Shown in pieces: positions 1 through 64,000 of a stretch of 64,000 bases of DNA. The position numbers and the translations under genes are program-made. Source of the DNA: Candidatus Poribacteria bacterium. Lineage in GTDB: Bacteria; Poribacteria; WGA-4E; WGA-3G. Position 1 is the first letter of the stretch. Each line of letters starts with the position of its first letter. The notes under the pieces were generated by a model. It ran no database searches, was not told the DNA's origin, and saw only the letters and a list, made by a program, of their open reading frames with translations. The stretch is taken from positions 12,707 to 76,706 of the forward strand of contig JAJDWA010000023.1 of the NCBI GenBank assembly GCA_022825825.1, written 5' to 3'.

Positions 1-1
1 C

Positions 2-313
2 TCTGATAACTTCGGCTTTTACTACAGTCCGTATCATTTTCATCGCGCTGGGGACAACCCAGTTGTCGCCTTACAAGCTTTATCAGAACGGCTAAATAGC
101 GTCTATTTCAACTGTGGTGTGGATTCAAGGACGGGGAGCAAGCCGTTCTGGGCACCAGAGATGGATTTTCCTGCCATTTGTAAGGAAATAGAACGTGTCG
201 GCTACGATGAGGAGATCATGATCATCTATTTAGGATTGAAGGCGGATACACCCCAACCAATTATTAGAGGTGTTTCAAACGCACGTGCAAAGTTAGAAAC
301 CTATTTTAGTTAG
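2..313 (+). CDS. sugar phosphate isomerase/epimerase (xylose-isomerase-like TIM barrel), C-terminal part; 5' end lies outside the window
   Basis: Frame 2 is open from base 2 (SDNFGFYYSPYHFHRAGDNPVVALQALSERLNSVYFNC...FWAPEMDFPAICKEIERVGYDEEIMIIYLG). This pattern resembles the C-terminal strands of AP-endonuclease-2/xylose-isomerase-like TIM barrels. Ends in TAG at 311-313. Confidence 0.45.
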   Translation, partial: SDNFGFYYSPYHFHRAGDNPVVALQALSERLNSVYFNCGVDSRTGSKPFWAPEMDFPAICKEIERVGYDEEIMIIYLGLKADTPQPIIRGVSNARAKLETYFS

Positions 314-426
314 GGACAACATTGTTCTATCTCTCACATCGCACCGTAGGTGCTTTCCTCCAAACACTGAAATTTATCCTCACAGTTCCAGAATAGCATC
401 GATGGGTGTATAAAGTTTTTCTCTTA

Positions 427-487
427 TTGTAGGGGCCAAATCAACGCTGAATGCGCGTGTGGCATTCGCAGTGCCAACGCCCTACAA
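427..487. repeat. Composite hairpin with TTGTAGGGG...GCCCTACAA outer arms (family B dispersed hairpin repeat)
   Basis: ttgtagggg (427-435) pairs with gccctacaa (479-487). There is an inner gaatgc/gcattc stem. The same TTGTAGGGCG motif recurs at 33576, 43704 and 47960. Confidence 0.5.
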
Positions 488-511
488 TATCCGATTATTA
501 AATCCAGCTTT

Positions 512-1354
512 TTAAAAAATAAACCGCATAGATAAAAACAGATATCGACTACAGAACTCACCCAAAAATGCAGTAATTATTGCAATAAAAAGGAAACCTG
601 TTGCTGCCCGCGTTGCCCCAACTTCATCCTTCGCAACAGATTTTGGACGCAAACAATCCCAAGAAATAAAGTAAAGAAGTAGTGTGCCACCAAACCCAAT
701 TCCTAACCGCATCCAAAAGATGAGTTGATAATGAAAATTAAATGGCACAACATCTTCTGCTTGCGACCTAAAAAACATATTTATACAGAAAAGAGAGATT
801 ATTATAAAAAGCGTACACAACAGAGCAGTGTTGAACCGTCTTAGATAATGGACAGGTAATTCCGGGGTTACAAGATACCAATGTCCAAACCACATGCCAG
901 TATGAACTGTTCCAAGTAGCAATGACGCTACAAGGAATTGAAAAATTAATAGAAATTTCCCGCCGGGAAATTGGATTACTTCAAAATAGGCGAACGCGCT
1001 GAAAAATATCCAAACGCTACCACAGAGTATTCCTAAAAAGAATAGTATATCGGTGAAAATAGACGATTTGAACCACCAACTCAGTGTATAGGCAAAAATG
1101 AGTAGAACAAAACCGATTACCAGAATGGCCTCAGTATCTTGCCAAAATCCGAAAAAAGTGGAAAAAGTGATAGGCTGCTCTTTCAGGTATAAATTTGCAC
1201 AACGGGCTAAGCCGCTCACAAGCAGATAGATGCCGCCCATCAGGCGATAAAAGTTCGCACCAACCAATCCCTTTGGAATAAGGAGCATAGTCACAAACCC
1301 GCCTACCGCGAGTTGACTGAAAACGAGATAAAAAATTTCTGCGATACTAAACAT
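512..1354 (-). CDS. polytopic integral membrane protein, function unknown
   Basis: 280-aa ORF with an ATG start. About 8 hydrophobic segments rich in F/L/I/W. I recognise no family motif. Confidence 0.6.
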   Translation of the reverse strand: MFSIAEIFYLVFSQLAVGGFVTMLLIPKGLVGANFYRLMGGIYLLVSGLARCANLYLKEQPITFSTFFGFWQDTEAILVIGFVLLIFAYTLSWWFKSSIFTDILFFLGILCGSVWIFFSAFAYFEVIQFPGGKFLLIFQFLVASLLLGTVHTGMWFGHWYLVTPELPVHYLRRFNTALLCTLFIIISLFCINMFFRSQAEDVVPFNFHYQLIFWMRLGIGFGGTLLLYFISWDCLRPKSVAKDEVGATRAATGFLFIAIITAFLGEFCSRYLFLSMRFIF

Positions 1355-1535
1355 CTGTTTGTAAGAGAAACCCCATTATAGTTTAACACCATAATGGGGT
1401 TAGCGTCCGTTTACTTTGTTAAGTATGCCTCAACGATATGAAGGCAATAACTTAACGTGAGTCCGATATAAGAATAAGAAATTGGTTCATCACGGGGATT
1501 CAATTGAACGAAAGACAGTACCAACGCAGCCTTTG

Positions 1536-1599
1536 CTCCAGCGGAGCGGTATATAAGATATCACATATAGCACTCCGCTGGAGTGCTATATGTGATATC
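1536..1599. repeat. Interleaved inverted repeats (A-B-A'-B') downstream of rplL
   Basis: A ctccagcggag (1536-1546) pairs with A' ctccgctggag (1573-1583). B gatatcacatatagcac (1557-1573) pairs with B' gtgctatatgtgatatc (1583-1599). Both pairings are perfect. Confidence 0.7.
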
Positions 1600-1674
1600 C
1601 ATCATCAAATCTGTGATAAACATAATATTATGTCAACTTCTCTAACCTTTATGTCTAACTCACGTTAACTTAGG

Positions 1675-2070
1675 TTAGATAATTTCAACAACTGCGCCAA
1701 CGGCTTCAAGTTGTTCTTTGCTTTTTTCAGCATCTTCTTTGCTGATACCTTCTTGGATAACAACTGGTGCTGATTCAACCTTTTCTTTCGCTTCCTTCAA
1801 ACCGAGCCCTGTAATGGAGCGAACTTCTTTAATAAGAGGAATTTTCTGTCCACCGATCTCTTTAATCTGGACATCAAATTCGGTTTTTTCTGCAGCTTCC
1901 TCAGCTTCAGCTTCTGCTGCACCTGCCGCTGGAACCGCTCCCGCTACTGCCACTGCGGGCATTGCTGAAGCACTCACACCAAATTTATCTTCCAATGCTT
2001 TTACCAACTCGGAGAGTTCCAGAACAGTCATCTCACTAATTTCATCAATCAATTTTTCTATATTTGCCAT
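1675..2070 (-). CDS. rplL: 50S ribosomal protein L7/L12
   Basis: 131 aa. [33 protein letters not shown]-domain, Ala-rich hinge, and C-domain ...[12 protein letters not shown].... Lies directly after rplJ. Confidence 0.97.
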
Positions 2071-2106
2071 TTTTACAATCCTTTCTTATGATAATAAAAG
2101 TTATGC

Positions 2107-2667
2107 CTATTCGGCTGCTTTCTTCTGTTCACTAATCTGTGTTAGAACAGATGTCACTTGACCAATTGTCCTACTCAGTACGTTAACAAACCGCGGCATC
2201 GGCGACCCATTATTCAAAACGCCGACAAGCCCGGACAGCGGCGCACTGATACCCCCAATAGCCTGACCAATCAAAATCTCTTTGGAAGGCATCTTCTGCA
2301 GCGCTTTAACACCGTTCGCGTCAATGACCTGTTTTCCAAGCACACCACCTTTAATCTTTAAGCTCTCATGCTCTTCGCTAAACTCAAAGAGGATTTTACT
2401 GGAGGTAGCAGGGTCATCGCTTGCCGCAAGAGCAGTGTTACCTTTTAAATATGGCGCAATTCCTTCGATCTCTCGTTCTTGCGCAACAACGTTAATTAAT
2501 GTATTCTTGCAGACTTTATATTGAACATTCGCCTCACGTAACTGCTGACGCAATTCGTTTACTTCAGCAACGGTGAGTCCCTGAAAATCTGCTAAAAGAA
2601 TTACATCCGAACTTTCAAAAAGTTCACGAATTTGTCCAACCTGCTGAATATTTGCTTCATTCGGCAT
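2107..2667 (-). CDS. rplJ: 50S ribosomal protein L10
   Basis: 186 aa. AAGGAG RBS upstream of the ATG at 2667. Typical L10 N-terminus (...LLADFQGLTVAEVNELRQQLRE...). TAG stop. Confidence 0.95.
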   Translation of the reverse strand: MPNEANIQQVGQIRELFESSDVILLADFQGLTVAEVNELRQQLREANVQYKVCKNTLINVVAQEREIEGIAPYLKGNTALAASDDPATSSKILFEFSEEHESLKIKGGVLGKQVIDANGVKALQKMPSKEILIGQAIGGISAPLSGLVGVLNNGSPMPRFVNVLSRTIGQVTSVLTQISEQKKAAE

Positions 2668-2944
2668 AGGTTAGCTCCTTTCACATATTAACCACTCCGC
2701 CCAGAAATAGAAAAACCCCCAGAAATCTGGAGGCTTGACCTAACTACGGCAGTCAAAAATTTGCTTCGGTGCATAAGCACGAAGTGTTTTTCAACCTTAT
2801 CCGAGTCTCGGTAGGTAATTAAGCCAAAAGCCCCTACTTTCTACAACTCTATTCTGTTTTGCGGAATTTGTCGTTTAGTATCTGATAATTATGTTCCGTT
2901 CACTTTGTAAAATCGGTATTCCACAATATGTCCGATTTTATGGA
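2668..2944 (-). promoter_or_regulatory. putative L10 (rplJL) leader / autoregulatory 5' UTR
   Basis: 277-nt untranslated spacer between rplA and rplJ, containing several stem-loops (e.g. gcttcggtgcataagcacgaagt). Its position matches the L10-leader known in many bacteria. Not verified by a covariance model. Confidence 0.35.
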
Positions 2945-3643
2945 TTATAGAAATTGTTGGGGATCAATTCGGATGCCTACGCCCATCGTTGAAGAGATCG
3001 CAACACTTCTGAGATAACGCCCTTTTGCAGACGCTGGACGTGCCTTCACGAGCGCATCCATGACAGTGTTAAGGTTGTCCTTAAGTTGTGCCTCTTCAAA
3101 CGAAGTTTTTCCTATCGGCACATGCACAATACCAGAATCTCGCTCAACACGGTATTCAATCTGTCCCGCTTTAATGTTCTGTAGTGTTTCTGCGATATCC
3201 ATTGTCACGGTGCCAGCTTTCGGGTTAGGCATTAAGCCCCGCGGTCCGAGTATCCTTCCTAACTTCGGCATGATGCTGCGCATTAAATCCGGTGTTGCGA
3301 TTGTTGCGTCAAAATCAAGCCAACCGTCAACGATTTTATCAACTAAGTCATCAGTTCCGACAACGTCTGCCCCAGCTGCCTCAGCTTCTTGTGCCTTGTC
3401 ACCTTCAGCAAACACAGCAACACGAACAGATTTTCCAGTGCCGTGCGGAAGTGCAACTGTGCCACGGATATTCTGTTCAGCGATACGAGCATCTATACCG
3501 AGGCGGGAAGCTAAATCTACTGTTTCATCGAACTTCGCTGAACCCGTTTTTTTCAAAATGGAAATAGCTTCGTCAACAGTGTACTGATTTAATCTATCAA
3601 CATGCTGCTGAATATCGCGATAACGTTTTCCTTTTTTCGCCAT
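2945..3643 (-). CDS. rplA: 50S ribosomal protein L1
   Basis: MAKKGKRYRDIQQHVD... start at the ATG at 3643, preceded by GGAGAG. The ORF-track start at 3655 is a TTG. Classic L1 sequence throughout. Confidence 0.95.
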   Translation of the reverse strand: MAKKGKRYRDIQQHVDRLNQYTVDEAISILKKTGSAKFDETVDLASRLGIDARIAEQNIRGTVALPHGTGKSVRVAVFAEGDKAQEAEAAGADVVGTDDLVDKIVDGWLDFDATIATPDLMRSIMPKLGRILGPRGLMPNPKAGTVTMDIAETLQNIKAGQIEYRVERDSGIVHVPIGKTSFEEAQLKDNLNTVMDALVKARPASAKGRYLRSVAISSTMGVGIRIDPQQFL

Positions 3644-3745
3644 TTTACTCTCCAAGTTTTATAACATCAATCTTACTCATCTGAAATTTTGCATCAAAAT
3701 CTATAGCACTATCCAAAAATTTTCTAAAATGAGTTAACTTAGTTT

Positions 3746-4168
3746 TTAGTTGATATTTAATCCCATACTTCGCGCTGTACCTTCAACCATTCGAATTGCT
3801 GCTTCTATATCCTTGGTGTTGAGGTCAGGTAATTTCGTTTCAGCAATCTCACGTATCTGATCCTTGCTGACAGTGGCTACCTTATTCCGATTCGGTTCTC
3901 CAGACCCTTTAGCAATTTTCGCCGCCGATTTAAGCAAGACAGCTGCAGGTGGAGACTTCACTGTGAATGTAAAGGATCGGTCACTATAACATGTAATAAT
4001 AGTGGTGACAACCATGCCGCTTTGTTGCTGAGTCTGCGCGTTGAAGGTTTTTATAAATTCCTGCAGGTTAATCGCATAAGGAGCAAGACTAGGACCTACT
4101 GGCGGTTGTGGAGTAGCCTGCCCTGATACTAACTGAAGTTTGACTTCACCTGCCACTTTTTTTGCCAT
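3746..4168 (-). CDS. rplK: 50S ribosomal protein L11
   Basis: 140 aa. [30 protein letters not shown]... is the canonical L11 N-terminus. Confidence 0.97.
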
Positions 4169-4232
4169 TTTGTTAACATCTCCGTATCTTTACTATAGTA
4201 GATTTTAGAAGAACTTGGACACTCTATCAACA

Positions 4233-4257
4233 GCGAGGTTAGGAAACCTCGCCTACC
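4233..4257. repeat. Family A hairpin (stem - TTTCCTAA loop - stem), copy between nusG and rplK
   Basis: gcgagg-ttaggaaa-cctcgc on the plus strand, which reads GCGAGG-TTTCCTAA-CCTCGC on the minus strand. The loop is identical to the copies at 36253 and 41753, but the stems differ. Confidence 0.55.
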
Positions 4258-4303
4258 GGGGGATAAAAGCGTCTATTTATTTTTATAATTCACACCATAA
4301 ATT

Positions 4304-4876
4304 TTATAGCCTTTCAACCCCAAGGAACCCTAATTCAAGCGGTGTTGAACGTCCGAAGATTGTAATTGAGAGACTTAATCGTTGTCGTTGCATATCTATT
4401 CCAAGAATTTCAGCGGTAAAGGAACTAAAAGGCCCTTCAATAACGCGAACTTTATCACCAACAGAATATGTAACCTCTGGTACCGGTTCTTGTTCCTCAA
4501 CAGTTGAACTTTCCAACATCCGTTCTACATCTTCCGTACTGAGAGGAATGGGATTTGCATTTCCAAGGAATTGCATCACCCCGGGGGTTTCCTGAACAAA
4601 AGCCCAACTTTTCTGGCCAATCGAATTTTCCACATGTGGACCAATTTCATGCTGAGAATTGATAAGAACATAACCTGGATAAGTAGGACTGCTTCTCACC
4701 TTGCGTTTGCCGTCCTCATTCTTTACGGTAGTGGAGATAGGAACGTTAACTTGTAAAATTTCGTCCTGTAGTTCCTTATCAGCATCCGAATCGGACGCAA
4801 GGCGTCTTTCAAGATTAGACTGAATTTTCTTTTCGTGTCCAGTGTAGACCTGAACAATATACCAGTAACCTGTCAT
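4304..4876 (-). CDS. nusG: transcription termination/antitermination factor NusG
   Basis: MTGYWYIVQVYTGHEKK... NGN domain and C-terminal KOW (GDKVRVIEGPFSSFTAEILGID). The ATG at 4876 is preferred over the TTG at 4882. Confidence 0.95.
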   Translation of the reverse strand: MTGYWYIVQVYTGHEKKIQSNLERRLASDSDADKELQDEILQVNVPISTTVKNEDGKRKVRSSPTYPGYVLINSQHEIGPHVENSIGQKSWAFVQETPGVMQFLGNANPIPLSTEDVERMLESSTVEEQEPVPEVTYSVGDKVRVIEGPFSSFTAEILGIDMQRQRLSLSITIFGRSTPLELGFLGVERL

Positions 4877-5034
4877 GATCAATTTCCATTACTTAAAAAT
4901 ATGCGTAAGTAAAACTTTGCCAATTCGCTAGCACTTAATCAAATATTTTTGACAAAGGTAAATTAATAAGCGCGAAACAAATGTAGAAGTTTACCAAGAA
5001 ACTTCACTAATTTTTTATGAAGTCTCGTTATAAA

Positions 5035-5409
5035 TTAACGAAGAAATATATTCCTTAAAAAGGACATCCCGAATCCTTTAAGCGGATCATCAGGCATAAT
5101 AATGTATTGACTAACAAGGACCACAACTAAAGGAATACATGCTATAGCAGTTGCAAGTATCCGTCGGTTTTCTAAGCCTTTACCAAGGAAAAACACAACG
5201 ATAGGAATTGCAACGAGAATCAATTCAGCAGGCCACTGCCACGTAGGTTGCGCTGAACTACCATCAACAAGCCAGATGAAAGCCCCCAAAATTCCAGAGG
5301 CAATCAAAACGACGACTGTACTACCACGTACCTGTTCCATGTCAGGTTTAGATACTTTTTGCCATTCTAAGAGAATATTCTGAATGTAATTTTTAATCCG
5401 TGCTATCAT
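5035..5409 (-). CDS. secE: preprotein translocase subunit SecE with an unusual C-terminal two-TM extension
   Basis: MIARIKNYIQNILLEWQKVSKPDMEQVRGSTVVVLIASGILGAFIWLVDG matches the SecE core (KVxWP-like segment plus a TM). Canonical position between tRNA-Trp and nusG. The ATG at 5409 avoids overlap with the tRNA. Confidence 0.75.
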   Translation of the reverse strand: MIARIKNYIQNILLEWQKVSKPDMEQVRGSTVVVLIASGILGAFIWLVDGSSAQPTWQWPAELILVAIPIVVFFLGKGLENRRILATAIACIPLVVVLVSQYIIMPDDPLKGFGMSFLRNIFLR

Positions 5410-5418
5410 GATAAAAGG

Positions 5419-5492
5419 CAGGCCAGGAGGGATTCGAACCCCCAACATCCGGTTTTGGAGACCGGCGCTCTACCAGTTCGAGCTACTGGCCT
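5419..5492 (-). tRNA. tRNA-Trp (anticodon CCA)
   Basis: Folded by hand: AGGCCAG acceptor, GCTC/GAGC D-stem, anticodon loop CTCCAAA, TTCGAAT T-loop. No encoded CCA. Confidence 0.9.
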
Positions 5493-5505
5493 GTGGACAT
5501 AAAGT

Positions 5506-5658
5506 CTACCGAGTCTCCTTATGCTGCGTATGTTTCCGGCAGAAACGACAATATTTTTTTCGCTCTAACCTGTCCTGCTGTTTTTGTCGATTCCGCGTTG
5601 TTGTATAATTCCGTTGTTTGCAGGCATCACATGCTAATGTTACAATGTCTCTGGGCAT
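5506..5658 (-). CDS. rpmG: 50S ribosomal protein L33
   Basis: 50-aa ORF below the ORF-track cutoff: [50 protein letters not shown]. It has the CxxC...CxxC L33 signature and an AAGGTGG RBS. TAG stop at 5506-5508. Confidence 0.9.
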
Positions 5659-5684
5659 AATTTTCCACCTTTGTGTATAACTGG

Positions 5685-5757
<73 letters not shown>

Positions 5758-5775
5758 AAATCAGAGTGTGTCACA

Positions 5776-5848
5776 AGCGGGAGACGGGATTCGAACCCGC
5801 GACGCATGGCTTGGAAGGCCAATGCTCTACCAGCTGAGCTACTCCCGC
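5776..5848 (-). tRNA. tRNA-Gly (anticodon TCC)
   Basis: GCGGGAG acceptor, anticodon loop CTTCCAA, TTCGAAT T-loop. Confidence 0.9.
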
Positions 5849-5858
5849 ATAAACCGAA

Positions 5859-5940
5859 TGGGGGCGGACGGATTCGAACCGCCGTAGGCATTGCCAACAG
5901 ATTTACAGTCTGCCCTTTTTGACCGCTCAAGCACACCCCC
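5859..5940 (-). tRNA. tRNA-Tyr (anticodon GTA), long variable arm
   Basis: GGGGGTG acceptor, anticodon loop CTGTAAA, variable arm GGCAATGCC, TTCGAAT T-loop. Confidence 0.9.
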
Positions 5941-5948
5941 TAATGGGA

Positions 5949-6020
5949 AGCTGACGAGAGGAATCGAACCTCCAACCTAGTGATTACAAATCACTTGCTC
6001 TACCATTGAGCCACGTCAGC
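5949..6020 (-). tRNA. tRNA-Thr (anticodon TGT)
   Basis: GCTGACG acceptor, anticodon stem AGTGA/TCACT, loop TTTGTAA, TTCGATT T-loop. Confidence 0.9.
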
Positions 6021-6049
6021 ACGCAACAATTACTCTCTTCAACTCTTAA

Positions 6050-6078
6050 AGTATATACATTTTAAGAGCGTCTGTCAA
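6050..6078 (-). promoter_or_regulatory. sigma70-type promoter for the tRNA-Thr-Tyr-Gly-Thr / rpmG cluster
   Basis: On the minus strand: TTGACA (6078-6073), a 17-nt spacer, then TATACT (6055-6050). It sits about 30 nt upstream of the first tRNA. Confidence 0.5.
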
Positions 6079-6258
6079 GAAAATCTCCTTTTTTCATCAA
6101 ACTATTCAATTCTTTTATAGTTTCTATCTTCTGTCTACAGTTTTTACTGTGAGGGGCAACCCATCAAATGCGGGACGCGCATTTGACATTAATTCACCGG
6201 CCACGACACTGTCTAAAATGATGAGAAAATTCAAACTGAATGCTCTAAGCATTATTTC

Positions 6259-6744
6259 TTAATCTTCATTATCAGTGCCACTGTCTTCAGCATCCACTTC
6301 ATCATCAGAATCAGCAGCACTGTCTTCGGCTAAACTTTCACCAAAGAGTTCTGCATCAACTTCCACTTCGTCATCAGAATCAGCAGCACTGTCTTCGGCT
6401 AAACTTTCACTAAAGAGTTCTGCATCAACTTCCACTTCGTCATCAGAATCAGCAGCACTGTCTTCGGCTAAACTTTCACCAAAGAGTTCTGCAATCTGTT
6501 CATCTTTATCTTCTGCATCATCAGATTCAGTCTCGGATTCCGAAGTTGTTGGATCAACTTTTTTATATACCAGTTGACCTGAAGCCAACTCTTCAGTCGC
6601 AACAGATACAGGTTTCTGCTTTTTAGATAAACCGGCTCCGAGAAGTTCATCATTTAATGAACGAGCCCGTTTGGCAATAACGTTAACTGCCAAGTATTTA
6701 TTTGACACATGTTTTCCCAACTCTTCTAAGTAAATAATTGCCAT
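6259..6744 (-). CDS. rpoZ: DNA-directed RNA polymerase subunit omega with an acidic tandem-repeat C-terminal tail
   Basis: MAIIYLEELGKHVSNKYLAVNVIAKRARSLN...KPVSVATEELASGQL matches the omega core (NRY-L-aakRAR; kpv-A-eE). GGAG RBS before the ATG at 6744. The tail is 3 x (AELFGESLAEDSAADSDDEVEVD). Confidence 0.8.
   Translation of the reverse strand: MAIIYLEELGKHVSNKYLAVNVIAKRARSLNDELLGAGLSKKQKPVSVATEELASGQLVYKKVDPTTSESETESDDAEDKDEQIAELFGESLAEDSAADSDDEVEVDAELFSESLAEDSAADSDDEVEVDAELFGESLAEDSAADSDDEVDAEDSGTDNED
6292..6492. repeat. 69-bp tandem repeat, about 2.9 copies, inside rpoZ
   Basis: Units at 6292-6354 (63 nt, partial), 6355-6423 and 6424-6492. The two full units differ at a single base (c/t). 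Confidence 0.9.
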
Positions 6745-6814
6745 CGTTTTCTCCAATTTTTTCAAGACTCAACTTATAAGTATATCTGATTTCCTCAGCG
6801 AAGTCAAATTAATT

Positions 6815-6843
6815 TTGACATATTCCTAATAAAATGTTAGAAT
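6815..6843 (+). promoter_or_regulatory. putative sigma70 promoter upstream of the mqn gene
   Basis: TTGACA (6815-6820), a 17-nt spacer, TAGAAT (6838-6843). Confidence 0.4.
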
Positions 6844-6885
6844 TATTTCATTTACGTAAAGAACCTTAGAAGGATAATAAAACTA

Positions 6886-7953
6886 ATGGATAATACCATT
6901 CAACTCATATTAGAAAAGGCACTTGTAGGAAACCGTTTAAACTTTGATGATGCATTGACACTTTTTAAGAGTCATGATCTACTTGCGTTGGGACACGCCG
7001 CAGATGTTATCCGCCACCAAAAACACCCTGAAGGTAACGTAACCTACATTGTAGATAGGAATATTAACTACACAAACTGGTGTTATGTTGATTGTGAGTT
7101 TTGCGCCTTCTACCGCCACCGAAAAGACCCCGATGCGTATGTGATGGAACGTGAAGAACTCGGACAAAAAATCCAAGAAACCCTTGATTTAGGCGGCGAA
7201 CTTATTCTGATGCAAGGCGGACTACATCCTAAACTCAAATTGGAATGGTACGAAGATTTACTGCGTTGGATAAAAACTAACTACAAAATTCATATCCACG
7301 GATTTTCGCCACCAGAATTAGATTGGTTCGCAAAGATCAACCGTATGTCATTGCGAGAAGTTCTTACGCGCCTCCGCGATGCTGGGCTTGATTCAATTCC
7401 TGGCGGTGGGGCGGAAATCTTAACCGACCACGCTCGCAACAAAATTAGTCCGAAGAAGTGCACAGCTGACGAGTGGCTTGAAGTCATGAGGCAAGGGCAT
7501 GCGGTTGGACTCAAATCAAGTGCTACCATGATGTATGGACATGTCGAAAGTTATGCTGAACGCGTGGAACATTTAATGCGGTTGCGCGATCTACAAGATG
7601 AAACCGGAGGATTTACAGCATTTATCTGTTGGTCTTTTCAACCAAGTAACACAGAACTTGAACATATTCCGCCCGCGGGAAGTTTTGAATATCTAAAAAC
7701 TTTAGCGATCTCCCGATTGTTTTTAGATAATATTGACAACTTTCAATCGTCGTGGGTAACACAAGGGCCTAAAATTGGCCAACTCTCACTCAAGTTCGGC
7801 GCTAACGATATGGGTGGCACAATGATAGAAGAAAACGTTGTCAGCAAAGCGGGTACCGTCTACTGTATGCCGATAGAGGAGATCGAACGAACCATTTCGG
7901 AATTAGGATTTGTCCCGAAACGTAGAAACTTTTTCTACGACATTCTTAATTAA
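6886..7953 (+). CDS. mqnC: radical SAM enzyme of the futalosine menaquinone pathway. Probably cyclic dehypoxanthinyl futalosine synthase MqnC; MqnE is the alternative.
   Basis: CYVDCEFCAFYR CxxxCxxC cluster motif. NINYTN, SPPE, LDSIPGGGAEIL, ATMMYGHVES and WVTQGPKIGQLSLKFGANDMGGTMIEENVV match the MqnC/MqnE/CofH family. Confidence 0.6.
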   Translation: MDNTIQLILEKALVGNRLNFDDALTLFKSHDLLALGHAADVIRHQKHPEGNVTYIVDRNINYTNWCYVDCEFCAFYRHRKDPDAYVMEREELGQKIQETLDLGGELILMQGGLHPKLKLEWYEDLLRWIKTNYKIHIHGFSPPELDWFAKINRMSLREVLTRLRDAGLDSIPGGGAEILTDHARNKISPKKCTADEWLEVMRQGHAVGLKSSATMMYGHVESYAERVEHLMRLRDLQDETGGFTAFICWSFQPSNTELEHIPPAGSFEYLKTLAISRLFLDNIDNFQSSWVTQGPKIGQLSLKFGANDMGGTMIEENVVSKAGTVYCMPIEEIERTISELGFVPKRRNFFYDILN

Positions 7954-9917
7954 CGATAGTCCTCGTGAATCCAAGGATTTGCTAACTTTCTACGCGCCGC
8001 AAACCAATTATCATACGCTTTCCCTTTCTTACCTTGAAGAAGTGTCTGATAACGTTGTGACTTTTGAACAGGATCCGTTCGGAACAACTCTACATCCGGT
8101 TCTACGCGTTCAACTAATTCAATGATGTAAACTGACGAATCACCTGTAAATGGCCCACGGACATCGCCGACAGACATATTAAACGCAGCGAACATCACTT
8201 CCTTTGAATTGCCTACACCAGAAACGTAGTGGCTTCCGGCTGTCCGATTAAAAATCCCACTTTCTTGAACGGATTTTTGATCGGTAGTTGTCCCTTCAGG
8301 TGCTTTATATTTTTTGATTAAGTCATCCAACGACTCATTGTCCTTACGTTGGTTGAACAGGTTTTGTGCATCCGCTAAAGCACTCTCTTTCGCCTTTTTT
8401 TCCCGCAAGCCTCCTACGCCATCAATAACCTCTCCTTTAACGTCCTCGAATTTAGGAATGGCAGCAGGTTTTTTTCCAAGCACCGTAACAACAAAATAAG
8501 CTGTCACACCTCCCTGGAAATTTTTCGTTTCAATTGTTTTTGTTACACCGACTTCTATGTCAAAAACTTCTTCAGTAAATCCTCTAAATTGAAACGATGA
8601 TCCGATATTCGGAATTATGCTAACATCTTTACTGAAAAAATCTGTTTCCGACACTGCAAGTGACAGCTCCTTATACCTATCAAGTCCGACAGCAGTTTCA
8701 TAATCCTCAATTTCAATGTCAAAGAGAAGGTTTTCAGCAACTTCTTTTGCATTGTCCACGCCATTGAGCTGAACCAACTTGGTTCTGATTTCGCTTTCTA
8801 CTTCAAGAAAAGGTTTAAGAGTTGGTAAATGCTTTTCTTCCAATTGGATAATATGATATCCGAAAACGGTTTCAACAAGATCACTTACTTCGCCAGGTTT
8901 TAATATATCAAAACACGCTTCTTCAAAAGGTTTTACCATTTGCCCGCGCCCAAAATACTTGCCAGGAGGAAGGTCTGGGTTGCTATTCCCTAATGCACCG
9001 CCATCTGCACCAGAGGGTCCCTCTGAATGTGTTTTCGCCAAATCTGCAAACGATGTTCCAGCTGCCAATTCAGCTTTGACGGTTTTGAGTAGTTCTTCTG
9101 CAGCAGTTTTTGTTTCCGTTTTTTGTTCATCAGTGGCGTCATCTGGGAACTTTTTCAAGATATGCCGCGCTTTGACAAGCTCCTGAGTCATGAATTCGCT
9201 TTGATTTTCATTATAATAAGTTTCAACATCTGATTGTGAGACGAAGTCAGCAGGATTAATTTTAATGAATTTAATCTTTATCTGCTCATCGGTTTTATAA
9301 TCGTTTGCATTTTCCTGAAAAAACGTTACCGCTTCTGCATCATCTACATTAACAGTTGAAAGATAGTCGTTGTACCGAAATTCAATATATTTTACTTTTG
9401 CCTTGTCTGCCTCAAGCCGATAGTCTTGTTCTGCCTCTGTGTCGGTTATTAACTCAAGATTCTCGACATTATCCCGCAGTGCCGTTGAGCTAAGTTGGAG
9501 TTGTACATTCTGTTTATAGAACTCTGTTGCTCCCAATCTGTCATATTGGTTATACAGTTGAACTCTGCTTGCATCACTTCGGATATAATGTTCAACCTCT
9601 GCCTCACTAATATTTGCACTGCCTTCAATTGCCCGTTTGATCAAGAAATTAATAATAACCTTTTCTGTTTCTTTCTGGTCGGATGGACCGCTAAATCTTT
9701 GGTTCTGTTGGCGCCGCATCTCGTCTGAGACCATTCTTTCAAAAGCACCTCTTGTCACTTCGAAAGCATCGATTTTTAGAACGACTTCTGCCTCAGTTCC
9801 ATCTCTGCGTCCTCCACTTGAGCCGCTGTAAAGCATAATTGAGCCAATAACGAAGACAACCGCGATAACCCACATAAAGATTTGTGCTATAAATTTTTCC
9901 CGTAGAAAGATAATCAT
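7950..9917 (-). CDS. ppiD: periplasmic chaperone / peptidyl-prolyl isomerase, PpiD-like (N-terminal TM anchor, SurA-N-like domain, parvulin domain)
   Basis: N-terminal TM (IFMWVIAVVFVIGSIMLY). Parvulin signature VKARHILKKF...FGYHIIQLEEK. GAGGAG RBS. Confidence 0.8.
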   Translation of the reverse strand: MIIFLREKFIAQIFMWVIAVVFVIGSIMLYSGSSGGRRDGTEAEVVLKIDAFEVTRGAFERMVSDEMRRQQNQRFSGPSDQKETEKVIINFLIKRAIEGSANISEAEVEHYIRSDASRVQLYNQYDRLGATEFYKQNVQLQLSSTALRDNVENLELITDTEAEQDYRLEADKAKVKYIEFRYNDYLSTVNVDDAEAVTFFQENANDYKTDEQIKIKFIKINPADFVSQSDVETYYNENQSEFMTQELVKARHILKKFPDDATDEQKTETKTAAEELLKTVKAELAAGTSFADLAKTHSEGPSGADGGALGNSNPDLPPGKYFGRGQMVKPFEEACFDILKPGEVSDLVETVFGYHIIQLEEKHLPTLKPFLEVESEIRTKLVQLNGVDNAKEVAENLLFDIEIEDYETAVGLDRYKELSLAVSETDFFSKDVSIIPNIGSSFQFRGFTEEVFDIEVGVTKTIETKNFQGGVTAYFVVTVLGKKPAAIPKFEDVKGEVIDGVGGLREKKAKESALADAQNLFNQRKDNESLDDLIKKYKAPEGTTTDQKSVQESGIFNRTAGSHYVSGVGNSKEVMFAAFNMSVGDVRGPFTGDSSVYIIELVERVEPDVELFRTDPVQKSQRYQTLLQGKKGKAYDNWFAARRKLANPWIHEDYR

Positions 9918-10079
9918 CCGTAATCTTTTCTCCTCAATTTGAATTATACTTCTATTAATGATACTCTATAGAAGTAAAATTTTCAATAATTTTTTAGGAA
10001 CATCAAAGGTCGCTCGGACAGGAAGAGAATTTTGATAGAAGATCAGGACTATAGGGAATTGAATGGCTCTGATTAAATT

Positions 10080-10108
10080 TTGACATTAACCATCGGATAT
10101 GGTATCAT
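10080..10108 (+). promoter_or_regulatory. putative sigma70 promoter (extended -10) upstream of the LTD lipoprotein gene
   Basis: TTGACA (10080-10085), a 17-nt spacer ending in TGG, TATCAT (10103-10108). Confidence 0.4.
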
Positions 10109-10235
10109 TTATAATGTAACGACGTGCTAAACAGTGAACTCTTAAAATAATCAGTTTGTTGTTTTAAAGTTAGCTAATAAAGTCTATACTTTGGTTTATA
10201 TTATTGAAGTAAATTTAAAATAAGGAGTATATTGA

Positions 10236-10847
10236 ATGACAAAATTTCGAATCCTCTTAATTGTTTTTTTACTTGGCTGTGTTGTATTTGTATCTTGTGA
10301 ACGCGTGCCACAAATGTTGGAACCTCCTCCAATGGATCCCATAGATCCTCCAAAAATGATGGATCCCCCAGAAATGACGGATCCCGTTATAGACGGATCC
10401 CCTGTGGTAATTAACGAACTGATGGCAGATAACGACAATACCATCGCTGATCCGCAAGGCGACTATGACGACTGGCTTGAGCTGCACAATCTTACCGATA
10501 TGGCGTTACCGTTAACGGGACTGTATCTGAGTGACAAAGAAGACAATCCTACAAAATGGCAATTTCCTGAAGGCACAGAGATTCCAGCAAATGGATATTT
10601 AATCGTGTGGTTAGATGAAGATCATGATGACGAAAATGCTACCGAAGGCCTGCATGCCAACTTCAAATTGTCTAAAGGTGGTGAAACGGCGATGCTTGTA
10701 GATACCGACGCACGCGGCAATCAAGTGCTGGATAGCATTACATTTGAAGAGCAAGAGACAGACGTTGCCTTTGGGCGCTGGCCAAATGGCGCTGGCGATT
10801 TCCAAGTTGTACTGCCAACGCCAGGCGAGGCAAATAAAGCAGAATAA
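10236..10847 (+). CDS. lamin-tail-domain (LTD) lipoprotein
   Basis: Lipobox FLLGC. Pro/Met/Asp-rich linker (PPPMDPIDPPKMMDPPEMTDP). Then VVINELMADN...DWLELHN...IPANGYLIVW, typical of LTD/PF00932. Confidence 0.75.
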   Translation: MTKFRILLIVFLLGCVVFVSCERVPQMLEPPPMDPIDPPKMMDPPEMTDPVIDGSPVVINELMADNDNTIADPQGDYDDWLELHNLTDMALPLTGLYLSDKEDNPTKWQFPEGTEIPANGYLIVWLDEDHDDENATEGLHANFKLSKGGETAMLVDTDARGNQVLDSITFEEQETDVAFGRWPNGAGDFQVVLPTPGEANKAE

Positions 10848-10962
10848 CGACTAAGCTTGAAAATAAGACTGGGAGATTGGAAGAGACAAGATCGTTATTT
10901 TCCTTCCTTTCTTTCCGGTCTTTTTAAATATAGAATTGATTTGCTAATATTGACTAAAGAGG

Positions 10963-12342
10963 ATGAATCAATTGAGATTTTTGGCACATACTGGATCAAT
11001 ACATGTAAGGGACCAAAGGTTAAATTCTCGAATTATCCCAATTATCAGTCTGATTCTTTTTACATCTGTGTTCTTTTTTGGGCATCATCAGATTGCATTT
11101 GCTCAAACCGTCCATATTCCTGACCCCAACCTCCGTGCTGCCCTTGAATTGGCTTTGAACAAAGATGTTGGCGCTGACATAACCCAGGCGGATATGGCAA
11201 GTTTGGAATCGTTTGATGCGTTTAATTCCGACATTCTTGATCTGACAGGACTTGAGTTTGCTACTAATCTGATAGAATTACATCTCGGTCTCAACCAGAT
11301 ATCAGACATCTCACCACTCAAAAATCTAACAAAGCTGACATACCTCGATCTTCATCGTAATCGGAATATATCTGATATATCCCCGCTAAAAAATTTAACA
11401 AACTTGATACACCTTTCCCTTAGAGGCAACCGAATATCTGATGTATCACCCCTAAAAGACTTGGCAAAACTTACATACCTGCATATCGGGTACAACATAA
11501 TTTCAGATATATCACCTTTCAAAAATTTGAAAGCACTTACATTTCTCAACCTTGATCAAAACAAGTTATTAGATATATCCTTACTCAAAAATCTAAATAA
11601 TCTGACAGAACTGCACCTCGATGACAATAAAATCTTTGATATATCCCCGCTCAAAGATTTGACAAATCTCACATTTTTGAATATTAACGATAATCAGATA
11701 TCAGATATATCGTCACTCAAAAATTTGACAAACTTAACAGATATGAATCTTCACGGAAATCAAATTTCGGATGGAAGTCCACTTAAAGGCTTGACGAAAC
11801 TGAAAGTCCTGAGATTTCATGAGAACCGAATATCAGATATATCCCCACTCAAAAATTTAACTAATCTGAAAACCTTGTTGCTATATGCGAACCAAATTTC
11901 TGATGTGTCCCCACTCAAAGATTTGACTCAACTCAAAAAACTTGATCTTCATGACAATCAGATATCAGATATATCACCACTCAAAGATTTAATAAATTTG
12001 ACCTATCTGGATATTAGTAGAAATTATATTTTGGATTTCTCGCCCATTGCAGGCTTAATAGGAAACTTAGTAAAATATTATAACAGTAACCAAAAAGAAC
12101 CAACTACTGAACCTGCAGACGTCAACCGTGATGGAGTTGTAAATATAATAGACCTTGTGTTAGCCGCATCTCACTTTGGCACCTCCGATTTGGCGTCACT
12201 TGCACAGATAAACATCTATCCGGATGTCAATGAGGATGGGGTTGTGGACATCAGAGACTTGGTCGTTATCGCTGCAAAGATAAGCCCCGCAGCTGCACCA
12301 ACACTCAACGAAAACTCCGTGGAAACCACGAATGTAAATTAA
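10963..12342 (+). CDS. secreted leucine-rich-repeat (internalin-like 22-aa LRR) protein with a C-terminal dockerin-type Ca-binding pair
   Basis: About 12 repeats of LxxLxLxxNxISDISPLKNLTNLT. C-terminus has DVNRDGVVNIIDL...DVNEDGVVDIRDL (type I dockerin-like). Confidence 0.85.
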   Translation: MNQLRFLAHTGSIHVRDQRLNSRIIPIISLILFTSVFFFGHHQIAFAQTVHIPDPNLRAALELALNKDVGADITQADMASLESFDAFNSDILDLTGLEFATNLIELHLGLNQISDISPLKNLTKLTYLDLHRNRNISDISPLKNLTNLIHLSLRGNRISDVSPLKDLAKLTYLHIGYNIISDISPFKNLKALTFLNLDQNKLLDISLLKNLNNLTELHLDDNKIFDISPLKDLTNLTFLNINDNQISDISSLKNLTNLTDMNLHGNQISDGSPLKGLTKLKVLRFHENRISDISPLKNLTNLKTLLLYANQISDVSPLKDLTQLKKLDLHDNQISDISPLKDLINLTYLDISRNYILDFSPIAGLIGNLVKYYNSNQKEPTTEPADVNRDGVVNIIDLVLAASHFGTSDLASLAQINIYPDVNEDGVVDIRDLVVIAAKISPAAAPTLNENSVETTNVN

Positions 12343-12357
12343 AAGGAGTATAAATTC

Positions 12358-14562
12358 TTGAAACCTTACATACCTAATAAATTAACATGCACATACCCTT
12401 TAAGCTGGAACTCGGTCCCTTTCTATGTCATTATTCCTATTTTCGCAATGTGCGCGATCTTTTTCGTGCCGATCAGAACAACATCTGCACAGACTATCGA
12501 CATCCCGGACCTCAAACTCCGTAGTGCTCTTGAGTTAGCATTAGACAAGGAGGCTGGTGCCGACATAACTCAGGCGGACATGGCGAGTTTGCAAATATTT
12601 GATGCGTATGAATCCGGTATTCGCGATCTAACCGGTATGGAGTTTGCTATTAATTTGACAGAACTACATCTTGCTCGAAACCGTATAGTCGATGTGTCGC
12701 CCCTCAAAAATTTGACGAATTTGACAGTTCTGGATCTTTACCGCCACGATCTTACCCGCACATATAGAAAAATTTCCGATGTGTCGCCTCTCAGTGCTTT
12801 GACAAACCTGCAAGTGCTAAATCTTAGAGGTAATCGTATTACAGATGTGTCGCCCTTCAAAAACATGCCAAACCTGACATATCTGCGTCTTGGATACAAT
12901 ATCAATTTATCAGACATCTCGCCACTCAAAGATTTGACAAACCTGGAATACCTTGATCTTGAAACAAACATGGTATCTGATGTGTCCCCACTCAAAGATT
13001 TAACGAATCTCACTGAACTGGACCTTGATGAAAACAAGGTTTCGGATGTATCTCCGCTCAAGGATTTAATTAAACTGATAGTACTGGATATTTCCGACAA
13101 CGAAATATCGGATATATCTCCGCTCAAGAATTTGAAAAATATGGGGAATTTTGATCTTGACGACAATCAGATACCTGACGTGTCTCCCTTAAAAGATATG
13201 ACAAAACTTTGGCGTTTGGATGCCCATAACAATTTGATTTCGGATATATCTCCGCTCAAAGATTTGAAAAATCTGAGAGTGCTAAAACTTCATAAAAACG
13301 AGATATCAGACATATCGTCAATCGAGAATATGGTATTTATGACAGTGCTGGACCTTGATGGTAACAAGATAACAGATATATCGCCACTGAAAAACATGAT
13401 AAGAATGCGAAATCTGGACCTTGATGAAAATCGGATATCTGATGTATCCCCACTCAAAGACATGACAAGAATCCTAATCCTTGATCTTCACGAAAACAGC
13501 ATATCGGATATTTCCCCACTGAAAAACATGACGAATCTTACAGAATTGGATCTTGACGACAACAGGATATCAGATATATCCGCACTTAAGGATATGATAA
13601 ATCTGGCAATCCTCGATTTAGATGGTAACCAGATATTAAGTATTTCTCCACTGAGAAATTTGACAAATTTGGTTGAACTGGATCTGCACGACAATCAGAT
13701 ATTAGGTATTACTCACCTCAAAAACATGATAAATCTACAAATCCTGGATGTTTCCGATAACAAGATATCGGATGTGTCTCCACTCATGGCTCTGATAAAC
13801 CTGAAAATGCTTGATCTTAGTAGCAACCATATATCTGATTTTTCTCCGATTGCCGGGTTGATAGAGAATTTACTTCAATATGATAACAGCAATCAAACGC
13901 TTCTGACCTACAAACCGGCGGATGCAAATCGCGATGGTGTTGTCAATATAATAGATTTGGTATCAGTCGCATCCAACTTTGAGGACCCCGACTTAGCGGC
14001 ACTTGCACAGATGAACATCTATCCAGATGTCAATGATGATGGTGTTGTGGATATCAGAGATTTGGTCGCTGTTGCGACAGAGATAAATTCAGCTGCTGCA
14101 CCGACACTCAGCAAAAACTCCGCTGAAATCGCTAATCTGACAACTGAGCATCTCACACAGTGGATACAGCTTGCCAAGCAGCTTGATACGCACGATCCAC
14201 AGACACAAAAAGGGATTACTGTCTTGGAGCAACTCTTAGCGAACCTTACTTTGACAGAGACACTACCGAAAGAGACAGCACTGTTGGTGAACTATCCAAA
14301 TCCATTCAATCCTGAGACTTGGATACCTTATCAGCTGGCAAAGCCAGCATTAGTTGCTATCTCAATTTATTCTGCAGATGGAAAACTCATTAGAACATTG
14401 GAGTTAGGACAAGTACCTACAGGTGTATATCATCGCAAATCTCGTGCGGCATATTGGGATGGGCGGAATGAGTTGGGAGAACCTGTAGCAAGTGGAATAT
14501 ACTTCTATACGCTCACTGCTGATGATTTTACAGCTACCCGAAAAATGATCATACGGAAGTAA
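12358..14562 (+). CDS. secreted LRR protein with a dockerin-type pair and a T9SS/Por-type C-terminal sorting domain
   Basis: TTG start 9 nt after AAGGAG. About 19 LRRs. DANRDGVVNIIDL...DVNDDGVVDIRDL. C-terminus NYPNPFNPETWIPYQL...SGIYFYTLTADDFTATRKMIIRK matches the TIGR04183-like sorting domain. Confidence 0.85.
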   Translation: MKPYIPNKLTCTYPLSWNSVPFYVIIPIFAMCAIFFVPIRTTSAQTIDIPDLKLRSALELALDKEAGADITQADMASLQIFDAYESGIRDLTGMEFAINLTELHLARNRIVDVSPLKNLTNLTVLDLYRHDLTRTYRKISDVSPLSALTNLQVLNLRGNRITDVSPFKNMPNLTYLRLGYNINLSDISPLKDLTNLEYLDLETNMVSDVSPLKDLTNLTELDLDENKVSDVSPLKDLIKLIVLDISDNEISDISPLKNLKNMGNFDLDDNQIPDVSPLKDMTKLWRLDAHNNLISDISPLKDLKNLRVLKLHKNEISDISSIENMVFMTVLDLDGNKITDISPLKNMIRMRNLDLDENRISDVSPLKDMTRILILDLHENSISDISPLKNMTNLTELDLDDNRISDISALKDMINLAILDLDGNQILSISPLRNLTNLVELDLHDNQILGITHLKNMINLQILDVSDNKISDVSPLMALINLKMLDLSSNHISDFSPIAGLIENLLQYDNSNQTLLTYKPADANRDGVVNIIDLVSVASNFEDPDLAALAQMNIYPDVNDDGVVDIRDLVAVATEINSAAAPTLSKNSAEIANLTTEHLTQWIQLAKQLDTHDPQTQKGITVLEQLLANLTLTETLPKETALLVNYPNPFNPETWIPYQLAKPALVAISIYSADGKLIRTLELGQVPTGVYHRKSRAAYWDGRNELGEPVASGIYFYTLTADDFTATRKMIIRK

Positions 14563-14734
14563 CCTAAGGGAATACTGAAACCGTATAAATTCATGATAAT
14601 TGAACAGTGGATTTGGTTTGGAAAAGGATCAAATCAATTCTCTACAGACATTTAGTCTGCGATTTTTTGAAGAAAATCTGCAGACATTACAACAAACAAA
14701 ACGACTTGCAGTCCTGAAATAAAAGGCAGAGAAT

Positions 14735-15730
14735 ATGAAAAAAAACGCATTGGTTACTGGTGGAGCAGGCTTCATGGGTGCGCACGTCGTCAATGAATTG
14801 CTTCGCGACGGTGACCGGACAGTTGTTGTACTTGACGACATAAGCGGTGGATTTCGTGAAAATGTCAACCCAAACGCAACATTTGTCGAAGGAAGCATAC
14901 TTGATGTGCCACTAATAAACCGACTCTGTGAGCAGTATAATTTTAACTATATTTACCATCTTGCGGCGTATGCAGCAGAAGGATTAAGCCATTTCATCAA
15001 ACGATTTAACTATCAAAATAACCTTATCGGTAGCGTCAACCTGATAAACGCCGCAGTTAACTATAATGTGAAACGTTTTGTATTTACCTCTTCCATCGCT
15101 GTTTATGGCGAAAACCAACTTCCAATGCATGAAGGACTCATACCGATGCCCGAAGATTCTTACGGTATCGCCAAATATGCTGTGGAACAGGAATTGAACG
15201 TTTCTAAACGACTCTTTGACTTGGATTACACCATTTTTCGACCACACAATGTCTACGGAGAACTTCAGAATATTAGTGATAAGTATCGCAATGTTATCGG
15301 CATCTTCATGAATAAAATTATGCAGGATGAACCTTTAATCATATTTGGCGATGGAGAACAGACGCGCGCGTTTACACATATTGCAGATGTCGCACCGCAT
15401 ATCGCACGCTGCGTAGATATACCAGAAACCTCATGTGAAGTTTTCAATGTCGGTTCAGATAAACATGTTTCTGTCAATGAATTAGCACATCTCGTCATGA
15501 CAGCCATGGAAAAGGAGGCACCTGTAAAACATCTTCGAGAAAGGGAAGAGGTGAAGCATGCCTATTGCACACATGAAAAATTCCACAAGGTTTTTGGGGA
15601 AACGTCACAGGTTTCACTTCCAGAAGGTTTAGGTAGAATGGCAGCATGGGCAAAATCTGTCGGTTCGCGGGATTCTACCTTATTTAAGGGCATTGAAATT
15701 CGCAAAAACCTACCTGAAGGTTGGAAATAA
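14735..15730 (+). CDS. NAD-dependent nucleotide-sugar epimerase/dehydratase (extended SDR)
   Basis: VTGGAGFMGAHVV Rossmann motif and YGIAKYAVE (YxxxK). Confidence 0.9.
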   Translation: MKKNALVTGGAGFMGAHVVNELLRDGDRTVVVLDDISGGFRENVNPNATFVEGSILDVPLINRLCEQYNFNYIYHLAAYAAEGLSHFIKRFNYQNNLIGSVNLINAAVNYNVKRFVFTSSIAVYGENQLPMHEGLIPMPEDSYGIAKYAVEQELNVSKRLFDLDYTIFRPHNVYGELQNISDKYRNVIGIFMNKIMQDEPLIIFGDGEQTRAFTHIADVAPHIARCVDIPETSCEVFNVGSDKHVSVNELAHLVMTAMEKEAPVKHLREREEVKHAYCTHEKFHKVFGETSQVSLPEGLGRMAAWAKSVGSRDSTLFKGIEIRKNLPEGWK

Positions 15731-15754
15731 CCTTCGTCTCTGACCTGAATTGCC

Positions 15755-17071
15755 ATGGTGAAAAAACTCCTACGGCACAATACCTTTTGGGTAATGGCGA
15801 TTACCTCCGCTGGAATGGGATTGAGTCTACTCGTCCGTGCTATCTTGATTCCGAAACGGTTCGATATTGGCATAACATCAGACGCACTCATTACCGCATT
15901 AAAAGTTGTCCTGTTAGTCGATACAGTGGTACGAGAAGGTGCTAAGTTTAGTCTTGTTCCACTTTTTATCACATGTGAAAAGGAGATGACGGATACAGAA
16001 TACCAGCGTTTTACAAATAGTCTCCTCAATTTTTTGCTCTGTGTTGGCTTAGGCATATTTATCCTAATTGAACTGTGCGCCCCTTGGATTGTGAGGGCAT
16101 TATCGTCAACTATTGATGGGCAGAAGACGACGGTACTGTTGCGATTATGTGCGCCATTGATTATCTTTGGATTCGGCAGCACAGTACTTGGGGCGTTGCT
16201 AAACAGTCGGCAACATTTTAAAACAGTGGCACTCCGAAACGCACTACCCCCTGGTGCCGCCGCGGCAGTATTTCTACTACTATGGAATACAGAGAACTTG
16301 GAAAACTGGATTGCAGCCGCATATACGGGGGGTTTTATCTTATACTTTGGATGGTTGTGTATCGGAATGTCCCGAATAGGATATCGGTTTCAGTTTGAAG
16401 GAATCTCTTTGGACACGCTGCGTTCTTTGAGAAATACGGTTACTTTACCAACGCTCGGTTTCACTGTTAGGCAAGTTACAAACCGCTTATTGGTTGAAGT
16501 GTCCCTTGTCTCACAACTTGGAAGTGGAGCGGTTACGCTCTATGAATGCGCTTTTAGGATTTTCTCTGCATTACAGACACTCATCGGGATTAGTATTGCT
16601 ACAACTGGTTTGCCCGATATGTCAACTCAGGATGTGGAAGATAATCAACTCAAATTGAGACGCACACTCAATCGAAACATAGCAATAGCATTTTGCATCG
16701 CACTTCCAGTGACATTGCTACTCCTTTTGAGTCACACAAAAATAGTCTCGCTTTTGTATACAGGAAATAAATTTGATCAGGCGTCAATTCAACAGATAGC
16801 CAAAGTGCTTTTCTGGCTCAGCACAGGTTTGGTATTTTCTTGTTTAATACCAGTACTAAATGCTGGACTCTATGCCCAAAAAGCGTATCGTCTCATTTTT
16901 AGAAACATGGTAACAATGGCAGTTTTGAATTTTGCCCTGGCCTATGGATTTGTTAAAGCATGGGGACTTCTTGGTATTGCTTTAGCCGTTTCAGTCACAG
17001 CAGTTCTTGCTGTTGTAAATTTGACATATTTACTTCGAAAAACCAAAATTGTCTTGCTACAACGAGGTTAA
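15755..17071 (+). CDS. MOP-superfamily oligosaccharide flippase (MurJ/Wzx-like)
   Basis: 438 aa, about 12 TM. The N-terminus resembles MurJ/MviN (...LLVRAILIPKRFDIGITSDALITALKV...). Confidence 0.7.
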   Translation: MVKKLLRHNTFWVMAITSAGMGLSLLVRAILIPKRFDIGITSDALITALKVVLLVDTVVREGAKFSLVPLFITCEKEMTDTEYQRFTNSLLNFLLCVGLGIFILIELCAPWIVRALSSTIDGQKTTVLLRLCAPLIIFGFGSTVLGALLNSRQHFKTVALRNALPPGAAAAVFLLLWNTENLENWIAAAYTGGFILYFGWLCIGMSRIGYRFQFEGISLDTLRSLRNTVTLPTLGFTVRQVTNRLLVEVSLVSQLGSGAVTLYECAFRIFSALQTLIGISIATTGLPDMSTQDVEDNQLKLRRTLNRNIAIAFCIALPVTLLLLLSHTKIVSLLYTGNKFDQASIQQIAKVLFWLSTGLVFSCLIPVLNAGLYAQKAYRLIFRNMVTMAVLNFALAYGFVKAWGLLGIALAVSVTAVLAVVNLTYLLRKTKIVLLQRG

Positions 17072-17140
17072 AACATGACTTTAGTTGACTTGAAACCTAA
17101 ATGACGGCAAAATGCATCGGTTTTAATTCTGGGCGAATTT

Positions 17141-18112
17141 ATGAACACTCCTACAAAAAAAGTCAGCGATTACCGTTATCTCATTGTAGGTGGGACAACT
17201 AAGGCGGCTACTACGTCCTTGTTTGCATATCTCGCAGACCATCCCACAATTTGCGGAGCTACATATAAAGAAACACGATTTTTCCTCCACAGTGATTATC
17301 CGCTACCCTCAAAATACCGATACAGTGGAGATTTAGAGGAATACAATCTTTTGTTTCCGCTTTGTGATGAAGATCAAGTCCGCCTCGATTCAACACCGGA
17401 TTATCTGTATTGCCGACATGCGCTTGAACGAATTGCGAAATTTTTACCGCATACCAAATTAGTCTTTAGCCTTCGCGAACCAATTTCACGGTTAATCTCA
17501 TGGTATCGGTTCGCGAAACAGATCGGAAAATTGCGACAAGACCTCAGTTTTGATGCTTATGTAAAAAAACTTTTTGATGTAGAAAAACAATTTCAAATGG
17601 ACAGAGTGACCACAGATGAAAAGCCTATTCATGAACAGTATATGCAAGTACTTAGGCAAGGGTGTTATGCAATCTATCTGAAGGATTATTTTAAAGAATT
17701 TGGGGCAAACCGTCTCTATATCCTCTTTTATGAAGACCTTGCTGCGGACCCTTCAAAAGTTCTTACAGACTTATGCCACTTTGCTGGTATAGATGCTAAA
17801 TTTTACGAGGACTACGTGTTTAAAGTCGCGAATCGTACCGAAACGATGAAAAATGCTGAGTTTCATAAAAAGTATAGAGACATAAGATTTCGTTTACGTC
17901 AGTGGACACATAATAAACCGGTAATTCACAATCCATTAAAATTATTGAGACGAACAATTGAACCGCTCTATCTCAGATTAAACACACGTCCTACCGAGAA
18001 CGTCCACATGTCAGAAGGGACACGAAACCAATTGACAAATTACTACAAGAGCGATGTTAATAACCTTGCAAAATTAATCGGCAAAGCACCGCCTTGGGAA
18101 CCGTTTTCTTAG
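17141..18112 (+). CDS. sulfotransferase (PAPS-dependent family)
   Basis: 5'-PSB loop IVGGTTKAATTSL. 3'-PB region SLREPISRLISWY. Confidence 0.85.
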   Translation: MNTPTKKVSDYRYLIVGGTTKAATTSLFAYLADHPTICGATYKETRFFLHSDYPLPSKYRYSGDLEEYNLLFPLCDEDQVRLDSTPDYLYCRHALERIAKFLPHTKLVFSLREPISRLISWYRFAKQIGKLRQDLSFDAYVKKLFDVEKQFQMDRVTTDEKPIHEQYMQVLRQGCYAIYLKDYFKEFGANRLYILFYEDLAADPSKVLTDLCHFAGIDAKFYEDYVFKVANRTETMKNAEFHKKYRDIRFRLRQWTHNKPVIHNPLKLLRRTIEPLYLRLNTRPTENVHMSEGTRNQLTNYYKSDVNNLAKLIGKAPPWEPFS

Positions 18113-18158
18113 GTGTTGTAAGACAATTCATCCTGTTTTCTGTTCGAGGAGATTCGTT

Positions 18159-19064
18159 TTGGCTAATAAGTTAATTCAACTCATGATTGTAGGGACACAG
18201 AAGTCAGGCACGTCTTCGTTGCTGCGTTATTTAGCACAACATCCCGATATCTATACACATCCACAACCTGAGATGACTTTTTTCCTCCAAGATCATGAGT
18301 ATATATGCGGGTACGAATCAGCATTCGCAAAATACTTCCCTCAGTGCCCGGAGGACAAAAAGCTTATTGCCAAAAATGTGATGGTGATGCACTCACCAGA
18401 AATTATGCAACGAATTTATCAGCACAATCCAGAGATACATCTCGTTGTCCTTCTGCGAGAACCGGTAGCGCGAGCGTATTCTGCTTATTGGTGGGCAAGA
18501 CGTAGAGGTTGGGAAAACATCAAAACATTTGAAGAAGCACTCACTGCTGAGGAAGCGCGTCTAAAGGAAGATTGGTTTAAATGGCGACAGTGTGGCTATC
18601 GGCATAACAGCACTTACTACCCACACGTCAAGAATTTAATTAGCCAATTTGGAGAAAATCACGTTCATTGCATTTTGACTGATGAATTAAAAGAAAATCC
18701 GCAGTCTGTTTGTCAACGGCTTTTTAATCTTCTTAATATCCAACTCGATTTTGAACCTGTAGTAGAAGAACGGCACAACCAAGCAGCAATGCCTCGGTCT
18801 GAAAAGTTTAGTTTTCTGTTTACACAATTTCTATCATCTCACAATCCGCTGAAACGTGCGATTCGTAAACTTGTGCCAGATGCTGCTGCTTACAAATTGA
18901 GAAAAACAATCCTGAACTTAAACGATAAGTCTTTCACACCGCCGCCAATGAACCCGAAGACACGCGAACAATTGGAAAACTATTTTAAACCTTTTAATCA
19001 ACAATTATCAGAATTATTAGGACAAGATTTAACACATTGGGATACTCACAATGTTTCTATTTAA
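18159..19064 (+). CDS. sulfotransferase (PAPS-dependent family)
   Basis: TTG start after GAGGAG. IVGTQKSGTSSL 5'-PSB loop. LLREPVARAYSAYWW. Confidence 0.85.
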   Translation: MANKLIQLMIVGTQKSGTSSLLRYLAQHPDIYTHPQPEMTFFLQDHEYICGYESAFAKYFPQCPEDKKLIAKNVMVMHSPEIMQRIYQHNPEIHLVVLLREPVARAYSAYWWARRRGWENIKTFEEALTAEEARLKEDWFKWRQCGYRHNSTYYPHVKNLISQFGENHVHCILTDELKENPQSVCQRLFNLLNIQLDFEPVVEERHNQAAMPRSEKFSFLFTQFLSSHNPLKRAIRKLVPDAAAYKLRKTILNLNDKSFTPPPMNPKTREQLENYFKPFNQQLSELLGQDLTHWDTHNVSI

Positions 19065-19101
19065 AGTCCAAAAACGATCTCACCCAGTTTGTGCCTGAAA
19101 A

Positions 19102-20451
19102 ATGTTAATTATCTATTTTCTCACAGGATACGTCGCTTTTGAAGAGTTTGTACTCAAATTTCTACCTGTCAGTGATGCTGTATACTCCTATCTCAGATTC
19201 TTAGGGGAACTACTTATCTATGCAGCATTTGCCAAACTTGTTATTCACAAACTCTATAAAGGAATTCCTTTTGTCAAAACAGCAATAGATATCCCGGTTA
19301 TCGGCTTTTATGTCGTAGTTTTTATTTCTATGGTGATAAACCGTTCACCATTAATTGGGAGTCTTTATAATATCCGTCCATTCGCGCGGTACATAGTTCT
19401 CTTTTATCTGATTGCTAATTCACCTTTATCTGAAAAACGTATTGCGACTCTTCTACGGATAATTCTGTGCGTTGGCATAGTCCAACTCTTTACAGGTATG
19501 ATTCAATGGGCTGGTGGTCGAAGTGCTTTTGACTTCTTCCTCCCGCGTGCATCAACGCTTGAAGTGGGTGGGTTCACAAAAGAGTACAGATTACTTGAAC
19601 TTGGTCGCGAAATTGGAAGTATCTACGGCACTTTAGGTGACACGGTTATTTACGGCGTGTTTATGATTCTTGTCCTTGTCATCTTTCTTTCACGTGTAAA
19701 ACGATTAGCGTATCTGAATCTACTCAGTATAATTGTCCTATTAATGTTTATTGCGCGTTCTTATTCACGCGCGGCTACTTTTTCTGCGATTCTTGCCTGT
19801 GCTGCATGGTACTTCTTTCAATACGGTTGGAAAAAAACACTCCGTTTATCGTTAGCCATATTACTTGTCTTCGGGGTTGTCTTGGCAATAGTGAACCCAT
19901 TTGGCTTAGAATATGTTAATCCCAGAAAAGCGAAAGTTGGTTTGGTTGGGAACGTCACAGGTGTGTTCTCTGGTTCTTATGTGCGTGTTGCACAAAAACA
20001 GAGACTCGGTGCTTTAATTGGGAATGTGCCCACAGTTCTCGCCAACAAACCGATTTTAGGATATGGCGCAGATCAGAACAGCACGATTGAAAAACTGAAT
20101 ATGAGTAAACGTTCATTTCTCCTAAAAGTACTCAGTAAAAAAGGATTTAAAGATGTGTATTGGGTCGCTATCCTCTGTTTCTACGGGGTCCTAGGATTAG
20201 GCTTATTCGGCCTAATTTTCCTCCGTCTTTTTATAGCGGCGTTAAGTCTTTACAAGCGCGCTGTTAGTAAATACGCAAAAGAGATCGCAATGATAATGCT
20301 TTGTCTTGTTACAGTTACCGTGTTCCTACTCTTTTTTAATCGAACACTCGAATTTCGGGGTTACGGGTTCTATTTCTGGTTGTGCGCGGGGCTAATGTTT
20401 GCAAGTGATGCTTCTCTTAAAACCTATAAACCGCTCAGGATTACTTTATGA
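19102..20451 (+). CDS. O-antigen polymerase/ligase-family membrane protein (Wzy-like)
   Basis: 449 aa, about 11 TM. Central ...ARSYSRAATFSAILACAAWYF... resembles the Wzy_C/O-antigen ligase loop. Its stop overlaps the next start (ATGA). Confidence 0.65.
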   Translation: MLIIYFLTGYVAFEEFVLKFLPVSDAVYSYLRFLGELLIYAAFAKLVIHKLYKGIPFVKTAIDIPVIGFYVVVFISMVINRSPLIGSLYNIRPFARYIVLFYLIANSPLSEKRIATLLRIILCVGIVQLFTGMIQWAGGRSAFDFFLPRASTLEVGGFTKEYRLLELGREIGSIYGTLGDTVIYGVFMILVLVIFLSRVKRLAYLNLLSIIVLLMFIARSYSRAATFSAILACAAWYFFQYGWKKTLRLSLAILLVFGVVLAIVNPFGLEYVNPRKAKVGLVGNVTGVFSGSYVRVAQKQRLGALIGNVPTVLANKPILGYGADQNSTIEKLNMSKRSFLLKVLSKKGFKDVYWVAILCFYGVLGLGLFGLIFLRLFIAALSLYKRAVSKYAKEIAMIMLCLVTVTVFLLFFNRTLEFRGYGFYFWLCAGLMFASDASLKTYKPLRITL

Positions 20452-22073
20452 GACATATTAACCAGGCTCGAACTGAGAAACGAAAATTATTTTCATCATT
20501 GACATTCTTATTTTCCATCGTTTTAGTGGTATGTCTGCTACTCTTAGTGATAATTCGTGGCTGTGAAAACACATCGCTAATTTCCGAGGGAGTACGCTTT
20601 GAGGTTAACACGCAAGCAAAAACGCGTTTGAGAAAAGAACTTTTTGGCTTCAATACAAACATGATGAGTGGAGATTACGGCTATCTTGACGCAGATTTTA
20701 TTGCTTTAACAAAAGCACTTCAACCAAAAACATTAAGATTTCCCGGTGGTACAGTCGGCAATTTCTATCATTGGAAAATCAAGGGGTTTATTGAAAACGA
20801 GATGGGGTCAACTCTATATCCTCAACTTAATAAACGAAACAGAGGGAATTACGTGAAGCTCCAAAAGCGGCGGAACGGCATAATTTCATTTGACGATTTT
20901 ATGCAGTTATGCCAAGAATTGGATATAACGCCTATTGTCGTTGTTAATTTGTGGACGGGAAGTCCCGAAGAGAGTGCCGATTGGGTGCGTTACGCCAAAA
21001 CTAAAGGATACAAAATTACACATTGGGAACTTGGCAATGAGTATTACCTTCCGCATTATGCAAACAAATTTCGTACTGCTGAAATCTATATGAAGGAAGC
21101 CAAAAAACATGCCTTAGCGATGAAAGCGGTTAATCCTGATATAAAAGTGTCTGTATGTGCAACTCCTGTAGCTTTCCACAAAGAGGGTTGGTTAATAAAA
21201 ACAGCACAACGTAAATGGGATGAAAAACTCGATGAGAACACTTATCCCTCAACAAACAGCTGGTATGATGCCTACACTGTTCATGTCTACGCCTATAAAG
21301 CAGTACGAAAAATAGATATTGAGATGATGCGAGGTTACCTCTTTGGTTGGATTCACTTCGGCATAGATGAAGCAATGGAGTACTATGAGCAATTATTTCC
21401 AAATAAGGAGATGTGGGTAACGGAGTGGAATATTGCTAATCCCGCGAACCGCGTTGCCAACACACAGCTTCATGCTATGTATGTCGGTGATTTCTTTCTG
21501 AAATTGCTCAGTATACCAAACATAACACAAGCAAACTTTCACGTAATTACTGGGCCGGGCAAGGGATTTCCAGTTTTTTCGCGGATTACGCCTGCATCAA
21601 AACGCACTTTTTGGAAATATGGTGGGGAACCAGAATCTGATTATGGAGACACAATTCGCCGCACTGCCTACTACTCTTTTCAATTAATTGGTGAAGCATT
21701 TGCAGAATCAGATACGCAGTTTGCTGCATTACTACAAAATGAACCAACACTTGAAGGGCAATTGGAATATAAAGGTAAACAGATGACGGGGATTCAAGTT
21801 CAAGCGATCGGAAACACTGAAACTATCTACATTTTAATCAGCAATCGCACATCAGATGAACTGACACCACAACTTGCTATTGATGGCAAACGGTTGAAAA
21901 GCGAAGTCAGATATCGTCATGTTGCAAATGAGAGCCTCATCGCGACCAACGGTGGTAATGCTGAGATGGAAGGTTCTGGCAAAATTGAGGTGCAAATTCA
22001 GGAATGGACAGGAAATTCTGCAGAACTTACAATTCCTAAAAACAGTTTCGGTGTGATAGAGGTCAAAAAGTGA
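20448..22073 (+). CDS. membrane-anchored clan GH-A glycoside hydrolase (GH39/GH51/GH79-like; PslG-like role)
   Basis: N-terminal TM. LRFPGGTVGNFYHW. Candidate acid/base WELGNEYY and nucleophile WVTEWN. Confidence 0.6.
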   Translation: MRHINQARTEKRKLFSSLTFLFSIVLVVCLLLLVIIRGCENTSLISEGVRFEVNTQAKTRLRKELFGFNTNMMSGDYGYLDADFIALTKALQPKTLRFPGGTVGNFYHWKIKGFIENEMGSTLYPQLNKRNRGNYVKLQKRRNGIISFDDFMQLCQELDITPIVVVNLWTGSPEESADWVRYAKTKGYKITHWELGNEYYLPHYANKFRTAEIYMKEAKKHALAMKAVNPDIKVSVCATPVAFHKEGWLIKTAQRKWDEKLDENTYPSTNSWYDAYTVHVYAYKAVRKIDIEMMRGYLFGWIHFGIDEAMEYYEQLFPNKEMWVTEWNIANPANRVANTQLHAMYVGDFFLKLLSIPNITQANFHVITGPGKGFPVFSRITPASKRTFWKYGGEPESDYGDTIRRTAYYSFQLIGEAFAESDTQFAALLQNEPTLEGQLEYKGKQMTGIQVQAIGNTETIYILISNRTSDELTPQLAIDGKRLKSEVRYRHVANESLIATNGGNAEMEGSGKIEVQIQEWTGNSAELTIPKNSFGVIEVKK

Positions 22074-23128
22074 AATTGGAAAAAATGCTATTTGTCGTAG
22101 GGAATAGTAGAAGTGGAACTACAATGATGGGACGTATTTTAGGTAGACATTCTGACGTTTATACTTTTGGTGAACTCCACTTTTTTGGGCAGTTATGGTC
22201 TCCTGCCTCCTCATCTGAATTACATAAACAGGAAGCAGAAAAATTGGCTTCACAGTTATTTTGTATCCAACGTGAAGGTTACCGCACACACGGTAAACCA
22301 AATAATTTTCTGGAAGAATCTCAGCGTTTTCTCAGTGAATTACCCGAATTTCCAGCAACACCTGACAGTCTCTTTTCAGCGTTTCTCCAATACGAGACAG
22401 GACGAAACAGTAAAACCATCCCGTGCGATCAGACGCCTCGTAATATATTTTATATTGATGACATCCTACAATTTTATCCACAGGCAAAAATTATTAACAT
22501 GATTAGGGATCCGCGGGATGTGCTCCTATCCCAAAAGCAAAAGTGGAAACGCCGCTTCCTCGGCGGGACTGATATGCCAATGAAGGAAACGCTTCGTGAC
22601 TGGATTAATTATCATCCTATCACTATCAGCCGAATCTGGCGGACCGCTGTTACCGCCGCAGATAGATTTGTTAATAATGAACGAGTTACTTCAATTTATT
22701 TTGAAAAACTACTTGCACATCCTGAAGTCACTGTTTCTCACATTTGTGATTTTGTAGGTATTGAGTATGCTACTGCAATGCTTCAGGTGCCGCAAGTTGG
22801 TTCTTCTGTAGACACAGATAAACCTGATCAACTCGGTATAAACCCAGTTCGTGCAAACAACTGGCAGGTTAGGCAAAATATGGAGAAAAGTCCCGATCTT
22901 CCTTCGACCAAAAACCAAAGAGCACTCAGTAGTACTGAAATTTACATATCTCAAAAAATAAATAAAACACTAATGTTAAAGCATAACTATATTCCTATTT
23001 CAATTCGTCCAAACATATTTAGTTTAGCTGCCAATGTCCTCTCATTTCCAATGAAATTGGCAGCGGCATTTTTTTGTAACTTGGATAGGATTAAAAACAT
23101 CCGCGAAACTTTAAAAAGACGTTTGTAA
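22070..23128 (+). CDS. sulfotransferase
   Basis: GTG start overlapping the previous stop (GTGA). VVGNSRSGTTMMGRILGRH. IRDPRDVLLSQKQKW. Confidence 0.8.
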   Translation: MKLEKMLFVVGNSRSGTTMMGRILGRHSDVYTFGELHFFGQLWSPASSSELHKQEAEKLASQLFCIQREGYRTHGKPNNFLEESQRFLSELPEFPATPDSLFSAFLQYETGRNSKTIPCDQTPRNIFYIDDILQFYPQAKIINMIRDPRDVLLSQKQKWKRRFLGGTDMPMKETLRDWINYHPITISRIWRTAVTAADRFVNNERVTSIYFEKLLAHPEVTVSHICDFVGIEYATAMLQVPQVGSSVDTDKPDQLGINPVRANNWQVRQNMEKSPDLPSTKNQRALSSTEIYISQKINKTLMLKHNYIPISIRPNIFSLAANVLSFPMKLAAAFFCNLDRIKNIRETLKRRL

Positions 23129-23153
23129 CCCTAAGCTTGATCTGTATGAAAAC

Positions 23154-24155
23154 ATGATTGCCCAAATTAATTCTGATTATATCAAAACACGCCCAACAAA
23201 AGCACTAACTCGTCTTATGAGTTATGCCTTCTTTGAAGGTCGACCTGTAACAACAAAAGGTAGATGGATAAATCCGATCGTATTTTCTATCTTGAAAACG
23301 GCTGCGAGAAGTAATAGACGATTTACACCTATTGAAAAACCTATCTTCATTCTTGGTACGGGGCGAAGTGGAACAACAGTCTTAGGGATTGTACTTTCTA
23401 TGCATAAAGATGTGGGGTATTTAAATGAACCAAAGGCGATTTGGCATCTCATTTATCCGCATGAAGACATCATTGGGAATTATAGTCTTAGCCCTGCAAA
23501 GTACCGCCTCACCTCCGAAGATGCAACAGACGCAATGTGTCAACGTGCTGCCCAGATGTTTGGGGCATACTTGTCGGTAACTGGGTCGAAACGCTTGGTT
23601 GATAAATATCCTGAACTGATTTTCAGAGTAGATTTCGTCCGCTCCGTATTTCCCGATGCGCGGTTCATTTTTCTTGTACGAAATGGGTGGGATACGTGTC
23701 ATTCAATTGCTAATTGGTCAAAACGACTCGGTGTTCAAACCGATGGCGAGAGACACGATTGGTGGGGAGTGGACGACCGTAAATGGCAATTGTTAATGGA
23801 TCAGTTGGTTACTGCAGATGTTGACTTAAAAAATGTTATTGAAGATGTCCAAAATTTTGATAGGCATTTAGATAGAGCAGCCGTTGAATGGGTGTTGACC
23901 ATGCGTGAGGGGTTACATCTAATGAAAAACTTATCCGATTGGACCTATAAGATTCATTTTGAAGAATTAACATCAAAACCTGAAGAAACACTTTCACCGC
24001 TATGTGAATTCTGCGAATTGCCAACTGATAGAACATTTCTAAATTATGCGCGACATACTCTAAATCCTGTGCCGCCAAGAGAACCTTTTGATTTACATCC
24101 GAAAATAGCACCTATTTTCTATGACACGATGGCAAGATTAGGGTATAATACGTAA
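23154..24155 (+). CDS. sulfotransferase
   Basis: ILGTGRSGTTVLGIVLSMH 5'-PSB loop. FLVRNGWDTCHS 3'-PB-like segment. Confidence 0.75.
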   Translation: MIAQINSDYIKTRPTKALTRLMSYAFFEGRPVTTKGRWINPIVFSILKTAARSNRRFTPIEKPIFILGTGRSGTTVLGIVLSMHKDVGYLNEPKAIWHLIYPHEDIIGNYSLSPAKYRLTSEDATDAMCQRAAQMFGAYLSVTGSKRLVDKYPELIFRVDFVRSVFPDARFIFLVRNGWDTCHSIANWSKRLGVQTDGERHDWWGVDDRKWQLLMDQLVTADVDLKNVIEDVQNFDRHLDRAAVEWVLTMREGLHLMKNLSDWTYKIHFEELTSKPEETLSPLCEFCELPTDRTFLNYARHTLNPVPPREPFDLHPKIAPIFYDTMARLGYNT

Positions 24156-24271
24156 GAAAACTTTCAAAGTATATTAGTAAAAAATGTTCTACCTGATAAA
24201 AATAAATTATTCTATAGCAAATAAAAATTAACTTCAGCTGATTTGTGTGATTTTCCGGAGGCAGAAAACGT

Positions 24272-25912
24272 ATGATTTTACGCATTTTTCTACTATTTTG
24301 CATAGTTACATATTTCTGGTGTTTACCGTGCGCCGATGCCGCATCACTTATAAACGTTCCACTTAACCCAGATATAACCGATTTTAATAGTGAAACCTAC
24401 CGCTTTATTCATCGTTTACTTAATAAACGTGTAGTGTCCGGTGTAGCGCGAGGTTCTTTACCGTTTACGCGAAAACAGGTTGCATCTTTTCTGGTGGAGG
24501 TGTCTCAAAAACTTGAGAGTGGTGAACTAACATTGAGCATCAACGACCAAAAACGCTTGAATGAATTGTTAGCCTTTTATGCAGAGGCTGGAACACAAAC
24601 GCCTCCGAATCGGCGATCACATTTATTTACTCTCAGTGACGACGCCACCTATCGCTTTTCATTTGATTTAAGAGCAAGACAACGAACAATCACCAGATTA
24701 GTGGACAACATGTCCGAAAAAGAACCTGTTGAAGGTACTATGTTTGTGACAACATGGTTCCCACATCTTTATGGACAAGTCAAAGAGGGATTTGCGTTTA
24801 CAACAAATATGGCATATAGGTGGTTATACGGTGATGTTTTTGACGATTTTTATCCTGATGAATCAAAATATCGGCAACTGGAGGGTGAACTGAAAATTGG
24901 GCAGAAATATCGAACGGCGATCAATGCTTACCTAAAGTTCAACTTTCCTTGGTTTGAGTTACAACTTGGACAAGACAATCTTCAGTGGGGACCTGGTTAT
25001 CACGGCAATCTATTGATTTCTTCGAACCCTATTGCTATAGACATGCTGAAGTTGCAAACTACATACAAAACGACTACTTTCACCGCGTTCACCGGTATTT
25101 TAGAAGACAACGCAGAAGACATCAATGAGAAGTATATTTCTGGACATAGGCTTGAGGGATATTACTGGGATAGGATTGGATTTGGACTTTCCGAAGTAGT
25201 CGTGTATGGGAACCGTTTTGAACCAGGATATCTAAACCCGATCAATATCTATCTGATTAACGAGCAGACAATTTCGCGGGCGGATGGCCGTGTCCCTGGC
25301 AGTGGCGACAATCTCTTTTTAAGTGCTGATATACGGGTACGTCTAATAGACAATTTTGAAATATATGGTGAGTTGATGGTTGATGACGGAAATCCAATAT
25401 CCGTTTTTAAGCATTGGGATACGAAGTTTGGGATCCTTGGAGGAATTTATATTACCGATCCATTTGGACTGTCGGATACTGATTTCCACGCCGAATACGC
25501 TTTTATCAACCAATATGCATATACACACGTCACCCCAGTAAATGTTTACAAACACTTTACGACACCGATTGGACATCATATCGGTTCTGATGCAGATAAT
25601 TTGTGGATTGAACTACGGCGGCGATTTACCGATAAACTTGAAACTGTTTTTGGCTACGAACTTGAACGCCACGGCCAAGGAAATATAGACAAAAATCATT
25701 CGCCTGACGCCCCGAAAGATGATGTGTGGACTCCACTCTCCGGGATTACACAAAGTGAGCATCGCTTAAAGATCGGTTTTAATTGGGTTACCATTGGTCA
25801 TTATTCATTCTACGGTGAATGGGCGAGGATTTGGAGACGAAACATTGAAAATCGTCAAGATGTACATGAAACTGGGAATGAAATTCAAGCGAAAGCATTA
25901 TATAGATTTTAA
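24272..25912 (+). CDS. outer-membrane capsule-assembly protein, Wzi-like
   Basis: Signal peptide. LQLGQDNLQWGPGYHGNLLISSNP resembles the Caps_assemb_Wzi signature. Aromatic-rich, beta-barrel-like C-terminus ending in F. Confidence 0.5.
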   Translation: MILRIFLLFCIVTYFWCLPCADAASLINVPLNPDITDFNSETYRFIHRLLNKRVVSGVARGSLPFTRKQVASFLVEVSQKLESGELTLSINDQKRLNELLAFYAEAGTQTPPNRRSHLFTLSDDATYRFSFDLRARQRTITRLVDNMSEKEPVEGTMFVTTWFPHLYGQVKEGFAFTTNMAYRWLYGDVFDDFYPDESKYRQLEGELKIGQKYRTAINAYLKFNFPWFELQLGQDNLQWGPGYHGNLLISSNPIAIDMLKLQTTYKTTTFTAFTGILEDNAEDINEKYISGHRLEGYYWDRIGFGLSEVVVYGNRFEPGYLNPINIYLINEQTISRADGRVPGSGDNLFLSADIRVRLIDNFEIYGELMVDDGNPISVFKHWDTKFGILGGIYITDPFGLSDTDFHAEYAFINQYAYTHVTPVNVYKHFTTPIGHHIGSDADNLWIELRRRFTDKLETVFGYELERHGQGNIDKNHSPDAPKDDVWTPLSGITQSEHRLKIGFNWVTIGHYSFYGEWARIWRRNIENRQDVHETGNEIQAKALYRF

Positions 25913-26066
25913 GCCGTAACATAAGGATTCACTTTTATTTTCTCTTGCCATTAGGGAATTGCGAACTTCAATTGGAACAACATTTTAAATGAAGATTCAT
26001 AGTCGTTAAAGCATCAAAGAAATTGTTTTTTTAGATACATCTTGGTATCATTTTAAAGGATTTAAG

Positions 26067-27188
26067 ATGAAAATTCGCGTGTTAGGTATTCGTGGGCTTC
26101 CGGGAACTTATAGTGGGTTAGAAACCATCATGGGGGAGCTTGCACCGCGCTGGGTAGAAGCAGGGCATGAGGTCACCGTCTATTGTCGAAAAGCAGTTTT
26201 CAAAGAGAGGCCCTCCGAATGGAAAGGCATCAAGTTAGTCTATCTACCCAGCATTGAACATAAAGTATTTAGTACCCTCAGCCACAGTTTTTTAGCAACT
26301 TTACACGCTTCGTTTTCTCCTTCTGACGCTATTCTTGTATGGAATGCTGGCAATGGTCCGTTTGGTTGGTTTTTCCGTATTGCTGGTAAAAGTGCTGTTA
26401 TCAACGTTGATGGAATGGAATGGCTTCGTCCAAAGTGGAAAGGTATAGGTGCTGTTTATTTTAAATGGGCAGCTAAAATGGCTACTTCCGCTTTTCCAAT
26501 TGTGATTACCGATGCCGAAGAAATGAAGAGACTTTACCTTGAAGAATTAGGGGCCGAAACTACATATATCGCTTACGGAGCAAACATTGAACCGTCTGAG
26601 CATCCTGAAATCCTTGAAAATTATGGGCTTGAATCACGGAATTACTATCTGATCGCGAGTCGTCTTGTACCCGATAATAATGCGGACCTGATTTTGGAAG
26701 CATTTGTTAACTCAAATAGCCAGAAAAAACTTGCTATAGCAGGGGGGGCAGACTACAAAGGCAACAAACTTGAAAATCAATTTTTAGATAAATTGAAAAG
26801 CATTGCTAATGAAAACGTCATGTTTCTCGGACACATTGATAATTCAGAACATATAAAGGAACTGCACCATCACTGTTTCGCTTACATTCATGGACATCAA
26901 TTCGGGGGTATCAATCCTTCCATTTTGAAGGCGTTAGGGTTTTCTAACTGCATCCTTGCTCTAAATACACCATTCAACCATGAAGTCCTGGAAGGCGGTA
27001 CTTACGGTGCACTCTTTGATAAGAATTCAGAATCTCTCAAAACTGTGATAGAAGCATTAGAACAGAATCCAGAAAAGGTCGACGATTTTCGCCGCCGCGC
27101 TCCTGAACAGATACGAAAACGATTCAACTGGGACCATATTGCCAAACAATATATTGATGTTTTTGAAAAACTACAAAAGAAAAAGTGA
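26067..27188 (+). CDS. glycosyltransferase family 4 (DUF1972 N-domain plus GT1-type C-domain)
   Basis: MKIRVLGIRGLPGTYSGLETIMGELAPRWVEAGHEVTVYCR is a typical DUF1972 start, followed by a GT-B C-terminal half. Confidence 0.85.
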   Translation: MKIRVLGIRGLPGTYSGLETIMGELAPRWVEAGHEVTVYCRKAVFKERPSEWKGIKLVYLPSIEHKVFSTLSHSFLATLHASFSPSDAILVWNAGNGPFGWFFRIAGKSAVINVDGMEWLRPKWKGIGAVYFKWAAKMATSAFPIVITDAEEMKRLYLEELGAETTYIAYGANIEPSEHPEILENYGLESRNYYLIASRLVPDNNADLILEAFVNSNSQKKLAIAGGADYKGNKLENQFLDKLKSIANENVMFLGHIDNSEHIKELHHHCFAYIHGHQFGGINPSILKALGFSNCILALNTPFNHEVLEGGTYGALFDKNSESLKTVIEALEQNPEKVDDFRRRAPEQIRKRFNWDHIAKQYIDVFEKLQKKK

Positions 27189-27218
27189 AATCTACTAATT
27201 TGAGTAGGGTAAAGGATA

Positions 27219-27878
27219 ATGGCACATTTGCCAATAAAATTTAGTGTCTCCAAACCTGACTTTGCATATATGAATGACACAGCACAGCCTTCAGTTGAAA
27301 GACTTTCCTCCTTCTACGCAAAGCGAGGAAAATATTTACTTGATTTTGTGGCAGCATTTTTATTGATACTTATTTTTGCGCCACTAATGATTCTAATTTC
27401 AATATTGATTAAATTATCTTCGCGTGGGCCAATTTTTTTCTCACACAAGCGGGTTGGAATAAATAATAAACTTTTTATTATTCACAAGTTCAGAAGCCTT
27501 CATATTGATACGCCCTCCTATTCAGAAAAACCGGATTCAACAGAAGATGTTCGCATTACATCAATCGGTAAATGGATTCGCAAAACAAGTTTAGATGAAT
27601 TACCCCAGTTATTTAACGTTATTAAGGGGGAAATGAGTCTCGTCGGACCTCGTCCAGAAATGCCTTTCCTTGCTGAAAATTACGAGGAATGGGAAAATAA
27701 ACGCCATCTCGTGCGCCCCGGCATGACGGGACTTTGGCAATTAAGTCCACGCCGCCGTGGTTCAATACGTGAAGGTATTCCTGTTGATCTGGAATACATT
27801 GAGAATTTGTCTCTGTGGAACGATTTTAAAATATTGCTACGGACGTTCAAGGTTTTTTGGGATGACAACACCTACTAA
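27219..27878 (+). CDS. undecaprenyl-phosphate sugar phosphotransferase (small monotopic PGT, WbaP/EpsL-like initiating enzyme)
   Basis: KRGKYLLDFVAAFLLIL...SLDELPQLFNVIKGEMSLVGPRPE...RPGMTGLWQ. The start may be the ATG at 27270. Confidence 0.9.
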   Translation: MAHLPIKFSVSKPDFAYMNDTAQPSVERLSSFYAKRGKYLLDFVAAFLLILIFAPLMILISILIKLSSRGPIFFSHKRVGINNKLFIIHKFRSLHIDTPSYSEKPDSTEDVRITSIGKWIRKTSLDELPQLFNVIKGEMSLVGPRPEMPFLAENYEEWENKRHLVRPGMTGLWQLSPRRRGSIREGIPVDLEYIENLSLWNDFKILLRTFKVFWDDNTY

Positions 27879-27917
27879 CTTATAGCAGATTGATTCTCAC
27901 CTACAATTGAAACAGAT

Positions 27918-28280
27918 ATGAAACTAACTCTTACGAATCTCAGAAAGATTTTACAGTGCAGTTTTAGACTCAAGTGTCCACGGTGTAGCAAAGGGACACT
28001 CTTTCAAAAACATTTCACGATGTTTTCCCATTGCACCGAATGTGAGTTAAAGTTTGAACGTGAGCAAGGATATTTTATAGGTGCGATGTATATCAACTAT
28101 GGTGCAACAGTTCTCCTCACCTTTCCAGGCTATTTTATTCTTGATATTTTCACATCTATCCCTTTCTTATTCAACTTTGGCGTGTGGGGTTTAGTTTCCG
28201 CCGTTTTTCCGATCTTTTTCTATCGCTATTCAAAAAGTTTGTGGTTGAACTTTGACTATGCGTTTAACCCAAGCAGTTAA
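27918..28280 (+). CDS. DUF983-like Zn-ribbon membrane protein
   Basis: CPRCSKGTLF...CTECELKF followed by 2 TM segments. Confidence 0.55.
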   Translation: MKLTLTNLRKILQCSFRLKCPRCSKGTLFQKHFTMFSHCTECELKFEREQGYFIGAMYINYGATVLLTFPGYFILDIFTSIPFLFNFGVWGLVSAVFPIFFYRYSKSLWLNFDYAFNPSS

Positions 28281-28308
28281 TAGTTTCCAAATACAATTTT
28301 TCATTGAA

Positions 28309-29061
28309 CTACCTTGTGAAAATCTGTCCTCGCATATAAGACCCCTCATCTGAAGCCAAAAAAGTAAGGATTCTTGCAACACCTGCTGGATCACCGAGCG
28401 ATTTCTGTGCGTTTGCAACAGCAGCTGCCGGATCATTTCCATCTCGCTTTGCTGACTCCGCAATTTGTCCGAGTTTAAGGGGTGTAGCAAGTCCACCGGG
28501 ACATATTGTATGCATGCGGATGTTAAGCGAAGCGACTTGATTTTCTACTGTCATCACAAGACCATTAACCCCGCCTTTACTCGAAGCATAAGCAACTGAG
28601 GAACTTCCGCCACGAACCCCTGCCCCCGAAGCAATGCAGAGGATAACACCGCCGCCACTCCTCCCCATTACAGGAACAGCATGCTTAAGGGTAAAAAAAG
28701 TGCCTTTAAGATTGACATCAATCACTGAATCAAAGGTAGCCTCCTCAAAATCTTCAATTCGGACGCTTGGACCGCGTAAGACTCCTGCAGAAGTTACCAC
28801 AGTGTCAATTCTTCCATACGTTTCGTCAGCAGTTTTTATAAGCTTCGCCACTTCAGATTCAGAGGTGACATCGGTTCGACAGAACTTCGCTATCCCACCA
28901 TTTTTAAGAATTGTCTCTAACGTTTCTTGTCCATCAACCTCGTTAATATCGCCAAGAACGACTTTCGCACCGGCTTCCGCATAAGCGATGGCAGTTGCAG
29001 CGCCAATACCTGTGGAGGCACCCGTAATAACCGCTACCTTGCCTGAGAGTCCAATATTCAC
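28309..29061 (-). CDS. SDR-family oxidoreductase (classical; FabG-like)
   Basis: GKVAVITGASTGIGAATA. NAG-like SAGV. YASSKGG (YxxxK). GTG start 8 nt after AAGGAG. Confidence 0.9.
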   Translation of the reverse strand: MNIGLSGKVAVITGASTGIGAATAIAYAEAGAKVVLGDINEVDGQETLETILKNGGIAKFCRTDVTSESEVAKLIKTADETYGRIDTVVTSAGVLRGPSVRIEDFEEATFDSVIDVNLKGTFFTLKHAVPVMGRSGGGVILCIASGAGVRGGSSSVAYASSKGGVNGLVMTVENQVASLNIRMHTICPGGLATPLKLGQIAESAKRDGNDPAAAVANAQKSLGDPAGVARILTFLASDEGSYMRGQIFTR

Positions 29062-29194
29062 AGATTATTCTCCTTAATGAGTGAAAATATAAAAAAGTAT
29101 AAAACGAATCAGTTTACAAGGCAAGCGATATTTGAATGGAAGAGATTAAGACGAGGTTGTCTGATTATATAGATGACAAAGTTAAGCGGATAAA

Positions 29195-30094
29195 TTAACT
29201 CTTCAAACTAAAACGATACGGAATACGCAGACGTTGGCTAACGGCTATTTTTCCCTGCATCGCTGGTGTGAATAACGAGGATTTGAGTGCTTGAATTGCT
29301 GCTTCTTCACATCCAAGACCGTTAATTTTTCTCACCTCAACGACACGGATATTTTGCGCTTTTCCATCTATGCCTATAGTAGCTTCAAGGACGACTAATC
29401 CCTCTTGGTGCGTGGATCGGGCAGATTCGGGATATATCGGCTCAACTTTTTTAAGGAAGGTAGCGTTTTGGGTCGGTTCACTGGTAGTCAGAATGTTTAA
29501 AGGAATAGTATCTATCTGTAAACCGTCTGTTTCTGGTGCTGGTAAATCCGGTACCCGATTAGTCCGATGCGGGGCAAAGTTTACAGATGACGTAAAAACT
29601 GGTTTCGTTCCAACTGATACTGCAATTAGATGTTCAAAATCCGATAAAGAATTTTGCGGCGCATTCAAAGTGAGGTTTCCAGTTAATGTCGTAGTTTGAG
29701 TCAGTGTAGTGAGTGCAGGTGTTTCTGTCGTCATTACAGGCGTAATCGGACGTATCGTTTCAGGTTGTTGACGAGGCATACGTACGGGTTGTGGTGCAAA
29801 TAATTTCGGAATACGGTGTTTTGTAGATCGAATCGTTGCAACAGGTTTCGGGGTAGGCATTGAAAAAACATCAATTTGCATAGCATTGCTATTACCATCT
29901 GTCATGTTGACGGAGGATAGACCGATAATTGATATACCTATTAGATGCAAACAGACTGACAGCATAAGTGATGCATTCGGCAAAAAACTACCGGAAAAAA
30001 GTTTTCCAATGCCAAAACCGTTATGTGAATTCTGCTGTTGATTTTTTCCTGCAAAATATAAGAGTCTGTTCACAAAATGGACAACGGTGTTCAT
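29195..30094 (-). CDS. TonB-family energy transducer
   Basis: N-terminal TM, Pro-rich spacer, and a C-terminal TonB_C fold (PIYPESARSTHQEGLVVLEATIGIDGKAQNIRVVE...). Confidence 0.8.
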   Translation of the reverse strand: MNTVVHFVNRLLYFAGKNQQQNSHNGFGIGKLFSGSFLPNASLMLSVCLHLIGISIIGLSSVNMTDGNSNAMQIDVFSMPTPKPVATIRSTKHRIPKLFAPQPVRMPRQQPETIRPITPVMTTETPALTTLTQTTTLTGNLTLNAPQNSLSDFEHLIAVSVGTKPVFTSSVNFAPHRTNRVPDLPAPETDGLQIDTIPLNILTTSEPTQNATFLKKVEPIYPESARSTHQEGLVVLEATIGIDGKAQNIRVVEVRKINGLGCEEAAIQALKSSLFTPAMQGKIAVSQRLRIPYRFSLKS

Positions 30095-30302
30095 TTTCTA
30101 TACACCTTACTATCTTTTTCAACAAATCTTTTTTCAAAAATCCCTATAATACCCGTTGTATAAACGCAATTTCACTTTTTGCTTTCATACCTTAACCTTA
30201 TTATGCAAATTCCGTGCCATATAATGCAAATTAACGGAATTTATTTTTTCGACGGTGAATCAACGCCAAATACGCGTTTGGAATTTGACACCTCGGACAT
30301 TC

Positions 30303-30426
30303 TGTCCGAGCGAGCTTTGCTCACTCCATAGCCGTCAATTTAAGGAAAAACCCGTCACACCTTTCCTGTGCGCCGCCACTGTTGATATATTTAAACAACG
30401 GGCGGGCACAGGGACCCGCTCGGACA
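30303..30426. repeat. Composite hairpin element bounded by a 10-bp inverted repeat, containing a family B unit
   Basis: tgtccgagcg (30303-30312) pairs with cgctcggaca (30417-30426). Inner hairpin gcggg-CACAGGGA-cccgc at 30402-30419. Confidence 0.5.
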
Positions 30427-30451
30427 ATATGCGATAAGAATTGTTAATGTT

Positions 30452-30799
30452 GAGATTGTAGATTACATGCATGCGAAATCGCATCTGTCCGAAGTGGCAA
30501 AAGTTGCCTTTGGAGAAACTGAGATTGAAGTTATCGGGGCTTGGATAAAGAAACGGAACCCGGACTTTATGATGGCAACATCACAGAAGTGGTCGCACGC
30601 ATCCGTGCCTTAGCCACACAGCAGTCGGAAGTTTCGGATAGTTTACAAAAAAGAAGTAAGGTCCTTTGAAAAACACGTTGATCGTCCGCGATATAAAGTG
30701 TTCAGAGAGAAAGGTATCAATGCAGTGCTTACTTTACGGTGTTTAGTGAAAAATGGGGACTGGGACAGATATTGGAATGAACTTCCACATGCAGCATGA
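30452..30799 (+). pseudogene. Remnant of the C-terminal third of a DDE transposase (ISKra4-like), 5'-truncated and frameshifted
   Basis: Three frames stitch to VDYMHAKSHLSEVAKVAFGETEIEVIGAWIKKRNPD / LYDGNITEVVARIRALATQQ / FEKHVDRPRYKVFREKGI-NAVLTLRCLVKNGDWDRYWNELP. From memory this resembles the DxxHaxEHL...W...LxxG...RMxY...GxxIGSG...LRC...W..YW tail of ISKra4-type transposases. The IGSG segment is deleted. Confidence 0.45.
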
Positions 30800-30825
30800 C
30801 ATTTATAACCAAAACTTTACACACC

Positions 30826-31431
30826 CTATGCCTTTTGTTCCACCATGCTGGAAAGGATACCGAGGATTTTGTCTCCCTGCCCAATTGAATAGAGTGATCT
30901 ATCAATATGGAGACGTTGCCCTTCCAATTTGAGAAACCGCCAATCTGTTCCAGAGGTTGTAGCTCCATAAACGCAAGGGATTTCATTACCTTTTTCAGCG
31001 TTAAAGTGCTGGGCAGCGAGCATTTCTGCAACGCATTGTCCAAATCCTGCTGTTAAATCTTCCTTCTTTGCCTCAACAAGAATGATAATGGGTGCCTCTA
31101 AAAAAGAGAGAATTGGGGACAGACTCACCAGAAAATCGCAGACCCCGGTTAACCCTTTATCATCATCAACGTTAAAGTCAATCCCCGAAAAAAAACTGAT
31201 GCGGCGATCTAAATGCTCTCGGAGCTCAAACAGAATACCAGTTACAATTAGTTCTGACCGAGCTTTCTCTGTACCTATAGAGATGGCTAACTGCACCTTT
31301 TCCTCTAATTCCGCTATGAAATGTTCTCTTGGTACAACCGTTTCTATTTCAGAAAATACACCCGCAGATTCTACGATTTCAAGTTGAAATTCCGTGAGTA
31401 CTGTGTCTAAGGTGAAATTGCTATAAGCCAT
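30826..31431 (-). CDS. stand-alone PD-(D/E)xK nuclease-fold protein (HsdR-N / Mrr-cat-like)
   Basis: GVCDFLV...IIILVEAKKED...GQCVAEM...YGATTSGTDWRFLKL gives a D...ExK core with the conserved Q and a T-G-W-F strand. Confidence 0.55.
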   Translation of the reverse strand: MAYSNFTLDTVLTEFQLEIVESAGVFSEIETVVPREHFIAELEEKVQLAISIGTEKARSELIVTGILFELREHLDRRISFFSGIDFNVDDDKGLTGVCDFLVSLSPILSFLEAPIIILVEAKKEDLTAGFGQCVAEMLAAQHFNAEKGNEIPCVYGATTSGTDWRFLKLEGQRLHIDRSLYSIGQGDKILGILSSMVEQKA

Positions 31432-31490
31432 TGCGTCAATCCTCCTTCCACAGAATTATTATAACAAATTATGCCGCCGTATGTCCAATT

Positions 31491-31613
31491 TTACGGACGC
31501 ATCCGTGAATGTTTCACCTTTGAGTCAGATAACAACTGAAGTATGTGCCGCATTGGAATAGCCGCTGCGTTCATGAGTTGATCGCTTCGTGCCACAATGC
31601 CGATTAGGATGCC
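31491..31613 (-). other. In-frame continuation of the protease domain beyond the TAG at 31614-31616
   Basis: Codon-by-codec translation after the TAG gives GILIGIVARSDQLMNAAAIPMRHILQLLSDSKVKHSRMRP and then TAA (31491-31493). This is what an S1C protease has after GNSGGP (xGxxIGI....AIP). Confidence 0.7.
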
Positions 31614-33128
31614 CTATTTGTTAAGCACAGGTCCGCCGCTGTTGCCACCGAACACATCTGACTGAATATGTAAGAATTCACCGTGGTCGTTCAGAAATTC
31701 ACCAAGTGTCCAACGCCAGAGGTCCTGTTTGGCAGGATTGCCGAGGACGTAAACAAGGTCTCCTGCTTTTGTTGTAGGTGATGTGAATTTCCAGTCAATT
31801 TGGCGGGCGGTTTCTGGAAGTCCGTCAAGTTTGATGATTGCCAAGTCCGTTTTCTCATTTTTTGCGATGACGTGTCCTTTGGTGTAATAACCGAGTCGTT
31901 TTAGCACGCCGCTACTTGTTAGGTAGAAGTTTCGATCTTTAATGAGTTCGCCTTTTTCGTCTGGTGCGGGGAAGTATACGTCTATTATGTTTTGTTTATC
32001 TGTGACGTGTGCGTTGGTGATGGCGAGTTTGGATTTTTTGTCTATTAGCACGCCGCTGCCTTCACCTATTCCTGGGTTGACTATCCACATGACTGCGCGG
32101 ATGGCTTTTTCGTAGACTTGGTTTGCGGTGGGTTTTGGTGGGTGAGGGGAAGTTAATTTCCATAAATGTATATTACGACTACGAATCGTCGGAGAAAACG
32201 CGCTCCCAATTGCAAATGTACTCCAATCGGGACTAATAGCAAAACTAGTAAATATCCCTAATTTACTAGTACTCTTAATAAACATTTCATGGAATTTGCC
32301 TGTGGTAACATTCCAAAGACGGATCCCATCCATGCTTCCAGTTGCGAGCATACTTCCATTGGGACTAAAAACCAGGCTATAAACATGAGACTCAAAACCC
32401 ACAAGCGTTTCCTGATATTTGCCTGTAGCAACATTCCACAGGCGAATAGTGTCGTCGTCGCTTGCACTAGCAAGGGTATTACCATTTGAACTAAACACTA
32501 CCTTTGTAACACGGTCTGTATGCCCCGTAAGCGTTTTACGAGATTTTCCTGTATTAGCATCCCACAGTCGTATAGTTTTGTCACGACTTCCACTAGCGAT
32601 CAGAGTTCCATTAGGGTTGAATGCAACACTCAAAACATCATGCGTATGTTCTAAAAGCCTTTTTCGTATCTGACCAGTTGCAACATTCCATAGAAAGATT
32701 CCTCCCCAACTTGCACTTGCAAGCGTACGCCCATCAGGGCTGAAGGTTAGATCAGTCAGACCAGTTGTGTGCCCGATGAGGCTATTTTTGTGTTGTCCTG
32801 TGGTAGTATCCCACAGGTCAATGTTTAAAGCTGCCGATGTTGCGAGCGTACGCCCATCAGGGCTGAAAGCAAAACCTACCTCCGAACCTGGCAAAAGTCC
32901 TTTAAGGATTTTTCGTTGATGTCCAGTGGAAACTTCCCATAAACAGACGGTCCCGTCCCTACTTCCACTTGCAAGCATCTGTCCATCAGGACTGAATACT
33001 AAACCCCATATATTGTCTGTATGGCCTGCAAAGGTTGAATAGTGAACTTTATCTTGTGCAAAAATGTTTGAGGAGAATAGGACTGTGGCAAGCAGTAGTG
33101 TTGAAATAAGAGAACTAAAATGTTTCAT
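31614..33128 (-). CDS. secreted WD40 beta-propeller / trypsin-like (S1) serine protease fusion, interrupted by an in-frame TAG (possible pseudogene or readthrough)
   Basis: Signal peptide MKHFSSLISTLLLATVLFSSNIFAQD, from the ATG at 33128. At least 7 WD40 repeats (LASGSRDGTVCLWEV etc.). Protease triad TNAHV / DLAIIKL / GNSGGPV. The ORF stops 5 codons after the catalytic Ser. Confidence 0.8.
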   Translation of the reverse strand: MKHFSSLISTLLLATVLFSSNIFAQDKVHYSTFAGHTDNIWGLVFSPDGQMLASGSRDGTVCLWEVSTGHQRKILKGLLPGSEVGFAFSPDGRTLATSAALNIDLWDTTTGQHKNSLIGHTTGLTDLTFSPDGRTLASASWGGIFLWNVATGQIRKRLLEHTHDVLSVAFNPNGTLIASGSRDKTIRLWDANTGKSRKTLTGHTDRVTKVVFSSNGNTLASASDDDTIRLWNVATGKYQETLVGFESHVYSLVFSPNGSMLATGSMDGIRLWNVTTGKFHEMFIKSTSKLGIFTSFAISPDWSTFAIGSAFSPTIRSRNIHLWKLTSPHPPKPTANQVYEKAIRAVMWIVNPGIGEGSGVLIDKKSKLAITNAHVTDKQNIIDVYFPAPDEKGELIKDRNFYLTSSGVLKRLGYYTKGHVIAKNEKTDLAIIKLDGLPETARQIDWKFTSPTTKAGDLVYVLGNPAKQDLWRWTLGEFLNDHGEFLHIQSDVFGGNSGGPVLNK

Positions 33129-33151
33129 AAGATTTATTCCTGCACAACGCA

Positions 33152-33346
33152 CTACTTTACCTCAATATGCTCAAGTACCCACTCCCGAATTAGATTCGCT
33201 GGAGAGATTCCACGCGACTTGGCAAGTGTTTTAATAATCTCAAGTTCATTTTCAAAGTCGGTTAAGTCGTGTGTATCCCAGAAATCAGCGAGTTCATGAA
33301 TTGAATCGGTCTGTGGAATGTTTGCACGATTCATCGGTTCCTCCAT
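33152..33346 (-). CDS. small RHH/BrnA-like antitoxin-family protein (orphan, apparently shortened)
   Basis: ELADFWDTHDLTDFENE motif plus C-terminal LAKSRGISPANLIREWVLEHI. No toxin partner is adjacent. Confidence 0.45.
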   Translation of the reverse strand: MEEPMNRANIPQTDSIHELADFWDTHDLTDFENELEIIKTLAKSRGISPANLIREWVLEHIEVK

Positions 33347-33377
33347 TGTCTATATTGAGAGTGTTTCCTCACGGACC

Positions 33378-33457
33378 TTACACCTCTTGCCCAACCATAC
33401 TCACGAGGATACCGAGGATTTTGTCACACTGATCGATTTGGTAGGCTGCAATATCAA
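33378..33457 (-). pseudogene. 3' fragment of a paralog of the 30826-31431 PD-(D/E)xK gene
   Basis: Translates to LDIAAYQIDQCDKILGILVSMVGQEV*, compared with ...LYSIGQGDKILGILSSMVEQKA* at the end of the intact gene. The DNA string ggataccgaggattttgtc is shared. Confidence 0.6.
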
Positions 33458-33575
33458 TTATATGTGAATTTTAATATCATATTAAAACAACTGATACAAG
33501 TCGTTATTTTTAGAGCGTATCTCATAAATCTGATTTTGTTAGATTTCGCTCTATCTTATCCAACTCCCACTCCTA

Positions 33576-33651
33576 TTGTAGGGCGGGTCCCTGTACCCGC
33601 CTGCTATTCCACCATTGAGGCATGGCGAGGCACAGGGACCTCGCCCTACAA
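33576..33651. repeat. Two inverted family B units (TTGTAGGGCGRGG-TCCCTGTR-CCYCGCC) forming a large palindrome
   Basis: The left unit starts at 33576 (ttgtaggg 33576-33583; stem-loop ggcggg-tccctgta-cccgcc at 33582-33601). The right unit's stem-loop ggcgagg-cacaggga-cctcgcc is at 33624-33645, followed by ccctacaa (33644-33651). The outer arms ttgtaggg and ccctacaa are complementary. Confidence 0.65.
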
Positions 33652-33674
33652 GTGATTTATGAGACGGGCTGTAG

Positions 33675-33776
33675 TTAATGTTTTGGTTTGGCAAGTGCTA
33701 TTATTGCAAGTATCGCACCTACAAAAAATAATCCGCCAACTAATACGATACCAAGTTCTAAAGGACCTATCGCCAT
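33675..33776 (-). CDS. 33-aa hydrophobic peptide (single TM), hypothetical
   Basis: MAIGPLELGIVLVGGLFFVGAILAIIALAKPKH. AAGGAG lies 9 nt upstream of the ATG. It sits immediately downstream of the PhyH-like gene. Confidence 0.35.
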   Translation of the reverse strand: MAIGPLELGIVLVGGLFFVGAILAIIALAKPKH

Positions 33777-33828
33777 GATTTTTATTCTCCTTTGTAGTTA
33801 ATTCTGTGTAAACTTAAATGCGCCTCCG

Positions 33829-34641
33829 TTAGTTCTCTTTCCAACGTTTAACAGCATCTATTTTTGTTTGTTGCCAATCTGTCCAATCTTTTTTGCCTTC
33901 ATACCGAACAACATCATGGATAGTAGCACGCGGTTGGTAAGTAATATAGTTGCCGGTATGCCACGCAAGATTTCGATAAATCATGAAATCTCCCGGGCCT
34001 AAATGTACTTGAACCGCACCGGGAAATTGCTGACAATGTTCTAAGTAAAGCCGTTCTGCCTCAACATTAGACTGGCCCTCAACAGGTTTGCGCAATGTAG
34101 GATCACCTGTTGACTGTTCTTCGCCGGGCATGTCCCACTGCCGAAGATGGCTACCCGGAACAAACCATGTGCAGGAATCCGCATAAATTGCACAGTTGAC
34201 CTGATTGAAGTGACGCAGGTCGTGCCACACTTCTGCGAGTTTTGCGTTTACAGTTTCATCACGCGCTTCAGGTGGTACTTCAACCACACCATCACGGTGC
34301 CAACCGATATGCCAAGGGTGCTCGACAGGTTCAACCAATAATCCCATAATGTCAACATGTCCATGTGTATAATCATCGCCAAGCAACTTCTGGACAGCAT
34401 CTCGCAGTTCCTGCAATTCTGTGTAATCATAAAACGGTTTCAAATCCAAATCATCGCCATAGTTTGACAACGGTTGAATCCGCTGTGTCTGTGGTCCATT
34501 AAGCTTGTGCGCTAAGTGACGTGCTTTTTCTGCTTCCCTACGTAAATCGGTAAGCAGGGCTGACGGCACAACCCCTCGAAAAACCAGAAATCCTTGTGAG
34601 AGATATTCGTTGACCATATAATCTTGAAATTGGAACGCCAT
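33829..34641 (-). CDS. phytanoyl-CoA dioxygenase (PhyH)-family Fe(II)/2-oxoglutarate oxygenase
   Basis: WHIGWHRDG (HxD), WFVPGSHL, LAWHTGNY. Confidence 0.7.
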   Translation of the reverse strand: MAFQFQDYMVNEYLSQGFLVFRGVVPSALLTDLRREAEKARHLAHKLNGPQTQRIQPLSNYGDDLDLKPFYDYTELQELRDAVQKLLGDDYTHGHVDIMGLLVEPVEHPWHIGWHRDGVVEVPPEARDETVNAKLAEVWHDLRHFNQVNCAIYADSCTWFVPGSHLRQWDMPGEEQSTGDPTLRKPVEGQSNVEAERLYLEHCQQFPGAVQVHLGPGDFMIYRNLAWHTGNYITYQPRATIHDVVRYEGKKDWTDWQQTKIDAVKRWKEN

Positions 34642-34854
34642 TGTCTTTCCTAATTAATAACGTGAGTTTGATAAATAATTCAATAATTTTGTCTAAAGAG
34701 AACTCTTTTGGTCCAATAAAGTCATTAAAAACAATCCAAAGAAGTTCTCTAATGAATATTTTAGCACTTTTCTGCGAAATAGACGACTTTTTTTGTCTAT
34801 GAAGCAGCCTGGTATCACGATCACTTCAGGACGATAAACCGATATGCCTTAAAA

Positions 34855-36048
34855 CTAAGGACGAATAACCGTGCCATCCATACGCCGCACTGGGGCCCAA
34901 CCACCGTTGAGTGGATGTTCTGGAAACGGGAATTGTGCAGCGAGTTCTTCGTTGACATCAATACCGAGTCCTGGTGCTTCATTTGCCCAAAAACAACCAT
35001 CCCGAATTTCTGGACAACCCGGAAAAACCTCTTTTGTGTTTTCACCAAATACATGCTGTTCCTGAATCCCGAAGTTATAACACGCTAAATCTAAGGCAAC
35101 GTTTGCGGCATGTCCAACTGGCGAAACATCCCCTGGCCCGTGCCATGCGGTGCGTACACCGAAGAATTCACAAAACGCTGCGAGTTTACGAGCGGGACTA
35201 ATACCACCAATCTGTGAAATATGCACCCGAATAAAATCAATAAGACGATCTTTAATAAGATGCACATACTCATTTGGATTGTTAAACAGTTCTCCCATTG
35301 CGATCGGGATGCTTGTCTGTTGGCGCATCAGTTGGAAATAATCAACATCCTCTGGCGCAAACGGGTCTTCAAGGAAAAAGAGGTTATAAGGCTCCAACCC
35401 TTTGGCAAGATTAATCGCTTGAATCGGTGGTATCCGCTCATGCACATCGTGCAGCAGCTCAACTTCGTCCCCTAATTTTGTCCGCAGATGATCGAAAAGT
35501 TTAATGACTGTCCTCACATAAGGCGTCGGTTCGAAAGCAGGAGAACTCCGCTTTCCACCGCCTGCACCATAAGTTGTATAACCGGGAATAGCAACTTGTG
35601 CACGTACATACCGATATCCTTGCTCCATATACCGCCTGACGCTGTTCTCTACCTCTTCAAAAGTTCCACCGCCTGCGTGTCCGTAAAGTGTGGCTGCTTC
35701 ACGACACTTGCCCCCAAGCAATTGGTAGACAGGCATATTCGCACGTTTACCCATAATGTCCCACAGCGCAATATCCACACCGCTCAATGCGTTGTTCAGC
35801 ACAGGCCCATTCCGCCAATACGAACTGACAAAACTTGTCTGGAAAATATCCTCTATGTTGGTCGGGTCTTTCCCTATCAAGAAAGGTTTTAGGTACTCAT
35901 CTACAGCAGTTGCAACGGCAAGTGGACGTTGTGTGAACGTAGCACAACCCACACCGTATAAGTCGGGTTCACTTGTTTCAACTTTTACAACGACAAGCCG
36001 AATCCCATCGGGCGCAGTCAGAATTGTTTTGACATCTGTTATTTTCAA
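34855..36048 (-). CDS. enolase-superfamily D-mannonate/D-gluconate dehydratase (ManD/RspA subgroup)
   Basis: MKITDVKTILTAPDGIRLVVVKVETSEPDLYGVGCATF... and about 400 aa length, typical of ManD. TTG start. Confidence 0.85.
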   Translation of the reverse strand: MKITDVKTILTAPDGIRLVVVKVETSEPDLYGVGCATFTQRPLAVATAVDEYLKPFLIGKDPTNIEDIFQTSFVSSYWRNGPVLNNALSGVDIALWDIMGKRANMPVYQLLGGKCREAATLYGHAGGGTFEEVENSVRRYMEQGYRYVRAQVAIPGYTTYGAGGGKRSSPAFEPTPYVRTVIKLFDHLRTKLGDEVELLHDVHERIPPIQAINLAKGLEPYNLFFLEDPFAPEDVDYFQLMRQQTSIPIAMGELFNNPNEYVHLIKDRLIDFIRVHISQIGGISPARKLAAFCEFFGVRTAWHGPGDVSPVGHAANVALDLACYNFGIQEQHVFGENTKEVFPGCPEIRDGCFWANEAPGLGIDVNEELAAQFPFPEHPLNGGWAPVRRMDGTVIRP

Positions 36049-36252
36049 AGTAGCAGTTCTCCCATCATCTTAAATTATTAATAGGCTATGTTGTGTAGCA
36101 CTATCATCTTTTGATGATAAAGTTTACCAAACCCAACATGAGCTGTCAACAATACTTTCTATTGGATTTGATACAGCCCTGGTAGGCGCGTTTTAATGAA
36201 GTTTATAGTAAAGCTTAGAAATAAATACACATTTTCACCCTCCCGCGGTAGA

Positions 36253-36270
36253 CACGGTTTCCTAACCGTG
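36253..36270. repeat. Family A hairpin copy (cacgg-TTTCCTAA-ccgtg)
   Basis: Same 8-nt loop as the copies at 4233 and 41753, with a different stem. Preceded by ggtaga, as in the GGTAGG arm of the 41753 copy. Confidence 0.5.
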
Positions 36271-36601
36271 CTGGTGCAAAGTGTCTCATTAATTCTAAGA
36301 CCCACCATAAATAAATATTTCGGTAATTCCATAATTATATCCAGCAGAGGACGCCAAATCAACAATACGTCGTGACAGAGGTGTTTACAAGGCACTAAAT
36401 CAATACTGATTCACTACAGAAATCCATCTGAATCTTTTATCGGAATCCGGTAAATTAAAGAAACTTTTAATCTATAGTAATCGTTAATGAATTGTGTAAA
36501 ATGTTGAGTTCTTGTAAGAAGCAATTCTCTTAACACATAACATTAAACACATTCAAAACGAAACCGCTTTACAAAACTCTTTCCTATGGAGATGCTTCTG
36601 A

Positions 36602-37840
36602 ATGAACCCTAATGAAAAAATTGAAAAACTGACCTCGCTTCTCAATAAACATCATGAATATCGCGAAACCTGTCTAAACCTCATCGCTTCGGAAAATACG
36701 CCATCACCGTTAGTAGAAGAACTTTTTGACGAGCGGTTGGCGCGGCGATACGGAAATTATGCTGGAATTGAGCTTTATCAGCGGAACTATAAAGGCAACC
36801 GCTATATTGCTGAAATAGAAGCGTTCACGCAGGAATTGGCAAAAGAACTTTTTAACGTATCACACGTTGATTTCCGTCCACTTTCTGGAAACATAGCGGG
36901 AATTGCCGCTACATTCGCGCTTGCAGAGCCGGGTGATATTGCATTAGAAGTTCATAACGGCCATCGTTATGCCCATAAACTCGCTTCGTCTCCGCTTAAA
37001 GTAGACTTACAGTCAATTCCGATTCCTTGGGATGGTCTCCGATCAAACATTGACCTTCCTGCAACGATTGAACAGATTGAACAACACAAACCGAAAATCG
37101 TGAACATCGGTTCAGGTGTATTTCTCTTTCCACAACCCGTTTCGGAACTGAAAAACGCTATGCGTCAAGCAAATCCAGACTCATATCTCATTTATGACGC
37201 TGCGCACGTTATTGGACTCATAGCAGGTGGGCGGTTTCAATCGCCATTTGAAGAGGGGGCGGATGTCATCATCTCCAGCACACACAAAACGCTCGCAGGT
37301 CCGCAAGGTGGCATGATTTTAACCAACGACAAATCTATTGCAGAACGAATTGGGAAAACGTTGTATCCACTGCTGATGAGCAACCATCACTTGAGTCGAT
37401 TGCCAGCATTAGCGGGAACGTTTGTGGAGTGGATGGCGTGCGGTGCAGCACATGCAGATGCAATTGTCGCTAACGCGAAGGCTTTGGGACAGGCGTTAGC
37501 GGATCGCGATGTGCAAATGCTCGGTGCAGAACTCGGTTTCACGGAGTCGCATACGTTGATACCGATTGTAGACGTTTTTGGTGATGGAGGCGAATTAGCA
37601 AATCAATTAGAAGCATGCCATATTATTGCGGGTGCTGCGGGCTTATCTCCTGAAGTCGGCACCTCTGGACTCCGTTTCGGTGTGCAAGAGGTTACCCGAT
37701 GGGGCATGACACCAGAAGATGCACCGGATATCGCAGATTGTGTTGTTGCCGTGCTCTCAGGAGAATCGCCGGATACAGTCAAACCCAAAGTTGCGCGAGT
37801 CGCACAACGTTTTAGGACGATTCAGTTTACAGTAAAATAA
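36602..37840 (+). CDS. glyA: serine hydroxymethyltransferase
   Basis: LIASENTPSPLVEE..., PLSGN, SSTHKTLAGPQGG (PLP lysine). Confidence 0.9.
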   Translation: MNPNEKIEKLTSLLNKHHEYRETCLNLIASENTPSPLVEELFDERLARRYGNYAGIELYQRNYKGNRYIAEIEAFTQELAKELFNVSHVDFRPLSGNIAGIAATFALAEPGDIALEVHNGHRYAHKLASSPLKVDLQSIPIPWDGLRSNIDLPATIEQIEQHKPKIVNIGSGVFLFPQPVSELKNAMRQANPDSYLIYDAAHVIGLIAGGRFQSPFEEGADVIISSTHKTLAGPQGGMILTNDKSIAERIGKTLYPLLMSNHHLSRLPALAGTFVEWMACGAAHADAIVANAKALGQALADRDVQMLGAELGFTESHTLIPIVDVFGDGGELANQLEACHIIAGAAGLSPEVGTSGLRFGVQEVTRWGMTPEDAPDIADCVVAVLSGESPDTVKPKVARVAQRFRTIQFTVK

Positions 37841-37944
37841 ATGGCAATGCATATTCAACATAGCAAAAAAATTTTTGTAACGCTTTATATTATTGTAACG
37901 TTAAATATATTATAGCACTAATGTTTTATAGTTGTATAGGTTGT

Positions 37945-37970
37945 CATTAACATTTTAGGTGATGTTAATG
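37945..37970. promoter_or_regulatory. Operator-like perfect 9-bp inverted repeat upstream of the first Rieske-fusion gene
   Basis: cattaacat-N8-atgttaatg, 44 nt upstream of the ATG at 38014. A direct repeat ttgtaacg occurs at 37874 and 37892. Confidence 0.3.
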
Positions 37971-38013
37971 TACGTATTTTAAACAGTAAATAACAAGAAA
38001 AGGAATATTTACT

Positions 38014-39750
38014 ATGGAAAATAAAGCACCCGATTGGGTGAAAGTAGCTGATTTAAGCGAAGTGCCTGAGGGACAACCGAAGGCAATTAAAATGGGAGAG
38101 GGGCGTAGTATTGCCCTCTTTAATGTTGACGGCAAAATTTATGCGACTGATAATCAGTGTCCGCATATGGGCTACCCGTTAACACGAGGCACAATCCGAA
38201 ATGGCATTCTGACATGTGATTGGCACCGCCGCAGTTTTGATTTAGAGGGTGGCGGCTGTTTTCACGTTGAATGTGATGACTTGAAGGTTTTTCCGGTGGA
38301 TATCCGAGGCAATGAAATTTGGATTGAACCGGGAGATATGATCTACCGCCGCGCAGAAGAACATAAGCAACTGCTCCGAGAAGGTCTTTTAAGCGAAGAC
38401 CGATGGACAATGTCCAAAGCAATTGCCCTGTTACTTAAAGGCGGTGTACCAGAAGAAGAGGTCATGGGAGCGATTCTGGAACACGTCGCCCGACACATTC
38501 CCAGTGCTCACGGGTCAGAAGGTGGAGAAGATGTCTCGAGACTCATCAATGGACTCAGAGTTGGAAGTCGGTATGAGGGAGAGGATAGACTCATCGCTGT
38601 CACTACCGCTGCATGTTCTGCTGCAGGAGAAGCACGTCAACGGCTTGAAGTTGTACCGCTGCCTGAACCTGTCAGTTGGGAAAAGATTGAGCGATGGGTA
38701 CGTATCTTCTCCTATGAAGGACAAGCTGGTCGTATTGAGCGCTGCTTGTTTACAGCATACCACAAAGGTGATGCAGATAAATTGCGTCCATTATTGTTTG
38801 AATGTGCTGTCGAACCCAATTTTATTGATAATCCACAGATCCCGCTTTATGTAAGTTATCTTTCTGAAGTGGTTGATGAATTCGGGTGGGACCGCACTGC
38901 GGATCTGTTTTTCTATCTCGGTGCAGACCTTGTCGGACATCATCCCTCGGATCCAGAACGGTATCGCAGGGACGCGATCAATCTGATGAGAGAGATGCTA
39001 CCAACAGTTGAAAGTGCCGCGTTAGAACGAACGAATAAGTTTGACGAGGATGCTTTTGTTGAAGCACTTACCAGCGTCAATCTCGAACGTTCCTTTGAGG
39101 AGGTACAGGCAGTCATAGTTGATGGTGTCCAGTTAGATAGGGTTATCACATCACTTGTTCTACTTGCAGCGGATCGTATGGCAAACACACCTGTGAATGT
39201 AGATGCGGGTTGGTGGAACTTAACAATGGAACTCAACCTTGCGGCATCTTTGCGAAGTGCGCAACAAGTTGGTGGAAGCCTTGTCGCAGCGAAAGGGCTT
39301 TTCCACGTTGCATGGCAAATGTTCGCTGACCGTTGGATAAATATCCCTACACGACTCCTTAGCGAACCGTTGGGTGAAGAAAAACTTGATGTAGCAAATG
39401 AAGCAGAAGGTATTGAATTGATTATCGGCACAATTGAGTCACTCAATGTTCAAGATGTCGGACCGCAGGTGCTTGGATATCTAAATGCTGGCTATTCTGC
39501 TGAGAATTTACTCCAAGCCATCGGCCATTCAGTGCTATGGGATGATACCGGAAGTGAAGTTCTGCCGACATTGCGCACCGTGTTTGAAGAATGGCAGCAC
39601 GCCGAAGGGCATCCCGCGCAACCACAACTGCTGGTCGGTTTGGCACGATATGTTACAGATATCCGATCCAATACGGATAACAAATCTGCAGCTACCACAG
39701 CGATGAATTTTGCTGAAGGCAGAACTACAATTGAGGTCTTTGAGGAGTAA
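38014..39750 (+). CDS. Rieske [2Fe-2S] domain protein fused to an uncharacterised C-terminal domain of about 470 aa (paralog 1)
   Basis: CPHMGYPL-x-CDWH Rieske ligands (CxH-x16-CxxH) within aa 49-71. I do not recognise any family in the remainder. Confidence 0.8.
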   Translation: MENKAPDWVKVADLSEVPEGQPKAIKMGEGRSIALFNVDGKIYATDNQCPHMGYPLTRGTIRNGILTCDWHRRSFDLEGGGCFHVECDDLKVFPVDIRGNEIWIEPGDMIYRRAEEHKQLLREGLLSEDRWTMSKAIALLLKGGVPEEEVMGAILEHVARHIPSAHGSEGGEDVSRLINGLRVGSRYEGEDRLIAVTTAACSAAGEARQRLEVVPLPEPVSWEKIERWVRIFSYEGQAGRIERCLFTAYHKGDADKLRPLLFECAVEPNFIDNPQIPLYVSYLSEVVDEFGWDRTADLFFYLGADLVGHHPSDPERYRRDAINLMREMLPTVESAALERTNKFDEDAFVEALTSVNLERSFEEVQAVIVDGVQLDRVITSLVLLAADRMANTPVNVDAGWWNLTMELNLAASLRSAQQVGGSLVAAKGLFHVAWQMFADRWINIPTRLLSEPLGEEKLDVANEAEGIELIIGTIESLNVQDVGPQVLGYLNAGYSAENLLQAIGHSVLWDDTGSEVLPTLRTVFEEWQHAEGHPAQPQLLVGLARYVTDIRSNTDNKSAATTAMNFAEGRTTIEVFEE

Positions 39751-39756
39751 TCTCTA

Positions 39757-41037
39757 ATGAGCCAAAATGCTTGGCACCTGCAGCGAACGGCATTTATTGA
39801 TGCAGTGAGAAACGGGGACGCGAATCGAGTCAAATCCTTGTTGGCTGATAACAGTGAACTTAATGCTTACATTGATGAACCTTGGTTCTCCTTTGATGCG
39901 CCGGCAATTGTGTTTGCCGCTGGCGAGGGTAATCGCCCGCTTGTGGAGGTGTTGCTTGATGCGGGGGCAAACATTGATGCCAAAAGTTCTTGGTGGGCAG
40001 GTGGCACTTCGGCACTGCAGCACGCGTCCGGTTCAATGCTCGGATACAACAGGGAATTAGCTGCGTATCTAATTGAACGCGGTGCAACGATTGACGCACA
40101 TTCAGCAGCGGGTTTGGATATGGTGGATACACTTGAGGCGTTGATTCGTGAAAACCCGGATGTTGTTAATGCACCTGGATGCGATAGCATGTCTCCGCTT
40201 CATTTCTCAGCGACACCCCGAATTGCAGAACTGCTCCTCAAGCACGGCGCGGACATAAATCTACGCGATCGGGACCATAACGGAACTGCAGCGCAATGGA
40301 CGATGCGGAGACGGCCTGAAGTCTGTAAATACCTCCTTGACCAAGGTGCCGAAGCGGACGTTGTCCTCTATTGCGCGATGGGTGACGTTGAACGAGCAAG
40401 GGCAGAATTTCTGAAAAACCGTGAACTCCTCACGCTCAGGATAAATATGAAAGCGCCTGAAGGTTTCGTTATCCCATCGTCAAAGGTTAACGATGAGCAA
40501 ACAGAGGTTGTTCCTGGTGGACATGTGTATGTTTATCAGGTCGGACCGACCATGCCGCTGCTTGAGATAGCACTTCAGTCTAAGCAGCCAGCAATCGTTG
40601 ATCTGCTCATTGACTTAGGTTATGAGATCAACTTGCGAGACTGGTATGTACTGGTTGGACAGGGACCGAAACGGTTTGATGCTTTGGTGAAAGGATTCCT
40701 TGCTAAAGGTCGGGATATTAACGCACTTCAAAAGCATCGGCGTGGCATGTGGTCGCCTCTACATTGGGTCGCACAACGCGGTTTGACAAACGGTATCGTC
40801 TGTTTATTGGCAAACGGGGCTGACCCGAATGTGACCGATGACAAAGGGCAAACACCGCTACACTTCATTGCACAGAAGGGTGTCGGCAAAAACCAAGCAG
40901 AGTCACTAATTGAACATGGCGCTGATCTCAATGCACGTGATGATGCTGGACACACACCGCTTGATTACGCTAAGAAAGCAAAACGTAAATCGCTTGCGGA
41001 TTTCTTGATAAATTTAGGAGCGAAAAGCGGCAAGTAA
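39757..41037 (+). CDS. ankyrin-repeat protein
   Basis: GAGGAG RBS inside the end of the previous gene. Repeats such as SPLHFSATPRIAELLLKHGADINLRD and TPLHFIAQKG...LIEHGADLNARD. Confidence 0.85.
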   Translation: MSQNAWHLQRTAFIDAVRNGDANRVKSLLADNSELNAYIDEPWFSFDAPAIVFAAGEGNRPLVEVLLDAGANIDAKSSWWAGGTSALQHASGSMLGYNRELAAYLIERGATIDAHSAAGLDMVDTLEALIRENPDVVNAPGCDSMSPLHFSATPRIAELLLKHGADINLRDRDHNGTAAQWTMRRRPEVCKYLLDQGAEADVVLYCAMGDVERARAEFLKNRELLTLRINMKAPEGFVIPSSKVNDEQTEVVPGGHVYVYQVGPTMPLLEIALQSKQPAIVDLLIDLGYEINLRDWYVLVGQGPKRFDALVKGFLAKGRDINALQKHRRGMWSPLHWVAQRGLTNGIVCLLANGADPNVTDDKGQTPLHFIAQKGVGKNQAESLIEHGADLNARDDAGHTPLDYAKKAKRKSLADFLINLGAKSGK

Positions 41038-41102
41038 CCGACAACTGCTAAATTGCCATTTCCAACACTTTTTGGCTAATTAAGTGTTAAGAGGATTCAA
41101 GC

Positions 41103-41663
41103 ATGCAATACGATGACAATTCACCATTCTATAAATTGCTTGCTACGAAATATAAGCAAGAAGAGGAAGCTCTTGGTATTACTATCGTTGAAACGTATCC
41201 AGAAGTAGCGAAATTGGCGTGGCCTGGTCCTGATGAAAAAGGACAACCATTTGTCAAAGGCAGTACAGCGCTGCATTACGCTGCCAATGATGGGAAAGAT
41301 CAACTTGTTCTTAAGCTTCTTGAATATGGTTCGGATGTTAATGCAAGTGATGCAAACTGGTACCGATCTGTGCTATCTTGGGCTGCTAATAATGCATGGA
41401 CTTCAACGATACGCTTACTTCTTGCAAATGGAGCGGATCCTACGTCTTTAGATGCAGTTCATGCCGCTGCGTTTGGTGGTTCTTCATGCGGTGAAGGGCA
41501 AGAACAAGAATACGCAGAAACACTGCAAATCCTGATTGATGCGGGTGCTGATATGAACGATCGACGCCATTATCAGAACCAAACGCCACTTGGGATTGCT
41601 TTAAAAAGCGGAAACAGAGGTGCGATTGCGTATTTGCGCAGCATCGGTGCCGCAGAAGTATAA
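41103..41663 (+). CDS. ankyrin-repeat protein
   Basis: TALHYAANDGKDQLVLKLLEYGSDVNASD and LLANGADPTSLD. Confidence 0.85.
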   Translation: MQYDDNSPFYKLLATKYKQEEEALGITIVETYPEVAKLAWPGPDEKGQPFVKGSTALHYAANDGKDQLVLKLLEYGSDVNASDANWYRSVLSWAANNAWTSTIRLLLANGADPTSLDAVHAAAFGGSSCGEGQEQEYAETLQILIDAGADMNDRRHYQNQTPLGIALKSGNRGAIAYLRSIGAAEV

Positions 41664-41697
41664 AATTTGCCGAATATGTAGGTTGGGTAGAACGGCG

Positions 41698-41870
41698 TGA
41701 AACTCCTAACTGTCAATTTAGCGTGAGAATAATCTCAAACCCGGTAGGTGCGGTTTCCTAACCGCACCTACCATTCTGAATGTCCGAGGCGCAATGAATT
41801 GCGATTAAACGCGTTTTTTCCTAAGTTGACAGTTACGGTTAGAACGGCGTGAAACCTAACAAATTGAATT
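41698..41870. mobile_element. MITE-like insertion: direct repeats, then 10-bp terminal inverted repeats, around a family A hairpin
   Basis: TAGAACGGCGTGAAAC occurs at 41698-41713 and 41850-41865. taactgtcaa (41717-41726) pairs with ttgacagtta (41836-41845). Core hairpin ggtaggtgcgg-TTTCCTAA-ccgcacctacc at 41753-41782. Confidence 0.4.
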
Positions 41871-41940
41871 TATGAGATACAAATTAGTCTTCGGTAAAGG
41901 CAATCGCCTCCTACCGTTGATGTAATAGGAGAAGTATAGA

Positions 41941-43689
41941 ATGTTATCAGAAAATGGAAATTTCGTAAAAGTCGCTGCCCGAAGTGATATAGCAGAGGGA
42001 AAACCGAGGGCAGTCAGAGTTGAAGGACATAGTATTGCCCTCTTTGAGCATGAAGGCAATGTTTACGCCACAGATAACCAGTGTCCACACATGGGCTATC
42101 CGCTCATAAGAGGGCATGTCAAAAGAGGTGTTTTGTCGTGCGACTGGCACGGTTGGAGTTACGACATGGAAGGTGGCGGATGTTTCACCGGTGGTTGTGA
42201 TGACCTCGCTACGTTTCCCGTTGACGTTCGCAATGGTGATATCTATGTAGATGTCGGCAGTGGTGGAAAGAAACGGGATGACGCACATTTTCTTTTGTTG
42301 AAAGAGGGGTTATTTTCGCATGACAGTTGGACGCTTTCCAAAGCTATTGCCATTATGTTAGCAAAAGGCGTTTCAGAAGATGAAACGTTGGAGATAATGG
42401 TTAAACACATGGTGCGGCATATTTCGACAGCCGAAGGTGCGCGAAGCGGCGGCGGGCGTATCGCAACACTGATGCACGGAATTAAGGTCGCACACATGTA
42501 TGAATCCGATGATCGACTTATTCCGCTGATGATGGCGGCGACACATGCTGCTGGTGGACACAATGATCGTCCTGACCGTCAACCGCTTCCACCGCCAGTT
42601 GACTGGGAAAAACTTGAAAACTGGATTAGAGTGTTCACCGCCGATAAAGAATGGGAAGGTATAGAAAAATGCCTTATCACAGCAAGGCAGTTAGGTGGGC
42701 ATGAAGACAAATTTATCCCGCTCTTCCTCGATTGCGCGTCCCAGTGGTTCTTTCTCAGCCACTCCAGAAACTTAATTGACCTTTGCCATTTGGCTGAAGT
42801 ACTTGAGAAATGGGGATGGGAGATGACTGGGGAATTAGTCTGTAACCTCGGCGCAAAGATACTTGGGCAAGGCCGTGGCAGACCCGGTGAACGTCTCCGT
42901 GAAGCACTCCAAAAACTGGAAGAAATTGATCATATCTTTGATAACCTTCCGCAGGAAAAATCACCTGACGCAGACGTTGATTTTGACGAAGATGAATTAT
43001 CTGCCGATCTGGTCAGTGGGGATATAGACACAATTTTTGATGCTATAACGAAAGTGCTCACAGCAGGTGCTTCCATTGACAAGATCGCTACAACCATGGT
43101 GATGACATCTGCTGATAGGATGGCAAGAACACCAGTTAACATGAGTCCCGGTTGGTGGGATTTACAAGAAGAGATGGAATTAGCGGCGAACATTAGAAAG
43201 GTCCTCCGTTTTGGTGGCACTAAAATAGCTTCGAAGGCACTCTACCACTGTGGATGGAGATTTTATTCTAACCGCTGGTTAAACATTCGTCCTCAACCGA
43301 TTTCAGAAGCGAGAACGACTTCAACCACTAAAGTCCTTGATGAAGATATGGCAATTGACGCAATCGTTGATGGAATCGAATCTGTCCGAATCCAAGAAAT
43401 TGGTCGACGCACTCGCGAATATCTTAACTCAGGGTGCTCCGCTGAACGATTATTGGCTGAGATGGGGCAATGTATCCTCAAGGATGATAACGGTGATTCT
43501 CTCCTCAGCACGATTCACATTGTGGATAGAGAGTGGCATTACTGTGAGAAGCATCCTGCAAGGAATCAACTGATTGTTGGGTTAGCCCGATGGGCAACGG
43601 ATGTTCGCAGAAACGCGGGGAACGATTCCGCCGTGCAGACTGCACACCGTTTCGCAAAAGGCGAAACCGCTACGGAACTCTACGAATAA
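41941..43689 (+). CDS. Rieske [2Fe-2S] domain protein fused to an uncharacterised C-terminal domain of about 470 aa (paralog 2)
   Basis: CPHMGYPL...CDWHGWSY. Collinear with 38014-39750 over the full length, with shared blocks ADRMA(N/R)TPVN, GWW(N/D)L and LVGLAR(Y/W)xTD(I/V)R. Confidence 0.8.
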   Translation: MLSENGNFVKVAARSDIAEGKPRAVRVEGHSIALFEHEGNVYATDNQCPHMGYPLIRGHVKRGVLSCDWHGWSYDMEGGGCFTGGCDDLATFPVDVRNGDIYVDVGSGGKKRDDAHFLLLKEGLFSHDSWTLSKAIAIMLAKGVSEDETLEIMVKHMVRHISTAEGARSGGGRIATLMHGIKVAHMYESDDRLIPLMMAATHAAGGHNDRPDRQPLPPPVDWEKLENWIRVFTADKEWEGIEKCLITARQLGGHEDKFIPLFLDCASQWFFLSHSRNLIDLCHLAEVLEKWGWEMTGELVCNLGAKILGQGRGRPGERLREALQKLEEIDHIFDNLPQEKSPDADVDFDEDELSADLVSGDIDTIFDAITKVLTAGASIDKIATTMVMTSADRMARTPVNMSPGWWDLQEEMELAANIRKVLRFGGTKIASKALYHCGWRFYSNRWLNIRPQPISEARTTSTTKVLDEDMAIDAIVDGIESVRIQEIGRRTREYLNSGCSAERLLAEMGQCILKDDNGDSLLSTIHIVDREWHYCEKHPARNQLIVGLARWATDVRRNAGNDSAVQTAHRFAKGETATELYE

Positions 43690-43707
43690 CACAAGTAATT
43701 CACTATT

Positions 43708-43743
43708 GTAGGGCGAGGTTTTGTGCCTCTGCCCTACTTTTTT
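43708..43743 (+). terminator. rho-independent terminator (family B unit co-opted)
   Basis: gtagggcgagg-ttttgtg-cctctgccctac followed by a run of 6 T. Confidence 0.7.
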
Positions 43744-43748
43744 ATTAA

Positions 43749-44774
43749 ATGAAAAAAATCGTTCTATCCCTTCTTTTTAGTCTATTATGTTTGTCAGCTC
43801 ATGGGGCATCCTTGGAGTTCGTCTTTCAACTCGGCGAAAAACAGAACCCACGACTTGATAGATTACTCCCTGATGTTCCACGATATTTGGCTTTTAACAA
43901 GGATAGCACAAAATTCATTGCTAAAGGAATGGGTGGCATCTTAGTAGAGTGGGATATTCACTCACGCCAAAAGCGAGAAGTCGGAAATATCCAAGCAAAG
44001 CGGTTGTTTGTTTATGCTGCTGGCACTAATCAACTTTTAATTCAGAAAGAGGATAATGTCACAATTCTCAATCTTGGAGGTAGCAATGAAACACAAGTAA
44101 CAAAGGGGCAGTATGAAAGTGGGAGTCTATCAGCAAATGGCGACTTGGTAGTGTTGTCAAAAGGCGAAAAAGAGTTTGAATTTTGGCAACTCGTTAAGAA
44201 GCGTCCGAGGCAGGTGAAGACTTTTCAGACAACTTTGCCGATTAGGAATGGTCTTACGCTTTCTAACGATGGTAAATATATTGCATCTGCCGAAGGCAGT
44301 TACCGTGATGGTGAAGGACATCGCACAATTGTTGAGATTTGGGATGCAAACGATGAAAAGCAACCTATGCGTGTTTTCAACACCGGTGAAATTCTTGGTG
44401 TATGGAACTTAGTATTTTCAGATGGCAGCGAGATGCTTGCTGTTGACACGCAACTCAACGCTAAATCTGGAGTTCGCGTATGGGATGTCCGAACAGGCGC
44501 ACAACTCCTTAATAAATCAGGGTTTGAGGCATACTGGACACGCGCCCTCGCTTTCGCACCCAGTGAAAAATTAAATTCGACAGAATACCTTGCCTCTGGA
44601 GACGAGAAAGGAAATCTCCGAATATGGAAAATTCCCGGTGGTGAATCAACAATTTGGGAAACCTATCCAACCGGTATTCAAGCATTAGCCTTCTCACCCA
44701 ATGGAGAGTATTTGGCAGTCGCATTATGGGATACCACAATTCAAATTTTAAGGTGGAAAAGAGATGAACAATAA
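43749..44774 (+). CDS. secreted WD40-like beta-propeller protein
   Basis: Signal peptide MKKIVLSLLFSLLCLSAHG. WD-like blades (VEIWDAN, VRVWDVRTG, NLRIWKI, LAFSPNGEYLAVALWD). Confidence 0.75.
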   Translation: MKKIVLSLLFSLLCLSAHGASLEFVFQLGEKQNPRLDRLLPDVPRYLAFNKDSTKFIAKGMGGILVEWDIHSRQKREVGNIQAKRLFVYAAGTNQLLIQKEDNVTILNLGGSNETQVTKGQYESGSLSANGDLVVLSKGEKEFEFWQLVKKRPRQVKTFQTTLPIRNGLTLSNDGKYIASAEGSYRDGEGHRTIVEIWDANDEKQPMRVFNTGEILGVWNLVFSDGSEMLAVDTQLNAKSGVRVWDVRTGAQLLNKSGFEAYWTRALAFAPSEKLNSTEYLASGDEKGNLRIWKIPGGESTIWETYPTGIQALAFSPNGEYLAVALWDTTIQILRWKRDEQ

Positions 44775-45270
44775 TAATGAATCTTACACAGATGAAAAGG
44801 GACGCACCCGATGGCACGTAAATGATGAAATAGCGTTGAGATTAATGGAACTGCATACTTTCCTGATCATTGCAGATTACCCAGAGGATCATGCTTCACG
44901 ATATCCTCGTTTGGCACATTCCATCTCTCGTTTTCCAGAATCCATCGCGGATCTTGTCGATCAAGGAAGGTTAATAGAAGAAATTGGCGGGGTTGGCGAA
45001 ATAGTTGAGACTATCATCACTGAATATCTACAAACTGGAACATGCTCAAAAATCCAAGACTACGCAGGTGACATTCCGCAGACAATTGCTGAACTTGTGC
45101 CTGTTCCTGGTCTTGGCGCAAAAACGATTAAACGCTTATATGAGGATATTGAAGTTGTTAGTCTCGCTTCCCTTCGAACAGCAATTGACGAAAGTAAACT
45201 CAAAGGATTCAAAGGCATCGGCAAGAAAACGTTAGATAAAATTGAGGAATATCTTGATTCAAATTTGTAG
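44764..45270 (+). CDS. palm-less PolX-like protein: 8-kDa (lyase-like) plus HhH fingers domains only
   Basis: Collinear with residues ~1-145 of bacterial PolX (NDEIA..LMEL...SRY..LA....L..IGGVG..I..II.EY...GT.S...........ELV.VPGLGAKTIKRLYE......SL..A.....LKGFKGIGKKT..KI). It stops before any palm/NT motif. Overlaps the WD40 gene by 11 nt. Confidence 0.65.
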   Translation: MNNNNESYTDEKGRTRWHVNDEIALRLMELHTFLIIADYPEDHASRYPRLAHSISRFPESIADLVDQGRLIEEIGGVGEIVETIITEYLQTGTCSKIQDYAGDIPQTIAELVPVPGLGAKTIKRLYEDIEVVSLASLRTAIDESKLKGFKGIGKKTLDKIEEYLDSNL

Positions 45271-45285
45271 TAGATATATCTCAAA

Positions 45286-45768
45286 ATGGGTGTAAATTAT
45301 GGCAATTCACGAACAACTGGTGAAATGGTTGATGGTAAAAAGCACGGATATTGGATTACCTACTATGCAAATGGACTAAAACGTAGTGAAGGAAACTATG
45401 TTCATGGGAAAAAAGATGGACGTTGGATTCAATACCACAAAAATGGCAACACATATACTGAAGCCTTCTTCCGTGATGATAAGCATGAAGGCACTTACAC
45501 ATCTTATCATGAAAATGGCACCCTCGGAATGGTCGGGACTTATCCTAAACATGAAGGCAAATCTTATGATGGGAAAAAGGAAGGGGCATGGCAATGGTAC
45601 GAAGACGATGGAGAAACGGTCTGGCGTATCATCACCTATAAGAAAGGTGGTGCCCGCGCAAAACCGGATGAATATCCGCTGGGAACGTGCCACGGTTGTG
45701 GCGAAGGCAGACGTTTAAAGTGGGGTGATAGCTGTCCAAAGTGTGATGCAGAGATTGATCAGTTATAA
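45286..45768 (+). CDS. MORN-variant (YwqK-type) repeat protein with a C-terminal Zn ribbon, paralog 1
   Basis: GKKHGYWITYYANGLKRSEGNYVHGKKDGRWIQYHKNGN... repeats. CHGCGEGRRLKWGDSCPKC. Confidence 0.8.
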   Translation: MGVNYGNSRTTGEMVDGKKHGYWITYYANGLKRSEGNYVHGKKDGRWIQYHKNGNTYTEAFFRDDKHEGTYTSYHENGTLGMVGTYPKHEGKSYDGKKEGAWQWYEDDGETVWRIITYKKGGARAKPDEYPLGTCHGCGEGRRLKWGDSCPKCDAEIDQL

Positions 45769-45788
45769 GATTCTAAAATGGAGAAAAA

Positions 45789-46913
45789 ATGAAAAATAAG
45801 AAAGCATTAGGTGAAAGTTTAATTGCAGCAGCAAAAGCTGGTGATATGGATCAAGTCCGTGAACTTGTGGAGAACGGTGCTGATCCGAACTACAGCTGGA
45901 TTCCACCTTTCATGTGGGCATATTTTGAAAGGAACGTGGATATTGCTAAATACTTAATAGAACAGGGCGGCAACGTCAATCACGATGTCTTTTCAGAAGG
46001 TGTCCTGTTAAGTTTCGCTGCAAGAGATGGTGAGTTAAGGTTCTGTGAGTACTTAATTGATGTCGATGCAGAAGTCAATCACGGCATGCCGAAAGGCGGT
46101 GAGACGCCTTTACACAACGCTGCAGAAGCAAATCAACTCAGTGCAATAGATATGTTAATTGAGCATGGTGCAGAAATCAATCAGCGCTCAAAAAAAGGCG
46201 AGTCCGAATTGGAGTTCGGACCGATGGATGGCGAAACCCCGCTGCATATTGCGGCTGCATTGGCGTCAGTTGGCGTTATTCGATTCCTAATTAGCCATGG
46301 TGCCGACAAAACAATCCGAAACTTTTCTGGGATGAGTGCCTACGACTTTGCTGTTAAACATGAACGACCTGAAGAAATCCTTAATATCCTCTATTTTGAA
46401 GAGGAGGCATCACAAGAAAACGAATCTGCTGCTGATGATAAAGAGCGTTCTGGTGAACTGACTAACGATGAAATCGCACAAAAACTGATGGAGCTTCATA
46501 CCATTCTGATTGTTGCTGATTACCCGGAAGACCACGCGTCGCGCTACCCTCGTTTAGCGTACACTATTTCTCGTATGGAGGAATCTGTAGCGGAACTGGC
46601 AACGCAAGGAAAGTTACAAGAGGCAATTCCGGGTGTTGGAGACATCGTCTCAACCATCATCACTGAATATGTAGAAACCGGAACGTGCTCAAAATTACAA
46701 GAGTACGCAAGTGACGTTCCTCAGACAATTGTTGAACTCATCCCTATCCCCGGGCTCGGTCCTAAAACAATTAAACTTCTGTATCAGGAGGCAGGCATTG
46801 ACAGTCTTCTATCGCTCCGAACGGCAATTGACGAAGGTAAGCTAAAAGGGATCAAAGGCATTGGAAAGAAAACTATAGAAAAATTTGAGGAATACCTTAA
46901 TGAAAATTTGTAA
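45789..46913 (+). CDS. ankyrin repeats fused to a palm-less PolX-like 8-kDa/HhH module
   Basis: N-terminal half is ANK (TPLHNAAEANQLSAIDMLIEHGAEINQR...). The C-terminal 150 aa are about 70% identical by eye to the 44764-45270 product. Confidence 0.8.
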   Translation: MKNKKALGESLIAAAKAGDMDQVRELVENGADPNYSWIPPFMWAYFERNVDIAKYLIEQGGNVNHDVFSEGVLLSFAARDGELRFCEYLIDVDAEVNHGMPKGGETPLHNAAEANQLSAIDMLIEHGAEINQRSKKGESELEFGPMDGETPLHIAAALASVGVIRFLISHGADKTIRNFSGMSAYDFAVKHERPEEILNILYFEEEASQENESAADDKERSGELTNDEIAQKLMELHTILIVADYPEDHASRYPRLAYTISRMEESVAELATQGKLQEAIPGVGDIVSTIITEYVETGTCSKLQEYASDVPQTIVELIPIPGLGPKTIKLLYQEAGIDSLLSLRTAIDEGKLKGIKGIGKKTIEKFEEYLNENL

Positions 46914-46967
46914 CGGGTATTCATAAAATGCAGACAAACATTTTCTATTCTGAACAAGAGGTGAATC

Positions 46968-47438
46968 ATGCCAAGTAAACTTGATACGGGTGAGATGGTT
47001 GATGGTCAAAAGCACGGGTATTGGATTACCTATTATGCAAGCGGGATAAAGCGGAGTGAAGGCAACTATATTCATGGCAAAAAGGATGGACCTTGGATCA
47101 ATTATCACAAAAATGGGAACATATCGGGTGAAGCCTCCTTTCGCGATGGAAAATATGAGGGTCTCTGTGTCACTTATTATGAAAACGGGAATCTTAGATC
47201 CAGTGGTGCCTATCCTAAGCATGAGGGTAAATCTTACGATGGCAAAAAGGAAGGACCATTTTATGGTTATGAAGAAGACGGTAAAACGGTATGGCTAATC
47301 GTAACCTATAAAAAGGGTGGTAGTCGTGCAAAACCGGATGAGTATCCCCTCGGAACGTGCGATGTTTGTGGTGAAGGTAGACGTTTAAGTTGGGGTGATA
47401 GTTGTCCAAAGTGTGGCACAGAAATTGATGAGTCATAA
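46968..47438 (+). CDS. MORN-variant repeat protein with a C-terminal Zn ribbon, paralog 2
   Basis: Collinear with paralog 1. CDVCGEGRRLSWGDSCPKC. Confidence 0.8.
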   Translation: MPSKLDTGEMVDGQKHGYWITYYASGIKRSEGNYIHGKKDGPWINYHKNGNISGEASFRDGKYEGLCVTYYENGNLRSSGAYPKHEGKSYDGKKEGPFYGYEEDGKTVWLIVTYKKGGSRAKPDEYPLGTCDVCGEGRRLSWGDSCPKCGTEIDES

Positions 47439-47453
47439 GCAAGAGGTGAAATT

Positions 47454-47918
47454 ATGGCAAGTTCACGAGATACAGGCGAAATGATTGATGGTAAAAAGCA
47501 TGGGTATTGGATTACCTATTACGCGAGCGGATTAAAACGTAGCGAAGGCAACTTTGTCCATGGCAAAAAGGATGGGAAATGGATTCTCTATCACAAGAAT
47601 GGAAATATATCCAGCGTGGCTTACTTTCGAGATAATAAGTACGAAGGCGAGTATATATGCTATCATGAAAATGGGAATCGCAAATGGGGCGGTCCCTACA
47701 AAATGCATGATGGCACTTCTTCCGACGGTAGAAAAGAAGGTGTCTGGCACTGTTGGGAAGAGGATGGCGAAACGGTATGGCGTATCATCACCTATAAGAA
47801 AGGCGGTGCCCGCGCAAAACCCGATGAACATCCGTTTGGTGAATGTCCCGGTTGCGGTGAAGGCAGACGTTCCAATTGGAAAAATAACTGTCCACGATGC
47901 GGAACTGAACTTGACTAA
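47454..47918 (+). CDS. MORN-variant repeat protein with a C-terminal Zn ribbon, paralog 3
   Basis: Collinear with paralogs 1 and 2. CPGCGEGRRSNWKNNCPRC. Confidence 0.8.
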   Translation: MASSRDTGEMIDGKKHGYWITYYASGLKRSEGNFVHGKKDGKWILYHKNGNISSVAYFRDNKYEGEYICYHENGNRKWGGPYKMHDGTSSDGRKEGVWHCWEEDGETVWRIITYKKGGARAKPDEHPFGECPGCGEGRRSNWKNNCPRCGTELD

Positions 47919-47964
47919 CACAAACAGTCTGTAAGTACGAATGTATTATCCTCTTAGATCGTAA

Positions 47965-47996
47965 GGTGAGGCCTTTGTGCCTCACCATTTTCATTT
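47965..47996 (+). terminator. probable rho-independent terminator (family B-like unit)
   Basis: ggtgaggc-ctttgt-gcctcacc followed by attttcattt. Confidence 0.55.
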
Positions 47997-48087
47997 AAAC
48001 GAGAAAACTTTATGTTAATGCGTAATGCGTTGCGGTATGTATACGCTTTTATGCCCTCCTTTGTGTTTATAAGAATCACATCTATAT

Positions 48088-48116
48088 TTGACAAATATAA
48101 TTCAAAAGCGTATAAT
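48088..48116 (+). promoter_or_regulatory. consensus sigma70 promoter upstream of the rhodanese gene
   Basis: TTGACA (48088-48093), exactly 17 nt, TATAAT (48111-48116). Confidence 0.6.
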
Positions 48117-48208
48117 ATAAACACAAGCAAGCATGAAGTCGAAAACGAAACTTATGCACGTTCAGCATAAAATTACTTAAAATTTCTGGACAGGGAGGCA
48201 AAATAGAT

Positions 48209-49057
48209 ATGGCTGATTACGCTAATCCTGACGTTTTGGTAAGTACGGAGTGGGTTGCCGAGCATGGTAGTGATGCTGGCATCCGCCTACTTGAAGTTGA
48301 TGTGGACACATCTGCCTATGGAGAAGGACATATTGCAGGGGCAGTCGGCTTGAATTGGCAAACGCAGCTGTGCGACCAAATCCGACGCGATATTCTCACG
48401 AAAGATCAATTTGAGGCACTCTGCAACGACAGTGGCATTGCTAACGACACCACCGTTATCTTTTATGGTGATAACAACAACTGGTTCGCCACGTACGCAT
48501 TGTGGCAATTCCGTTACTATGAGCATGATGAGAGTCTGCTGAAGGTTATGAATGGTGGTCGTCAAAAATGGATTGATGAAGGCAGAGAACTCGTTACAGA
48601 TGTTCCTTCTTATGCTGCCACTGGGTATCAGGCGAAATTCCCGGATGACAACGTCCGCTCAACAAAGGACAATATCCTACCCACGCTGGAGCAAGGTGTT
48701 ATCAATCTCGTTGACGTGCGTTCACCCGCAGAATTTTCGGGTGAAGTGATTGCACCGCCGGGCATGAGTGAAACCGCACAACGTGGTGGGCATATCCCGG
48801 GCGCAGCGAATATTCCGTGGGCCACTGCGGTGGCGGAAGACGGCACCTTTAAGTCTTATGACGAATTGGCATCCATATACGGTGGTGCAGGTGTTGACGC
48901 CAGTAAAGAGACCATCGCTTACTGCCGAATCGGCGAACGTTCATCGCATACATGGTTTGTGCTAAAATACCTACTCGGTTATGAGAAGGTTCGCAACTAT
49001 GATGGCAGTTGGACAGAGTGGGGCAATTTGGTCGGCGCGCCCATAGCACGCGATTAA
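48209..49057 (+). CDS. thiosulfate sulfurtransferase (two-domain rhodanese)
   Basis: Active-site loop CRIGERSS (CRxGxR[ST], thiosulfate-type). Tandem rhodanese domains, 282 aa. Confidence 0.9.
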   Translation: MADYANPDVLVSTEWVAEHGSDAGIRLLEVDVDTSAYGEGHIAGAVGLNWQTQLCDQIRRDILTKDQFEALCNDSGIANDTTVIFYGDNNNWFATYALWQFRYYEHDESLLKVMNGGRQKWIDEGRELVTDVPSYAATGYQAKFPDDNVRSTKDNILPTLEQGVINLVDVRSPAEFSGEVIAPPGMSETAQRGGHIPGAANIPWATAVAEDGTFKSYDELASIYGGAGVDASKETIAYCRIGERSSHTWFVLKYLLGYEKVRNYDGSWTEWGNLVGAPIARD

Positions 49058-49119
49058 ACTTGAAATGGGGTGATACGGAAGTCGCCCCAAATTCCTTGCA
49101 ATATGCGAAAGATTGAAGC

Positions 49120-49407
49120 ATGAAATTTATTTCTGCCCATGCGATTGCCTGTATGACACGCCAAGATGTGGCACGATTGCTAAAGCGGTTCCAAGAAGAA
49201 GCAAACGATGATGTCCGCAACATCCGTGTCTTATGTGATACGTTATCAGGTAGAATGGTTTGTGAATGGGAAGCACGCGACAAACTAACGCTCATTGAGT
49301 GGTTGAAGAAGTGTAACGTGCAATTACGAGGCACAGGTGAATGGGTCATGGCGGTTCAATACGAATCCGTTGGTGATGAACTCATAGCAGCAGGACAAAC
49401 TCGTTAG
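49120..49407 (+). CDS. small DUF4242-like protein
   Basis: 95 aa. The ...RVLCDTLSGRMVCEWEARDKLTLIEWLKK... pattern resembles DUF4242/SCO4226-type proteins. Weak call. Confidence 0.4.
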   Translation: MKFISAHAIACMTRQDVARLLKRFQEEANDDVRNIRVLCDTLSGRMVCEWEARDKLTLIEWLKKCNVQLRGTGEWVMAVQYESVGDELIAAGQTR

Positions 49408-49449
49408 ATATCTTCTGATTCTGATAAAGTACCGCATCTCAAAATACCG

Positions 49450-50283
49450 ATGTACTACCTGACACGGCAGGCCGCCTTTGAGGCGTCTCATTACAATCGG
49501 ATTCCCGAATTGAGCGATGCCGAAAACTTTGAACTGTTCGGTGCCGCAGCGAATCCAAATAGCCACGGGCACAACTATGTGCTTGAGGTGATGGTCAAAG
49601 GGGATTTAGATGTCGATGACGGGATGGTCATTAACTTGACGACTTTAGATGCGTTGTTGAAAACAGAAGTGATTGCGAATTATGATCACAAGCACCTGAA
49701 CAAACAACACCCCATTTTTGCTAAGAATCCACTGCTACAACCTACATGTGAAAACATTACCATTGAAATATGGCAACGACTCGTTCCATCCCTTCCCGAT
49801 GGACTACTCCATCGGGTTCGACTCTATGAAAGTTCATCACGATTTGCTGATTACTATGGAGAAGATTTGATGGTTTATCTCACCAAAGTTTATGAGTTCA
49901 GTGCAGCACACCGTTTACATAGCCAGGTGCTTAGCGATGAGGAAAACCGAGAAATTTTCGGGAAATGTAACAATCCTGCTGGGCATGGGCATAATTACGT
50001 ACTTGAAGTCACCGTCCGAGGTGATGTAGATGCAAAAACTGGGCTGGTCGCGGGTTTAAATCTGCTTGACGAGGTAGTCGAAAAACAGGTTTATGCACGT
50101 TTCGATTACAAACACCTAAATCTTGATACACCAGAATTTGAGAAACTCAATCCGACATCCGAAAACTTCGTAAAAGTACTTTGGGATGTATTAGAACCGA
50201 ATCTGCGTCCGGTGGTCTTACACCGCCTGCGCTTGCGAGAAACACCCAAAAATCATTTTGATTACTATGGAGAATCCTCTTAA
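49450..50283 (+). CDS. tandem-domain 6-pyruvoyl-tetrahydropterin / 6-carboxy-tetrahydropterin synthase (PTPS/QueD family, duplicated)
   Basis: Two PTPS units. Unit 1: FEASHYN...FGAAANPNSHGHNYVLEVMV. Unit 2: FSAAHRLHS...FGKCNNPAGHGHNYVLEVTV. Only the second keeps the catalytic Cys. Confidence 0.85.
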   Translation: MYYLTRQAAFEASHYNRIPELSDAENFELFGAAANPNSHGHNYVLEVMVKGDLDVDDGMVINLTTLDALLKTEVIANYDHKHLNKQHPIFAKNPLLQPTCENITIEIWQRLVPSLPDGLLHRVRLYESSSRFADYYGEDLMVYLTKVYEFSAAHRLHSQVLSDEENREIFGKCNNPAGHGHNYVLEVTVRGDVDAKTGLVAGLNLLDEVVEKQVYARFDYKHLNLDTPEFEKLNPTSENFVKVLWDVLEPNLRPVVLHRLRLRETPKNHFDYYGESS

Positions 50284-50286
50284 TTT

Positions 50287-50895
50287 ATGAATACTGAACA
50301 GGACAGTGAAGCTGATCACAAGCATGAATTGCAAGATAAGACAGCAAGTTTAGAATCTCTTTATGGACAGATTATTGAGCATCTGGGAGAAGACCTAAGT
50401 CGTGAAGGTTTGGTAAAAACACCACTCCGCGCCGCTAAAGCATTAGAGTTTTTGACAAGCGGATACAACCAGGAACTCAATACAGTATTGAATGAAGCTA
50501 TCTTTGACGAAGATTTTGACGAAATGGTCATTGTCAAGGATATTGAATTTTATAGTCTTTGTGAGCACCACATCCTACCGTTTTGGGGGAAGTGTCATGT
50601 GGGTTATCTTCCACGGAAACAGGTTATCGGTATAAGTAAAATTCCGCGAATTGTGGATATGTTTGCCCGGCGTTTGCAGGTACAAGAGAGGTTGACCCGT
50701 GAGATTGCCGAGGCACTTGAAACAGTTTTGAACCCGACAGGCGTTGGCGTTGTTATGGAGGCACAACACATGTGTATGATGGCGCGCGGTGTGGAAAAGC
50801 AAACCTCAAAGATGACAACAAACGCTATGCTTGGCACATTTCGGGAAGATAGTTCAACGCGTTCTGAATTTCTTAGGTGCATTCAAGGTGTCTAA
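50287..50895 (+). CDS. folE: GTP cyclohydrolase I (FolE type I)
   Basis: [22 protein letters not shown] and RLQVQERLT signatures. Confidence 0.95.
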
Positions 50896-50934
50896 GAGGT
50901 CGACAGCACGCTGCGTGTACCTACTACTTTTAAT

Positions 50935-51690
50935 ATGAACATGTTAAAACAAAACAGTATCAACGATGGACAAATAAATAATCTTGAAGGAAAAATTGCG
51001 ATTGTCACTGGCGCATCAAAAGGCATCGGCAAAGCAATAGCAGTTGCCTTAGCAGATGCAGGTGCAAAGGTAGTCCTCGCTGCACGCACACGTCAGACTG
51101 TAGAACAGGCCGCAGCAGAACTTAGAGAGACAGGCGCGGATGCAATCGCTGTTCCCACTGATATCACAGATGTTAATGCTGTGAAAAACCTTGTCCAACG
51201 CACATTGGATACCTATCAGAATTTGGATATTTTGATAAACAATGCAGGAAGCGGTAAATTTGGAACCGTTGCCGATTTTGCCCCATCAGATTGGGACAGT
51301 GTCATTAATTCCAATTTGAAAGGGGTTTATCTTTGTGCAAAATACGCACTTCCACATTTATTACAAGGTGGTGGACAGATTATTAACGTGCTTTCTATCG
51401 CTGCAAAGGTGGCTTTCCCCGCTTCAAGCGCATATTGCGCCGCAAAAGCAGGTGCGCTTGCTTTAACAAAGGTCCTGGCTGCTGAAGTGCGTGATCAAAA
51501 TATACGGGTAACAGCAGTCCTACCCGGTTCTGTTGAAACACCATTTTGGGACGATATTCCACAACATCCCGATTTTGAAAAGATGCTCAAACCGGAGCAT
51601 GTGGCAAACGTCGTTCTATCTGTGTGTCAGCAACCGATTGGCATGGTTACCGAAGAAATTGTTGTGATGCCACCACTTGGAATTTTGTAG
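50935..51690 (+). CDS. SDR-family oxidoreductase (possible sepiapterin/pteridine reductase role by context)
   Basis: GKIAIVTGASKGIGKAIA, NNAG, YCAAKAG. Confidence 0.85.
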   Translation: MNMLKQNSINDGQINNLEGKIAIVTGASKGIGKAIAVALADAGAKVVLAARTRQTVEQAAAELRETGADAIAVPTDITDVNAVKNLVQRTLDTYQNLDILINNAGSGKFGTVADFAPSDWDSVINSNLKGVYLCAKYALPHLLQGGGQIINVLSIAAKVAFPASSAYCAAKAGALALTKVLAAEVRDQNIRVTAVLPGSVETPFWDDIPQHPDFEKMLKPEHVANVVLSVCQQPIGMVTEEIVVMPPLGIL

Positions 51691-51771
51691 ATATTCTTAT
51701 ATTCAGTTATCGGTGAAAAGGAGTTTCCTTCTGAAAACCGATAACTATTTTGTTGGAATTGCCGCAAACGA

Positions 51772-54450
51772 TTAGGTATTAAATCTACCGAGTCTCCGTC
51801 GAATACGAATTTTCTTGATAGCCCGTGTATCAGCATCTAAAATTGTGATTACTGCATCGCCAAGGTCTAATTCCGTGCCTGTTTCCGGAATTGTGCCAGT
51901 ACGATCCAGAATATAGCCAGCGATAGTTTCATAATCCCCCTGGGGAATTGGTAGTCCATAGTGTTCTTTCAAAATATCAACCTCGGTTCTACCTTCACAT
52001 TCAAGAATATCGGGGGCAATTAAATGGATGGAATCGGGGTCATCGCGTTCATCATCAAATTCGCCAACAATTTCTTCAATGAGGTCTTCAACAGTCACAA
52101 GGCCGACAATACCGCTATATTCATCAACAGCAAATACCATCGTATGCTGAGTATCCTGAATTTCTTTGAGGAGTGCGTTAATATTTTTCGATTCAGGAAC
52201 AACATGTATATCTGTACGGATAAACGGTTCGATCGTTTCAGGTTGGTTTTCAGCATAGGTAACATCTAAAAGGTTAACAATTCCAACAATGTCGTAAATA
52301 CGTTCGTCGTATACTGGAATCCGAGAGTAACCAGAATCAGCGGCAATTTGTAAAAAATCTTCACATGTTGTATTTTTTTCTACTGCGACAATATCAACGA
52401 GGGGCACCATAACTTGCCTAACAGTACGGTCTTGAAAGTTGAGTAGACGGTGAATCATGCGTCTTTGTTCTGTTAGCAGATTGCCCGATCTTTCACCCAT
52501 AGTTGCAAGTAATCGTAATTCTTCACGTTGCGCATCAAGGGTAGGTGGGGTCGCCCCTCTATCTATAAGTTTGGCGAGAACTTTTGTTACAGTTTGGACA
52601 AAATAGATTAAGGGCGCTAAAATATATTCAGATAATCGTAAAGGATACGCGAAACGCAAAGCAAGGGCATCCGCCTTGACACGAAAAATCGTTTTTGGCA
52701 AAATTTCTCCGAAGATAAGTAGTAGCACAGTTATGTAAATGACAGTGACAATCCCTCGCAATTCATCTGTAAAACTTGGTACTATTTCTTTAGTTAATCG
52801 ATCTCCAAATAGTGAAATTAGGACATTTGCGAGATTTGTTCCCACCAAAGTGAGCGCAAGCATTTTATCAGGGAATTCAACTAAACGATAGATAATTTTC
52901 GCCTTTGCGTCGTTCGTTTCAACAAGTTGGTTCATTCGGATTTTATTGACGGAGACGAGGGCAGTCTCTGAACCCGAATAAAAAGCTGACAGAACAAGGC
53001 AGATAAGCACCGCTAAAACAAATGAACTAATGAGTATCGCAGTATGTGTTACGCTGCCAGCACCGATTAAAAAGACAGACAATAGAAGTATTTTCAATGG
53101 AACGGCAGTGCCCCCTATATTCCCATTGTTAGGTTCTTCAGGTGTTGGGACTCGGATAAACAGTCCTGTAATTAGATTGCCTTCTGTGGCAGTGATTTCA
53201 AATTCTATACCGTTTTCGTCAACATGAGATTCACCGACAGAGGGAATTCGTCCAAAAAGTCCGAGTGTGTATCCACCAATTGTATCAGCATCATCTTCTT
53301 GAATTTTGAGTCCAAATTGTTGGTTGAGCTCGCGAATACTGATGCGTCCGGTAGTTTCTATCAATAGCGGATCATCTGAATGTTTGATATACTTTGGAGC
53401 AGAATCATCTTTATCATGTTCATCAACGATATCTCCTACTACCTGTTCAACGATATCTTCAGTTGTAACGATGCCGGAAATTCCACCGTATTCATCACGA
53501 AGAATCGCCATTTTGGTTTTTTCGTTTTGCAGTTGGAGTAGCAGTATTCCGATTTTTCGGGTTTCAAGGACTAAAAAAGGTTCGCGAATTAATGGAGCGT
53601 TTGTATTTTTCTCCCGTTTTTCAAGAAATTCATCTATTGTAAGCGAATTAATCTCTGCAAGGTGCCACTGCGCTAAATCTTTGACATAGAAAATACCACA
53701 GATGTTATCAATCTGTTTCCGATAAACAGGAATGCGAGAAAACCCCGATTCTTTTGCCTGTGCCAAGGTGTCTTGGATAGTGTTTGAGGTGGGGACTGCA
53801 GCAACTTCAGTTCTGGGAACCATAATTTCTTTTGCTTCAATATCTCGTAATTGAAGGATATTGCTCACGATTTCGCGTTCATCGGGTGGAAGCGTTTCTT
53901 CGTGATAAGCTTTAAAGAACTCTTGTAAATCTGTTGTCGTGAACTCCTCTTCAGGTGGCGGGTGTCCACCAAATATTGGGATAAGCTTATCAATGATTTT
54001 GCGTAGAAGTGCGCGTAAAGGGGAAATGAAAATGGAAAATGCCCACAACGGTGGGGCAGTTATTTTAGAGAAGGACTCCGCATGCTTAATTGCATAAGTT
54101 TTCGGTGTCATTTCACCGAAAATGAGCATGGGGATCACGCTGAGTGTTGTAGCAATAACAAACTGAGTAAGCTCAGCAGCTTGGGGAAGTATTTTCTTCT
54201 CAACAAGCTGAAACATAATAATAGCGAATGTAACGTTAACCAGATTGTTTCCAAGGAGGACAGTAATAAATAATCTGCGTGGGTTGTCAACGAAATTGAC
54301 AATTGCAGACGATTTTCCGCGCTTGAGACGTATCTTTTCGATCTGCACTCGCGTTAAAGCGCATAGAGCCGTCTCGGACCCGGAAAAAAAGCCGGAGAGG
54401 ATAAGTAAACCTACCAATCCAATTAGATAAGGCAGTAGTGGAACTTCCAT
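51772..54450 (-). CDS. tandem-fused CNNM/CorC (HlyC/CorC, TlyC-like) transporter: 2 x (DUF21 - CBS pair - CorC_HlyC)
   Basis: The first unit spans roughly aa 1-440 (FFSGSETAL..., IMVPRTEV..., GRISIRELNQQFGL...). The second spans roughly aa 465-892 (FYSGSETAL..., VMVPLVDI..., GRTEVDILKEHYGL...). Confidence 0.9.
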   Translation of the reverse strand: MEVPLLPYLIGLVGLLILSGFFSGSETALCALTRVQIEKIRLKRGKSSAIVNFVDNPRRLFITVLLGNNLVNVTFAIIMFQLVEKKILPQAAELTQFVIATTLSVIPMLIFGEMTPKTYAIKHAESFSKITAPPLWAFSIFISPLRALLRKIIDKLIPIFGGHPPPEEEFTTTDLQEFFKAYHEETLPPDEREIVSNILQLRDIEAKEIMVPRTEVAAVPTSNTIQDTLAQAKESGFSRIPVYRKQIDNICGIFYVKDLAQWHLAEINSLTIDEFLEKREKNTNAPLIREPFLVLETRKIGILLLQLQNEKTKMAILRDEYGGISGIVTTEDIVEQVVGDIVDEHDKDDSAPKYIKHSDDPLLIETTGRISIRELNQQFGLKIQEDDADTIGGYTLGLFGRIPSVGESHVDENGIEFEITATEGNLITGLFIRVPTPEEPNNGNIGGTAVPLKILLLSVFLIGAGSVTHTAILISSFVLAVLICLVLSAFYSGSETALVSVNKIRMNQLVETNDAKAKIIYRLVEFPDKMLALTLVGTNLANVLISLFGDRLTKEIVPSFTDELRGIVTVIYITVLLLIFGEILPKTIFRVKADALALRFAYPLRLSEYILAPLIYFVQTVTKVLAKLIDRGATPPTLDAQREELRLLATMGERSGNLLTEQRRMIHRLLNFQDRTVRQVMVPLVDIVAVEKNTTCEDFLQIAADSGYSRIPVYDERIYDIVGIVNLLDVTYAENQPETIEPFIRTDIHVVPESKNINALLKEIQDTQHTMVFAVDEYSGIVGLVTVEDLIEEIVGEFDDERDDPDSIHLIAPDILECEGRTEVDILKEHYGLPIPQGDYETIAGYILDRTGTIPETGTELDLGDAVITILDADTRAIKKIRIRRRLGRFNT

Positions 54451-54656
54451 TTTTTGAGGGGACGAGTTTAATAAGATGTTCGTCCAGGGACACCTAACCT
54501 CAGTTTTTGGGTGCTAAAATACAGTATATTCACTATTGATATAACGTAGTTTAGGGTTTATTATAACATGTTAACACATTAAATGCAACAAAAATTTGGT
54601 AATTAGCAGATTCTGACGAAAGACGCAGGTGCAAACTACCAAGAAAACCAAATAAG

Positions 54657-55310
54657 ATGAGGCAGTTTATGACAAAATTAGAACAGATGCAACGTATTGA
54701 GGCATGCGGTATTGTCGCTATAATTCGCGCTAACAGTTCAAATGAACTGATTGAGGCGGCAGCGGCTATTCAAACTGGAGGTGTTGACGTTATTGAAATA
54801 ACGATGACAACACCCGATGCGTTACGGGTAATTAGCGAAGTGTCCGCACAGTTAGGCGATGCCGTTTTAGTAGGAGTTGGGTCAGTATTAGATGCTGAGA
54901 CAGCACGCGCAGCAATGCTCGCTGGTGCTGAATTTGTTGTCAGTCCTGTTACAAAGCCAGACGTGATTGAAATCTGCAATCGGTATGGCAAAGTCGTTAT
55001 ACCGGGCGCATTCACACCTACAGAAATTTTAGCAGCATGGGAAACAGGTGCAGATTATGTGAAGGTCTTCCCTTCAAGTGGAGTCGGCCCCTCTTATATT
55101 AAGGATGTAAAAGCACCCCTTCCACAGATTCCACTTATTCCGACTGGCGGCATCAATGCGGAAAATGCAGATGAATTCATTAAGGCTGGTGCATCTGCAT
55201 TGGGTGTCGGCAGTGCCTTGGTCAGTAGTTCTCTCATTGAATCTGGAGATTTCGCGATGCTTACAGAAAGAGCGAAAAATTTAATCAATGCTGTCAAATT
55301 TGCCAGATGA
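54657..55310 (+). CDS. eda: 2-dehydro-3-deoxy-phosphogluconate / 4-hydroxy-2-oxoglutarate aldolase
   Basis: GIVAIIRA, IEITMTTP, VVSP, and VKVFPSS (Schiff-base Lys). The ATG at 54669, 6 nt after GAGG, is an alternative start. Confidence 0.85.
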   Translation: MRQFMTKLEQMQRIEACGIVAIIRANSSNELIEAAAAIQTGGVDVIEITMTTPDALRVISEVSAQLGDAVLVGVGSVLDAETARAAMLAGAEFVVSPVTKPDVIEICNRYGKVVIPGAFTPTEILAAWETGADYVKVFPSSGVGPSYIKDVKAPLPQIPLIPTGGINAENADEFIKAGASALGVGSALVSSSLIESGDFAMLTERAKNLINAVKFAR

Positions 55311-55339
55311 TTAGTAAACAAAATGATGCTATAAACGTC

Positions 55340-55372
55340 TCACAAATAATCTAATCTCATTTGTGATTAGAT
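55340..55372. repeat. Second interleaved inverted repeat (A-B-A'-B'), downstream of eda
   Basis: tcacaaat (55340-47) pairs with atttgtga (55359-66). atctaatc (55349-56) pairs with gattagat (55365-72). Confidence 0.5.
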
Positions 55373-55500
55373 GTCCCGTTTGCAATTATGAAATTTTACG
55401 GTCAACAAAGCACTGTTGATCTGTGTGGCGCTAAAAAACACACTTACCAATTCCTTAAACTTAAATACATTCAACATGCCGCATTAATACCGTTTTAACG

Positions 55501-55529
55501 TTGACAGTTGATTTTATTTTTGCTAATTT
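55501..55529 (+). promoter_or_regulatory. possible sigma70 promoter for the kinase island
   Basis: TTGACA (55501-06), 17 nt, TAATTT (55524-29). Confidence 0.3.
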
Positions 55530-55598
55530 TTTAAACAGAGACAATTAACCCCCACAGAAATTTATTAACAGCGAGATACAACTTAGCGAATAATCGTT

Positions 55599-57590
55599 AT
55601 GAAGATTAACGAATTGATATTAGGTAAATATAGGTTGCTTGAGTATCTCAGTTCAGGCAGCTTTTCGTCTGTTTTTCGTGCGCGCGAAGAAATGACGAAG
55701 CGTATCGTTGCGATCAAAGCCCTCTCCAAAGATGCTTATCCAGCGGACAGAATGCAATACCTCCAAAACGAGCTTCGAGCAATGTCAAATATATGGAGGC
55801 ATCCTAATATCGTCTCTATCCATACCGTTGAACCGGGGCAGGACAACTATATAGCATGGATAGTAATGGAGTATATTGAAGGAACTAACCTACATCAACA
55901 CGTTCAACAAGGCGACTTAACATTAAACGATGTCCTTAATATCGGTTTGGATATCTGCAACGGTTTAAAAGCTGTACATGCCAACAATATCCTACACCGT
56001 GATATTAAGCCACAAAATATATTACTCACACCTAAGAAAGAAGCAAAAATAGCGGATTTTAGTATCGCACGCATTTTGGGCAAAACAACCCAATTCGCCG
56101 GAACCATGACCGGTACCCGCCGTTACATGGCACCAGAACAACATTATGGCGCTTATGATTTTCGGGCGGATCTATACGCTACAGGTTTAGTCCTTTATGA
56201 AGCACTTACAAAACAATTCCCTTTTTCTGGAGAAGCCGATGAAATTGATAGAAAAAAAGCGTCGGGCGAAATAGAAAACCTTGACGAATGCCCCGAGGAA
56301 TTTCGTAATTTTATGCAAAAGGCACTCCATCGAGAGGTGGATAAACGTTACCAAACGGCATCTGAAATGTATGAGGAGCTTGATCGAATCCGCCGTTGGC
56401 AATACGAACAGCAAGCTTCTATCTTTATTGCCGAAAGTGCTAATTCACCCGCAACTGAACTCGCAAGTGCACTTGAACGCTGCCGAAAAACTTTTCGCTT
56501 ACAAATTGATGTTGCCGAGCAAATCAACCAGAACCTCTTCTTTGAGGTGCGTAGCAAAGTCGAAAAAGAAAATAGAGAAAAAAATAAGATCCAACTCATG
56601 CAACATTACACAGAAGCGATTAAATATGCACGCAACGGAGACATAGACGACACGCTTCGAGAAGTCCATAAGGCACATCACCTCTGTCTACAAGAGGCAG
56701 AACTCGTTACAAAAGCAGATACCCTCTTCAAGGAAACAAGCACAGCAGCATCAAGGCAGAATGCCTCAACAGTTCAGGATATTGCTACACTGATTGAGGA
56801 ACTCCCTGAAACAGAAAAATCAAACTTATTTGATGTGTTGAACGTATCAGAGGTTCAGACTGAGCCTACGGTTCATCAGGCAGAACCGGAAGTTAATCAT
56901 GCCCCCCCTGAAGTTTACCATGGAGAATGGGACACACTATCTCTCCCGAAAACTCCTGCACAACAAGTAGGCAATTACCGGGTTTTAATACAGGAAGCCT
57001 CTCCTGAATTTTTATTGGATAAAGTTCACGAAGATATACAATATCCGCATGAGGAAGAAGCAGCCTATATTTATCAACAAGCACAAATTTTTATGCAACA
57101 AGAGGATATACATAGATGTCTTGGACAGTATAAAAGACTTGGGGCTTTTTATCACAGGCACGCTAAACGGTTTATTAGAACGAACAACATAGAACTCGTC
57201 GCGAATTGTTATACACGCGCGCGATTTGCTTACGCAGCTGCACAAAAGCAACGGAGTGCAAGGAAAAACGCAAGGAATGGTGCCGTGTACTACGTTCACC
57301 TTGCACGACAATTAGAAATACAACGCACATGGATGGAAGCAGGTATGTCATACATCTTCGCTGCCGACAATTACCGTTTTGCCCAGCTTAGTTTGGAAGT
57401 TGAAAAGTGCGAATCTGCTGCAACTGTTAACTATTTCAATGCTGCCGAAAGCGCACATCTCACCGGTGATCTTCAAACCGCTTACGAGTACTATATGTTA
57501 ATTTTATCTATTGGTGAGAAATTGCAAAATCCGCCGAGATCAGTTATTGAAGCACAAAAATTGATTGAGGAAATTCGGAGAGGTAATTAG
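55599..57590 (+). CDS. Hanks-type Ser/Thr protein kinase with a soluble helical-repeat (TPR-like) C-terminal region of about 380 aa
   Basis: VAIK (K40), HRDIKPQN (D134), DFS (for DFG), YMAPE. No TM segment. The C-terminus is rich in A/Y/Q helices. Confidence 0.9.
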   Translation: MKINELILGKYRLLEYLSSGSFSSVFRAREEMTKRIVAIKALSKDAYPADRMQYLQNELRAMSNIWRHPNIVSIHTVEPGQDNYIAWIVMEYIEGTNLHQHVQQGDLTLNDVLNIGLDICNGLKAVHANNILHRDIKPQNILLTPKKEAKIADFSIARILGKTTQFAGTMTGTRRYMAPEQHYGAYDFRADLYATGLVLYEALTKQFPFSGEADEIDRKKASGEIENLDECPEEFRNFMQKALHREVDKRYQTASEMYEELDRIRRWQYEQQASIFIAESANSPATELASALERCRKTFRLQIDVAEQINQNLFFEVRSKVEKENREKNKIQLMQHYTEAIKYARNGDIDDTLREVHKAHHLCLQEAELVTKADTLFKETSTAASRQNASTVQDIATLIEELPETEKSNLFDVLNVSEVQTEPTVHQAEPEVNHAPPEVYHGEWDTLSLPKTPAQQVGNYRVLIQEASPEFLLDKVHEDIQYPHEEEAAYIYQQAQIFMQQEDIHRCLGQYKRLGAFYHRHAKRFIRTNNIELVANCYTRARFAYAAAQKQRSARKNARNGAVYYVHLARQLEIQRTWMEAGMSYIFAADNYRFAQLSLEVEKCESAATVNYFNAAESAHLTGDLQTAYEYYMLILSIGEKLQNPPRSVIEAQKLIEEIRRGN

Positions 57591-57770
57591 AAATAAACCG
57601 TTGTAGACACAATTGTTTGTGGAAATTTGCAACCGTTGTCGAGCAAATACAAGGATTTACTGAAATAACTCGTGAAGACGTTATAAAAAATACTTGCCAA
57701 CATCTCAATCTATTTTGGTTTAATCTTTTGAATTTTTTCGAAGTTGTTTGGCAAATCCTGTAAGGAATTA

Positions 57771-60437
57771 ATGATGATTAAATCTTTTAATTCAGAAGTT
57801 GAATGCTTCTCTGAGATAGAACGGCTGAGATTATTACAGCAGCAACAGATTCTCCGACCAGAAGTGATACCCCAAGAACTTGCCAAATCCAAACAATGGA
57901 TAGTTTGGTCGTATGAAGTTACTGAACAAATTGGCGGAATATACAGAGTAGAAAAACACCCATACCAACCTAAAAACCCAGATAATACAATTATAAGGAA
58001 TCGCCATTCAGATTGGTCTGATTTAGCAACAGCAATAAGATGTTTTCAAGAAAACTCACATATCGATGGAATTGGTTACTTGTTTGTTGAAGGTGATGGT
58101 CTGATCGGTATTGATTTAGACAACTGTCGTAACCCTGATACGAGTAAAATTCGAGAAGAATATTTATTCTGGATAAAGAAATTCGGCAGTTATGCTGAGA
58201 TATCGCCTTCTGGCACAGGTGTAAAGATTTGGGTAAAAGGAACAGTGTCTGATAATTATTTTTTGTCTAATGAATCATCTGGATTTAGAATTCTAAACTT
58301 TGCAGGTGGGGAGATAGAAATATATAGGCACGGACAATACTTCGCTGTTACAACTCAAATGATAAACGGTTTTGACACTATAAGGGATGCGCAAGTAGAA
58401 CTTGATGTCATCTGTGAATTTTCAGCGTCTAGAACTCAGCGGGACTTTAGATATTCTTCTTGTCCTGATTACCAACTTACTGAACTTGATGCAAACCGTG
58501 AATTGTCCTTGTTGCAGGGTTTTTGGAATGATACGGGTCTTGCATATATTGATGAATCAGAACCAAAAGAATTAGTACCAGAATCCGGTGATGAATCTCA
58601 AGAGTCTAAACAAATATCACGTGACGAACAAAAATGGATAAAAGATGAACTTGATTTTACAAATAAACATATGCTTAGGGATCCAGCTAGTGAACCTAAC
58701 GTGGTAAAGGAAACTGTAACAGACACCTCTCCCTTTGAAGCAAATTTGCTGTTGAAAAGTAAGAAGGAGTACTTTGGTGAAACACGTTGTAAGAATTGCC
58801 CTGGGAATAGTTATGGGTATGAACTATGTCCAAGATGTTATGCAGCTGCACACCCTGAAGAAAAAGTGGAGGATGCTGTTTATGAATATTTTTCGAAATT
58901 ATCGAAATTTTCAGTAGTTCGTCAACCCGACTATGAAATCACATTGGGATCTAAAAAAATGATACCTGACGTTGTGCTGCTTGATACAAAAGAAAATATT
59001 ATAGCCATAGCCGAGTGTAAGCGAGAGTACACAATTTTTGACGGGATTGAACAGTTAAAATCCTATCTCAGTGCTAGTGACACACAATTTGGGATATTTG
59101 CTAATAGTATAGAACCAGAAAACTGGATTTTCTATGAAAATTTACGGGGGCACCGTTTTGAAGAAAATATTCCACGTTCTCGTTTTGAGAATGAAATTGT
59201 AGCAAACCGACACATTAAATCTATTAGAGAAGAAAAAAATGAATTAGAAAGTAAAATATCACATTTATGCAAACGGCATACAAGGAATGTAAGTGATATA
59301 GAAGTTTCAAATAAGGAATTAAATGAATTAGAAAATCATATTAAGAATGAACGTGAGACACATACAAAACTGAAAGAGGATAACGATAAATTAGTAAAGA
59401 AAAATGCCGATTTAACTATAGAAATTAATAAGAACGCTAAACAATTAGAAGTACAAGAATCCTTTAAATTAATTTCTACACGCGATAAACTGACATCACA
59501 AGTTTCCAAACTTAGTACACGTAAGGATTGGCTGGAAAAGGCAATTGAAACTATGCTGGAAAGGAAAAAGTGCTTATCAAAAAAAATCAGTGTTGCATTT
59601 GAGATAGTTTCTCTGAATGAGCAAAAGTATCAATTACAAAATGAAATCAGAGTTATGCAGCAACAAAGCGCGAACTTATCTGAGAAAACCAAGTCGTTAC
59701 GTAGTCAAAAGAGTACATTTGAAAAAGAACAAAATAAAATCATATCTGATCGCACCAAACTTGAAAAAGAAAAGGATTCTTGGCTACAAAAACTAAAAAA
59801 TAAAAAAATAGAACTCTCTGATATAGAAGAACGTATTAAACACAGAGCAAAACCTCTTAGGGATCTTGGTAGATTGGCTAGATTGGACGAACTGGAGGAA
59901 GCATTCTCCGAGGGATCTATCTACGGACAACTTGAAAAAGAACTTGAACGGTTACAGGAAATAGAATCAGAAATTGTGTTTAAACAAGAACTCGCGCGGG
60001 ATAGCCAGGAAAAGTACGCAGCTTTTGAACGAAATCAAGTAAAAATCAATCAGAAAAAGCAACAACGCGTTCAAGCATCCCAAGACAAGGAAAGAATCCT
60101 AAACCAGATTAGAAGGGTTGTCACTCGATTGCGAACCGCAAATCCTGAACAAAAACAGCAAATTGAAAAACATCGCAAACAATTAATAGGGGACTTGAAA
60201 CAGCAAAAACATAATTGTTCACAAATTTTAGCGGAAATCAGCCAGTTAGAAGATGTAAAATCCAAATTGGAATCTGAAAATAGGGTAAAGGAACATCATT
60301 TCTCATTTACAGAAAAAGATGTACTTCCCACATACTTGCAGATAGAGGAAGAAATTGATATGCTGAAAACAGAAAAATATAAACTTGAAGCGGAAATCGG
60401 ACATCGGGTTTTTGAACTTATACCGAAGAAAGATTGA
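57771..60437 (+). CDS. multidomain protein: AEP (primase-polymerase-like) N-domain, CxxC..CxxC Zn ribbon, PD-(D/E)xK (HsdR-N-like) nuclease fold, and a coiled coil of about 400 aa
   Basis: Numbering from the TTG at 57744. IGIDLD (aa 121-126), SPSGTGVKIW (154-163), IEIYRHGQYFAVT (191-203), CKNC...CPRC (349-364), PD409...E424-C-K426, then K/E/Q/L-rich heptads to the end. The ATG at 57771, after AAGGA, is the preferred start. Confidence 0.8.
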   Translation: MMIKSFNSEVECFSEIERLRLLQQQQILRPEVIPQELAKSKQWIVWSYEVTEQIGGIYRVEKHPYQPKNPDNTIIRNRHSDWSDLATAIRCFQENSHIDGIGYLFVEGDGLIGIDLDNCRNPDTSKIREEYLFWIKKFGSYAEISPSGTGVKIWVKGTVSDNYFLSNESSGFRILNFAGGEIEIYRHGQYFAVTTQMINGFDTIRDAQVELDVICEFSASRTQRDFRYSSCPDYQLTELDANRELSLLQGFWNDTGLAYIDESEPKELVPESGDESQESKQISRDEQKWIKDELDFTNKHMLRDPASEPNVVKETVTDTSPFEANLLLKSKKEYFGETRCKNCPGNSYGYELCPRCYAAAHPEEKVEDAVYEYFSKLSKFSVVRQPDYEITLGSKKMIPDVVLLDTKENIIAIAECKREYTIFDGIEQLKSYLSASDTQFGIFANSIEPENWIFYENLRGHRFEENIPRSRFENEIVANRHIKSIREEKNELESKISHLCKRHTRNVSDIEVSNKELNELENHIKNERETHTKLKEDNDKLVKKNADLTIEINKNAKQLEVQESFKLISTRDKLTSQVSKLSTRKDWLEKAIETMLERKKCLSKKISVAFEIVSLNEQKYQLQNEIRVMQQQSANLSEKTKSLRSQKSTFEKEQNKIISDRTKLEKEKDSWLQKLKNKKIELSDIEERIKHRAKPLRDLGRLARLDELEEAFSEGSIYGQLEKELERLQEIESEIVFKQELARDSQEKYAAFERNQVKINQKKQQRVQASQDKERILNQIRRVVTRLRTANPEQKQQIEKHRKQLIGDLKQQKHNCSQILAEISQLEDVKSKLESENRVKEHHFSFTEKDVLPTYLQIEEEIDMLKTEKYKLEAEIGHRVFELIPKKD

Positions 60438-60468
60438 AGTTTAATGCACTACAAAGTAAGGAGAACTA

Positions 60469-61656
60469 ATGATTTCACTATCACAACGAAGTCAAAACGT
60501 AACACCATCATCAACCTTAGCCATCACAGCGAAAATCAACGCGATGATCGCGGATGGCGTAGATGTCGTCAAATTCGGCGCAGGCGAACCCGATTTTGAT
60601 ACACCCGACTATATCAAAGCCGCCGCAATTACTGCACTTGATGCAGGTTTTACAAAATATACACCGGTCCCCGGTATTCCCGAACTTCGGGAAGCAATCG
60701 TGGACAAATTCAAAAAAGACAACGGACTGGATTATACAACATCTCAAGTTATCGTTTCGTGCGGGGCAAAACATACCCTTTACAATATCATGCAAGCGAT
60801 ATGTGACCCAGATGATGAAGTCATCTTTGCTGCACCCTACTGGGTGAGTTATCCACAGCAGATTAAGTTAGCAGGGGCTGTGCCACGCGTCATTGAAACC
60901 ACCGCCGAACAGAACTTCTGCATGCAACCCGAACAGGTGGAGGCAGCGATAACATCAAAAACAAAAGCAATTCTGATTAACAGTCCGAGCAATCCGACTG
61001 GCACCACTTATGACATAGACACCCTCAAGCAGATTGCGGCACTTGCAGTCGAAAATCAGGTCTATCTCATCTCTGATGAAATCTATGAAGCACTGCTATA
61101 CGATGGTGCAACACATCAGAGTCCCGCGTCATTCAACGAAGAGACGAAAGCGATCACCTTTGTCGTCAACGGCGTATCAAAAGCGTATTCTATGACAGGA
61201 TGGCGTATTGGGTACACCGCCGGCCCCGAAGATGCGGTTTCAGCGATGTCCCGTATCCAATCACATAGCACTTCAAATCCGACCTCCATTGCGCAGAAAG
61301 CTGCCGTGGCGGCACTCAATGAGCCGCAAGATGCCGTTGAAGAGATGCGTAAAGCATTTGAAGAACGCCGCGATGTTATCTGTCAACGTTTTGATGAGAT
61401 TGACGGTGTGAGTTATGTCAAACCGCAAGGGGCATTCTACATCTTCCCCGATTTTTCCGCACACTACGGCAGAACACTTGATGGTAAAAAAATTGAAGGG
61501 TCAATGGATATAACCGATTATCTGCTCGGTTCCGCAGGTGTCGGTGTTGTGCCGGGTGATGGCTTCGGTGCAGATAACAATTTGCGCCTCTCCTTTGCTA
61601 CCTCTTTGACAGAGATAAATCGCGGATTAGATCGGATTAAGAAGGCGTTGGAATAA
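60469..61656 (+). CDS. aspC: aspartate/aromatic aminotransferase (class I PLP-dependent)
   Basis: AAGGAG RBS. NSPSNPTG. SKAYSMTGWRIGY (PLP Lys). Confidence 0.9.
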   Translation: MISLSQRSQNVTPSSTLAITAKINAMIADGVDVVKFGAGEPDFDTPDYIKAAAITALDAGFTKYTPVPGIPELREAIVDKFKKDNGLDYTTSQVIVSCGAKHTLYNIMQAICDPDDEVIFAAPYWVSYPQQIKLAGAVPRVIETTAEQNFCMQPEQVEAAITSKTKAILINSPSNPTGTTYDIDTLKQIAALAVENQVYLISDEIYEALLYDGATHQSPASFNEETKAITFVVNGVSKAYSMTGWRIGYTAGPEDAVSAMSRIQSHSTSNPTSIAQKAAVAALNEPQDAVEEMRKAFEERRDVICQRFDEIDGVSYVKPQGAFYIFPDFSAHYGRTLDGKKIEGSMDITDYLLGSAGVGVVPGDGFGADNNLRLSFATSLTEINRGLDRIKKALE

Positions 61657-61910
61657 GGTTATTTTTCTTGTAAGAGGCTTTGTCCATCCAATGCATAGTA
61701 GCAGGCACGCTCCGCGTGCTGTCCGTTAAGTGTCTGAATCGCGGATTACACCGATTATACGGATTTTAAGAATACCAGCGTTCGTAGTCACGCAATTTAT
61801 TGCGCCTCTTACATTACTGCCAAATCAACATAAAAACAAGAATAATCCTGCAAATCTGAAAATCCTGGTTCAGACAACCCACAATTCAGACAAACAAAGG
61901 AGATACTATC

Positions 61911-63620
61911 GTGACACAACCTAATCTTGTCTTCGTAATCACCGATGACCAAGGCTACGGTGATTTAGGATGTACCGGAAACCCAGTCATCAATACCCCG
62001 AATTTAGACGCACTCGCAGGAGAGAGCGTCCAACTGCGAAACTTACATGTCGGTCCCACCTGTTCACCGACACGCGCAGGCATCATGACCGGACGCTACT
62101 GCAACTCAACAGGTGTATGGCATACCATCGGAGGCAGATCCCTACTCCGCAGCGATGAGGTCACGATGGCAGATATCTTCAGACGCAACGGCTATAAAAC
62201 CGGCATGTTCGGCAAATGGCATCTCGGTGATAACTATCCATTCCGTCCGCACGATCGCGGCTTTGAAGAGGCACTCTATCACGGCGGAGGTGGTATCAGT
62301 CAAACGCCCGACTATTGGGGTAACGACTATTTTGACGATACCTACTTTAGCAACGGGTCTGAACAGCCGTTTGAAGGGTATTGTACCGATGTCTGGTTTC
62401 AAGAAGGAATGAAGTTTATTGAGAGGAATCAGAATCGTCCATTTTTCTGCTATATCCCAACCAATGCGCCGCACGGTCCGTTTCGTGTCCCTGATGCTTA
62501 TAGTGAGGTATACCGAAGGAAAGGAGAACCGGAATCGCGCTCTTGTTTCTACGGCATGATTACCAACATAGACGACAACATGGCACGACTCCGACACCAT
62601 CTCAAAGTGCTTGGACTTGAGGAAAACACCATCCTAATTTTTATGACAGATAACGGATCTGCTAATGGATGCGATTTGGATGGACAACAGTTTGTCAAGT
62701 CAGGATACAATGCTGGGATGCGCGGCAAAAAAGGGTCGCCTTATGAAGGCGGACATCGGGTGCCGCTCTTTATGCATTGGCCCGGTGGAGGCTTCTCAGA
62801 AAAGAGAGAGGTTGACGAACTCACGGCAAACATTGACCTACTGCCTACGTTAATTGACCTCTGCGATTTAGAAGTGTCCGAGACCTCCCGTTTCCACGGT
62901 ACCAGCATCACACCGTTATTGCAAGATGAACAGGTGGAATGGGAAGATCGCGTGGTTGTTACCGATTCACAACGGGTTGAAAACCCTGTTAAGTGGAGAC
63001 AGAGTGCTACAATGTCACAAAGATGGCGACTTATCAATGGCACGGAACTTTACGACATCCAAACAGACCCCGAACAACGAGAGGATATCGCTGGTGATCA
63101 TCCCGAAGTGGTTGCAGAACTTCGGGAACACTATGAAGCATGGTGGACGTTAGTATCAGAACGGTTTGATGAAGAGTGCCCAATTGTGGTCGGTACACAA
63201 AACGAGCAACTTGCATGTATAACAACACATGATTGGCACGGTAGTGGCAATGCTTGGAATCAAGGGTCTATACGCAACGGGATGGAATGCAACGGGTATT
63301 GGGCAATTGAGATTCCGGAAGATGGAGCGTATAGTTTCGAATTACGCCGTTGGCCCCGTGAGGAAAACAGAGCCATTACAGAAGGAATTCCCGGTGAGAA
63401 AATTGACCTTTACAACGGGGGACGCGCATTAGATTTAAAATCCGCACAAATCCGTATTGGCGATCAATCAGAAACACAATCCATTGATCCTGATGCAGTC
63501 GGCGTAACCTTTACGTTCAACCTCAAAGCAGGACAGACACGTCTCCATACACAGTTCTCTGATGAAACAGGCGAATTGACGCTCGGCGCGTATTATGTCT
63601 ATGCAAAACGGGTGATTTAA
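61911..63620 (+). CDS. arylsulfatase (Cys-type, formylglycine-dependent); no signal peptide
   Basis: AAGGAG 8 nt before the GTG. VFVITDDQGYGDLG...CSPTRAGIMTGRY (C-x-P-x-R). GKWHLG. Confidence 0.9.
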   Translation: MTQPNLVFVITDDQGYGDLGCTGNPVINTPNLDALAGESVQLRNLHVGPTCSPTRAGIMTGRYCNSTGVWHTIGGRSLLRSDEVTMADIFRRNGYKTGMFGKWHLGDNYPFRPHDRGFEEALYHGGGGISQTPDYWGNDYFDDTYFSNGSEQPFEGYCTDVWFQEGMKFIERNQNRPFFCYIPTNAPHGPFRVPDAYSEVYRRKGEPESRSCFYGMITNIDDNMARLRHHLKVLGLEENTILIFMTDNGSANGCDLDGQQFVKSGYNAGMRGKKGSPYEGGHRVPLFMHWPGGGFSEKREVDELTANIDLLPTLIDLCDLEVSETSRFHGTSITPLLQDEQVEWEDRVVVTDSQRVENPVKWRQSATMSQRWRLINGTELYDIQTDPEQREDIAGDHPEVVAELREHYEAWWTLVSERFDEECPIVVGTQNEQLACITTHDWHGSGNAWNQGSIRNGMECNGYWAIEIPEDGAYSFELRRWPREENRAITEGIPGEKIDLYNGGRALDLKSAQIRIGDQSETQSIDPDAVGVTFTFNLKAGQTRLHTQFSDETGELTLGAYYVYAKRVI

Positions 63621-63711
63621 AAACTTCCTGGGACAGCAGACTGCTGTCCCATAACCTTTCTCTTTCAACTCCGCTTGCACAAAATCGAAATCGTGCAGTT
63701 GCCTTCCCTAC

Positions 63712-64000
63712 TTATACACCACTTTTCGTAACAGCAGTCTGCAACGGGGGGAGTTCGGGGTAATTACCACGCGCATTTCGCCAAGCGATGACACCTTCAA
63801 CAATCATCCAAACTTGTAATGCTTCCACAACAATACCGAATCCGAAGAGCAGATAATTGCCTTTAGCCAACCACCCTGTTTCTGGAACAAACATTTGGTG
63901 TAGCATCGCCCAAGCAGGCATGAGAAGCATAACAATCATCGGTAGGAAAGCGAACCAGATCGGCTTGTTACGGCGCACCAGATAGAAGACGATGACCATA
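63712..64000 (-). CDS. cstA: carbon starvation protein CstA, C-terminal end (5' part lies outside the window)
   Basis: ...VFYLVRRNKPIWFAFLPMIVMLLMPAWAM...GNYLLFGFGIVVEALQVWMIVEG is typical of CstA C-terminal TMs. The ORF is open to the window edge. Confidence 0.7.
   Translation of the reverse strand, partial: MVIVFYLVRRNKPIWFAFLPMIVMLLMPAWAMLHQMFVPETGWLAKGNYLLFGFGIVVEALQVWMIVEGVIAWRNARGNYPELPPLQTAVTKSGV

Follow-up and report, generated by a model that had tools for sequence, protein, structure and literature searches.

A conserved Wzx/Wzy-type locus with four sulfotransferase genes in Candidatus Poribacteria, predicted to direct synthesis of a multiply sulfated surface glycan

The window (the whole stretch of DNA analysed, 64 kb, from a Candidatus Poribacteria genome obtained from a sponge metagenome) contains at 14735-27878 one co-oriented block on the plus strand, which encodes, in order, an epimerase, a flippase, two sulfotransferases (ST1 and ST2), a Wzy_C protein, a glycoside hydrolase (GH), two further sulfotransferases (ST3 and ST4), Wzi, the glycosyltransferase GT4a and a phosphoglycosyl transferase (PGT) (Table 1). 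This order and these families are those given in an earlier sequence-only reading and are borne out by Pfam matches, the ones to Wzy_C and GH79n being weak. The single 13-kb block of that reading is co-oriented as described, but it comprises two conserved sub-blocks that are separable elsewhere, 14735-24155 (block B) and 24272-28280 (block C), the gap between them measuring 60 bp to 7.2 kb across 57 loci and holding cargo genes, never glycosyltransferases. The best promoter-like site of the region lies at the end of block B (24121-24149, 11/12 sigma-70-like), in a scan that was without enrichment overall.

Table 1. Features of the locus and its immediate surroundings
Feature	Position	Strand	Evidence or remark
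Three secreted "cargo" genes	10236..14562	+	Pfam; occupy the variable hot-spot separating block B from block A, the latter absent here
Cargo gene, LTD	10236-10847	+	Pfam
Cargo gene, LRR+dockerin	10963-12342	+	Pfam
Cargo gene, LRR+dockerin+FlgD_ig+sorting tail	12358-14562	+	Pfam
GalE-like NAD-dependent UDP-hexose 4-epimerase	14735..15730	+	PF01370 2e-47; PDB 4zrm (UDP-glucose 4-epimerase) 9e-52
MOP-superfamily flippase, MurJ/MVF-like branch, presumed Wzx role	15755..17071	+	PF03023 2.5e-50
ST1, HS 3-OST/NDST-like sulfotransferase, predicted cytoplasmic	17141..18112	+	Pfam Sulfotransfer_1/_3; PDB 3rnl 6e-15; HS 3-OST3 1.5e-8
ST2, HS 3-OST/NDST-like sulfotransferase, predicted cytoplasmic	18159..19064	+	PDB 3rnl 7e-33; HS 3-OST1 9e-17
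Wzy_C-family polytopic membrane protein, presumed repeat-unit polymerase	19102..20451	+	PF04932 24 bits, below gathering score 31.7
Membrane-anchored clan GH-A glycoside hydrolase, predicted periplasmic	20448..22073	+	AF2 model, Foldseek, catalytic motifs
ST3, TPST/CurM-ST-like sulfotransferase, predicted cytoplasmic	22070..23128	+	PF13469 1e-29; PDB 4gox 5e-7; TPST2 3e-6
ST4, TPST-like sulfotransferase	23154..24155	+	PF13469 1e-24; TPST1 4e-9
Block B/C boundary	24121..24271	+	116-bp spacer; insertion hot-spot in other genomes
Wzi-like outer-membrane protein	24272..25912	+	PF14052 (Caps_assemb_Wzi) 2.4e-25; N-terminal hydrophobic signal peptide
GT4a, DUF1972-type GT4, Cps2T/WchF-like (second-sugar transferase)	26067..27188	+	PF00534 + PF09314
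Small monotopic PGT, presumed initiating enzyme	27219..27878	+	PF02397 (Bac_transf) 5e-62
DUF983 zinc-ribbon/TM protein, directly 3' of PGT	27918..28280	+	PF06170 4.5e-8

Of the 75 Poribacteria species loci having enough flanking sequence, 74 retain the full seven-gene core in co-linear order, and the locus is a near-universal feature of Poribacteria as opposed to a strain-variable EPS locus. The Wzy_C protein is 75-96% identical across 77 species loci, with 232 of its 449 residues invariant, a conservation that is unusual for a Wzy locus. Metatranscriptome contigs, to which DNA carry-over may contribute, span the entire ortholog locus of Poribacteria WGA-3G. No account of the locus was found in the literature searched.

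All four sulfotransferases match Pfam Sulfotransfer_1/_3 above the gathering score and, as with the PF14052 match of Wzi, HMM searches thereby agree with the sequence-only reading. They are mutually distant (18-26% pairwise identity), and no signal peptide or TM segment is predicted in any of them. Neither the PAPS-binding motifs nor the putative catalytic Glu of these proteins varies across about 75 species, the invariant segments being GGTTKAATTS, KETRFF and LREPISRLISWY in ST1 (76 sequences), GTQKSGTSS, PEMTFF and LLREPVARAYSAYWW in ST2, GNSRSGTTM, GELHFF and MIRDPRDVLLS in ST3, and GTGRSGTT, NEPKAIW and LVRNGWDTCHS in ST4. A GxxxSGTT/S P-loop and a 3'-PB had been attributed to all four, which holds for the conservation of the motifs but not for ST1, whose 5'-PSB is the variant P-loop listed above. 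With animal HS 3-OST/NDST and bacterial 3rnl, ST1 and ST2 have in common the fold, the 5'-PSB, the 3'-PB and a Glu before an HFF-like motif, whereas identity is only about 20-30% and both are soluble, with no Golgi anchor. ST3 and ST4 are closer to protein- and polyketide-type sulfotransferases than to carbohydrate ones, which counts against a glycan as acceptor; ST4 also carries a conserved 60-aa N-terminal extension. Translation of ST2 may begin at an alternative ATG at 18183.

Upstream of the sulfotransferases, the epimerase (138 bits against TIGR01179 galE, below the cutoff) occurs in 59 Poribacteria loci, at 79-96% identity, and has no match in about 15 others with flanking sequence. The flippase has at least eight hydrophobic segments and 35-38% identical orthologs in two related loci from the cross-phylum comparison below (L084 and L085); the MOP assignment made earlier is correct, in the MurJ/MVF-like branch, with 170 bits against TIGR01695 (cutoff 235). 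The Wzy_C protein has about 10 hydrophobic segments, and since its Pfam match is weak, its AF2 model failed (pLDDT 38.6) and a profile search of the PDB gave no match, the protein alone cannot separate a polymerase from a ligase or an O-oligosaccharyltransferase (O-OTase).

The hydrolase had been read as a membrane-anchored member of clan GH-A, and this is what its N-in anchor (TM 12-46), fold and intact catalytic pair indicate. Its AF2 model (pLDDT 69, pTM 0.74) consists of a TM helix, a (b/a)8 barrel and a b-sandwich, the Foldseek top matches are GH51 enzymes (3s2c, E 5e-22), pointing to a distant GH51-like fold, and WELGNE (N197/E198) and ITEWN (E326) are invariant; by sequence it scores far below every family cutoff. 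The 4-nt overlaps earlier taken as signs of coupling, ATGA (20448-20451) between the Wzy_C and GH genes and GTGA (22070-22073) between the GH and ST3 genes, are both present, but the second may give way to an 11-nt gap if ST3 starts at the ATG at 22085, as may be the case because residues 1-5 are not conserved.

In block C, Wzi is 65-92% identical in 49 Poribacteria loci, and GT4a (182 bits against NF046071 Cps2T, below the cutoff) is 84-96% identical within Poribacteria, with 28-39% identical orthologs in L084-L086. The PGT, which has one hydrophobic hairpin (36-74), aligns with the C-terminal catalytic domain of the TIGR03025/WcaJ/WbaP models, and the DUF983 protein is syntenic and 64-80% identical in 26 loci. 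In many species, both of the hot-spots that border block B contain cargo genes sharing a dockerin/FlgD_ig/sorting-tail module.

One glycosyltransferase and one PGT, as counted in the sequence-only reading, describes the 64-kb window accurately but undercounts the whole system, and the deduction of two glycosyl-transfer steps and hence a very short repeat does not hold. A third conserved transferase of the GT4 type, GT4b, which is paired with a beta-helix lipoprotein in other Poribacteria, is present in at least 27 Poribacteria loci and in all five non-Poribacteria loci sharing the cassette. Here a rearrangement has placed it beyond the window, and the source metagenome contains it at a depth equal to that of the window. 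The window is co-linear with locus L091 (83% DNA identity) from a synteny breakpoint at about 10210 onwards, homology stopping where L091 has GT4b. The junction with the upstream PPIase gene is contained in one independent Logan contig.

A homologous cassette of GH, Wzy and sulfotransferase orthologs with GT4s was found in tubeworm endosymbionts, a Thermodesulfobacteriota MAG and a Deltaproteobacteria MAG, and four other phyla show counterparts of the sulfotransferases likewise intermingled with GH, Wzy and GT4 genes. ST4 is the best-conserved component (50-56% identical, full length, L083-L086); the corresponding identities are 39-50% for ST2 (L083, L084, L086) and 31-43% for ST3 (L083-L085). 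One tubeworm symbiont genome has Wza, Wzc and CysQ next to genes that correspond one-to-one to ST1-ST4, GH and Wzy. Wzz, Wzi and Wza accompany the cassette in L084, a full-length PGT and Wzz in L086, and Wza, Wzi, Wzz and an internal bifunctional ATP-sulfurylase/APS-kinase in L089; L087 and L089 adjoin Wza and Wzc or Wzz. Orthologs of the Wzy_C protein (29-47% identical) adjoin Wzz/Wzc in L084 and L087, and in L089 a 425-aa gene without a match occupies the Wzy position, near Wza/Wzz. CysQ or PAPS synthase stands beside the cassette in two non-Poribacteria cases, and none of these non-Poribacteria cassettes has LRR/sulfatase/WD40-type cargo genes. A related cassette, L088, abuts a PKS. Judged by gene neighbourhood, the cross-phylum cassettes support a presumptive PAPS-dependent Wzx/Wzy pathway.

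The window and 1.67 Mb of flanking Poribacteria sequence contain none of the genes for PAPS synthesis and no cysQ, wza, wzc or wzz. Published KEGG tables score sat and cysC as present for the majority of the later genome columns, and assimilatory sulfate reduction by Poribacteria is reported in the text of the same study (PMC8546597).

We consider it probable (about 0.7) that this locus encodes the main part of a Wzx/Wzy-type pathway for a conserved, multiply sulfated Poribacteria surface glycan, and the sequence-only view of a Wzx/Wzy-type glycan locus with four sulfotransferase-fold proteins is upheld by the invariant motifs and by the cassettes elsewhere. From what was established (gene content, motifs, predicted topology, conservation, cross-phylum synteny and RNA-derived contigs over the ortholog locus) we infer each biochemical step, together with the identity of the sugars, how many sulfates are added and a location at the cell surface. 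The PGT would transfer a sugar-phosphate onto undecaprenyl phosphate at the cytoplasmic face of the inner membrane, GT4a would add one sugar and GT4b most likely another, with the GalE-like epimerase providing a nucleotide sugar. The four PAPS-dependent sulfotransferases would then act on different positions of the lipid-linked unit, a step placed in the cytoplasm because PAPS is found only there. The charged unit would be carried to the periplasmic side by the MurJ-like flippase and polymerised by the Wzy_C protein, and the anchored, translationally coupled hydrolase may trim or release chains, a role that PslG/BcsZ-type enzymes have in other pathways. Wzi would keep the polymer at the outer membrane, export proteins of the Wza/Wzc type presumably being encoded elsewhere. 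Multiple sulfates on a short repeat would be a rare bacterial product resembling animal matrix sugars, here predicted for uncultured sponge symbionts.

The Wzy_C protein may instead be a WaaL-type ligase transferring a short sulfated oligosaccharide onto lipid A-core (LOS/O-unit), and Lpt export of such a product would account for the lack of PCP/OPX genes (Wza/Wzc/Wzz) in the window and flanks. PF04932 is the O-antigen ligase family, if weakly matched here, and 75-96% conservation is seen more often in core structures than in Wzy polymerases; nevertheless we regard this as unlikely, since the Wzy_C orthologs and the L089 gene stand beside Wzz, Wzc or Wza, capsule-anchoring Wzi belongs to conserved block C, and a coupled chain-trimming hydrolase would be hard to explain beside an enzyme that ligates single units. 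PglL/PilO O-OTases likewise contain Wzy_C domains, and with cargo genes at both hot-spots the sulfated unit might be attached to secreted proteins such as the LRR, sulfatase or WD40 cargo clustered around the locus, which is very improbable given the Wzz/Wzc/Wza neighbours in other phyla, cassettes there that are free of cargo genes, and a GH and Wzi that suit a polymer better. It is likewise very improbable that the sulfotransferases, all or in part, have a membrane lipid, small metabolite or protein tyrosine as acceptor beside a merely co-located neutral polysaccharide locus. TPST and the CurM/OLS polyketide sulfotransferases are the best solved relatives of ST3/ST4, and L088 adjoins a PKS, but the four genes are tightly spaced or overlapping and, in 74 of 75 species, interspersed among those for the flippase, Wzy and GH; their counterparts are likewise interleaved in four other phyla, and ST1/ST2 best match carbohydrate (heparan sulfate) sulfotransferases.

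For the polysaccharide pathway preferred here, several known systems offer partial parallels. The group 1 (K30) capsule of E. coli combines Wza-Wzb-Wzc-Wzi with Wzx/Wzy; the Poribacteria locus has Wzi, a Wzx-like flippase, a Wzy-like protein and a PGT, but lacks Wza/Wzb/Wzc, is conserved rather than serotype-variable, and its polymer is predicted to be sulfated. PslG (GH39, clan GH-A), BcsZ and AlgL are periplasmic hydrolases or lyases encoded inside EPS operons. Compared by description, the Poribacteria GH resembles PslG in its clan, its membrane-anchored/periplasmic placement and its position among polymerisation genes, and differs in a fold closest to GH51 and a presumed sulfated substrate. 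The synechan and rhizobial sulfation systems are analogues, likened by architecture. Marine Pontiella sulfatireligans F21, which both degrades and makes sulfated glycans and in which GAG-like sulfated exopolymers were detected chemically, has a sulfotransferase among GT2/GT4 genes in a putative sulfated glycosaminoglycan cluster, but, again by architecture, this is one sulfotransferase among eight hexosaminyltransferases, with no Wzy/GH/Wzi arrangement reported (PMC7356697). The synechan (xss) cluster of Synechocystis sp. PCC 6803 is likewise of the Wzx/Wzy type with sulfotransferases of distinct subfamilies; its OPX gene lies away from the cluster and sulfation is presumed to be on the cytoplasmic side (PMC8205485). 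It has two sulfotransferases and eight glycosyltransferases with a sulfate:sugar ratio of 2:8, against four sulfotransferases and two transferases in the window (three with GT4b), gene counts from which sulfate stoichiometry is not readable. It has no GH or Wzi partner and possesses a PCP and the XssQ/R/S regulatory set, neither of which was seen at the Poribacteria locus; xss is plasmid-borne in one strain (PMC8205485), whereas the Poribacteria locus is chromosomal and near-universal in its phylum.

Gene content, sequence motifs, topology, conservation and synteny, as observed here, are best explained by a pathway of the Wzx/Wzy type that would make a conserved surface glycan bearing several sulfates; the DNA of the locus comes from a sponge metagenome. 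The gene order on the plus strand put forward in the sequence-only reading was borne out by the ORF listing used for gene calling and by the Pfam and NCBIfam scans used to assign families. Both of the overlaps that it described, ATGA (20448-20451) and GTGA (22070-22073), are present in the sequence, though the third sulfotransferase may start at an alternative ATG rather than in the second of them, and the remaining intergenic spacers of the block measure 24-154 bp. Over the locus and its flanks GC content stays level at about 0.40, and the ordinary housekeeping genes found in the same window confirm a chromosomal location.

Features of the window, with the median identity of locus proteins to their counterparts in the best 80 Poribacteria loci
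Feature	Position	Strand	Remarks	Median identity
secE-nusG-rplK-rplA-rplJ and five tRNA genes	2107-6020	-	housekeeping; tRNA genes at 5419-6020
Cargo genes (secreted proteins)	10236-14562
GalE-like epimerase	14735-15730	+		85%
MurJ-like MOP flippase	15755-17071	+	PF03023 2.5e-50, plus MatE	67%
Sulfotransferase ST1	17141-18112	+		66%
Sulfotransferase ST2	18159-19064	+		72%
Wzy_C-family membrane protein	19102-20451	+	PF04932 24 bits, below gathering score of 31.7	80%
GH-like protein (GH)	20448-22073	+	541 aa	70%
Sulfotransferase ST3	22070-23128	+	alternative start: ATG at 22085	66%
Sulfotransferase ST4	23154-24155	+		72%
Wzi	24272-25912	+	PF14052	71%
DUF1972-type GT4, Cps2T-like (GT4a)	26067-27188	+		87%
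Bac_transf phosphoglycosyl transferase (PGT)	27219-27878	+	219 aa; PF02397 5e-62	82%
DUF983 gene	27918-28280	+	conserved
ORF without Pfam match	30826-31431	-	201 aa
Cluster of eukaryote-like repeat proteins	38014-47438
First Rieske-domain protein	38014-39750		~580 aa
Second Rieske-domain protein	41941-43689		~580 aa
Double rhodanese	48209-49057
Pterin-type gene row	49450-51690
Low-GC ORF	57744-60437		897 aa
Formylglycine-type sulfatase	61911-63620		SGSH_C domain

Each of the four sulfotransferases (ST1-ST4) exceeds the gathering score of PF00685, PF13469 or both, and all match solved sulfotransferase structures, ST1 and ST2 being nearest to the bacterial sulfotransferase 3rnl, animal heparan-sulfate 3-O-sulfotransferases and NDST, and ST3 and ST4 to tyrosylprotein sulfotransferases and the CurM/OLS polyketide sulfotransferases. 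The superfamily is defined by a 5'-phosphosulfate-binding P-loop (K/R-x-G-T-T/S) together with a 3'-phosphate-binding R...S motif, both of which had been attributed to all four proteins; the second (R-x-P/G...S) is indeed found in 4/4, while the first holds for ST2 (KSGTSS), ST3 (RSGTTM) and ST4 (RSGTTV) but takes a variant form in ST1 (KAATTS). The P-loop, the R...S motif and a Glu that aligns with the catalytic base of solved relatives are invariant across about 75 species orthologs. Pairwise identity among the four is only 18-26%, which argues for four old, distinct enzymes and not for recent duplicates. No signal peptide or transmembrane segment was found in any of them, which fits cytoplasmic PAPS-dependent sulfation; sulfate would then be added to the lipid-linked unit before flipping.

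With regard to the pathway itself, an initiating polyprenyl-phosphate PGT is present, as is a MOP flippase, which belongs to the MurJ-like and not the PST branch, its orthologs in two non-Poribacteria loci (L083 and L087) matching PF03023 and PF01943 alike. The predicted Wzi was recovered by PF14052 with 89.8 bits against a cutoff of 30.1, and carries an N-terminal signal. The Wzy-like protein matches PF04932 weakly, its profile has no match in the PDB, and its AlphaFold model, built from a 17-sequence alignment, is unusable (pLDDT 38.6). Neither the window nor the Poribacteria flanks gave a Pfam match to PCP (Wzz/Wzc) or OPX (Wza) proteins, which in Poribacteria may be encoded elsewhere in the genome.

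The hydrolase has an N-terminal transmembrane helix with a positive-inside N-terminus, and its AlphaFold model, of moderate quality (pLDDT 69, pTM 0.74), consists of a (beta/alpha)8 barrel and a C-terminal beta-sandwich. In Foldseek, GH51 arabinofuranosidases rank first (E 5e-22, TM 0.6-0.68, 13-16% identity), followed by GH44, GH79 and GH86 (10-16% identity over all structures), and a profile search reaches GH51 at 2e-11. The hallmarks W-E-L-G-N-E (N197/E198) and I-T-E-W-N (E326) are invariant, N197-E198 probably following strand 4 and E326 strand 7, which are the positions of the Asn-Glu acid/base and the Glu nucleophile that, with the barrel, define clan GH-A. Model, Foldseek ranking and invariant residues all place the protein in this clan, and the barrel together with the hallmarks argues for an intact enzyme, predicted to be anchored in the inner membrane and to face the periplasm. 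Its sequence does not reach GH51 at the family level (NF051901, 48 bits against a cutoff of 625), and it would be best treated as an unclassified GH-A family.

Hundreds of homologs were found for both the GH-like and the Wzy-like protein, the best 120 of each being 66-93% identical and, where named, all assigned to 'Candidatus Poribacteria'. A locus scan using one genome per GTDB species returned 149 relatives, the best 80 of which are all Poribacteria, and when the window proteins were compared with these 80 loci by tblastn, the core (flippase-ST1-ST2-Wzy-GH-ST3-ST4) was complete and co-linear in 74 of the 75 with enough flank. The sole exception (L019) is without the flippase, ST1 and ST2 upstream of Wzy, which could be due to a rearrangement or an assembly issue. 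Flanking genes in the same comparison gave medians of 82% (SDR) and 41% (TonB). As many as 232 of the 449 residues of the Wzy-type protein are invariant over the species of the phylum, which, judging by sequence, would be the reverse of what capsule or O-antigen loci usually show, namely variation with serotype, and argues for a fixed, important envelope component.

Outside the phylum, an exhaustive search of 50%-identity representatives, in which Poribacteria collapse to about one cluster, yielded full-length GH relatives of 38-45% identity, those named belonging to gammaproteobacterial endosymbionts of Lamellibrachia, Escarpia and Seepiophila tubeworms and to one Thermodesulfobacteriota MAG, with more distant ones in a Deltaproteobacteria MAG, Sumerlaeota and a Spirochaete. 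Four such loci (L083-L086) hold one-to-one counterparts by tblastn: ST4 is 50-56% identical over its full length in all four, followed by ST2 (39-50%), ST3 (31-43%), ST1 (32-33%), GH (39-42%), Wzy (29-47%), GT4a (28-39%) and the flippase (35-38%). The complete genome CP053680.1 (L087, ex Lamellibrachia) carries GT4-DUF1972, Wza, Wzc, Wzx, a sulfotransferase, CysQ (TIGR01331, 332 bits against a cutoff of 229), GH, a Wzy-like protein of 468 aa, a further GT4 (GT4b) and three more sulfotransferases; GCA_044229695.1 (L084) adds Wzz, Wzi and Wza, the Thermodesulfobacteriota MAG (L086) a full-length PGT and Wzz, and the Deltaproteobacteria MAG (L089) Wza, Wzi, Wzz and a bifunctional ATP-sulfurylase/APS-kinase between GT4 genes, so that Wzz/Wzc/Wza-type export components are found in all four of these cassettes.

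These neighbours provide the export machinery and the PAPS metabolism that are absent locally in the Poribacteria locus, and their position beside the orthologs is the strongest argument for a Wzy_C polymerase and a PAPS-dependent capsule or EPS pathway. The same synteny in other phyla speaks against two alternative fates of the sulfated glycan, ligation to lipid A-core instead of polymerization and use in protein O-glycosylation, for which the unusable model of the Wzy-like protein and its missing PDB match leave room. At about 32% identity (L090), GH can stand alone in unrelated contexts without sulfotransferases, so that a GH relative need not mark such a locus. A PEP-CTERM/exosortase-dependent surface protein follows the cassette in the tubeworm-symbiont genome (L087:17620-18378), and a large PKS gene adjoins it in another relative (L088:15972-19294).

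As to PAPS supply, sat, cysC and cysQ were looked for in the window and over 1.67 Mb of flanking Poribacteria sequence and not found; CysQ (L087) and the PAPS synthase (L089) lie embedded in the related cassettes. According to the text of a paper comparing 62 Poribacteria genomes, assimilatory sulfate reduction occurs in the phylum, and in the paper's KEGG table most of the later columns are scored positive for sat (K00958) and cysC (K00860), these columns being tied to Poribacteria by the text (PMC8546597). The window's own sequence has no listed RNA run, and expression was checked through the ortholog locus of Poribacteria WGA-3G, which was found in four sponge metatranscriptomes, in one of which the stretch between the epimerase and GT4a, both included, has contig coverage in each bin, in pieces that reach 1.95 kb and are about 99% identical. 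Transcription of the locus in WGA-3G would agree with this, the basis being assembled contigs, in which DNA carry-over is possible. A promoter and terminator scan of the region gave no enrichment over shuffles.

Depending on the locus, ST4 and Wzi lie 60 bp to 7.2 kb apart, the inserts encoding secreted LRR, sulfatase or WD40 proteins that have a dockerin, FlgD_ig and sorting-tail module in common. Extra glycosyltransferases hidden in this gap were ruled out, as it contains such cargo genes only and never glycosyltransferases, and Wzi-GT4a-PGT(-DUF983), found in 25/25 loci with room, is thus a second conserved block. GT4b, the 400-aa protein that follows GH/Wzy in the non-Poribacteria cassettes, belongs to a third block: it has homologs of 44-53% identity in 25 Poribacteria loci, located upstream of the epimerase and either adjoining it or separated from it by cargo genes, and is 76-98% conserved within the phylum. 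In every Poribacteria locus with enough flank (L051, L055, L056, L068, L069, L072, L091:9108-9995 and L092:9095-9994) it is directly preceded by a NosD/beta-helix lipoprotein (about 295 aa, 55-75% identity). Neither the window nor the non-Poribacteria cassettes contain this lipoprotein, which may serve the pathway as an accessory of the lyase or epimerase type.

The nearest relatives of the window show the order beta-helix lipoprotein, GT4b, four cargo genes, epimerase, flippase, and from about 10210 onward the window runs co-linear with one of these relatives (83-92% DNA identity), homology ending exactly at the expected position of GT4b. This junction is spanned by an independent assembly and is therefore not a misassembly. 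The 64 kb hold no remnant of GT4b; in the source run the full-length gene lies on a 6.4-kb contig with a depth of 24, as against 27-29 for the window contigs, and the flank of that contig was not found in the window. Given the matching depth, the missing remnant and the real junction, the gene for GT4b most likely lies at another place in the same genome. The count of one glycosyltransferase plus one PGT in the sequence-only reading is accordingly right for the window but too low for the system, GT4b being conserved in other Poribacteria loci, and three transfers with four sulfotransferases would be a better estimate; the sugars, the number of sulfates and the location of the product are likewise what we infer. 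Downstream of the locus, on the opposite strand, lies an ORF without Pfam match, the homolog of which is upstream of GT4b in the closest relative (L091:3789-4351, 69% DNA identity), a position that hints at an inversion and a deletion having displaced GT4b and its lipoprotein in the window's genome.

Cargo genes gather at two insertion hot-spots across Poribacteria, flanking the stretch from the epimerase to ST4. Their N-terminal domains vary (lamin-tail, LRR, sulfatase, WD40, FG-GAP) and their C-terminal module, dockerin + FlgD-Ig + Por_Secre_tail-like, is shared, further examples being L079:18437-20659, L068:14424-18464 and L092:20533-21203. Pfam matches to Por_Secre_tail/CHU_C domains occur among the window proteins; the Bacteroidota origin that they first suggested was rejected, since the homologs and the 80 genome loci all belong to Poribacteria. 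The cargo looks like a sorting-signal protein family, judged by its domains. We know of no type IX system in the phylum.

Genetically defined bacterial sulfated polysaccharides are few. The nearest defined system, synechan xss, has two sulfotransferases, eight glycosyltransferases, a sulfate to sugar ratio of 2:8, an in-cluster PCP and the regulators XssQ/R/S (PMC8205485), whereas the window has one GT4 and a PGT, and Pfam found no PCP and no STAND/two-component regulators in it. A putative GAG cluster has been described in Pontiella (PMC7356697) and sulfotransferase-bearing polysaccharide regions have been noted in mat MAGs (PMC9723792); none of the three has this architecture, this ratio of sulfotransferases to glycosyltransferases, a coupled GH-A hydrolase or phylum-wide fixation. 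According to the synechan paper, sulfotransferases were not found in other bacterial extracellular-polysaccharide clusters (PMC8205485), and according to the Pontiella paper GAG-active sulfotransferases are unknown from prokaryotes (PMC7356697); our literature search found nothing relevant on sulfotransferases in Poribacteria or tubeworm symbionts. We rate the locus as one of a known kind, a sulfated Wzx/Wzy polysaccharide, to which its conservation and its presence in unrelated marine-invertebrate symbionts add interest: the cassette is recognizable, has to our knowledge the highest ratio of sulfotransferases to glycosyltransferases of any described, is fixed in a whole phylum of uncultured sponge symbionts, and is common to chemosynthetic tubeworm symbionts and free-living relatives. 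This makes it a testable candidate for Poribacteria envelope chemistry and for the discrimination by sponges between symbionts and food bacteria, and its four predicted soluble carbohydrate sulfotransferases and sulfated-glycan hydrolase could serve microbial production of GAG-like polymers.

It is conceivable, though unlikely as a whole (perhaps one chance in five), that Poribacteria and, independently, related tubeworm symbionts wear a GAG-like capsule with multiple sulfates, the product of an ancient cassette (four sulfotransferases, Wzy and GH) that has been shared horizontally, that its likeness to the sulfated extracellular matrix of the animal host lets them persist in host tissue unphagocytosed, and that it is the counterpart of their many sulfatases. 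Host mimicry in particular is speculation. The window also contains a formylglycine-type sulfatase and a double rhodanese, and with these in the same window as the sulfation locus, Poribacteria would seem to have the means both of adding sulfate to glycans and of taking it off.

Elsewhere in the window, two paralogous Rieske-domain proteins are interleaved with ankyrin, WD40, helix-hairpin-helix + ankyrin and MORN proteins in a dense cluster of eukaryote-like repeat proteins. The stretch of lowest GC (0.35 at 58-60 kb) is spanned by a long ORF whose only match is a weak one to HSDR_N_2 and which may be foreign DNA or a defence-related gene. A double-domain 6-pyruvoyl-tetrahydropterin synthase, a GTP cyclohydrolase I and an SDR stand in a row, which suggests a pterin or queuosine-precursor pathway.

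Follow-up and report, generated by a model that had tools for sequence, protein, structure and literature searches.

The locus studied here lies in a window of 64,000 nucleotides from the genome of a Candidatus Poribacteria bacterium, a sponge symbiont, and raises two questions: what function could be served by a pair of long Rieske proteins, P1 and P2, most of whose length belongs to no curated sequence family, and do the genes for eukaryote-like repeat proteins around them take any part in it?

A pair of collinear Rieske paralogs

A sequence-only reading of this DNA had described two collinear proteins of about 580 residues, approximately 40% identical. Both open reading frames are present, and their products align over the full length with 42% identity and 64% positives (BLASTP, E 7e-174); the two are collinear paralogs. 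The conserved blocks EHVARH/KHMVRH, ADRMAxTPVN, GWWxL and LVGLARxxTDxR, quoted in that reading, can all be found in the alignment of P1 and P2.

38014..39750, + strand: P1, open reading frame of 578 aa, N-terminal Rieske [2Fe-2S] domain and 22-helix C-terminal domain
38032..38328, + strand: Rieske domain of P1, aa 7-105 (Pfam, Foldseek)
38341..39747, + strand: helical domain of P1, aa 110-578, BTG13/DUF4243-like by fold (AF2, Foldseek)
41941..43689, + strand: P2, open reading frame of 582 aa, paralog of P1, Rieske domain (aa 8-104) and helical domain

The full-length P1 model has a pLDDT of 88 and a pTM of 0.83 (AF2). More than 700 homologs of P1 were retrieved in the homolog search, and its orthologs share 61-99% identity.

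The complete NirD-like Rieske module that had been read at each N-terminus is confirmed by Pfam and by the intact CxH...CxxH motifs. Rieske family PF00355 is matched at approximately residues 7-93 (E 3.1e-19 in P1 and 3e-20 in P2; 69.1 and 72.4 bits, against a Pfam gathering cut-off of 20.3), and both proteins also match the Rieske_2/NirD-like family PF13806. The cluster ligands are C49-P-H51-x16-C68-D-W-H71 in P1, with an equivalent set in P2, and these Cys and His residues are invariant in an alignment of 40 sequences and in all full-length representatives examined whose N-terminus is intact. The P1 domain superimposes on Rieske ferredoxins (Foldseek E 2e-6, TMt 0.75-0.87), and the closest PDB sequence matches of residues 7-105 are Rieske-type ferredoxins (E 1e-14). 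The nearest known proteins for this region, in sequence and in structure, are thus Rieske-type ferredoxins (BphF, NdoA-type, CarAc, T4moC) and NirD, with ligands intact, but those are free-standing proteins of ~105 aa, whereas the clade of P1 and P2 carries an additional CxxxxC pair after box II. NirD identity itself was rejected: the TIGR02378 scores of P1 and P2 (51.2 and 48.1 bits) fall below the NCBIfam equivalog cut-off of 74.65, and 578 and 582 aa compare with ~105 aa. No NirB-type family was detected by Pfam among the genes scanned between 33.8 and 50.3 kb.

Fold of the C-terminal domain

Residues 110-578 gave no Pfam match even at E<=10 and none in NCBIfam, nor did the C-terminal domain match any PDB sequence (phmmer and hmmsearch, with single sequences and two profiles). 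Since Foldseek returned only Rieske matches for the full-length P1 model, in which the N-terminal domain is dominant, the C-terminal domain was modelled separately. This model (pLDDT 89.5, pTM 0.90, AF2) is all-helical, with 22 helices. This bears out the sequence-only reading of a helix-like region distinct from the catalytic domain found in ring-hydroxylating oxygenases; no curated sequence family contains the region.

The comparison with those oxygenases can be made more specific. Rieske non-heme iron oxygenases, such as carbazole 1,9a-dioxygenase and dicamba demethylase, also combine in one chain an N-terminal Rieske domain, homologous to that of P1 and P2, and a larger C-terminal domain; the latter, however, is of the alpha/beta START/Bet v1-like type and holds a 2-His-1-carboxylate iron, whereas that of P1 and P2 is all-helical. 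Past residue 105, neither Ring_hydroxyl_A nor a related Pfam family was matched at E<=10, the PDB oxygenase matches are restricted to the Rieske part, and the iron motif (Hx4H ... D) is absent from both paralogs in the alignments. An oxygenase alpha subunit was therefore rejected on fold and on motif.

The best Foldseek match of the C-terminal domain is BruN (8yxs_A), with prob 1.00, E 1.5e-2 and 431 aligned columns of 446, at a modest TM of 0.37/0.39 and an rmsd of 9.1. BruN stands out as a single outlying PDB match, as every other match listed has prob <=0.13. These include TPR/RRNPP-like receptors (AimR, Rap, P58IPK) and MFS/CitS transporters, which were rejected (TM <=0.17, rmsd ~20 A). 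BTG13 (7Y3W) and PaD (8Z4Q/8Z4S) are absent among the best 50 matches. The domain had been called impossible to place; this still stands for sequence families, but by fold it comes closest to the DUF4243/BTG13-type non-heme iron dioxygenases.

Putative iron-site residues in distant relatives and their loss in P1 and P2

BruN (8YXS) is a recently discovered fungal dioxygenase of the DUF4243/BTG13 type, whose non-heme iron sits in a 4-His-1-carboxy-Lys site. The BTG13-related dioxygenases of DUF4243/Questin_oxidase (PF14027) comprise BTG13 (7Y3W), BruN, PaD (8Z4Q), GedK, AflY and OzmD. BruN and PaD are all-alpha proteins, PaD with 22 helices, and bind iron through H63/H166/H308/H386/Kcx389 in BruN and H63/H166/H317/H394/K397 in PaD (PMC11575538, PMC11371914, PMC12173810). 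The C-terminal domain, as modelled for P1, appears to resemble these enzymes of ~450 residues in being all-alpha with 22 helices, but no sequence or profile similarity is detectable: PF14027 was not matched at E<=10 (hmmscan) in P1, P2 or eight distant relatives, and neither hmmsearch nor phmmer linked the P1/P2 family to 8YXS, 7Y3W or 8Z4Q.

The link to DUF4243 depends on the one Foldseek match, and distant members of the family add to it. P0389 has H166/H271/H414/H529/K532 and P0381 has H171/H279/H416/H542/K545, a set of four His and one Lys collinear with that of the BTG13 enzymes. When the ~105-aa Rieske domain is subtracted, the P0389 positions become 61/166/309/424/427, HxxK spacing included, and the pattern in both proteins falls within 2 residues of the first three BruN ligands. 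About 20 further representative clusters have a variant arrangement of four His and a Lys. This His-rich clade aligns with the clade of P1 and P2 at hhalign prob 100 (E 1.6e-82), which places the ancestral ligand columns at E172, Q275, M405, E515 and P518 in P1; the residues in P2 are G172, R276, E410, S520 and S523. All five ligands are thus lost in P1, in P2 and in their entire clade (the ligand-less clade), whereas the Rieske ligands are kept, and we read P1 and P2 as a derived, non-BTG13-type form. The sequence-only reading had staked its novelty on the domain matching no well-characterised enzyme family; such a family does seem to lie behind it, judging from the fold and the collinear residues of the relatives, but P1 and P2 retain none of its ligands.

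Taken together, fold and ligand pattern suggest that the C-terminal domain shares descent with BTG13-type enzymes, and that the family is probably an undescribed Rieske and BTG13-like fusion. Known DUF4243/BTG13 enzymes are stand-alone proteins without a Rieske domain, for which a separate NADPH reductase makes the hydroquinone substrate; the His-rich relatives, by contrast, probably work as self-contained oxygenases, with the Rieske cluster as electron source for the BTG13-like iron. The literature searched contains no paper that mentions a Rieske cluster together with a helical, BTG13-like iron domain.

H117, H157, H161, H431, H533, D511, E526, D549 and C244 are listed as invariant polar residues of P1 and P2. 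The His pair of EHVARH/KHMVRH, proposed earlier as conserved, is so in part: H161 is the sole His invariant across the ligand-less clade, whereas H157 varies. D511 is common to both clades, and D549 lies beside a column of conserved His in the His-rich clade; with R388, R414 and R440 they would form an Asp/Arg-rich conserved pocket in the helical domain. The Cys pair C82/C87 is specific to the ligand-less clade (C82 in 17/17 and C87 in 16/17 sequences; His-rich clade, 6/22 and 0/22), which gained it in the Rieske domain along with the invariant His. These two candidate residues lie in the loop covering the Rieske cluster.

The invariant polar residues could build a catalytic metal site of another kind. 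P1 and P2 would then still be oxygenases or oxidoreductases, whose mononuclear metal has moved to new ligands in the same pocket (candidates are H161, H157/H166, H431, H533, D511, E526 and D549) and is reduced by the Rieske cluster, possibly across a P1-P2 interface by analogy with alpha3 Rieske oxygenases, while ANK1, the ankyrin protein encoded next to P1, would be an assembly or targeting factor. The strong conservation of P1 orthologs (61-99%), with many invariant His, Asp and Glu in the helical domain, is consistent with this, as are the positions of D511 and D549 and the occasional small-molecule enzymes among the neighbours (VOC/glyoxalase, PhyH, alpha/beta hydrolase, SHMT-like). Nevertheless, zero of five ancestral ligands are left in either paralog, H161 alone among His is invariant across the clade, and the upstream neighbours vary by lineage and give no conserved pathway context, so that we consider this explanation possible but rather unlikely.

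We find it improbable, to a clearly greater degree, that the helical domain has a novel all-alpha fold unrelated to BruN and matches it by chance, which would make P1 and P2 a Rieske ferredoxin plus scaffold of no oxygenase ancestry. The low TM (0.37-0.39), the E value of 1.5e-2, the lack of any match to PF14027 or a PDB chain and the absence of other BTG13-family structures from the best 50 would fit such a coincidence, but BruN is the sole match at prob 1.00 and covers the whole domain, 22 helices are found both in the model and in the BTG13-type PaD (PMC11371914), and the P0381/P0389 pattern would be hard to obtain by chance.

Gene context of P1 and P2

Downstream of P1 are two ankyrin-repeat genes, and P2 is followed by a series of further repeat genes.

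37884..37913, + strand: weak promoter-like hexamers (9/12 matches) in the 173-nt AT-rich spacer that precedes P1
39742..39747, + strand: GAGGAG ribosome-binding site for ANK1, within the last P1 codons (sequence)
39757..41037, + strand: ANK1, ankyrin-repeat protein of 426 aa, no signal peptide (Pfam Ank_2, E 3.8e-36)
41103..41663, + strand: ANK2, ankyrin-repeat protein of 186 aa (Pfam, synteny table)
43749..44774, + strand: WD40 beta-propeller protein, signal-peptide-like N-terminus MKKIVLSLLFSLLCLSAHGAS (Pfam, sequence)
44764..45270, + strand: HhH protein (Pfam)
45286..45768, + strand: MORN/Zn-ribbon protein (Pfam)
45789..46913, + strand: ANK and HhH protein (Pfam)
46968..47438, + strand: MORN protein (Pfam)
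47454..47918, + strand: MORN protein (Pfam)
47965..47986, + strand: intrinsic-terminator-like hairpin, 8-bp stem with 6 GC pairs, T tail (sequence scan)

The Ank_2 scores of ANK1 and ANK2 are 124 and 70.6 bits (cut-off 27.3). The coupling of P1 to ANK1 proposed earlier is upheld, with 6 nt from the P1 stop to the ANK1 start and the GAGGAG inside the end of P1. The hairpin at 47965..47986 is the only strong terminator-like hairpin on the + strand from P1 to the next unit. Promoter-like sites are no more frequent in the region than in shuffled sequence.

Synteny shows that the conserved unit is a single P1-(ANK)-P2 cassette. In 70/71 loci with at least 4.5 kb of sequence, P1 has P2 downstream of it. 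In the clade of close Poribacteria (>=81%), an ANK1 ortholog adjoins P1 in 68/72 loci, 53 times downstream and 15 times upstream, and it does so in 4/10 loci of the 61-65% clade. Since ANK1 is kept on either side of P1, the cluster has been held together through rearrangement. P1 and P2 directly abut in Acidobacteriota and Latescibacterota loci, from which ANK1 is absent. ANK2 is sporadic, found in a subset of close relatives (synteny table), and in locus L005 the GNAT-ANK gene that separates P1 from P2 was rejected as an ANK1 ortholog. The WD40/HhH/MORN genes follow P2 in 54/62 loci of the close sponge-associated clade and in 0/5 of the 61-65% relatives, and 44764..47918 is a co-directional, lineage-specific gene cluster. 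The sequence-only reading had each paralog followed by its own repeat genes, a redox protein repeatedly wired to scaffolds. The genes are there and the P1/ANK neighbourhood reaches well beyond this genome, but two separate wirings are not what synteny gives, and "repeatedly" overstates a conserved unit of P1, P2 and one ANK partner.

The ANK, WD40 and MORN genes are typical of repeat-rich Poribacteria genomes, but ANK1 differs from secreted host-interaction effectors in having no signal peptide, in being translationally coupled to a redox protein and in being syntenic over deep divergence; it looks like a dedicated intracellular partner. That the ANK, WD40, HhH and MORN genes are all ordinary, abundant eukaryote-like effector genes with no functional wiring to P1 and P2 is very unlikely: the clade-restricted genes after P2, the signal peptide on the WD40 protein and its lack in P1 and P2, the sporadic ANK2 and the non-orthologous gene of L005 are in keeping with it, but it fails for ANK1, whose orthologs (55-90% identity) adjoin P1 over the 61-99% range of P1 relatives, even after a change of side (15 loci), and are translationally coupled here, with no strong + strand terminator before 47965.

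No conserved metabolic pathway context was found, as upstream genes vary among lineages. An SHMT-like gene is a neighbour here, VOC/glyoxalase genes lie directly upstream in L001 and L003, and elsewhere a PhyH gene (L082) and alpha/beta hydrolase genes (L083, L086) are neighbours.

Proposed role

The evidence points to an undescribed redox module and not to an ordinary enzyme. Our preferred explanation, to which we give a little less than an even chance as a whole, is that P1 and P2 form a cytoplasmic heteromer, served by an ANK adaptor, that uses its Rieske clusters for redox sensing or electron transfer. P1 and P2 would be its two subunits, each with a Rieske [2Fe-2S] domain and a helical domain descended from the DUF4243/BTG13 fold. 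Older branches of the family would have kept the 4-His-1-Lys iron, fed with electrons by the Rieske cluster, and replacement of the five ligands would have given the derived form of the P1/P2 clade. There, the Rieske cluster would be the redox-active part, and the helical domain a ligand- or partner-binding body with its conserved Asp/Arg-rich pocket. ANK1 would be the dedicated adaptor. Gene order is what suggests heteromer formation and ANK1 binding. The most likely job would be redox- or O2-responsive signalling or electron hand-over, rather than ring cleavage.

A more elaborate version, which we regard as a long shot, is that C82, C87 and H161, with H157 or H166, make up a new Cys2-His2 site at the Rieske/helical interface, built as the BTG13-type iron site was lost and serving as a second metal centre or as a thiol/disulfide switch adjacent to the [2Fe-2S] cluster; an oxygenase ancestor would thereby have become a redox/O2 sensor heteromer signalling via its ankyrin partner, and the His-rich relatives would be a new Rieske oxygenase class with BTG13-type iron.

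These observations define a family that is now annotated only as "Rieske (2Fe-2S) protein", four fifths of whose length is covered by neither a Pfam nor an NCBIfam model. Should its His-rich members prove active, Rieske oxygenases would gain a new architectural class, one that carries its own electron donor for the unusual 4-His-1-carboxy-Lys iron. P1 and P2 look like the scaffold of an enzyme whose metal site was lost while its redox cofactor was kept, and which was duplicated and gained a dedicated ankyrin partner. In them, evolution from enzyme to sensor or to pseudoenzyme can be put to the test. At least one sponge-symbiont ankyrin protein is given an intracellular, operon-defined context, a caution that not every "eukaryote-like" repeat gene is a host-directed effector.

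Distribution of the family

The family is rare, with 197 clusters among 1.84 billion representatives. A third homolog search, with a divergent profile, returned mostly Poribacteria and added two distant proteins, and tblastn of a His-rich member against plasmids retrieved nothing but more members of this Rieske family. The distant relatives with four His and a Lys, annotated just as "Rieske protein", come from cyanobacteria, haloarchaea, Priestia and Paraburkholderia; culturable hosts of family members include Priestia megaterium (on plasmids), Nostoc, Gloeothece PCC 7822 and Halorussus. Most relatives in cultured organisms stand alone, by SDRs or by unrelated genes. Hints of signalling come from two fused family members, one joined to an adenylate/guanylate cyclase (P0331) and one to an ECF sigma factor (P0340), but both belong to the His-rich clade and not to that of P1 and P2. 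Further hints among the neighbours of family members are a divergent MerR gene, an ECF sigma gene after P2 in L005 and L006, and a two-component/kinase cluster adjoining P0277.

Two paralogous Rieske proteins with a rare C-terminal domain

The two paralogs, P1 and P2, and the ankyrin-repeat (ANK) genes between them are located as follows.

38014-39750, + strand: P1, Rieske protein, 578 aa (ORF list)
39757-41037: ANK1, ankyrin-repeat gene
41103-41663: ANK2, ankyrin-repeat gene
41941-43689, + strand: P2, Rieske protein, 582 aa (ORF list)

P1 and P2 align end to end with 42% identity (BLASTP, E 7e-174), in agreement with the sequence-only reading, which had described collinear paralogs of about 580 aa and roughly 40% identity. 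The complete Rieske module claimed for the start of each is also present: both proteins exceed the cut-off of 20.3 bits for Pfam Rieske PF00355, scoring 69 and 72 bits, the Rieske and Rieske_2 matches are placed at residues 7-105, and the cluster ligands C49-P-H51 ... C68-D-W-H71 are intact. The following region (residues 110-578 of P1 and its P2 counterpart, the C-domain), said to be about 470 residues placeable in no family, gave no match in Pfam, even at E<=10, in NCBIfam, or in PDB sequences queried with a single sequence and a 40-sequence profile. The C-domain is covered by no curated family, and public annotation of family members reads only "Rieske (2Fe-2S) protein" or "nitrite reductase/ring-hydroxylating ferredoxin subunit". 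No paper with both "DUF4243" and "Rieske" was found in the literature searched.

The C-domain is rare, since an exhaustive HMMER scan with this domain alone against 1.84 billion cluster representatives returned only 197 clusters at E<=1e-3. Almost every full-length match again carries an N-terminal Rieske domain, and the fusion is therefore old and stable. Each paralog has a separate large orthologous group (>700 proteins at E<=1e-3), the two groups are found on the same contigs, and the chromosome-level MAG OZ241980.1 contains P1 at 99% identity.

Fold of the C-terminal domain

With the full-length AF2 model (pLDDT 88, pTM 0.83), Foldseek returned Rieske proteins only. Modelled alone, residues 110-578 form 22 helices (pLDDT 89.5, pTM 0.90) and give one outlying PDB match, 8yxs_A (BruN), with E 1.5e-2 and a probability of 1.00; the alignment covers 431 columns of the 446-residue chain, but the TM-score is only 0.37/0.39. 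The remaining matches have probabilities <=0.13 and an rmsd around 20 Å. BruN belongs to the DUF4243/BTG13 family of non-heme iron dioxygenases, its iron ligands being H63, H166, H308, H386, and carboxylated K389 (PMC11575538). PaD, of the same family, has 22 α-helices and the ligands H63, H166, H317, H394, and K397 (PMC11371914; review PMC12173810). The PF14027 (DUF4243) profile gave no match, and other BTG13-family structures are not among the Foldseek top 50. The domain thus remains without a sequence family, but its fold is no longer without a counterpart, as it resembles that of BruN.

Candidate iron ligands in the two clades of the family

Alignment of P1 and P2 with distant representatives resulted in two clades. 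In two clusters of the first, the His-rich clade, the candidate ligands are H171/H279/H416/H542/K545 (P0381) and H166/H271/H414/H529/K532 (P0389). Subtracting the Rieske domain of ~105 residues places those of P0389 at 61/166/309/424/427, the first three at most 2 residues from their BruN equivalents and the HxxK spacing identical, with the fourth position shifted by a loop insertion relative to BruN. About 20 further His-rich clusters, which include proteins of the cultured hosts Nostoc carneum (BAY35606.1), Priestia megaterium (WP_177564172.1), and Halorussus halophilus (WP_158058992.1) from plasmid records, show a variant set, likewise of four His and one Lys in total: H2, a Lys at +7, H3, H4, and another His, the fifth, close to the C-terminus, Gln replacing the HxxK lysine. 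Taken jointly, the fold match and this collinear ligand pattern make it probable that the C-domain shares ancestry with BTG13-type enzymes.

The second, ligand-less clade comprises 17 clusters, including P1 and P2, and has none of these ligand residues. The ligand columns are occupied by E172, Q275, M405, E515, and P518 in P1, and by G172, R276, E410, S520, and S523 in P2. The column assignment was confirmed by hhalign of one clade against the other (probability 100, E 1.6e-82, 567 columns). Among the distant family members of the His-rich clade, the locus L090 encodes an ECF sigma factor N-terminal to the Rieske and helical domains, with Glu as the H2 ligand (1519-4050), and, 1 kb downstream, a second, ligand-complete family member (5107-6885).

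At least 80% of the 17 ligand-less representatives keep D129, K135, H161, R210, E242, R243, R388, W400, R414, R440, W441, D511, E526, and D549. D511 is common to both clades, and D549 is next to an alignment column in which the His-rich clade has a conserved His. Judging from the alignment, the pocket seems to be retained in the ligand-less clade, with altered chemistry. H161 occurs in 17/17 members, with H166 (13/17) or H157 (9/17) nearby. That P1 and P2 are still active enzymes whose metal site has been relocated is the main alternative to the role proposed below, and we consider it rather unlikely. In its Rieske domain, the ligand-less clade also carries two paired Cys residues, GGC82-x4-C87-DDL.

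38257-38274 (P1 residues 82-87) and 42184-42201 (P2): CxxxxC pair, specific to the ligand-less clade, co-occurring with invariant H161

C82 is found in 17/17 and C87 in 16/17 of this clade, compared to 6/22 and 0/22 for their equivalents in the His-rich clade. Within the Rieske domain, model confidence is lowest at residues 81-90 (pLDDT 60).

Rieske oxygenases share with P1 and P2 the layout of a Rieske domain followed by a larger C-terminal domain, but the C-domain has the wrong fold and lacks the 2-His-1-carboxylate motif, which rules out membership and bears out the earlier view that it is unlike their catalytic domain. BTG13-type dioxygenases resemble the helical domain of P1 by fold, whereas P1 and P2 fail the PF14027 profile and lack the defining iron site. 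What is new is the combination of two known modules, Rieske and a BTG13-like helical domain, of which P1 and P2 represent a further derived form: ligand-less, duplicated, and with an ankyrin partner.

Synteny of P1, P2, and the ankyrin partner

We compared the window proteins by tblastn with 86 fetched loci.

Conservation of gene order in close (P1 identity >=81%) and distant (61-65%) loci
P1 followed downstream by P2 (counted where a locus has >=4.5 kb of sequence): close 63/63; distant 7/8
ANK1 ortholog adjoining P1: close 68/72 (53 downstream, 15 upstream); distant 4/10
WD40 next after P2: close 54/62; distant 0/5

The ankyrin neighbourhood is thus not unique to this genome. The proposed repeated wiring to scaffold proteins is overstated: ANK1 stays beside P1 in most close loci, but WD40 comes next after P2 in none of the five distant ones. 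No ANK gene adjoins P1 in L083, L084, and L086 (Acidobacteriota, Latescibacterota); P2 directly follows P1 in the first two, and a short opposite-strand ORF lies in between in L086. In a 61%-identity relative (L005 12262-13578, equal to L006 and L079), the P1-P2 slot holds a fusion protein of a GNAT acetyltransferase with ANK repeats. This protein is not orthologous to ANK1 (L005/L006), suggesting that an ANK protein was recruited independently into the same slot. What is conserved, from the counts and these loci, is the P1-P2 pair, joined in Poribacteria by an ANK partner; WD40/HhH/MORN genes have been added in a lineage-specific manner. P1 orthologs of other phyla are ~62% identical to P1, compared to only 42% for P2, which argues, at the level of sequence identity, for a P1/P2 duplication older than the spread into other phyla.

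Possible function

Fusions and neighbours in relatives hint at a signalling role for the family. One relative (L089 789-2993) has a C-terminal adenylate/guanylate cyclase fusion and a divergent MerR gene upstream, another (L090) carries the N-terminal ECF sigma factor noted above and has a second family member behind it, an ECF sigma gene follows P2 in L005/L006, and the cluster representative P0277 is adjoined by a histidine-kinase/response-regulator/Ser-Thr-kinase cluster. Because of these, we favour P1/P2 as a redox- or O2-responsive sensing or electron-transfer module, a tentative reading to which, as a whole, we give somewhat less than an even chance. P1 and P2 would form a heteromer in which redox work falls to the Rieske cluster; the helical domain would bind a ligand or partner instead of iron, and ANK1 would serve as adaptor.

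Gene neighbourhood in the window

ANK1 is translationally coupled to P1, as the sequence-only reading had it: only 6 nt separate the P1 stop codon from the ANK1 ATG, and GAGGAG lies within the 3' end of P1. Pfam likewise supports its neighbour genes: two ANK genes between P1 and P2, and after P2 WD40, HhH, and MORN. ANK+HhH and two further MORN genes come next. The only strong + strand terminator from P1 to the next unit (47965-47986) lies past the last MORN gene, so that a single long transcription unit over this stretch would be possible. Behind its hairpin, a perfect sigma-70 consensus promoter (TTGACA-17-TATAAT, 48088-48116) precedes a tandem-rhodanese gene (48209-49057); the ORF at 49450-50283 has two tandem 6-pyruvoyl-tetrahydropterin synthase (PTPS/QueD-like) domains.

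The WD40 protein (43749-44774) has a classical signal-peptide-like start (MKKIVLSLLFSLLCLSAHGAS), unlike P1, P2, ANK1, and ANK2, and its stop codon overlaps the HhH gene start by 11 nt. The region 44764-47918 repeats a two-gene module, an HhH protein (HHH_8+HHH_5) followed by a ~155-aa MORN_2 protein with a zinc-ribbon-like C-terminal tail (CxxC...CxxC), totalling 3 MORN paralogs and 2 HhH copies, of which 1 is fused to ANK repeats; the module's copy number differs among Poribacteria genomes.

Upstream of P1, a divergent SHMT-like PLP enzyme (36602-37840; sole Pfam match SHMT, E 4.7e-36) recurs in the majority of loci from the Poribacteria clade at >=81%; in more distant relatives, a gene for a glyoxalase/VOC, PhyH, or alpha/beta-hydrolase protein stands in its place. 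Further upstream, the - strand carries genes for a PhyH-like dioxygenase (33829-34641) and for a member of the mandelate racemase/enolase superfamily (34855-36048); a PhyH gene likewise adjoins P1 in L082. The GC content of the P1-ANK-P2 block (38001-44000) is 0.47, compared to 0.42 in the flanks (36-38 kb, 44-46 kb) and ~0.40 in the greater part of 6-28 kb, and GC skew is positive throughout the block.

Follow-up and report, generated by a model that had tools for sequence, protein, structure and literature searches.

The six co-oriented genes at positions 43749-47918 of the analysed stretch of Candidatus Poribacteria DNA (64,000 nucleotides, hereafter the window) are an expanded version of a module that is conserved across sponge-associated Candidatus Poribacteria. 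Its HhH component derives from the N-terminal 8-kDa plus fingers region of bacterial family X polymerase (PolX) and is encoded on its own. An old tandem duplication in the window has given HhH1/MORN1 and ANK-HhH2/MORN2, and there is a further MORN gene, MORN3. The module is tentatively read, with a probability of about 0.4, as a non-catalytic DNA-binding adaptor system in which HhH would act with MORN-Zn-ribbon (MORN-ZnR) and ankyrin (ANK) partners, plus an exported WD40 protein. The locus has the following features, all on the + strand:

38014-43689, +, upstream neighbours Rieske-X (578 aa), ANK (426 aa), ANK (186 aa) and Rieske-X (582 aa), in this order, by Pfam
43708-43737, +, upstream hairpin with a T6 run, 3' of the Rieske gene, terminator- or attenuator-like
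43749-44774, +, WD40, open reading frame of 341 aa
44764-45270, +, HhH1, open reading frame of 168 aa
45286-45768, +, MORN1, open reading frame of 160 aa
45789-46913, +, ANK-HhH2, open reading frame of 374 aa
46968-47438, +, MORN2, open reading frame of 156 aa
47454-47918, +, MORN3, open reading frame of 154 aa
47965-47986, +, downstream hairpin followed by a T-rich tract, terminator-like, 8-bp stem with 6 GC pairs

The spacings across the six genes are, in order, -11, 15, 20, 54 and 15 nt, the first being the overlap of the WD40 stop with the HhH1 start; the preliminary description had them right (an 11-nt overlap and gaps of 15-54 nt). The two hairpins that it placed around the cluster are also real. 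The downstream one marks the cluster end, and a perfect TTGACA-17-TATAAT site (48088-48116) is found beyond it, 5' of a rhodanese gene. The upstream hairpin has a dG of -20.9 kcal/mol (z -4.9), with equally good folds in 0/200 shuffles. Only 11 nt separate its end from the WD40 ATG, and a scan of 43000-48500 revealed no sigma-70-like + strand site 5' of the WD40 start. It is therefore taken to terminate or attenuate the preceding Rieske gene and not to mark an independent cluster start. The upstream Rieske and ANK genes may be co-transcribed with the cluster. Their order is kept in most of the 79 species-representative Poribacteria loci that form the comparison set, and the two Rieske paralogues are 42% identical.

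Both HhH1 and HhH2 have Pfam HHH_8 and HHH_5 matches above cut-off, which are the 8-kDa and fingers domains of PolX. A PDB profile match aligns HhH1 to residues 29-148 of Thermus thermophilus PolX (3au2; E 9e-22), which is also the best Foldseek match of its AF2 model (pLDDT 90, TMq 0.69), in agreement with the PolX-N-type fold first proposed from the sequence. Fold and sub-domain order are the same in Deinococcus radiodurans PolX (2w9m), while human Pol beta is a more distant relative. The 168-aa HhH1 stops after the fingers domain: Pfam finds none of the palm (nucleotidyltransferase, Asp triad), thumb and PHP domains of bacterial PolX, and the NCBIfam PolX model matches HhH only over positions 27-144 of 571, with 72 bits versus a cut-off of 426. 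HhH was therefore rejected as a family X polymerase proper.

The three HhH motifs common to bacterial PolX and HhH, including the bacterial-specific third motif GxGxK, are all kept. G76/G78, G116/G118, G151/G153, K120 and K155 do not vary among 20 sequences, and the glycines and lysines of the motifs are mostly retained in the wider standalone HhH family. G151-x-G153-x-K155 matches the third motif GFGxK, which is required for DNA binding in the bacterial enzymes (Banos et al. 2012, PMC3479172). Judged from these residues, HhH probably binds DNA. Other residues stand in for the lysines of the dRP-lyase and 5'-phosphate pocket. At the K72 position, 221/240 HhH family members have Ile and none has Lys, against Lys in 20/36 full-length PolX; at the K35 position 239/240 have His. 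The K68 position is taken by Ile, Val or Thr, and the K60 position by Glu in Poribacteria. Residue numbers are those of Pol beta, placed in a register that is consistent with the HMMER alignment to T. thermophilus PolX. Two Pol beta residues are conserved in HhH, the Tyr of position Y39 and the Lys of position K84. HhH is thus predicted to be a catalytically dead PolX fragment, and the dRP-lyase activity raised in the preliminary description is not supported, as both the nucleophile and the pocket lysines are replaced.

HhH further differs from PolX by its strongly acidic N-terminal half, an extra N-terminal beta-hairpin (SYxDxKGRxRW) and a family-specific motif, ADYPEDHAxRYP, that is invariant and lies on the surface. 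The net charge is about -9 for the N-terminal half and about -1 for the C-terminal half; that of the MORN domain is about +3. HhH1 is acidic overall, and its pI of 4.9 is unusual among DNA binders. A likewise standalone PolX N-module is the 135-aa "DNA polymerase IV (family X), NT domain" of Halogranum tailed virus 1 (BFVD R4TGZ1), which matches the HhH structure with a TMt of 0.70 and an E of 2.6e-4 at an identity of only 26%. It comes from an archaeal virus and has no known WD40 or MORN context.

ANK-HhH2 consists of ankyrin repeats in residues ~1-205 (nt 45789-46403; Pfam Ank) followed by the PolX-N module with its HHH_8 and HHH_5 matches (nt 46404-46913), in which the family's KGRxRW hairpin motif is degenerate. 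The fusion noted earlier is confirmed by Pfam, and across loci it is either present or split: ANK and HhH2 form one gene in L008, L023, L030 and L031 and two separate genes in L009, L012, L015, L029 and L037.

MORN1, MORN2 and MORN3 score 34.5, 43.1 and 29.5 bits against the Pfam MORN_2 cut-off of 29.6, the MORN3 match being marginal. They are built of about five MORN repeats followed by a C-terminal CxxC-x11-CxxC segment, whose cysteines C135, C138, C150 and C153 (MORN1 numbering) are invariant in 36 homologues. Sequence and AF2 model (pLDDT 83-93 in this region) agree in predicting a Zn-ribbon with two CxxC knuckles. The MORN1 model is an all-beta hairpin array (pLDDT 91.5); its Foldseek matches are MORN1 proteins, known from apicomplexans and trypanosomes, and the SET7/9 N-domain, which have the same elongated sheet of MORN beta-hairpins. 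MORN_2 is also the Pfam family behind proteins named "YwqK family antitoxin". Compared with the eukaryotic MORN1 proteins and YwqK proteins, MORN-ZnR adds the invariant Zn-ribbon, and no YwqJ-type toxin is encoded nearby; a YwqK-type antitoxin identity was rejected since there is no cognate toxin in the window or in the 79 loci.

The three MORN copies have distinct histories. MORN2 is the orthologue of the copy found after HhH in most Poribacteria, copies from deep clades being 79-85% identical, and MORN3 is a second ancient paralogue that sits after HhH2 or LamG in relatives. The two have a common Shine-Dalgarno context, CAAGAGGTGAA. The MORN1 paralogue is specific to the clade of the window and often shortened in relatives, with truncated copies of 60-94 aa in L008, L010, L011, L013 and L016. 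The split between MORN2 and MORN3 and the WD40-HhH-MORN core are old across the Poribacteria sampled, and HhH2 and MORN1 are additions specific to the clade of the window.

A segmental duplication of an HhH plus MORN-ZnR unit, retained with clearly diverged copies of roughly 60-70% identity, had been proposed at the outset, and the measurements bear this out. HhH1 and HhH2 are 67% identical over 167 aa, and the identities are 75% for MORN1/2, 69% for MORN1/3 and 67% for MORN2/3; at the DNA level the paralogues are 71-78% identical. Between paralogues dS is saturated and dN/dS is 0.11-0.13, between orthologues dN/dS is 0.05-0.08, and over all comparisons it ranges from about 0.05 to 0.14. HhH and MORN are conserved about as well as the neighbouring housekeeping enzymes PTPS and GCH1. 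Strong purifying selection acts on every copy and suggests that the paralogues are adaptors that have divided their roles.

In the comparison set, WD40 lies directly 5' of HhH in 72/79 loci, with a gap of -17 to +11 nt in 68 of them. MORN-ZnR is the next recognised gene 3' of HhH in 62/79, often after a gap of >100 nt; the HhH-MORN adjacency of the preliminary description is hence conserved elsewhere, but only within Poribacteria. The gene arrangement is far beyond chance, and dozens of further genomes show the same order. The loci share ancestry, which accounts for part of the adjacency as inherited synteny. Of the two pairs, WD40-HhH is tighter and older than HhH-MORN. It is also present in the distant locus L096, where a WD40 orthologue of 46% identity is paired with HhH amid unrelated flanking genes. 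Among the Poribacteria loci the flanking genes differ and the core stays; copy number is variable and IS605 insertions are found in the locus. HhH2 of relatives often has its own WD40-type lipoprotein, with a lipobox, encoded upstream, and a parallel triplet of WD40-type lipoprotein, (ANK-)HhH2 and MORN3 occurs in L012, L017, L018 and L031. In many loci, genes for Laminin_G_3 proteins with a signal-like N-terminus and for DUF5916 proteins are intermixed with those for HhH and MORN.

Standalone HhH relatives are also found in genomes assembled from metagenomes and named Deltaproteobacteria, Binatia and Latescibacteria. Outside Poribacteria their neighbours are varied (DUF3750, AAA_15 with DUF4276, DUF3052, GYD) and do not include MORN, and one relative retains a WD40 partner. 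The Zn-ribbon form of the MORN family is confined to sponge symbionts (Poribacteria and Gemmatimonadetes), the homologues of sponge Gemmatimonadetes (57% identity) being encoded beside an ABC transporter and without HhH. Neither protein thus strictly requires the other.

The product of the first gene has Pfam matches to WD40 and beta-propeller families and a signal-peptide-like N-terminus, MKKIVLSLLFSLLCLSAHG followed by AS. A signal was defined by a basic n-region, an h-region with a maximum 11-residue Kyte-Doolittle mean of at least 2.25 and a small-residue c-region. All three parts, the hydrophobic h-region among them, occur in 65/65 orthologues, and WD40 is a predicted Sec-exported beta-propeller. 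The secretion signals considered in the preliminary description are therefore found for WD40 but not for HhH (0/81 sequences) or MORN (0/117); ANK-HhH2 has no N-terminal export signal either.

In the adaptor reading HhH would be a non-catalytic DNA binder whose near-neutral C-terminal (HhH)2 half may hold duplex or gapped DNA, while the acidic N-terminal half with its ADYPEDHAxRYP surface motif would dock protein partners. The likeliest partners would be the MORN-ZnR proteins encoded next to HhH and the ANK domain, fused or encoded by a separate neighbouring gene. Predicted export makes WD40 hard to see as a cytoplasmic partner of HhH; it would work in a different compartment or be tied to HhH through expression only. 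This reading is drawn from the conserved gene order, the PolX-N homology, the HhH motifs kept and lyase lysines lost, and the fusion and fission of ANK. It draws also on the charge split, the low dN/dS, the lack of export signals in HhH and MORN, and a PADLOC search of defence models in which only ANK-repeat models (PDC-M72A, Ankyrin) matched ANK-HhH2 and none matched the other proteins. Exported WD40, MORN-ZnR without HhH, HhH without MORN, the acidic pI and inherited synteny are points against it.

An alternative is co-location without joint function, an account that is unlikely but has a real share of the probability. HhH would then be an independent accessory DNA-repair or DNA-end/gap-binding factor whose enzymes are encoded elsewhere, and MORN-ZnR and WD40 would be unrelated proteins held near it by inherited synteny and shared transcription. 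The variable neighbours of HhH outside Poribacteria, the Gemmatimonadetes MORN-ZnR, the export predicted for WD40 and not for HhH, and the frequently long HhH-to-MORN gaps all agree with this. It sits poorly with the overlap or abutment of WD40 and HhH in 68 loci, with their pairing between the wholly different flanks of L096, with the second triplet of WD40-type lipoprotein, HhH2 and MORN3, with a MORN paralogue after each HhH paralogue and with a core that persists while its surroundings vary. Another alternative is an envelope or extracytoplasmic pathway, where exported WD40 (in relatives also the WD40-type lipoprotein, LamG and DUF5916/CBM9) would be the effectors and HhH and MORN-ZnR cytoplasmic regulators or assembly factors. 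The WD40 signal in all 65 orthologues, the lipobox of the second WD40, the interleaved Laminin_G_3 and DUF5916 genes and the apparent translational coupling of WD40 and HhH fit such a pathway. It is nevertheless improbable: the window has neither LamG nor DUF5916, a membrane component and a known regulator domain are both lacking, and the HhH architecture is that of a DNA-backbone binder and not of a sequence-specific transcription factor.

The preliminary description had compared the cluster to nucleomodulin-like effector sets. In that case ANK-HhH, HhH, MORN and WD40 would be delivered to sponge cells, HhH binding host DNA or chromatin. The organism is a sponge symbiont, Poribacteria abound in eukaryote-like proteins of the ANK and WD40 classes, and their WD40 proteins often have export signals (Kamke et al. 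2014, PMC3909097), as does the WD40 of this cluster; the text of that study describes neither the cluster nor HhH or MORN-ZnR and does not contain "helix-hairpin", "MORN" or "polymerase". ANK fused to a DNA-binding fold, MORN-ZnR common to other sponge symbionts, and the variable copy number and IS605 insertions point the same way. In contrast to the variable repertoire of sponge-symbiont repeat proteins, the cluster genes are a slow-evolving, fixed syntenic module, with orthologue dN/dS and conservation at housekeeping level. HhH, ANK-HhH and MORN lack N-terminal export signals, the genes called around the cluster include none for a secretion system, and the HhH family extends to other phyla. 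Secreted ankyrin effectors and nucleomodulins, such as the Legionella Ank T4SS effectors and Anaplasma AnkA, are marked by an export signal or associated secretion system, restriction to host-associated lineages and fast or diversifying evolution; judged by N-terminal signals, nearby genes, the spread of HhH relatives and dN/dS, the cluster does not fit this pattern, and NCBIfam T4SS-Ank matches (18-41 bits versus cut-offs of 450-1400) reflect generic ANK similarity. Host delivery is accordingly held to be quite unlikely, and a DNA-associated role inside the bacterium is favoured. Least probable is a toxin-immunity or anti-phage defence island with the MORN_2 proteins as a tandem immunity array. 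Their routine naming as YwqK family antitoxins, the tandem array with variable copy number and truncated copies, and one distant HhH relative that follows an AAA_15/DUF4276 pair recall such islands; neither the window nor the 79 related loci contain a toxin gene (deaminase, YwqJ-like, LXG or nuclease), PADLOC is silent except for generic ANK, and purifying selection is strong with stable orthology across the Poribacteria sampled. The "uncharacterised nucleic-acid-directed complex", which the preliminary description gave as its alternative, remains the best reading.

A bolder version of the adaptor reading, to which only a small probability is given, is that a dead PolX N-module has become, in Poribacteria, the centre of a novel machine with three parts, an exported propeller, the HhH adaptor and a MORN-Zn-ribbon protein, with ANK as a fourth, interchangeable part. 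If true, this would mean either a symbiont-specific action on DNA, for example in nucleoid organisation in unusually compartmentalised cells or in the handling of foreign or extracellular DNA, or a chromatin-binding nucleomodulin set that is delivered to sponge cells.

The WD40/HhH/MORN cluster of the window is formed by six co-oriented genes. All six ORFs were recovered with the tight packing of the preliminary description, an 11-nt overlap and gaps of 15-54 nt (spacers in gene order: -11, 15, 20, 54 and 15 nt), and Pfam confirms its assignment of one WD40, one ankyrin (ANK), two helix-hairpin-helix (HhH) and three MORN regions. The two hairpins that it placed on either side of the cluster both fold well.

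Features of the window
5417-6020, - strand: five tRNA genes (Trp-CCA, Thr-GGT, Gly-TCC, Tyr-GTA, Thr-TGT)
43708-43737: upstream hairpin, dG -20.9 kcal/mol, z -4.9, followed by T6
43749-44774, + strand: WD40, ORF (Pfam WD40)
44764-45270, + strand: HhH1, ORF (Pfam HHH_8 and HHH_5)
45286-45768, + strand: MORN1, ORF (Pfam MORN_2)
45789-46913, + strand: ANK-HhH2, ORF (Pfam Ank repeats, HHH_8 and HHH_5)
46968-47438, + strand: MORN2, ORF (Pfam MORN_2)
47454-47918, + strand: MORN3, ORF (Pfam MORN_2)
47965-47986: downstream hairpin, 8 bp, with a T-rich tract after it

Only 11 nt separate the end of the upstream hairpin from the WD40 ATG, and in the region scanned the + strand showed no promoter-like site 5' of the WD40 start. 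It is thus likely that the cluster is transcribed by read-through from the upstream Rieske gene. The next unit opens with a perfect TTGACA-17-TATAAT at 48088-48116. Assignment of the flanking hairpins to one common repeat element (GAGGNNTTTGTGCCTC) was discarded: the downstream copy alone matches at ≤1 mismatch, and a repeat family therefore does not exist. MORN2 and MORN3 have the same ribosome-binding context, CAAGAGGTGAA, before their ATG (46914-46967 and 47439-47453), showing that the duplication took in the translation-initiation region. WD40 and MORN1 feature no obvious Shine-Dalgarno sequence.

The HhH proteins are of the PolX amino terminus type, as initially proposed. Their family profile matches residues 29-148 of T. 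thermophilus PolX (E 9e-22) as well as D. radiodurans PolX and Pol beta, HhH covers only positions 27-144 of the 571 in the NCBIfam PolX model, and the AF2 model of HhH1 (pLDDT 90) superposes on the PolX amino terminus with a TMq of 0.69. HhH corresponds therefore to the 8-kDa plus fingers module alone. HhH1 is acidic (pI 4.9), with a net charge of about -9 in its amino-terminal half and about -1 in its carboxyl-terminal half. The family differs from PolX by an amino-terminal beta-hairpin (SYxDxKGRxRW), degenerated in the HhH2 type, and by an ADYPEDHAxRYP motif, both not found in PolX. The residues compared below come from 120 Poribacteria proteins, 120 proteins of the wider family and 36 full-length PolX, aligned together. 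Positions (K35, Y39, K60, K68, K72, K84) are numbered on Pol beta, and the HMMER alignment to T. thermophilus PolX gives a consistent register ('AEKI' opposite 'atii').

Residues of the standalone family and of full-length PolX
K72 (lyase nucleophile): standalone, Ile 221/240 and never Lys; PolX, Lys 20/36
K35: standalone, His 239/240; PolX, Lys/Arg 33/36
K68: standalone, Ile/Val/Thr; PolX, Lys 1/36 (mostly Ser/Ala/Gly)
K60: standalone, Glu in Poribacteria; PolX, variable (Glu 7, Arg 6, Lys 6 of 36)
Y39, K84 and HhH glycines: standalone, kept; PolX, Y39 and HhH glycines kept, K84 variable

On the evidence as a whole, HhH is neither a PolX-type nor a lyase-type enzyme. The dRP-lyase activity envisaged in the preliminary description was rejected on the residue evidence, as Lys never occupies the K72 position. 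A third, bacterial-specific HhH motif, GFGxK, which is needed for DNA binding by B. subtilis PolX (PMC3479172), is present and invariant in HhH as G151-I-G153-K-K155.

The MORN proteins carry a carboxyl-terminal CxxC-x11-CxxC, invariant in 36 homologues, that defines their Zn-ribbon (MORN-ZnR). The AF2 model of MORN1 (pLDDT 91.5) is a MORN beta-hairpin array, structurally closest to MORN1 proteins and the SET7/9 N-domain. All WD40 orthologues tested (65/65) have a basic start followed by a strongly hydrophobic amino-terminal h-region, a feature found in 0/81 HhH and 0/117 MORN amino termini.

Every named homologue of HhH1 belongs to Candidatus Poribacteria. With each species represented by one genome, a scan yielded 183 relatives, and the loci of the best 80 of these carry Candidatus Poribacteria titles, except five labelled 'uncultured'. 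These 80 loci (loci carry L numbers here) were annotated against the proteins of the window, gene-order counts being given over 79. The WD40 gene lies directly 5' of HhH in 72/79 loci, with -17 to +11 nt between the WD40 stop and the HhH start in 68 of those 72. MORN-ZnR is the next recognisable gene 3' of HhH in 62/79, a recurrence in other genomes of the HhH and MORN-ZnR adjacency first seen in the window. An array Rieske(578)-ANK(~426)-[ANK 186]-Rieske(582) usually sits ahead of the cluster in the annotated Poribacteria loci. The outer flanks differ, with Rhodanese-PTPS-GCH1 found 3' of the cluster in close relatives only and LamG or DUF5916 in others; such variability around a persistent core indicates that the core is more than frozen synteny. 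In the close clade HhH1 (median identity 90%) matches the neighbouring PTPS (89%) in conservation and exceeds GCH1 (80%); WD40 (83%) and MORN (76%) evolve faster. Between orthologues of each of the five small genes, dN/dS is ~0.04-0.14 and mostly 0.05-0.08. The evidence supports that the cluster is a conserved functional module and not an accident of gene order. IS605/TnpB (OrfB_IS605, Cas12f1-like_TNB) and resolvase genes are found inside the HhH/MORN cluster at L003:7475-8910 and L006:8492-9604.

The paralogues are diverged about as previously estimated (~60-70% at the amino acid level). Identity is 67% between HhH1 and HhH2 and, among the MORN paralogues, 67-75% (protein) and 71-78% (DNA). 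Synonymous divergence between the paralogues is saturated (dS 1.3 to >2; dN/dS 0.11-0.13). The majority, deeper clade has the order WD40-HhH-MORN(type 2)-[LamG]-MORN(type 3), its type 2 MORN being 79-85% identical to MORN2. The MORN2/MORN3 split is thus ancient, since both types are found there. HhH2 and MORN1 are additions, mainly within the clade of the window. MORN1 is intact in the window, and it is often cut down to 60-94 aa in the same clade (L008, L010, L011, L013, L016); its reduction in several close relatives indicates an ongoing loss of this paralogue in part of the clade.

The ankyrin domain that had been described on the second HhH copy is recognised by Pfam and forms a single reading frame with HhH2 in the window and in four other loci (L008, L023, L030, L031). 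In L009, L012, L015, L029 and L037 a stop codon and a second ATG split ANK and HhH2 into two adjoining genes, and L032 has lost most of the ANK part. This natural fusion/fission polymorphism ties ANK and HhH2 together functionally. In L012, L017, L018 and L031 a second WD40 protein of 386-427 aa, 26-29% identical to the WD40 of the window and featuring a lipobox (…GC), is coded directly 5' of (ANK-)HhH2 (L012:7884-9164, L017:8015-9289, L031:8117-9277). In these loci a WD40-type lipoprotein, (ANK-)HhH2 and MORN3 make up a parallel triplet; the lipoprotein gene is absent from the window. The HhH2-type gene of L081 (9244-9705) and the second HhH of L067 are 90% and 84% identical to the HhH2 of the window, while their HhH1 orthologues are only 67-69% identical to its HhH1. 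This difference suggests that the HhH2 unit moved between Poribacteria lineages by horizontal transfer or recombination.

An exhaustive profile search of 1.8 billion representative proteins, in which full-length PolX scores begin at ~105 bits, placed ~25 clusters of standalone HhH relatives of ~150-190 aa above full-length PolX, and a follow-up search identified at least 487 such relatives. Those named come from MAGs of Deltaproteobacteria, Candidatus Binatia and Latescibacteria. The wider family has the hairpin, a GGYPExHAxRY motif and the lysine loss in common with the Poribacteria HhH. Five distinct genomic contexts of distant homologues were found, four of them without WD40 or MORN and with DUF3750, AAA_15+DUF4276, DUF3052 or GYD as neighbours. 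In the fifth, a 6.6-Mb contig (L096), a true WD40 orthologue (46% identity over its full length, E 3e-96, signal peptide kept) lies 41 nt 5' of HhH among otherwise unrelated genes. A WD40-anchored metagenome scan retrieved 7 loci only, all Poribacteria-like, so the frequency of this pairing in the wider family is based on 1/5 contexts. MORN homologues with Zn-ribbon (52-57% identity) are coded by sponge-associated Gemmatimonadetes (L088-L091, gene 5001-5453) directly 5' of an ABC sugar-transporter operon (SBP, two permeases, ATPase), with PhyH genes near and no HhH beside them; the family may have moved between sponge symbionts. Chthonomonadaceae and Chloroflexi have more distant MORN relatives without ribbon. 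MORN-ZnR and HhH being apart outside Poribacteria, their pairing is Poribacteria-specific, and the L096 arrangement indicates that WD40-HhH is older.

DUF3750 is found near HhH homologues in two contigs of one metagenome sample (ERZ28669063; L092:5510-6298 and L097:1770-2477), with a 4-nt overlap in one and proximity in the other, and may be a recurrent partner of HhH in that lineage. Among distant homologues, the ANK-like amino terminus of P0235 has no Pfam support, and the amino-terminal extensions of P0222 and P0226 look disordered or spurious high-GC ORF extensions. A mobile or phage origin of the cluster was rejected: plasmid and phage collections contain no close HhH/MORN relatives, only PolX amino termini and generic MORN_2 proteins, and BFVD yields one distant standalone PolX-NT protein from an archaeal virus.

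Upstream of the module, 38014-39750 and 41941-43689 code for paralogous proteins (42% identity) with an amino-terminal Rieske [2Fe-2S] domain, which flank ANK genes in most Poribacteria loci. Their conserved carboxyl-terminal region (~470 aa) has no sequence match in Pfam or PDB, and the family appears uncharacterised. The segment 38001-50000 has a GC content of 0.46-0.48, compared to ~0.40-0.43 over most of the window, and a positive GC skew; it covers the Rieske/ANK genes, the HhH/MORN genes being at 0.42-0.44. The genes at 49450-51690 look like a cluster for the biosynthesis of pterin or a queuosine precursor: they code in succession for a PTPS with two domains (277 aa), GTP cyclohydrolase I and a short-chain dehydrogenase.

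The most economical mechanism, as we infer it, would be that HhH is a putative non-catalytic DNA-backbone binder whose acidic, invariant amino-terminal face may recruit partners, MORN-ZnR and ANK being the candidates. The WD40, predicted to be exported, is puzzling: it sits badly with such an adaptor and is the main unexplained point. A rival reading, in which the module belongs to an envelope pathway, is built on this protein and draws on the hydrophobic amino terminus found in all 65 orthologues tested.

Among uncultured sponge symbionts, Poribacteria rank with the most abundant, and it is commonly assumed that their 'eukaryote-like' repeat proteins are host-interaction factors. The preliminary description likened the cluster to nucleomodulin-like effectors or to a nucleic acid-directed complex. 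Its observation is confirmed and its interpretation partly supported, the effector reading being weakened by the lack of export signals on HhH and MORN, the housekeeping-like constraint on the genes, the HhH relatives in MAGs of other phyla and the absence of a secretion-system gene among the genes called around the cluster. Assignment to a defence system was discarded (PADLOC negative), as was a YwqK toxin-antitoxin, no toxin being found in any locus examined.

A description of this cluster was not found in the literature: standalone amino-terminal proteins are not described in a survey covering 2,935 PolX sequences of prokaryotes (PMC9226535), and neither HhH, MORN nor polymerase is named in the paper on eukaryote-like proteins of Poribacteria (PMC3909097). 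The cluster is a Poribacteria-specific WD40-HhH-MORN-ZnR module with lineage-specific duplication and ANK fusion. Its small soluble components and the two confident AF2 models (HhH1, MORN1) make the hypothesis directly testable in vitro. The analysis also delineates a family of standalone, lyase-dead PolX amino-terminal proteins that spans several phyla and would be a further case of a repair-enzyme domain re-used as non-catalytic adaptor. Some ANK, WD40 and MORN genes form a fixed, slowly evolving module across the Poribacteria sampled, and its centring on a polymerase-derived, predicted DNA-binding fragment would indicate a function inside the bacterium.
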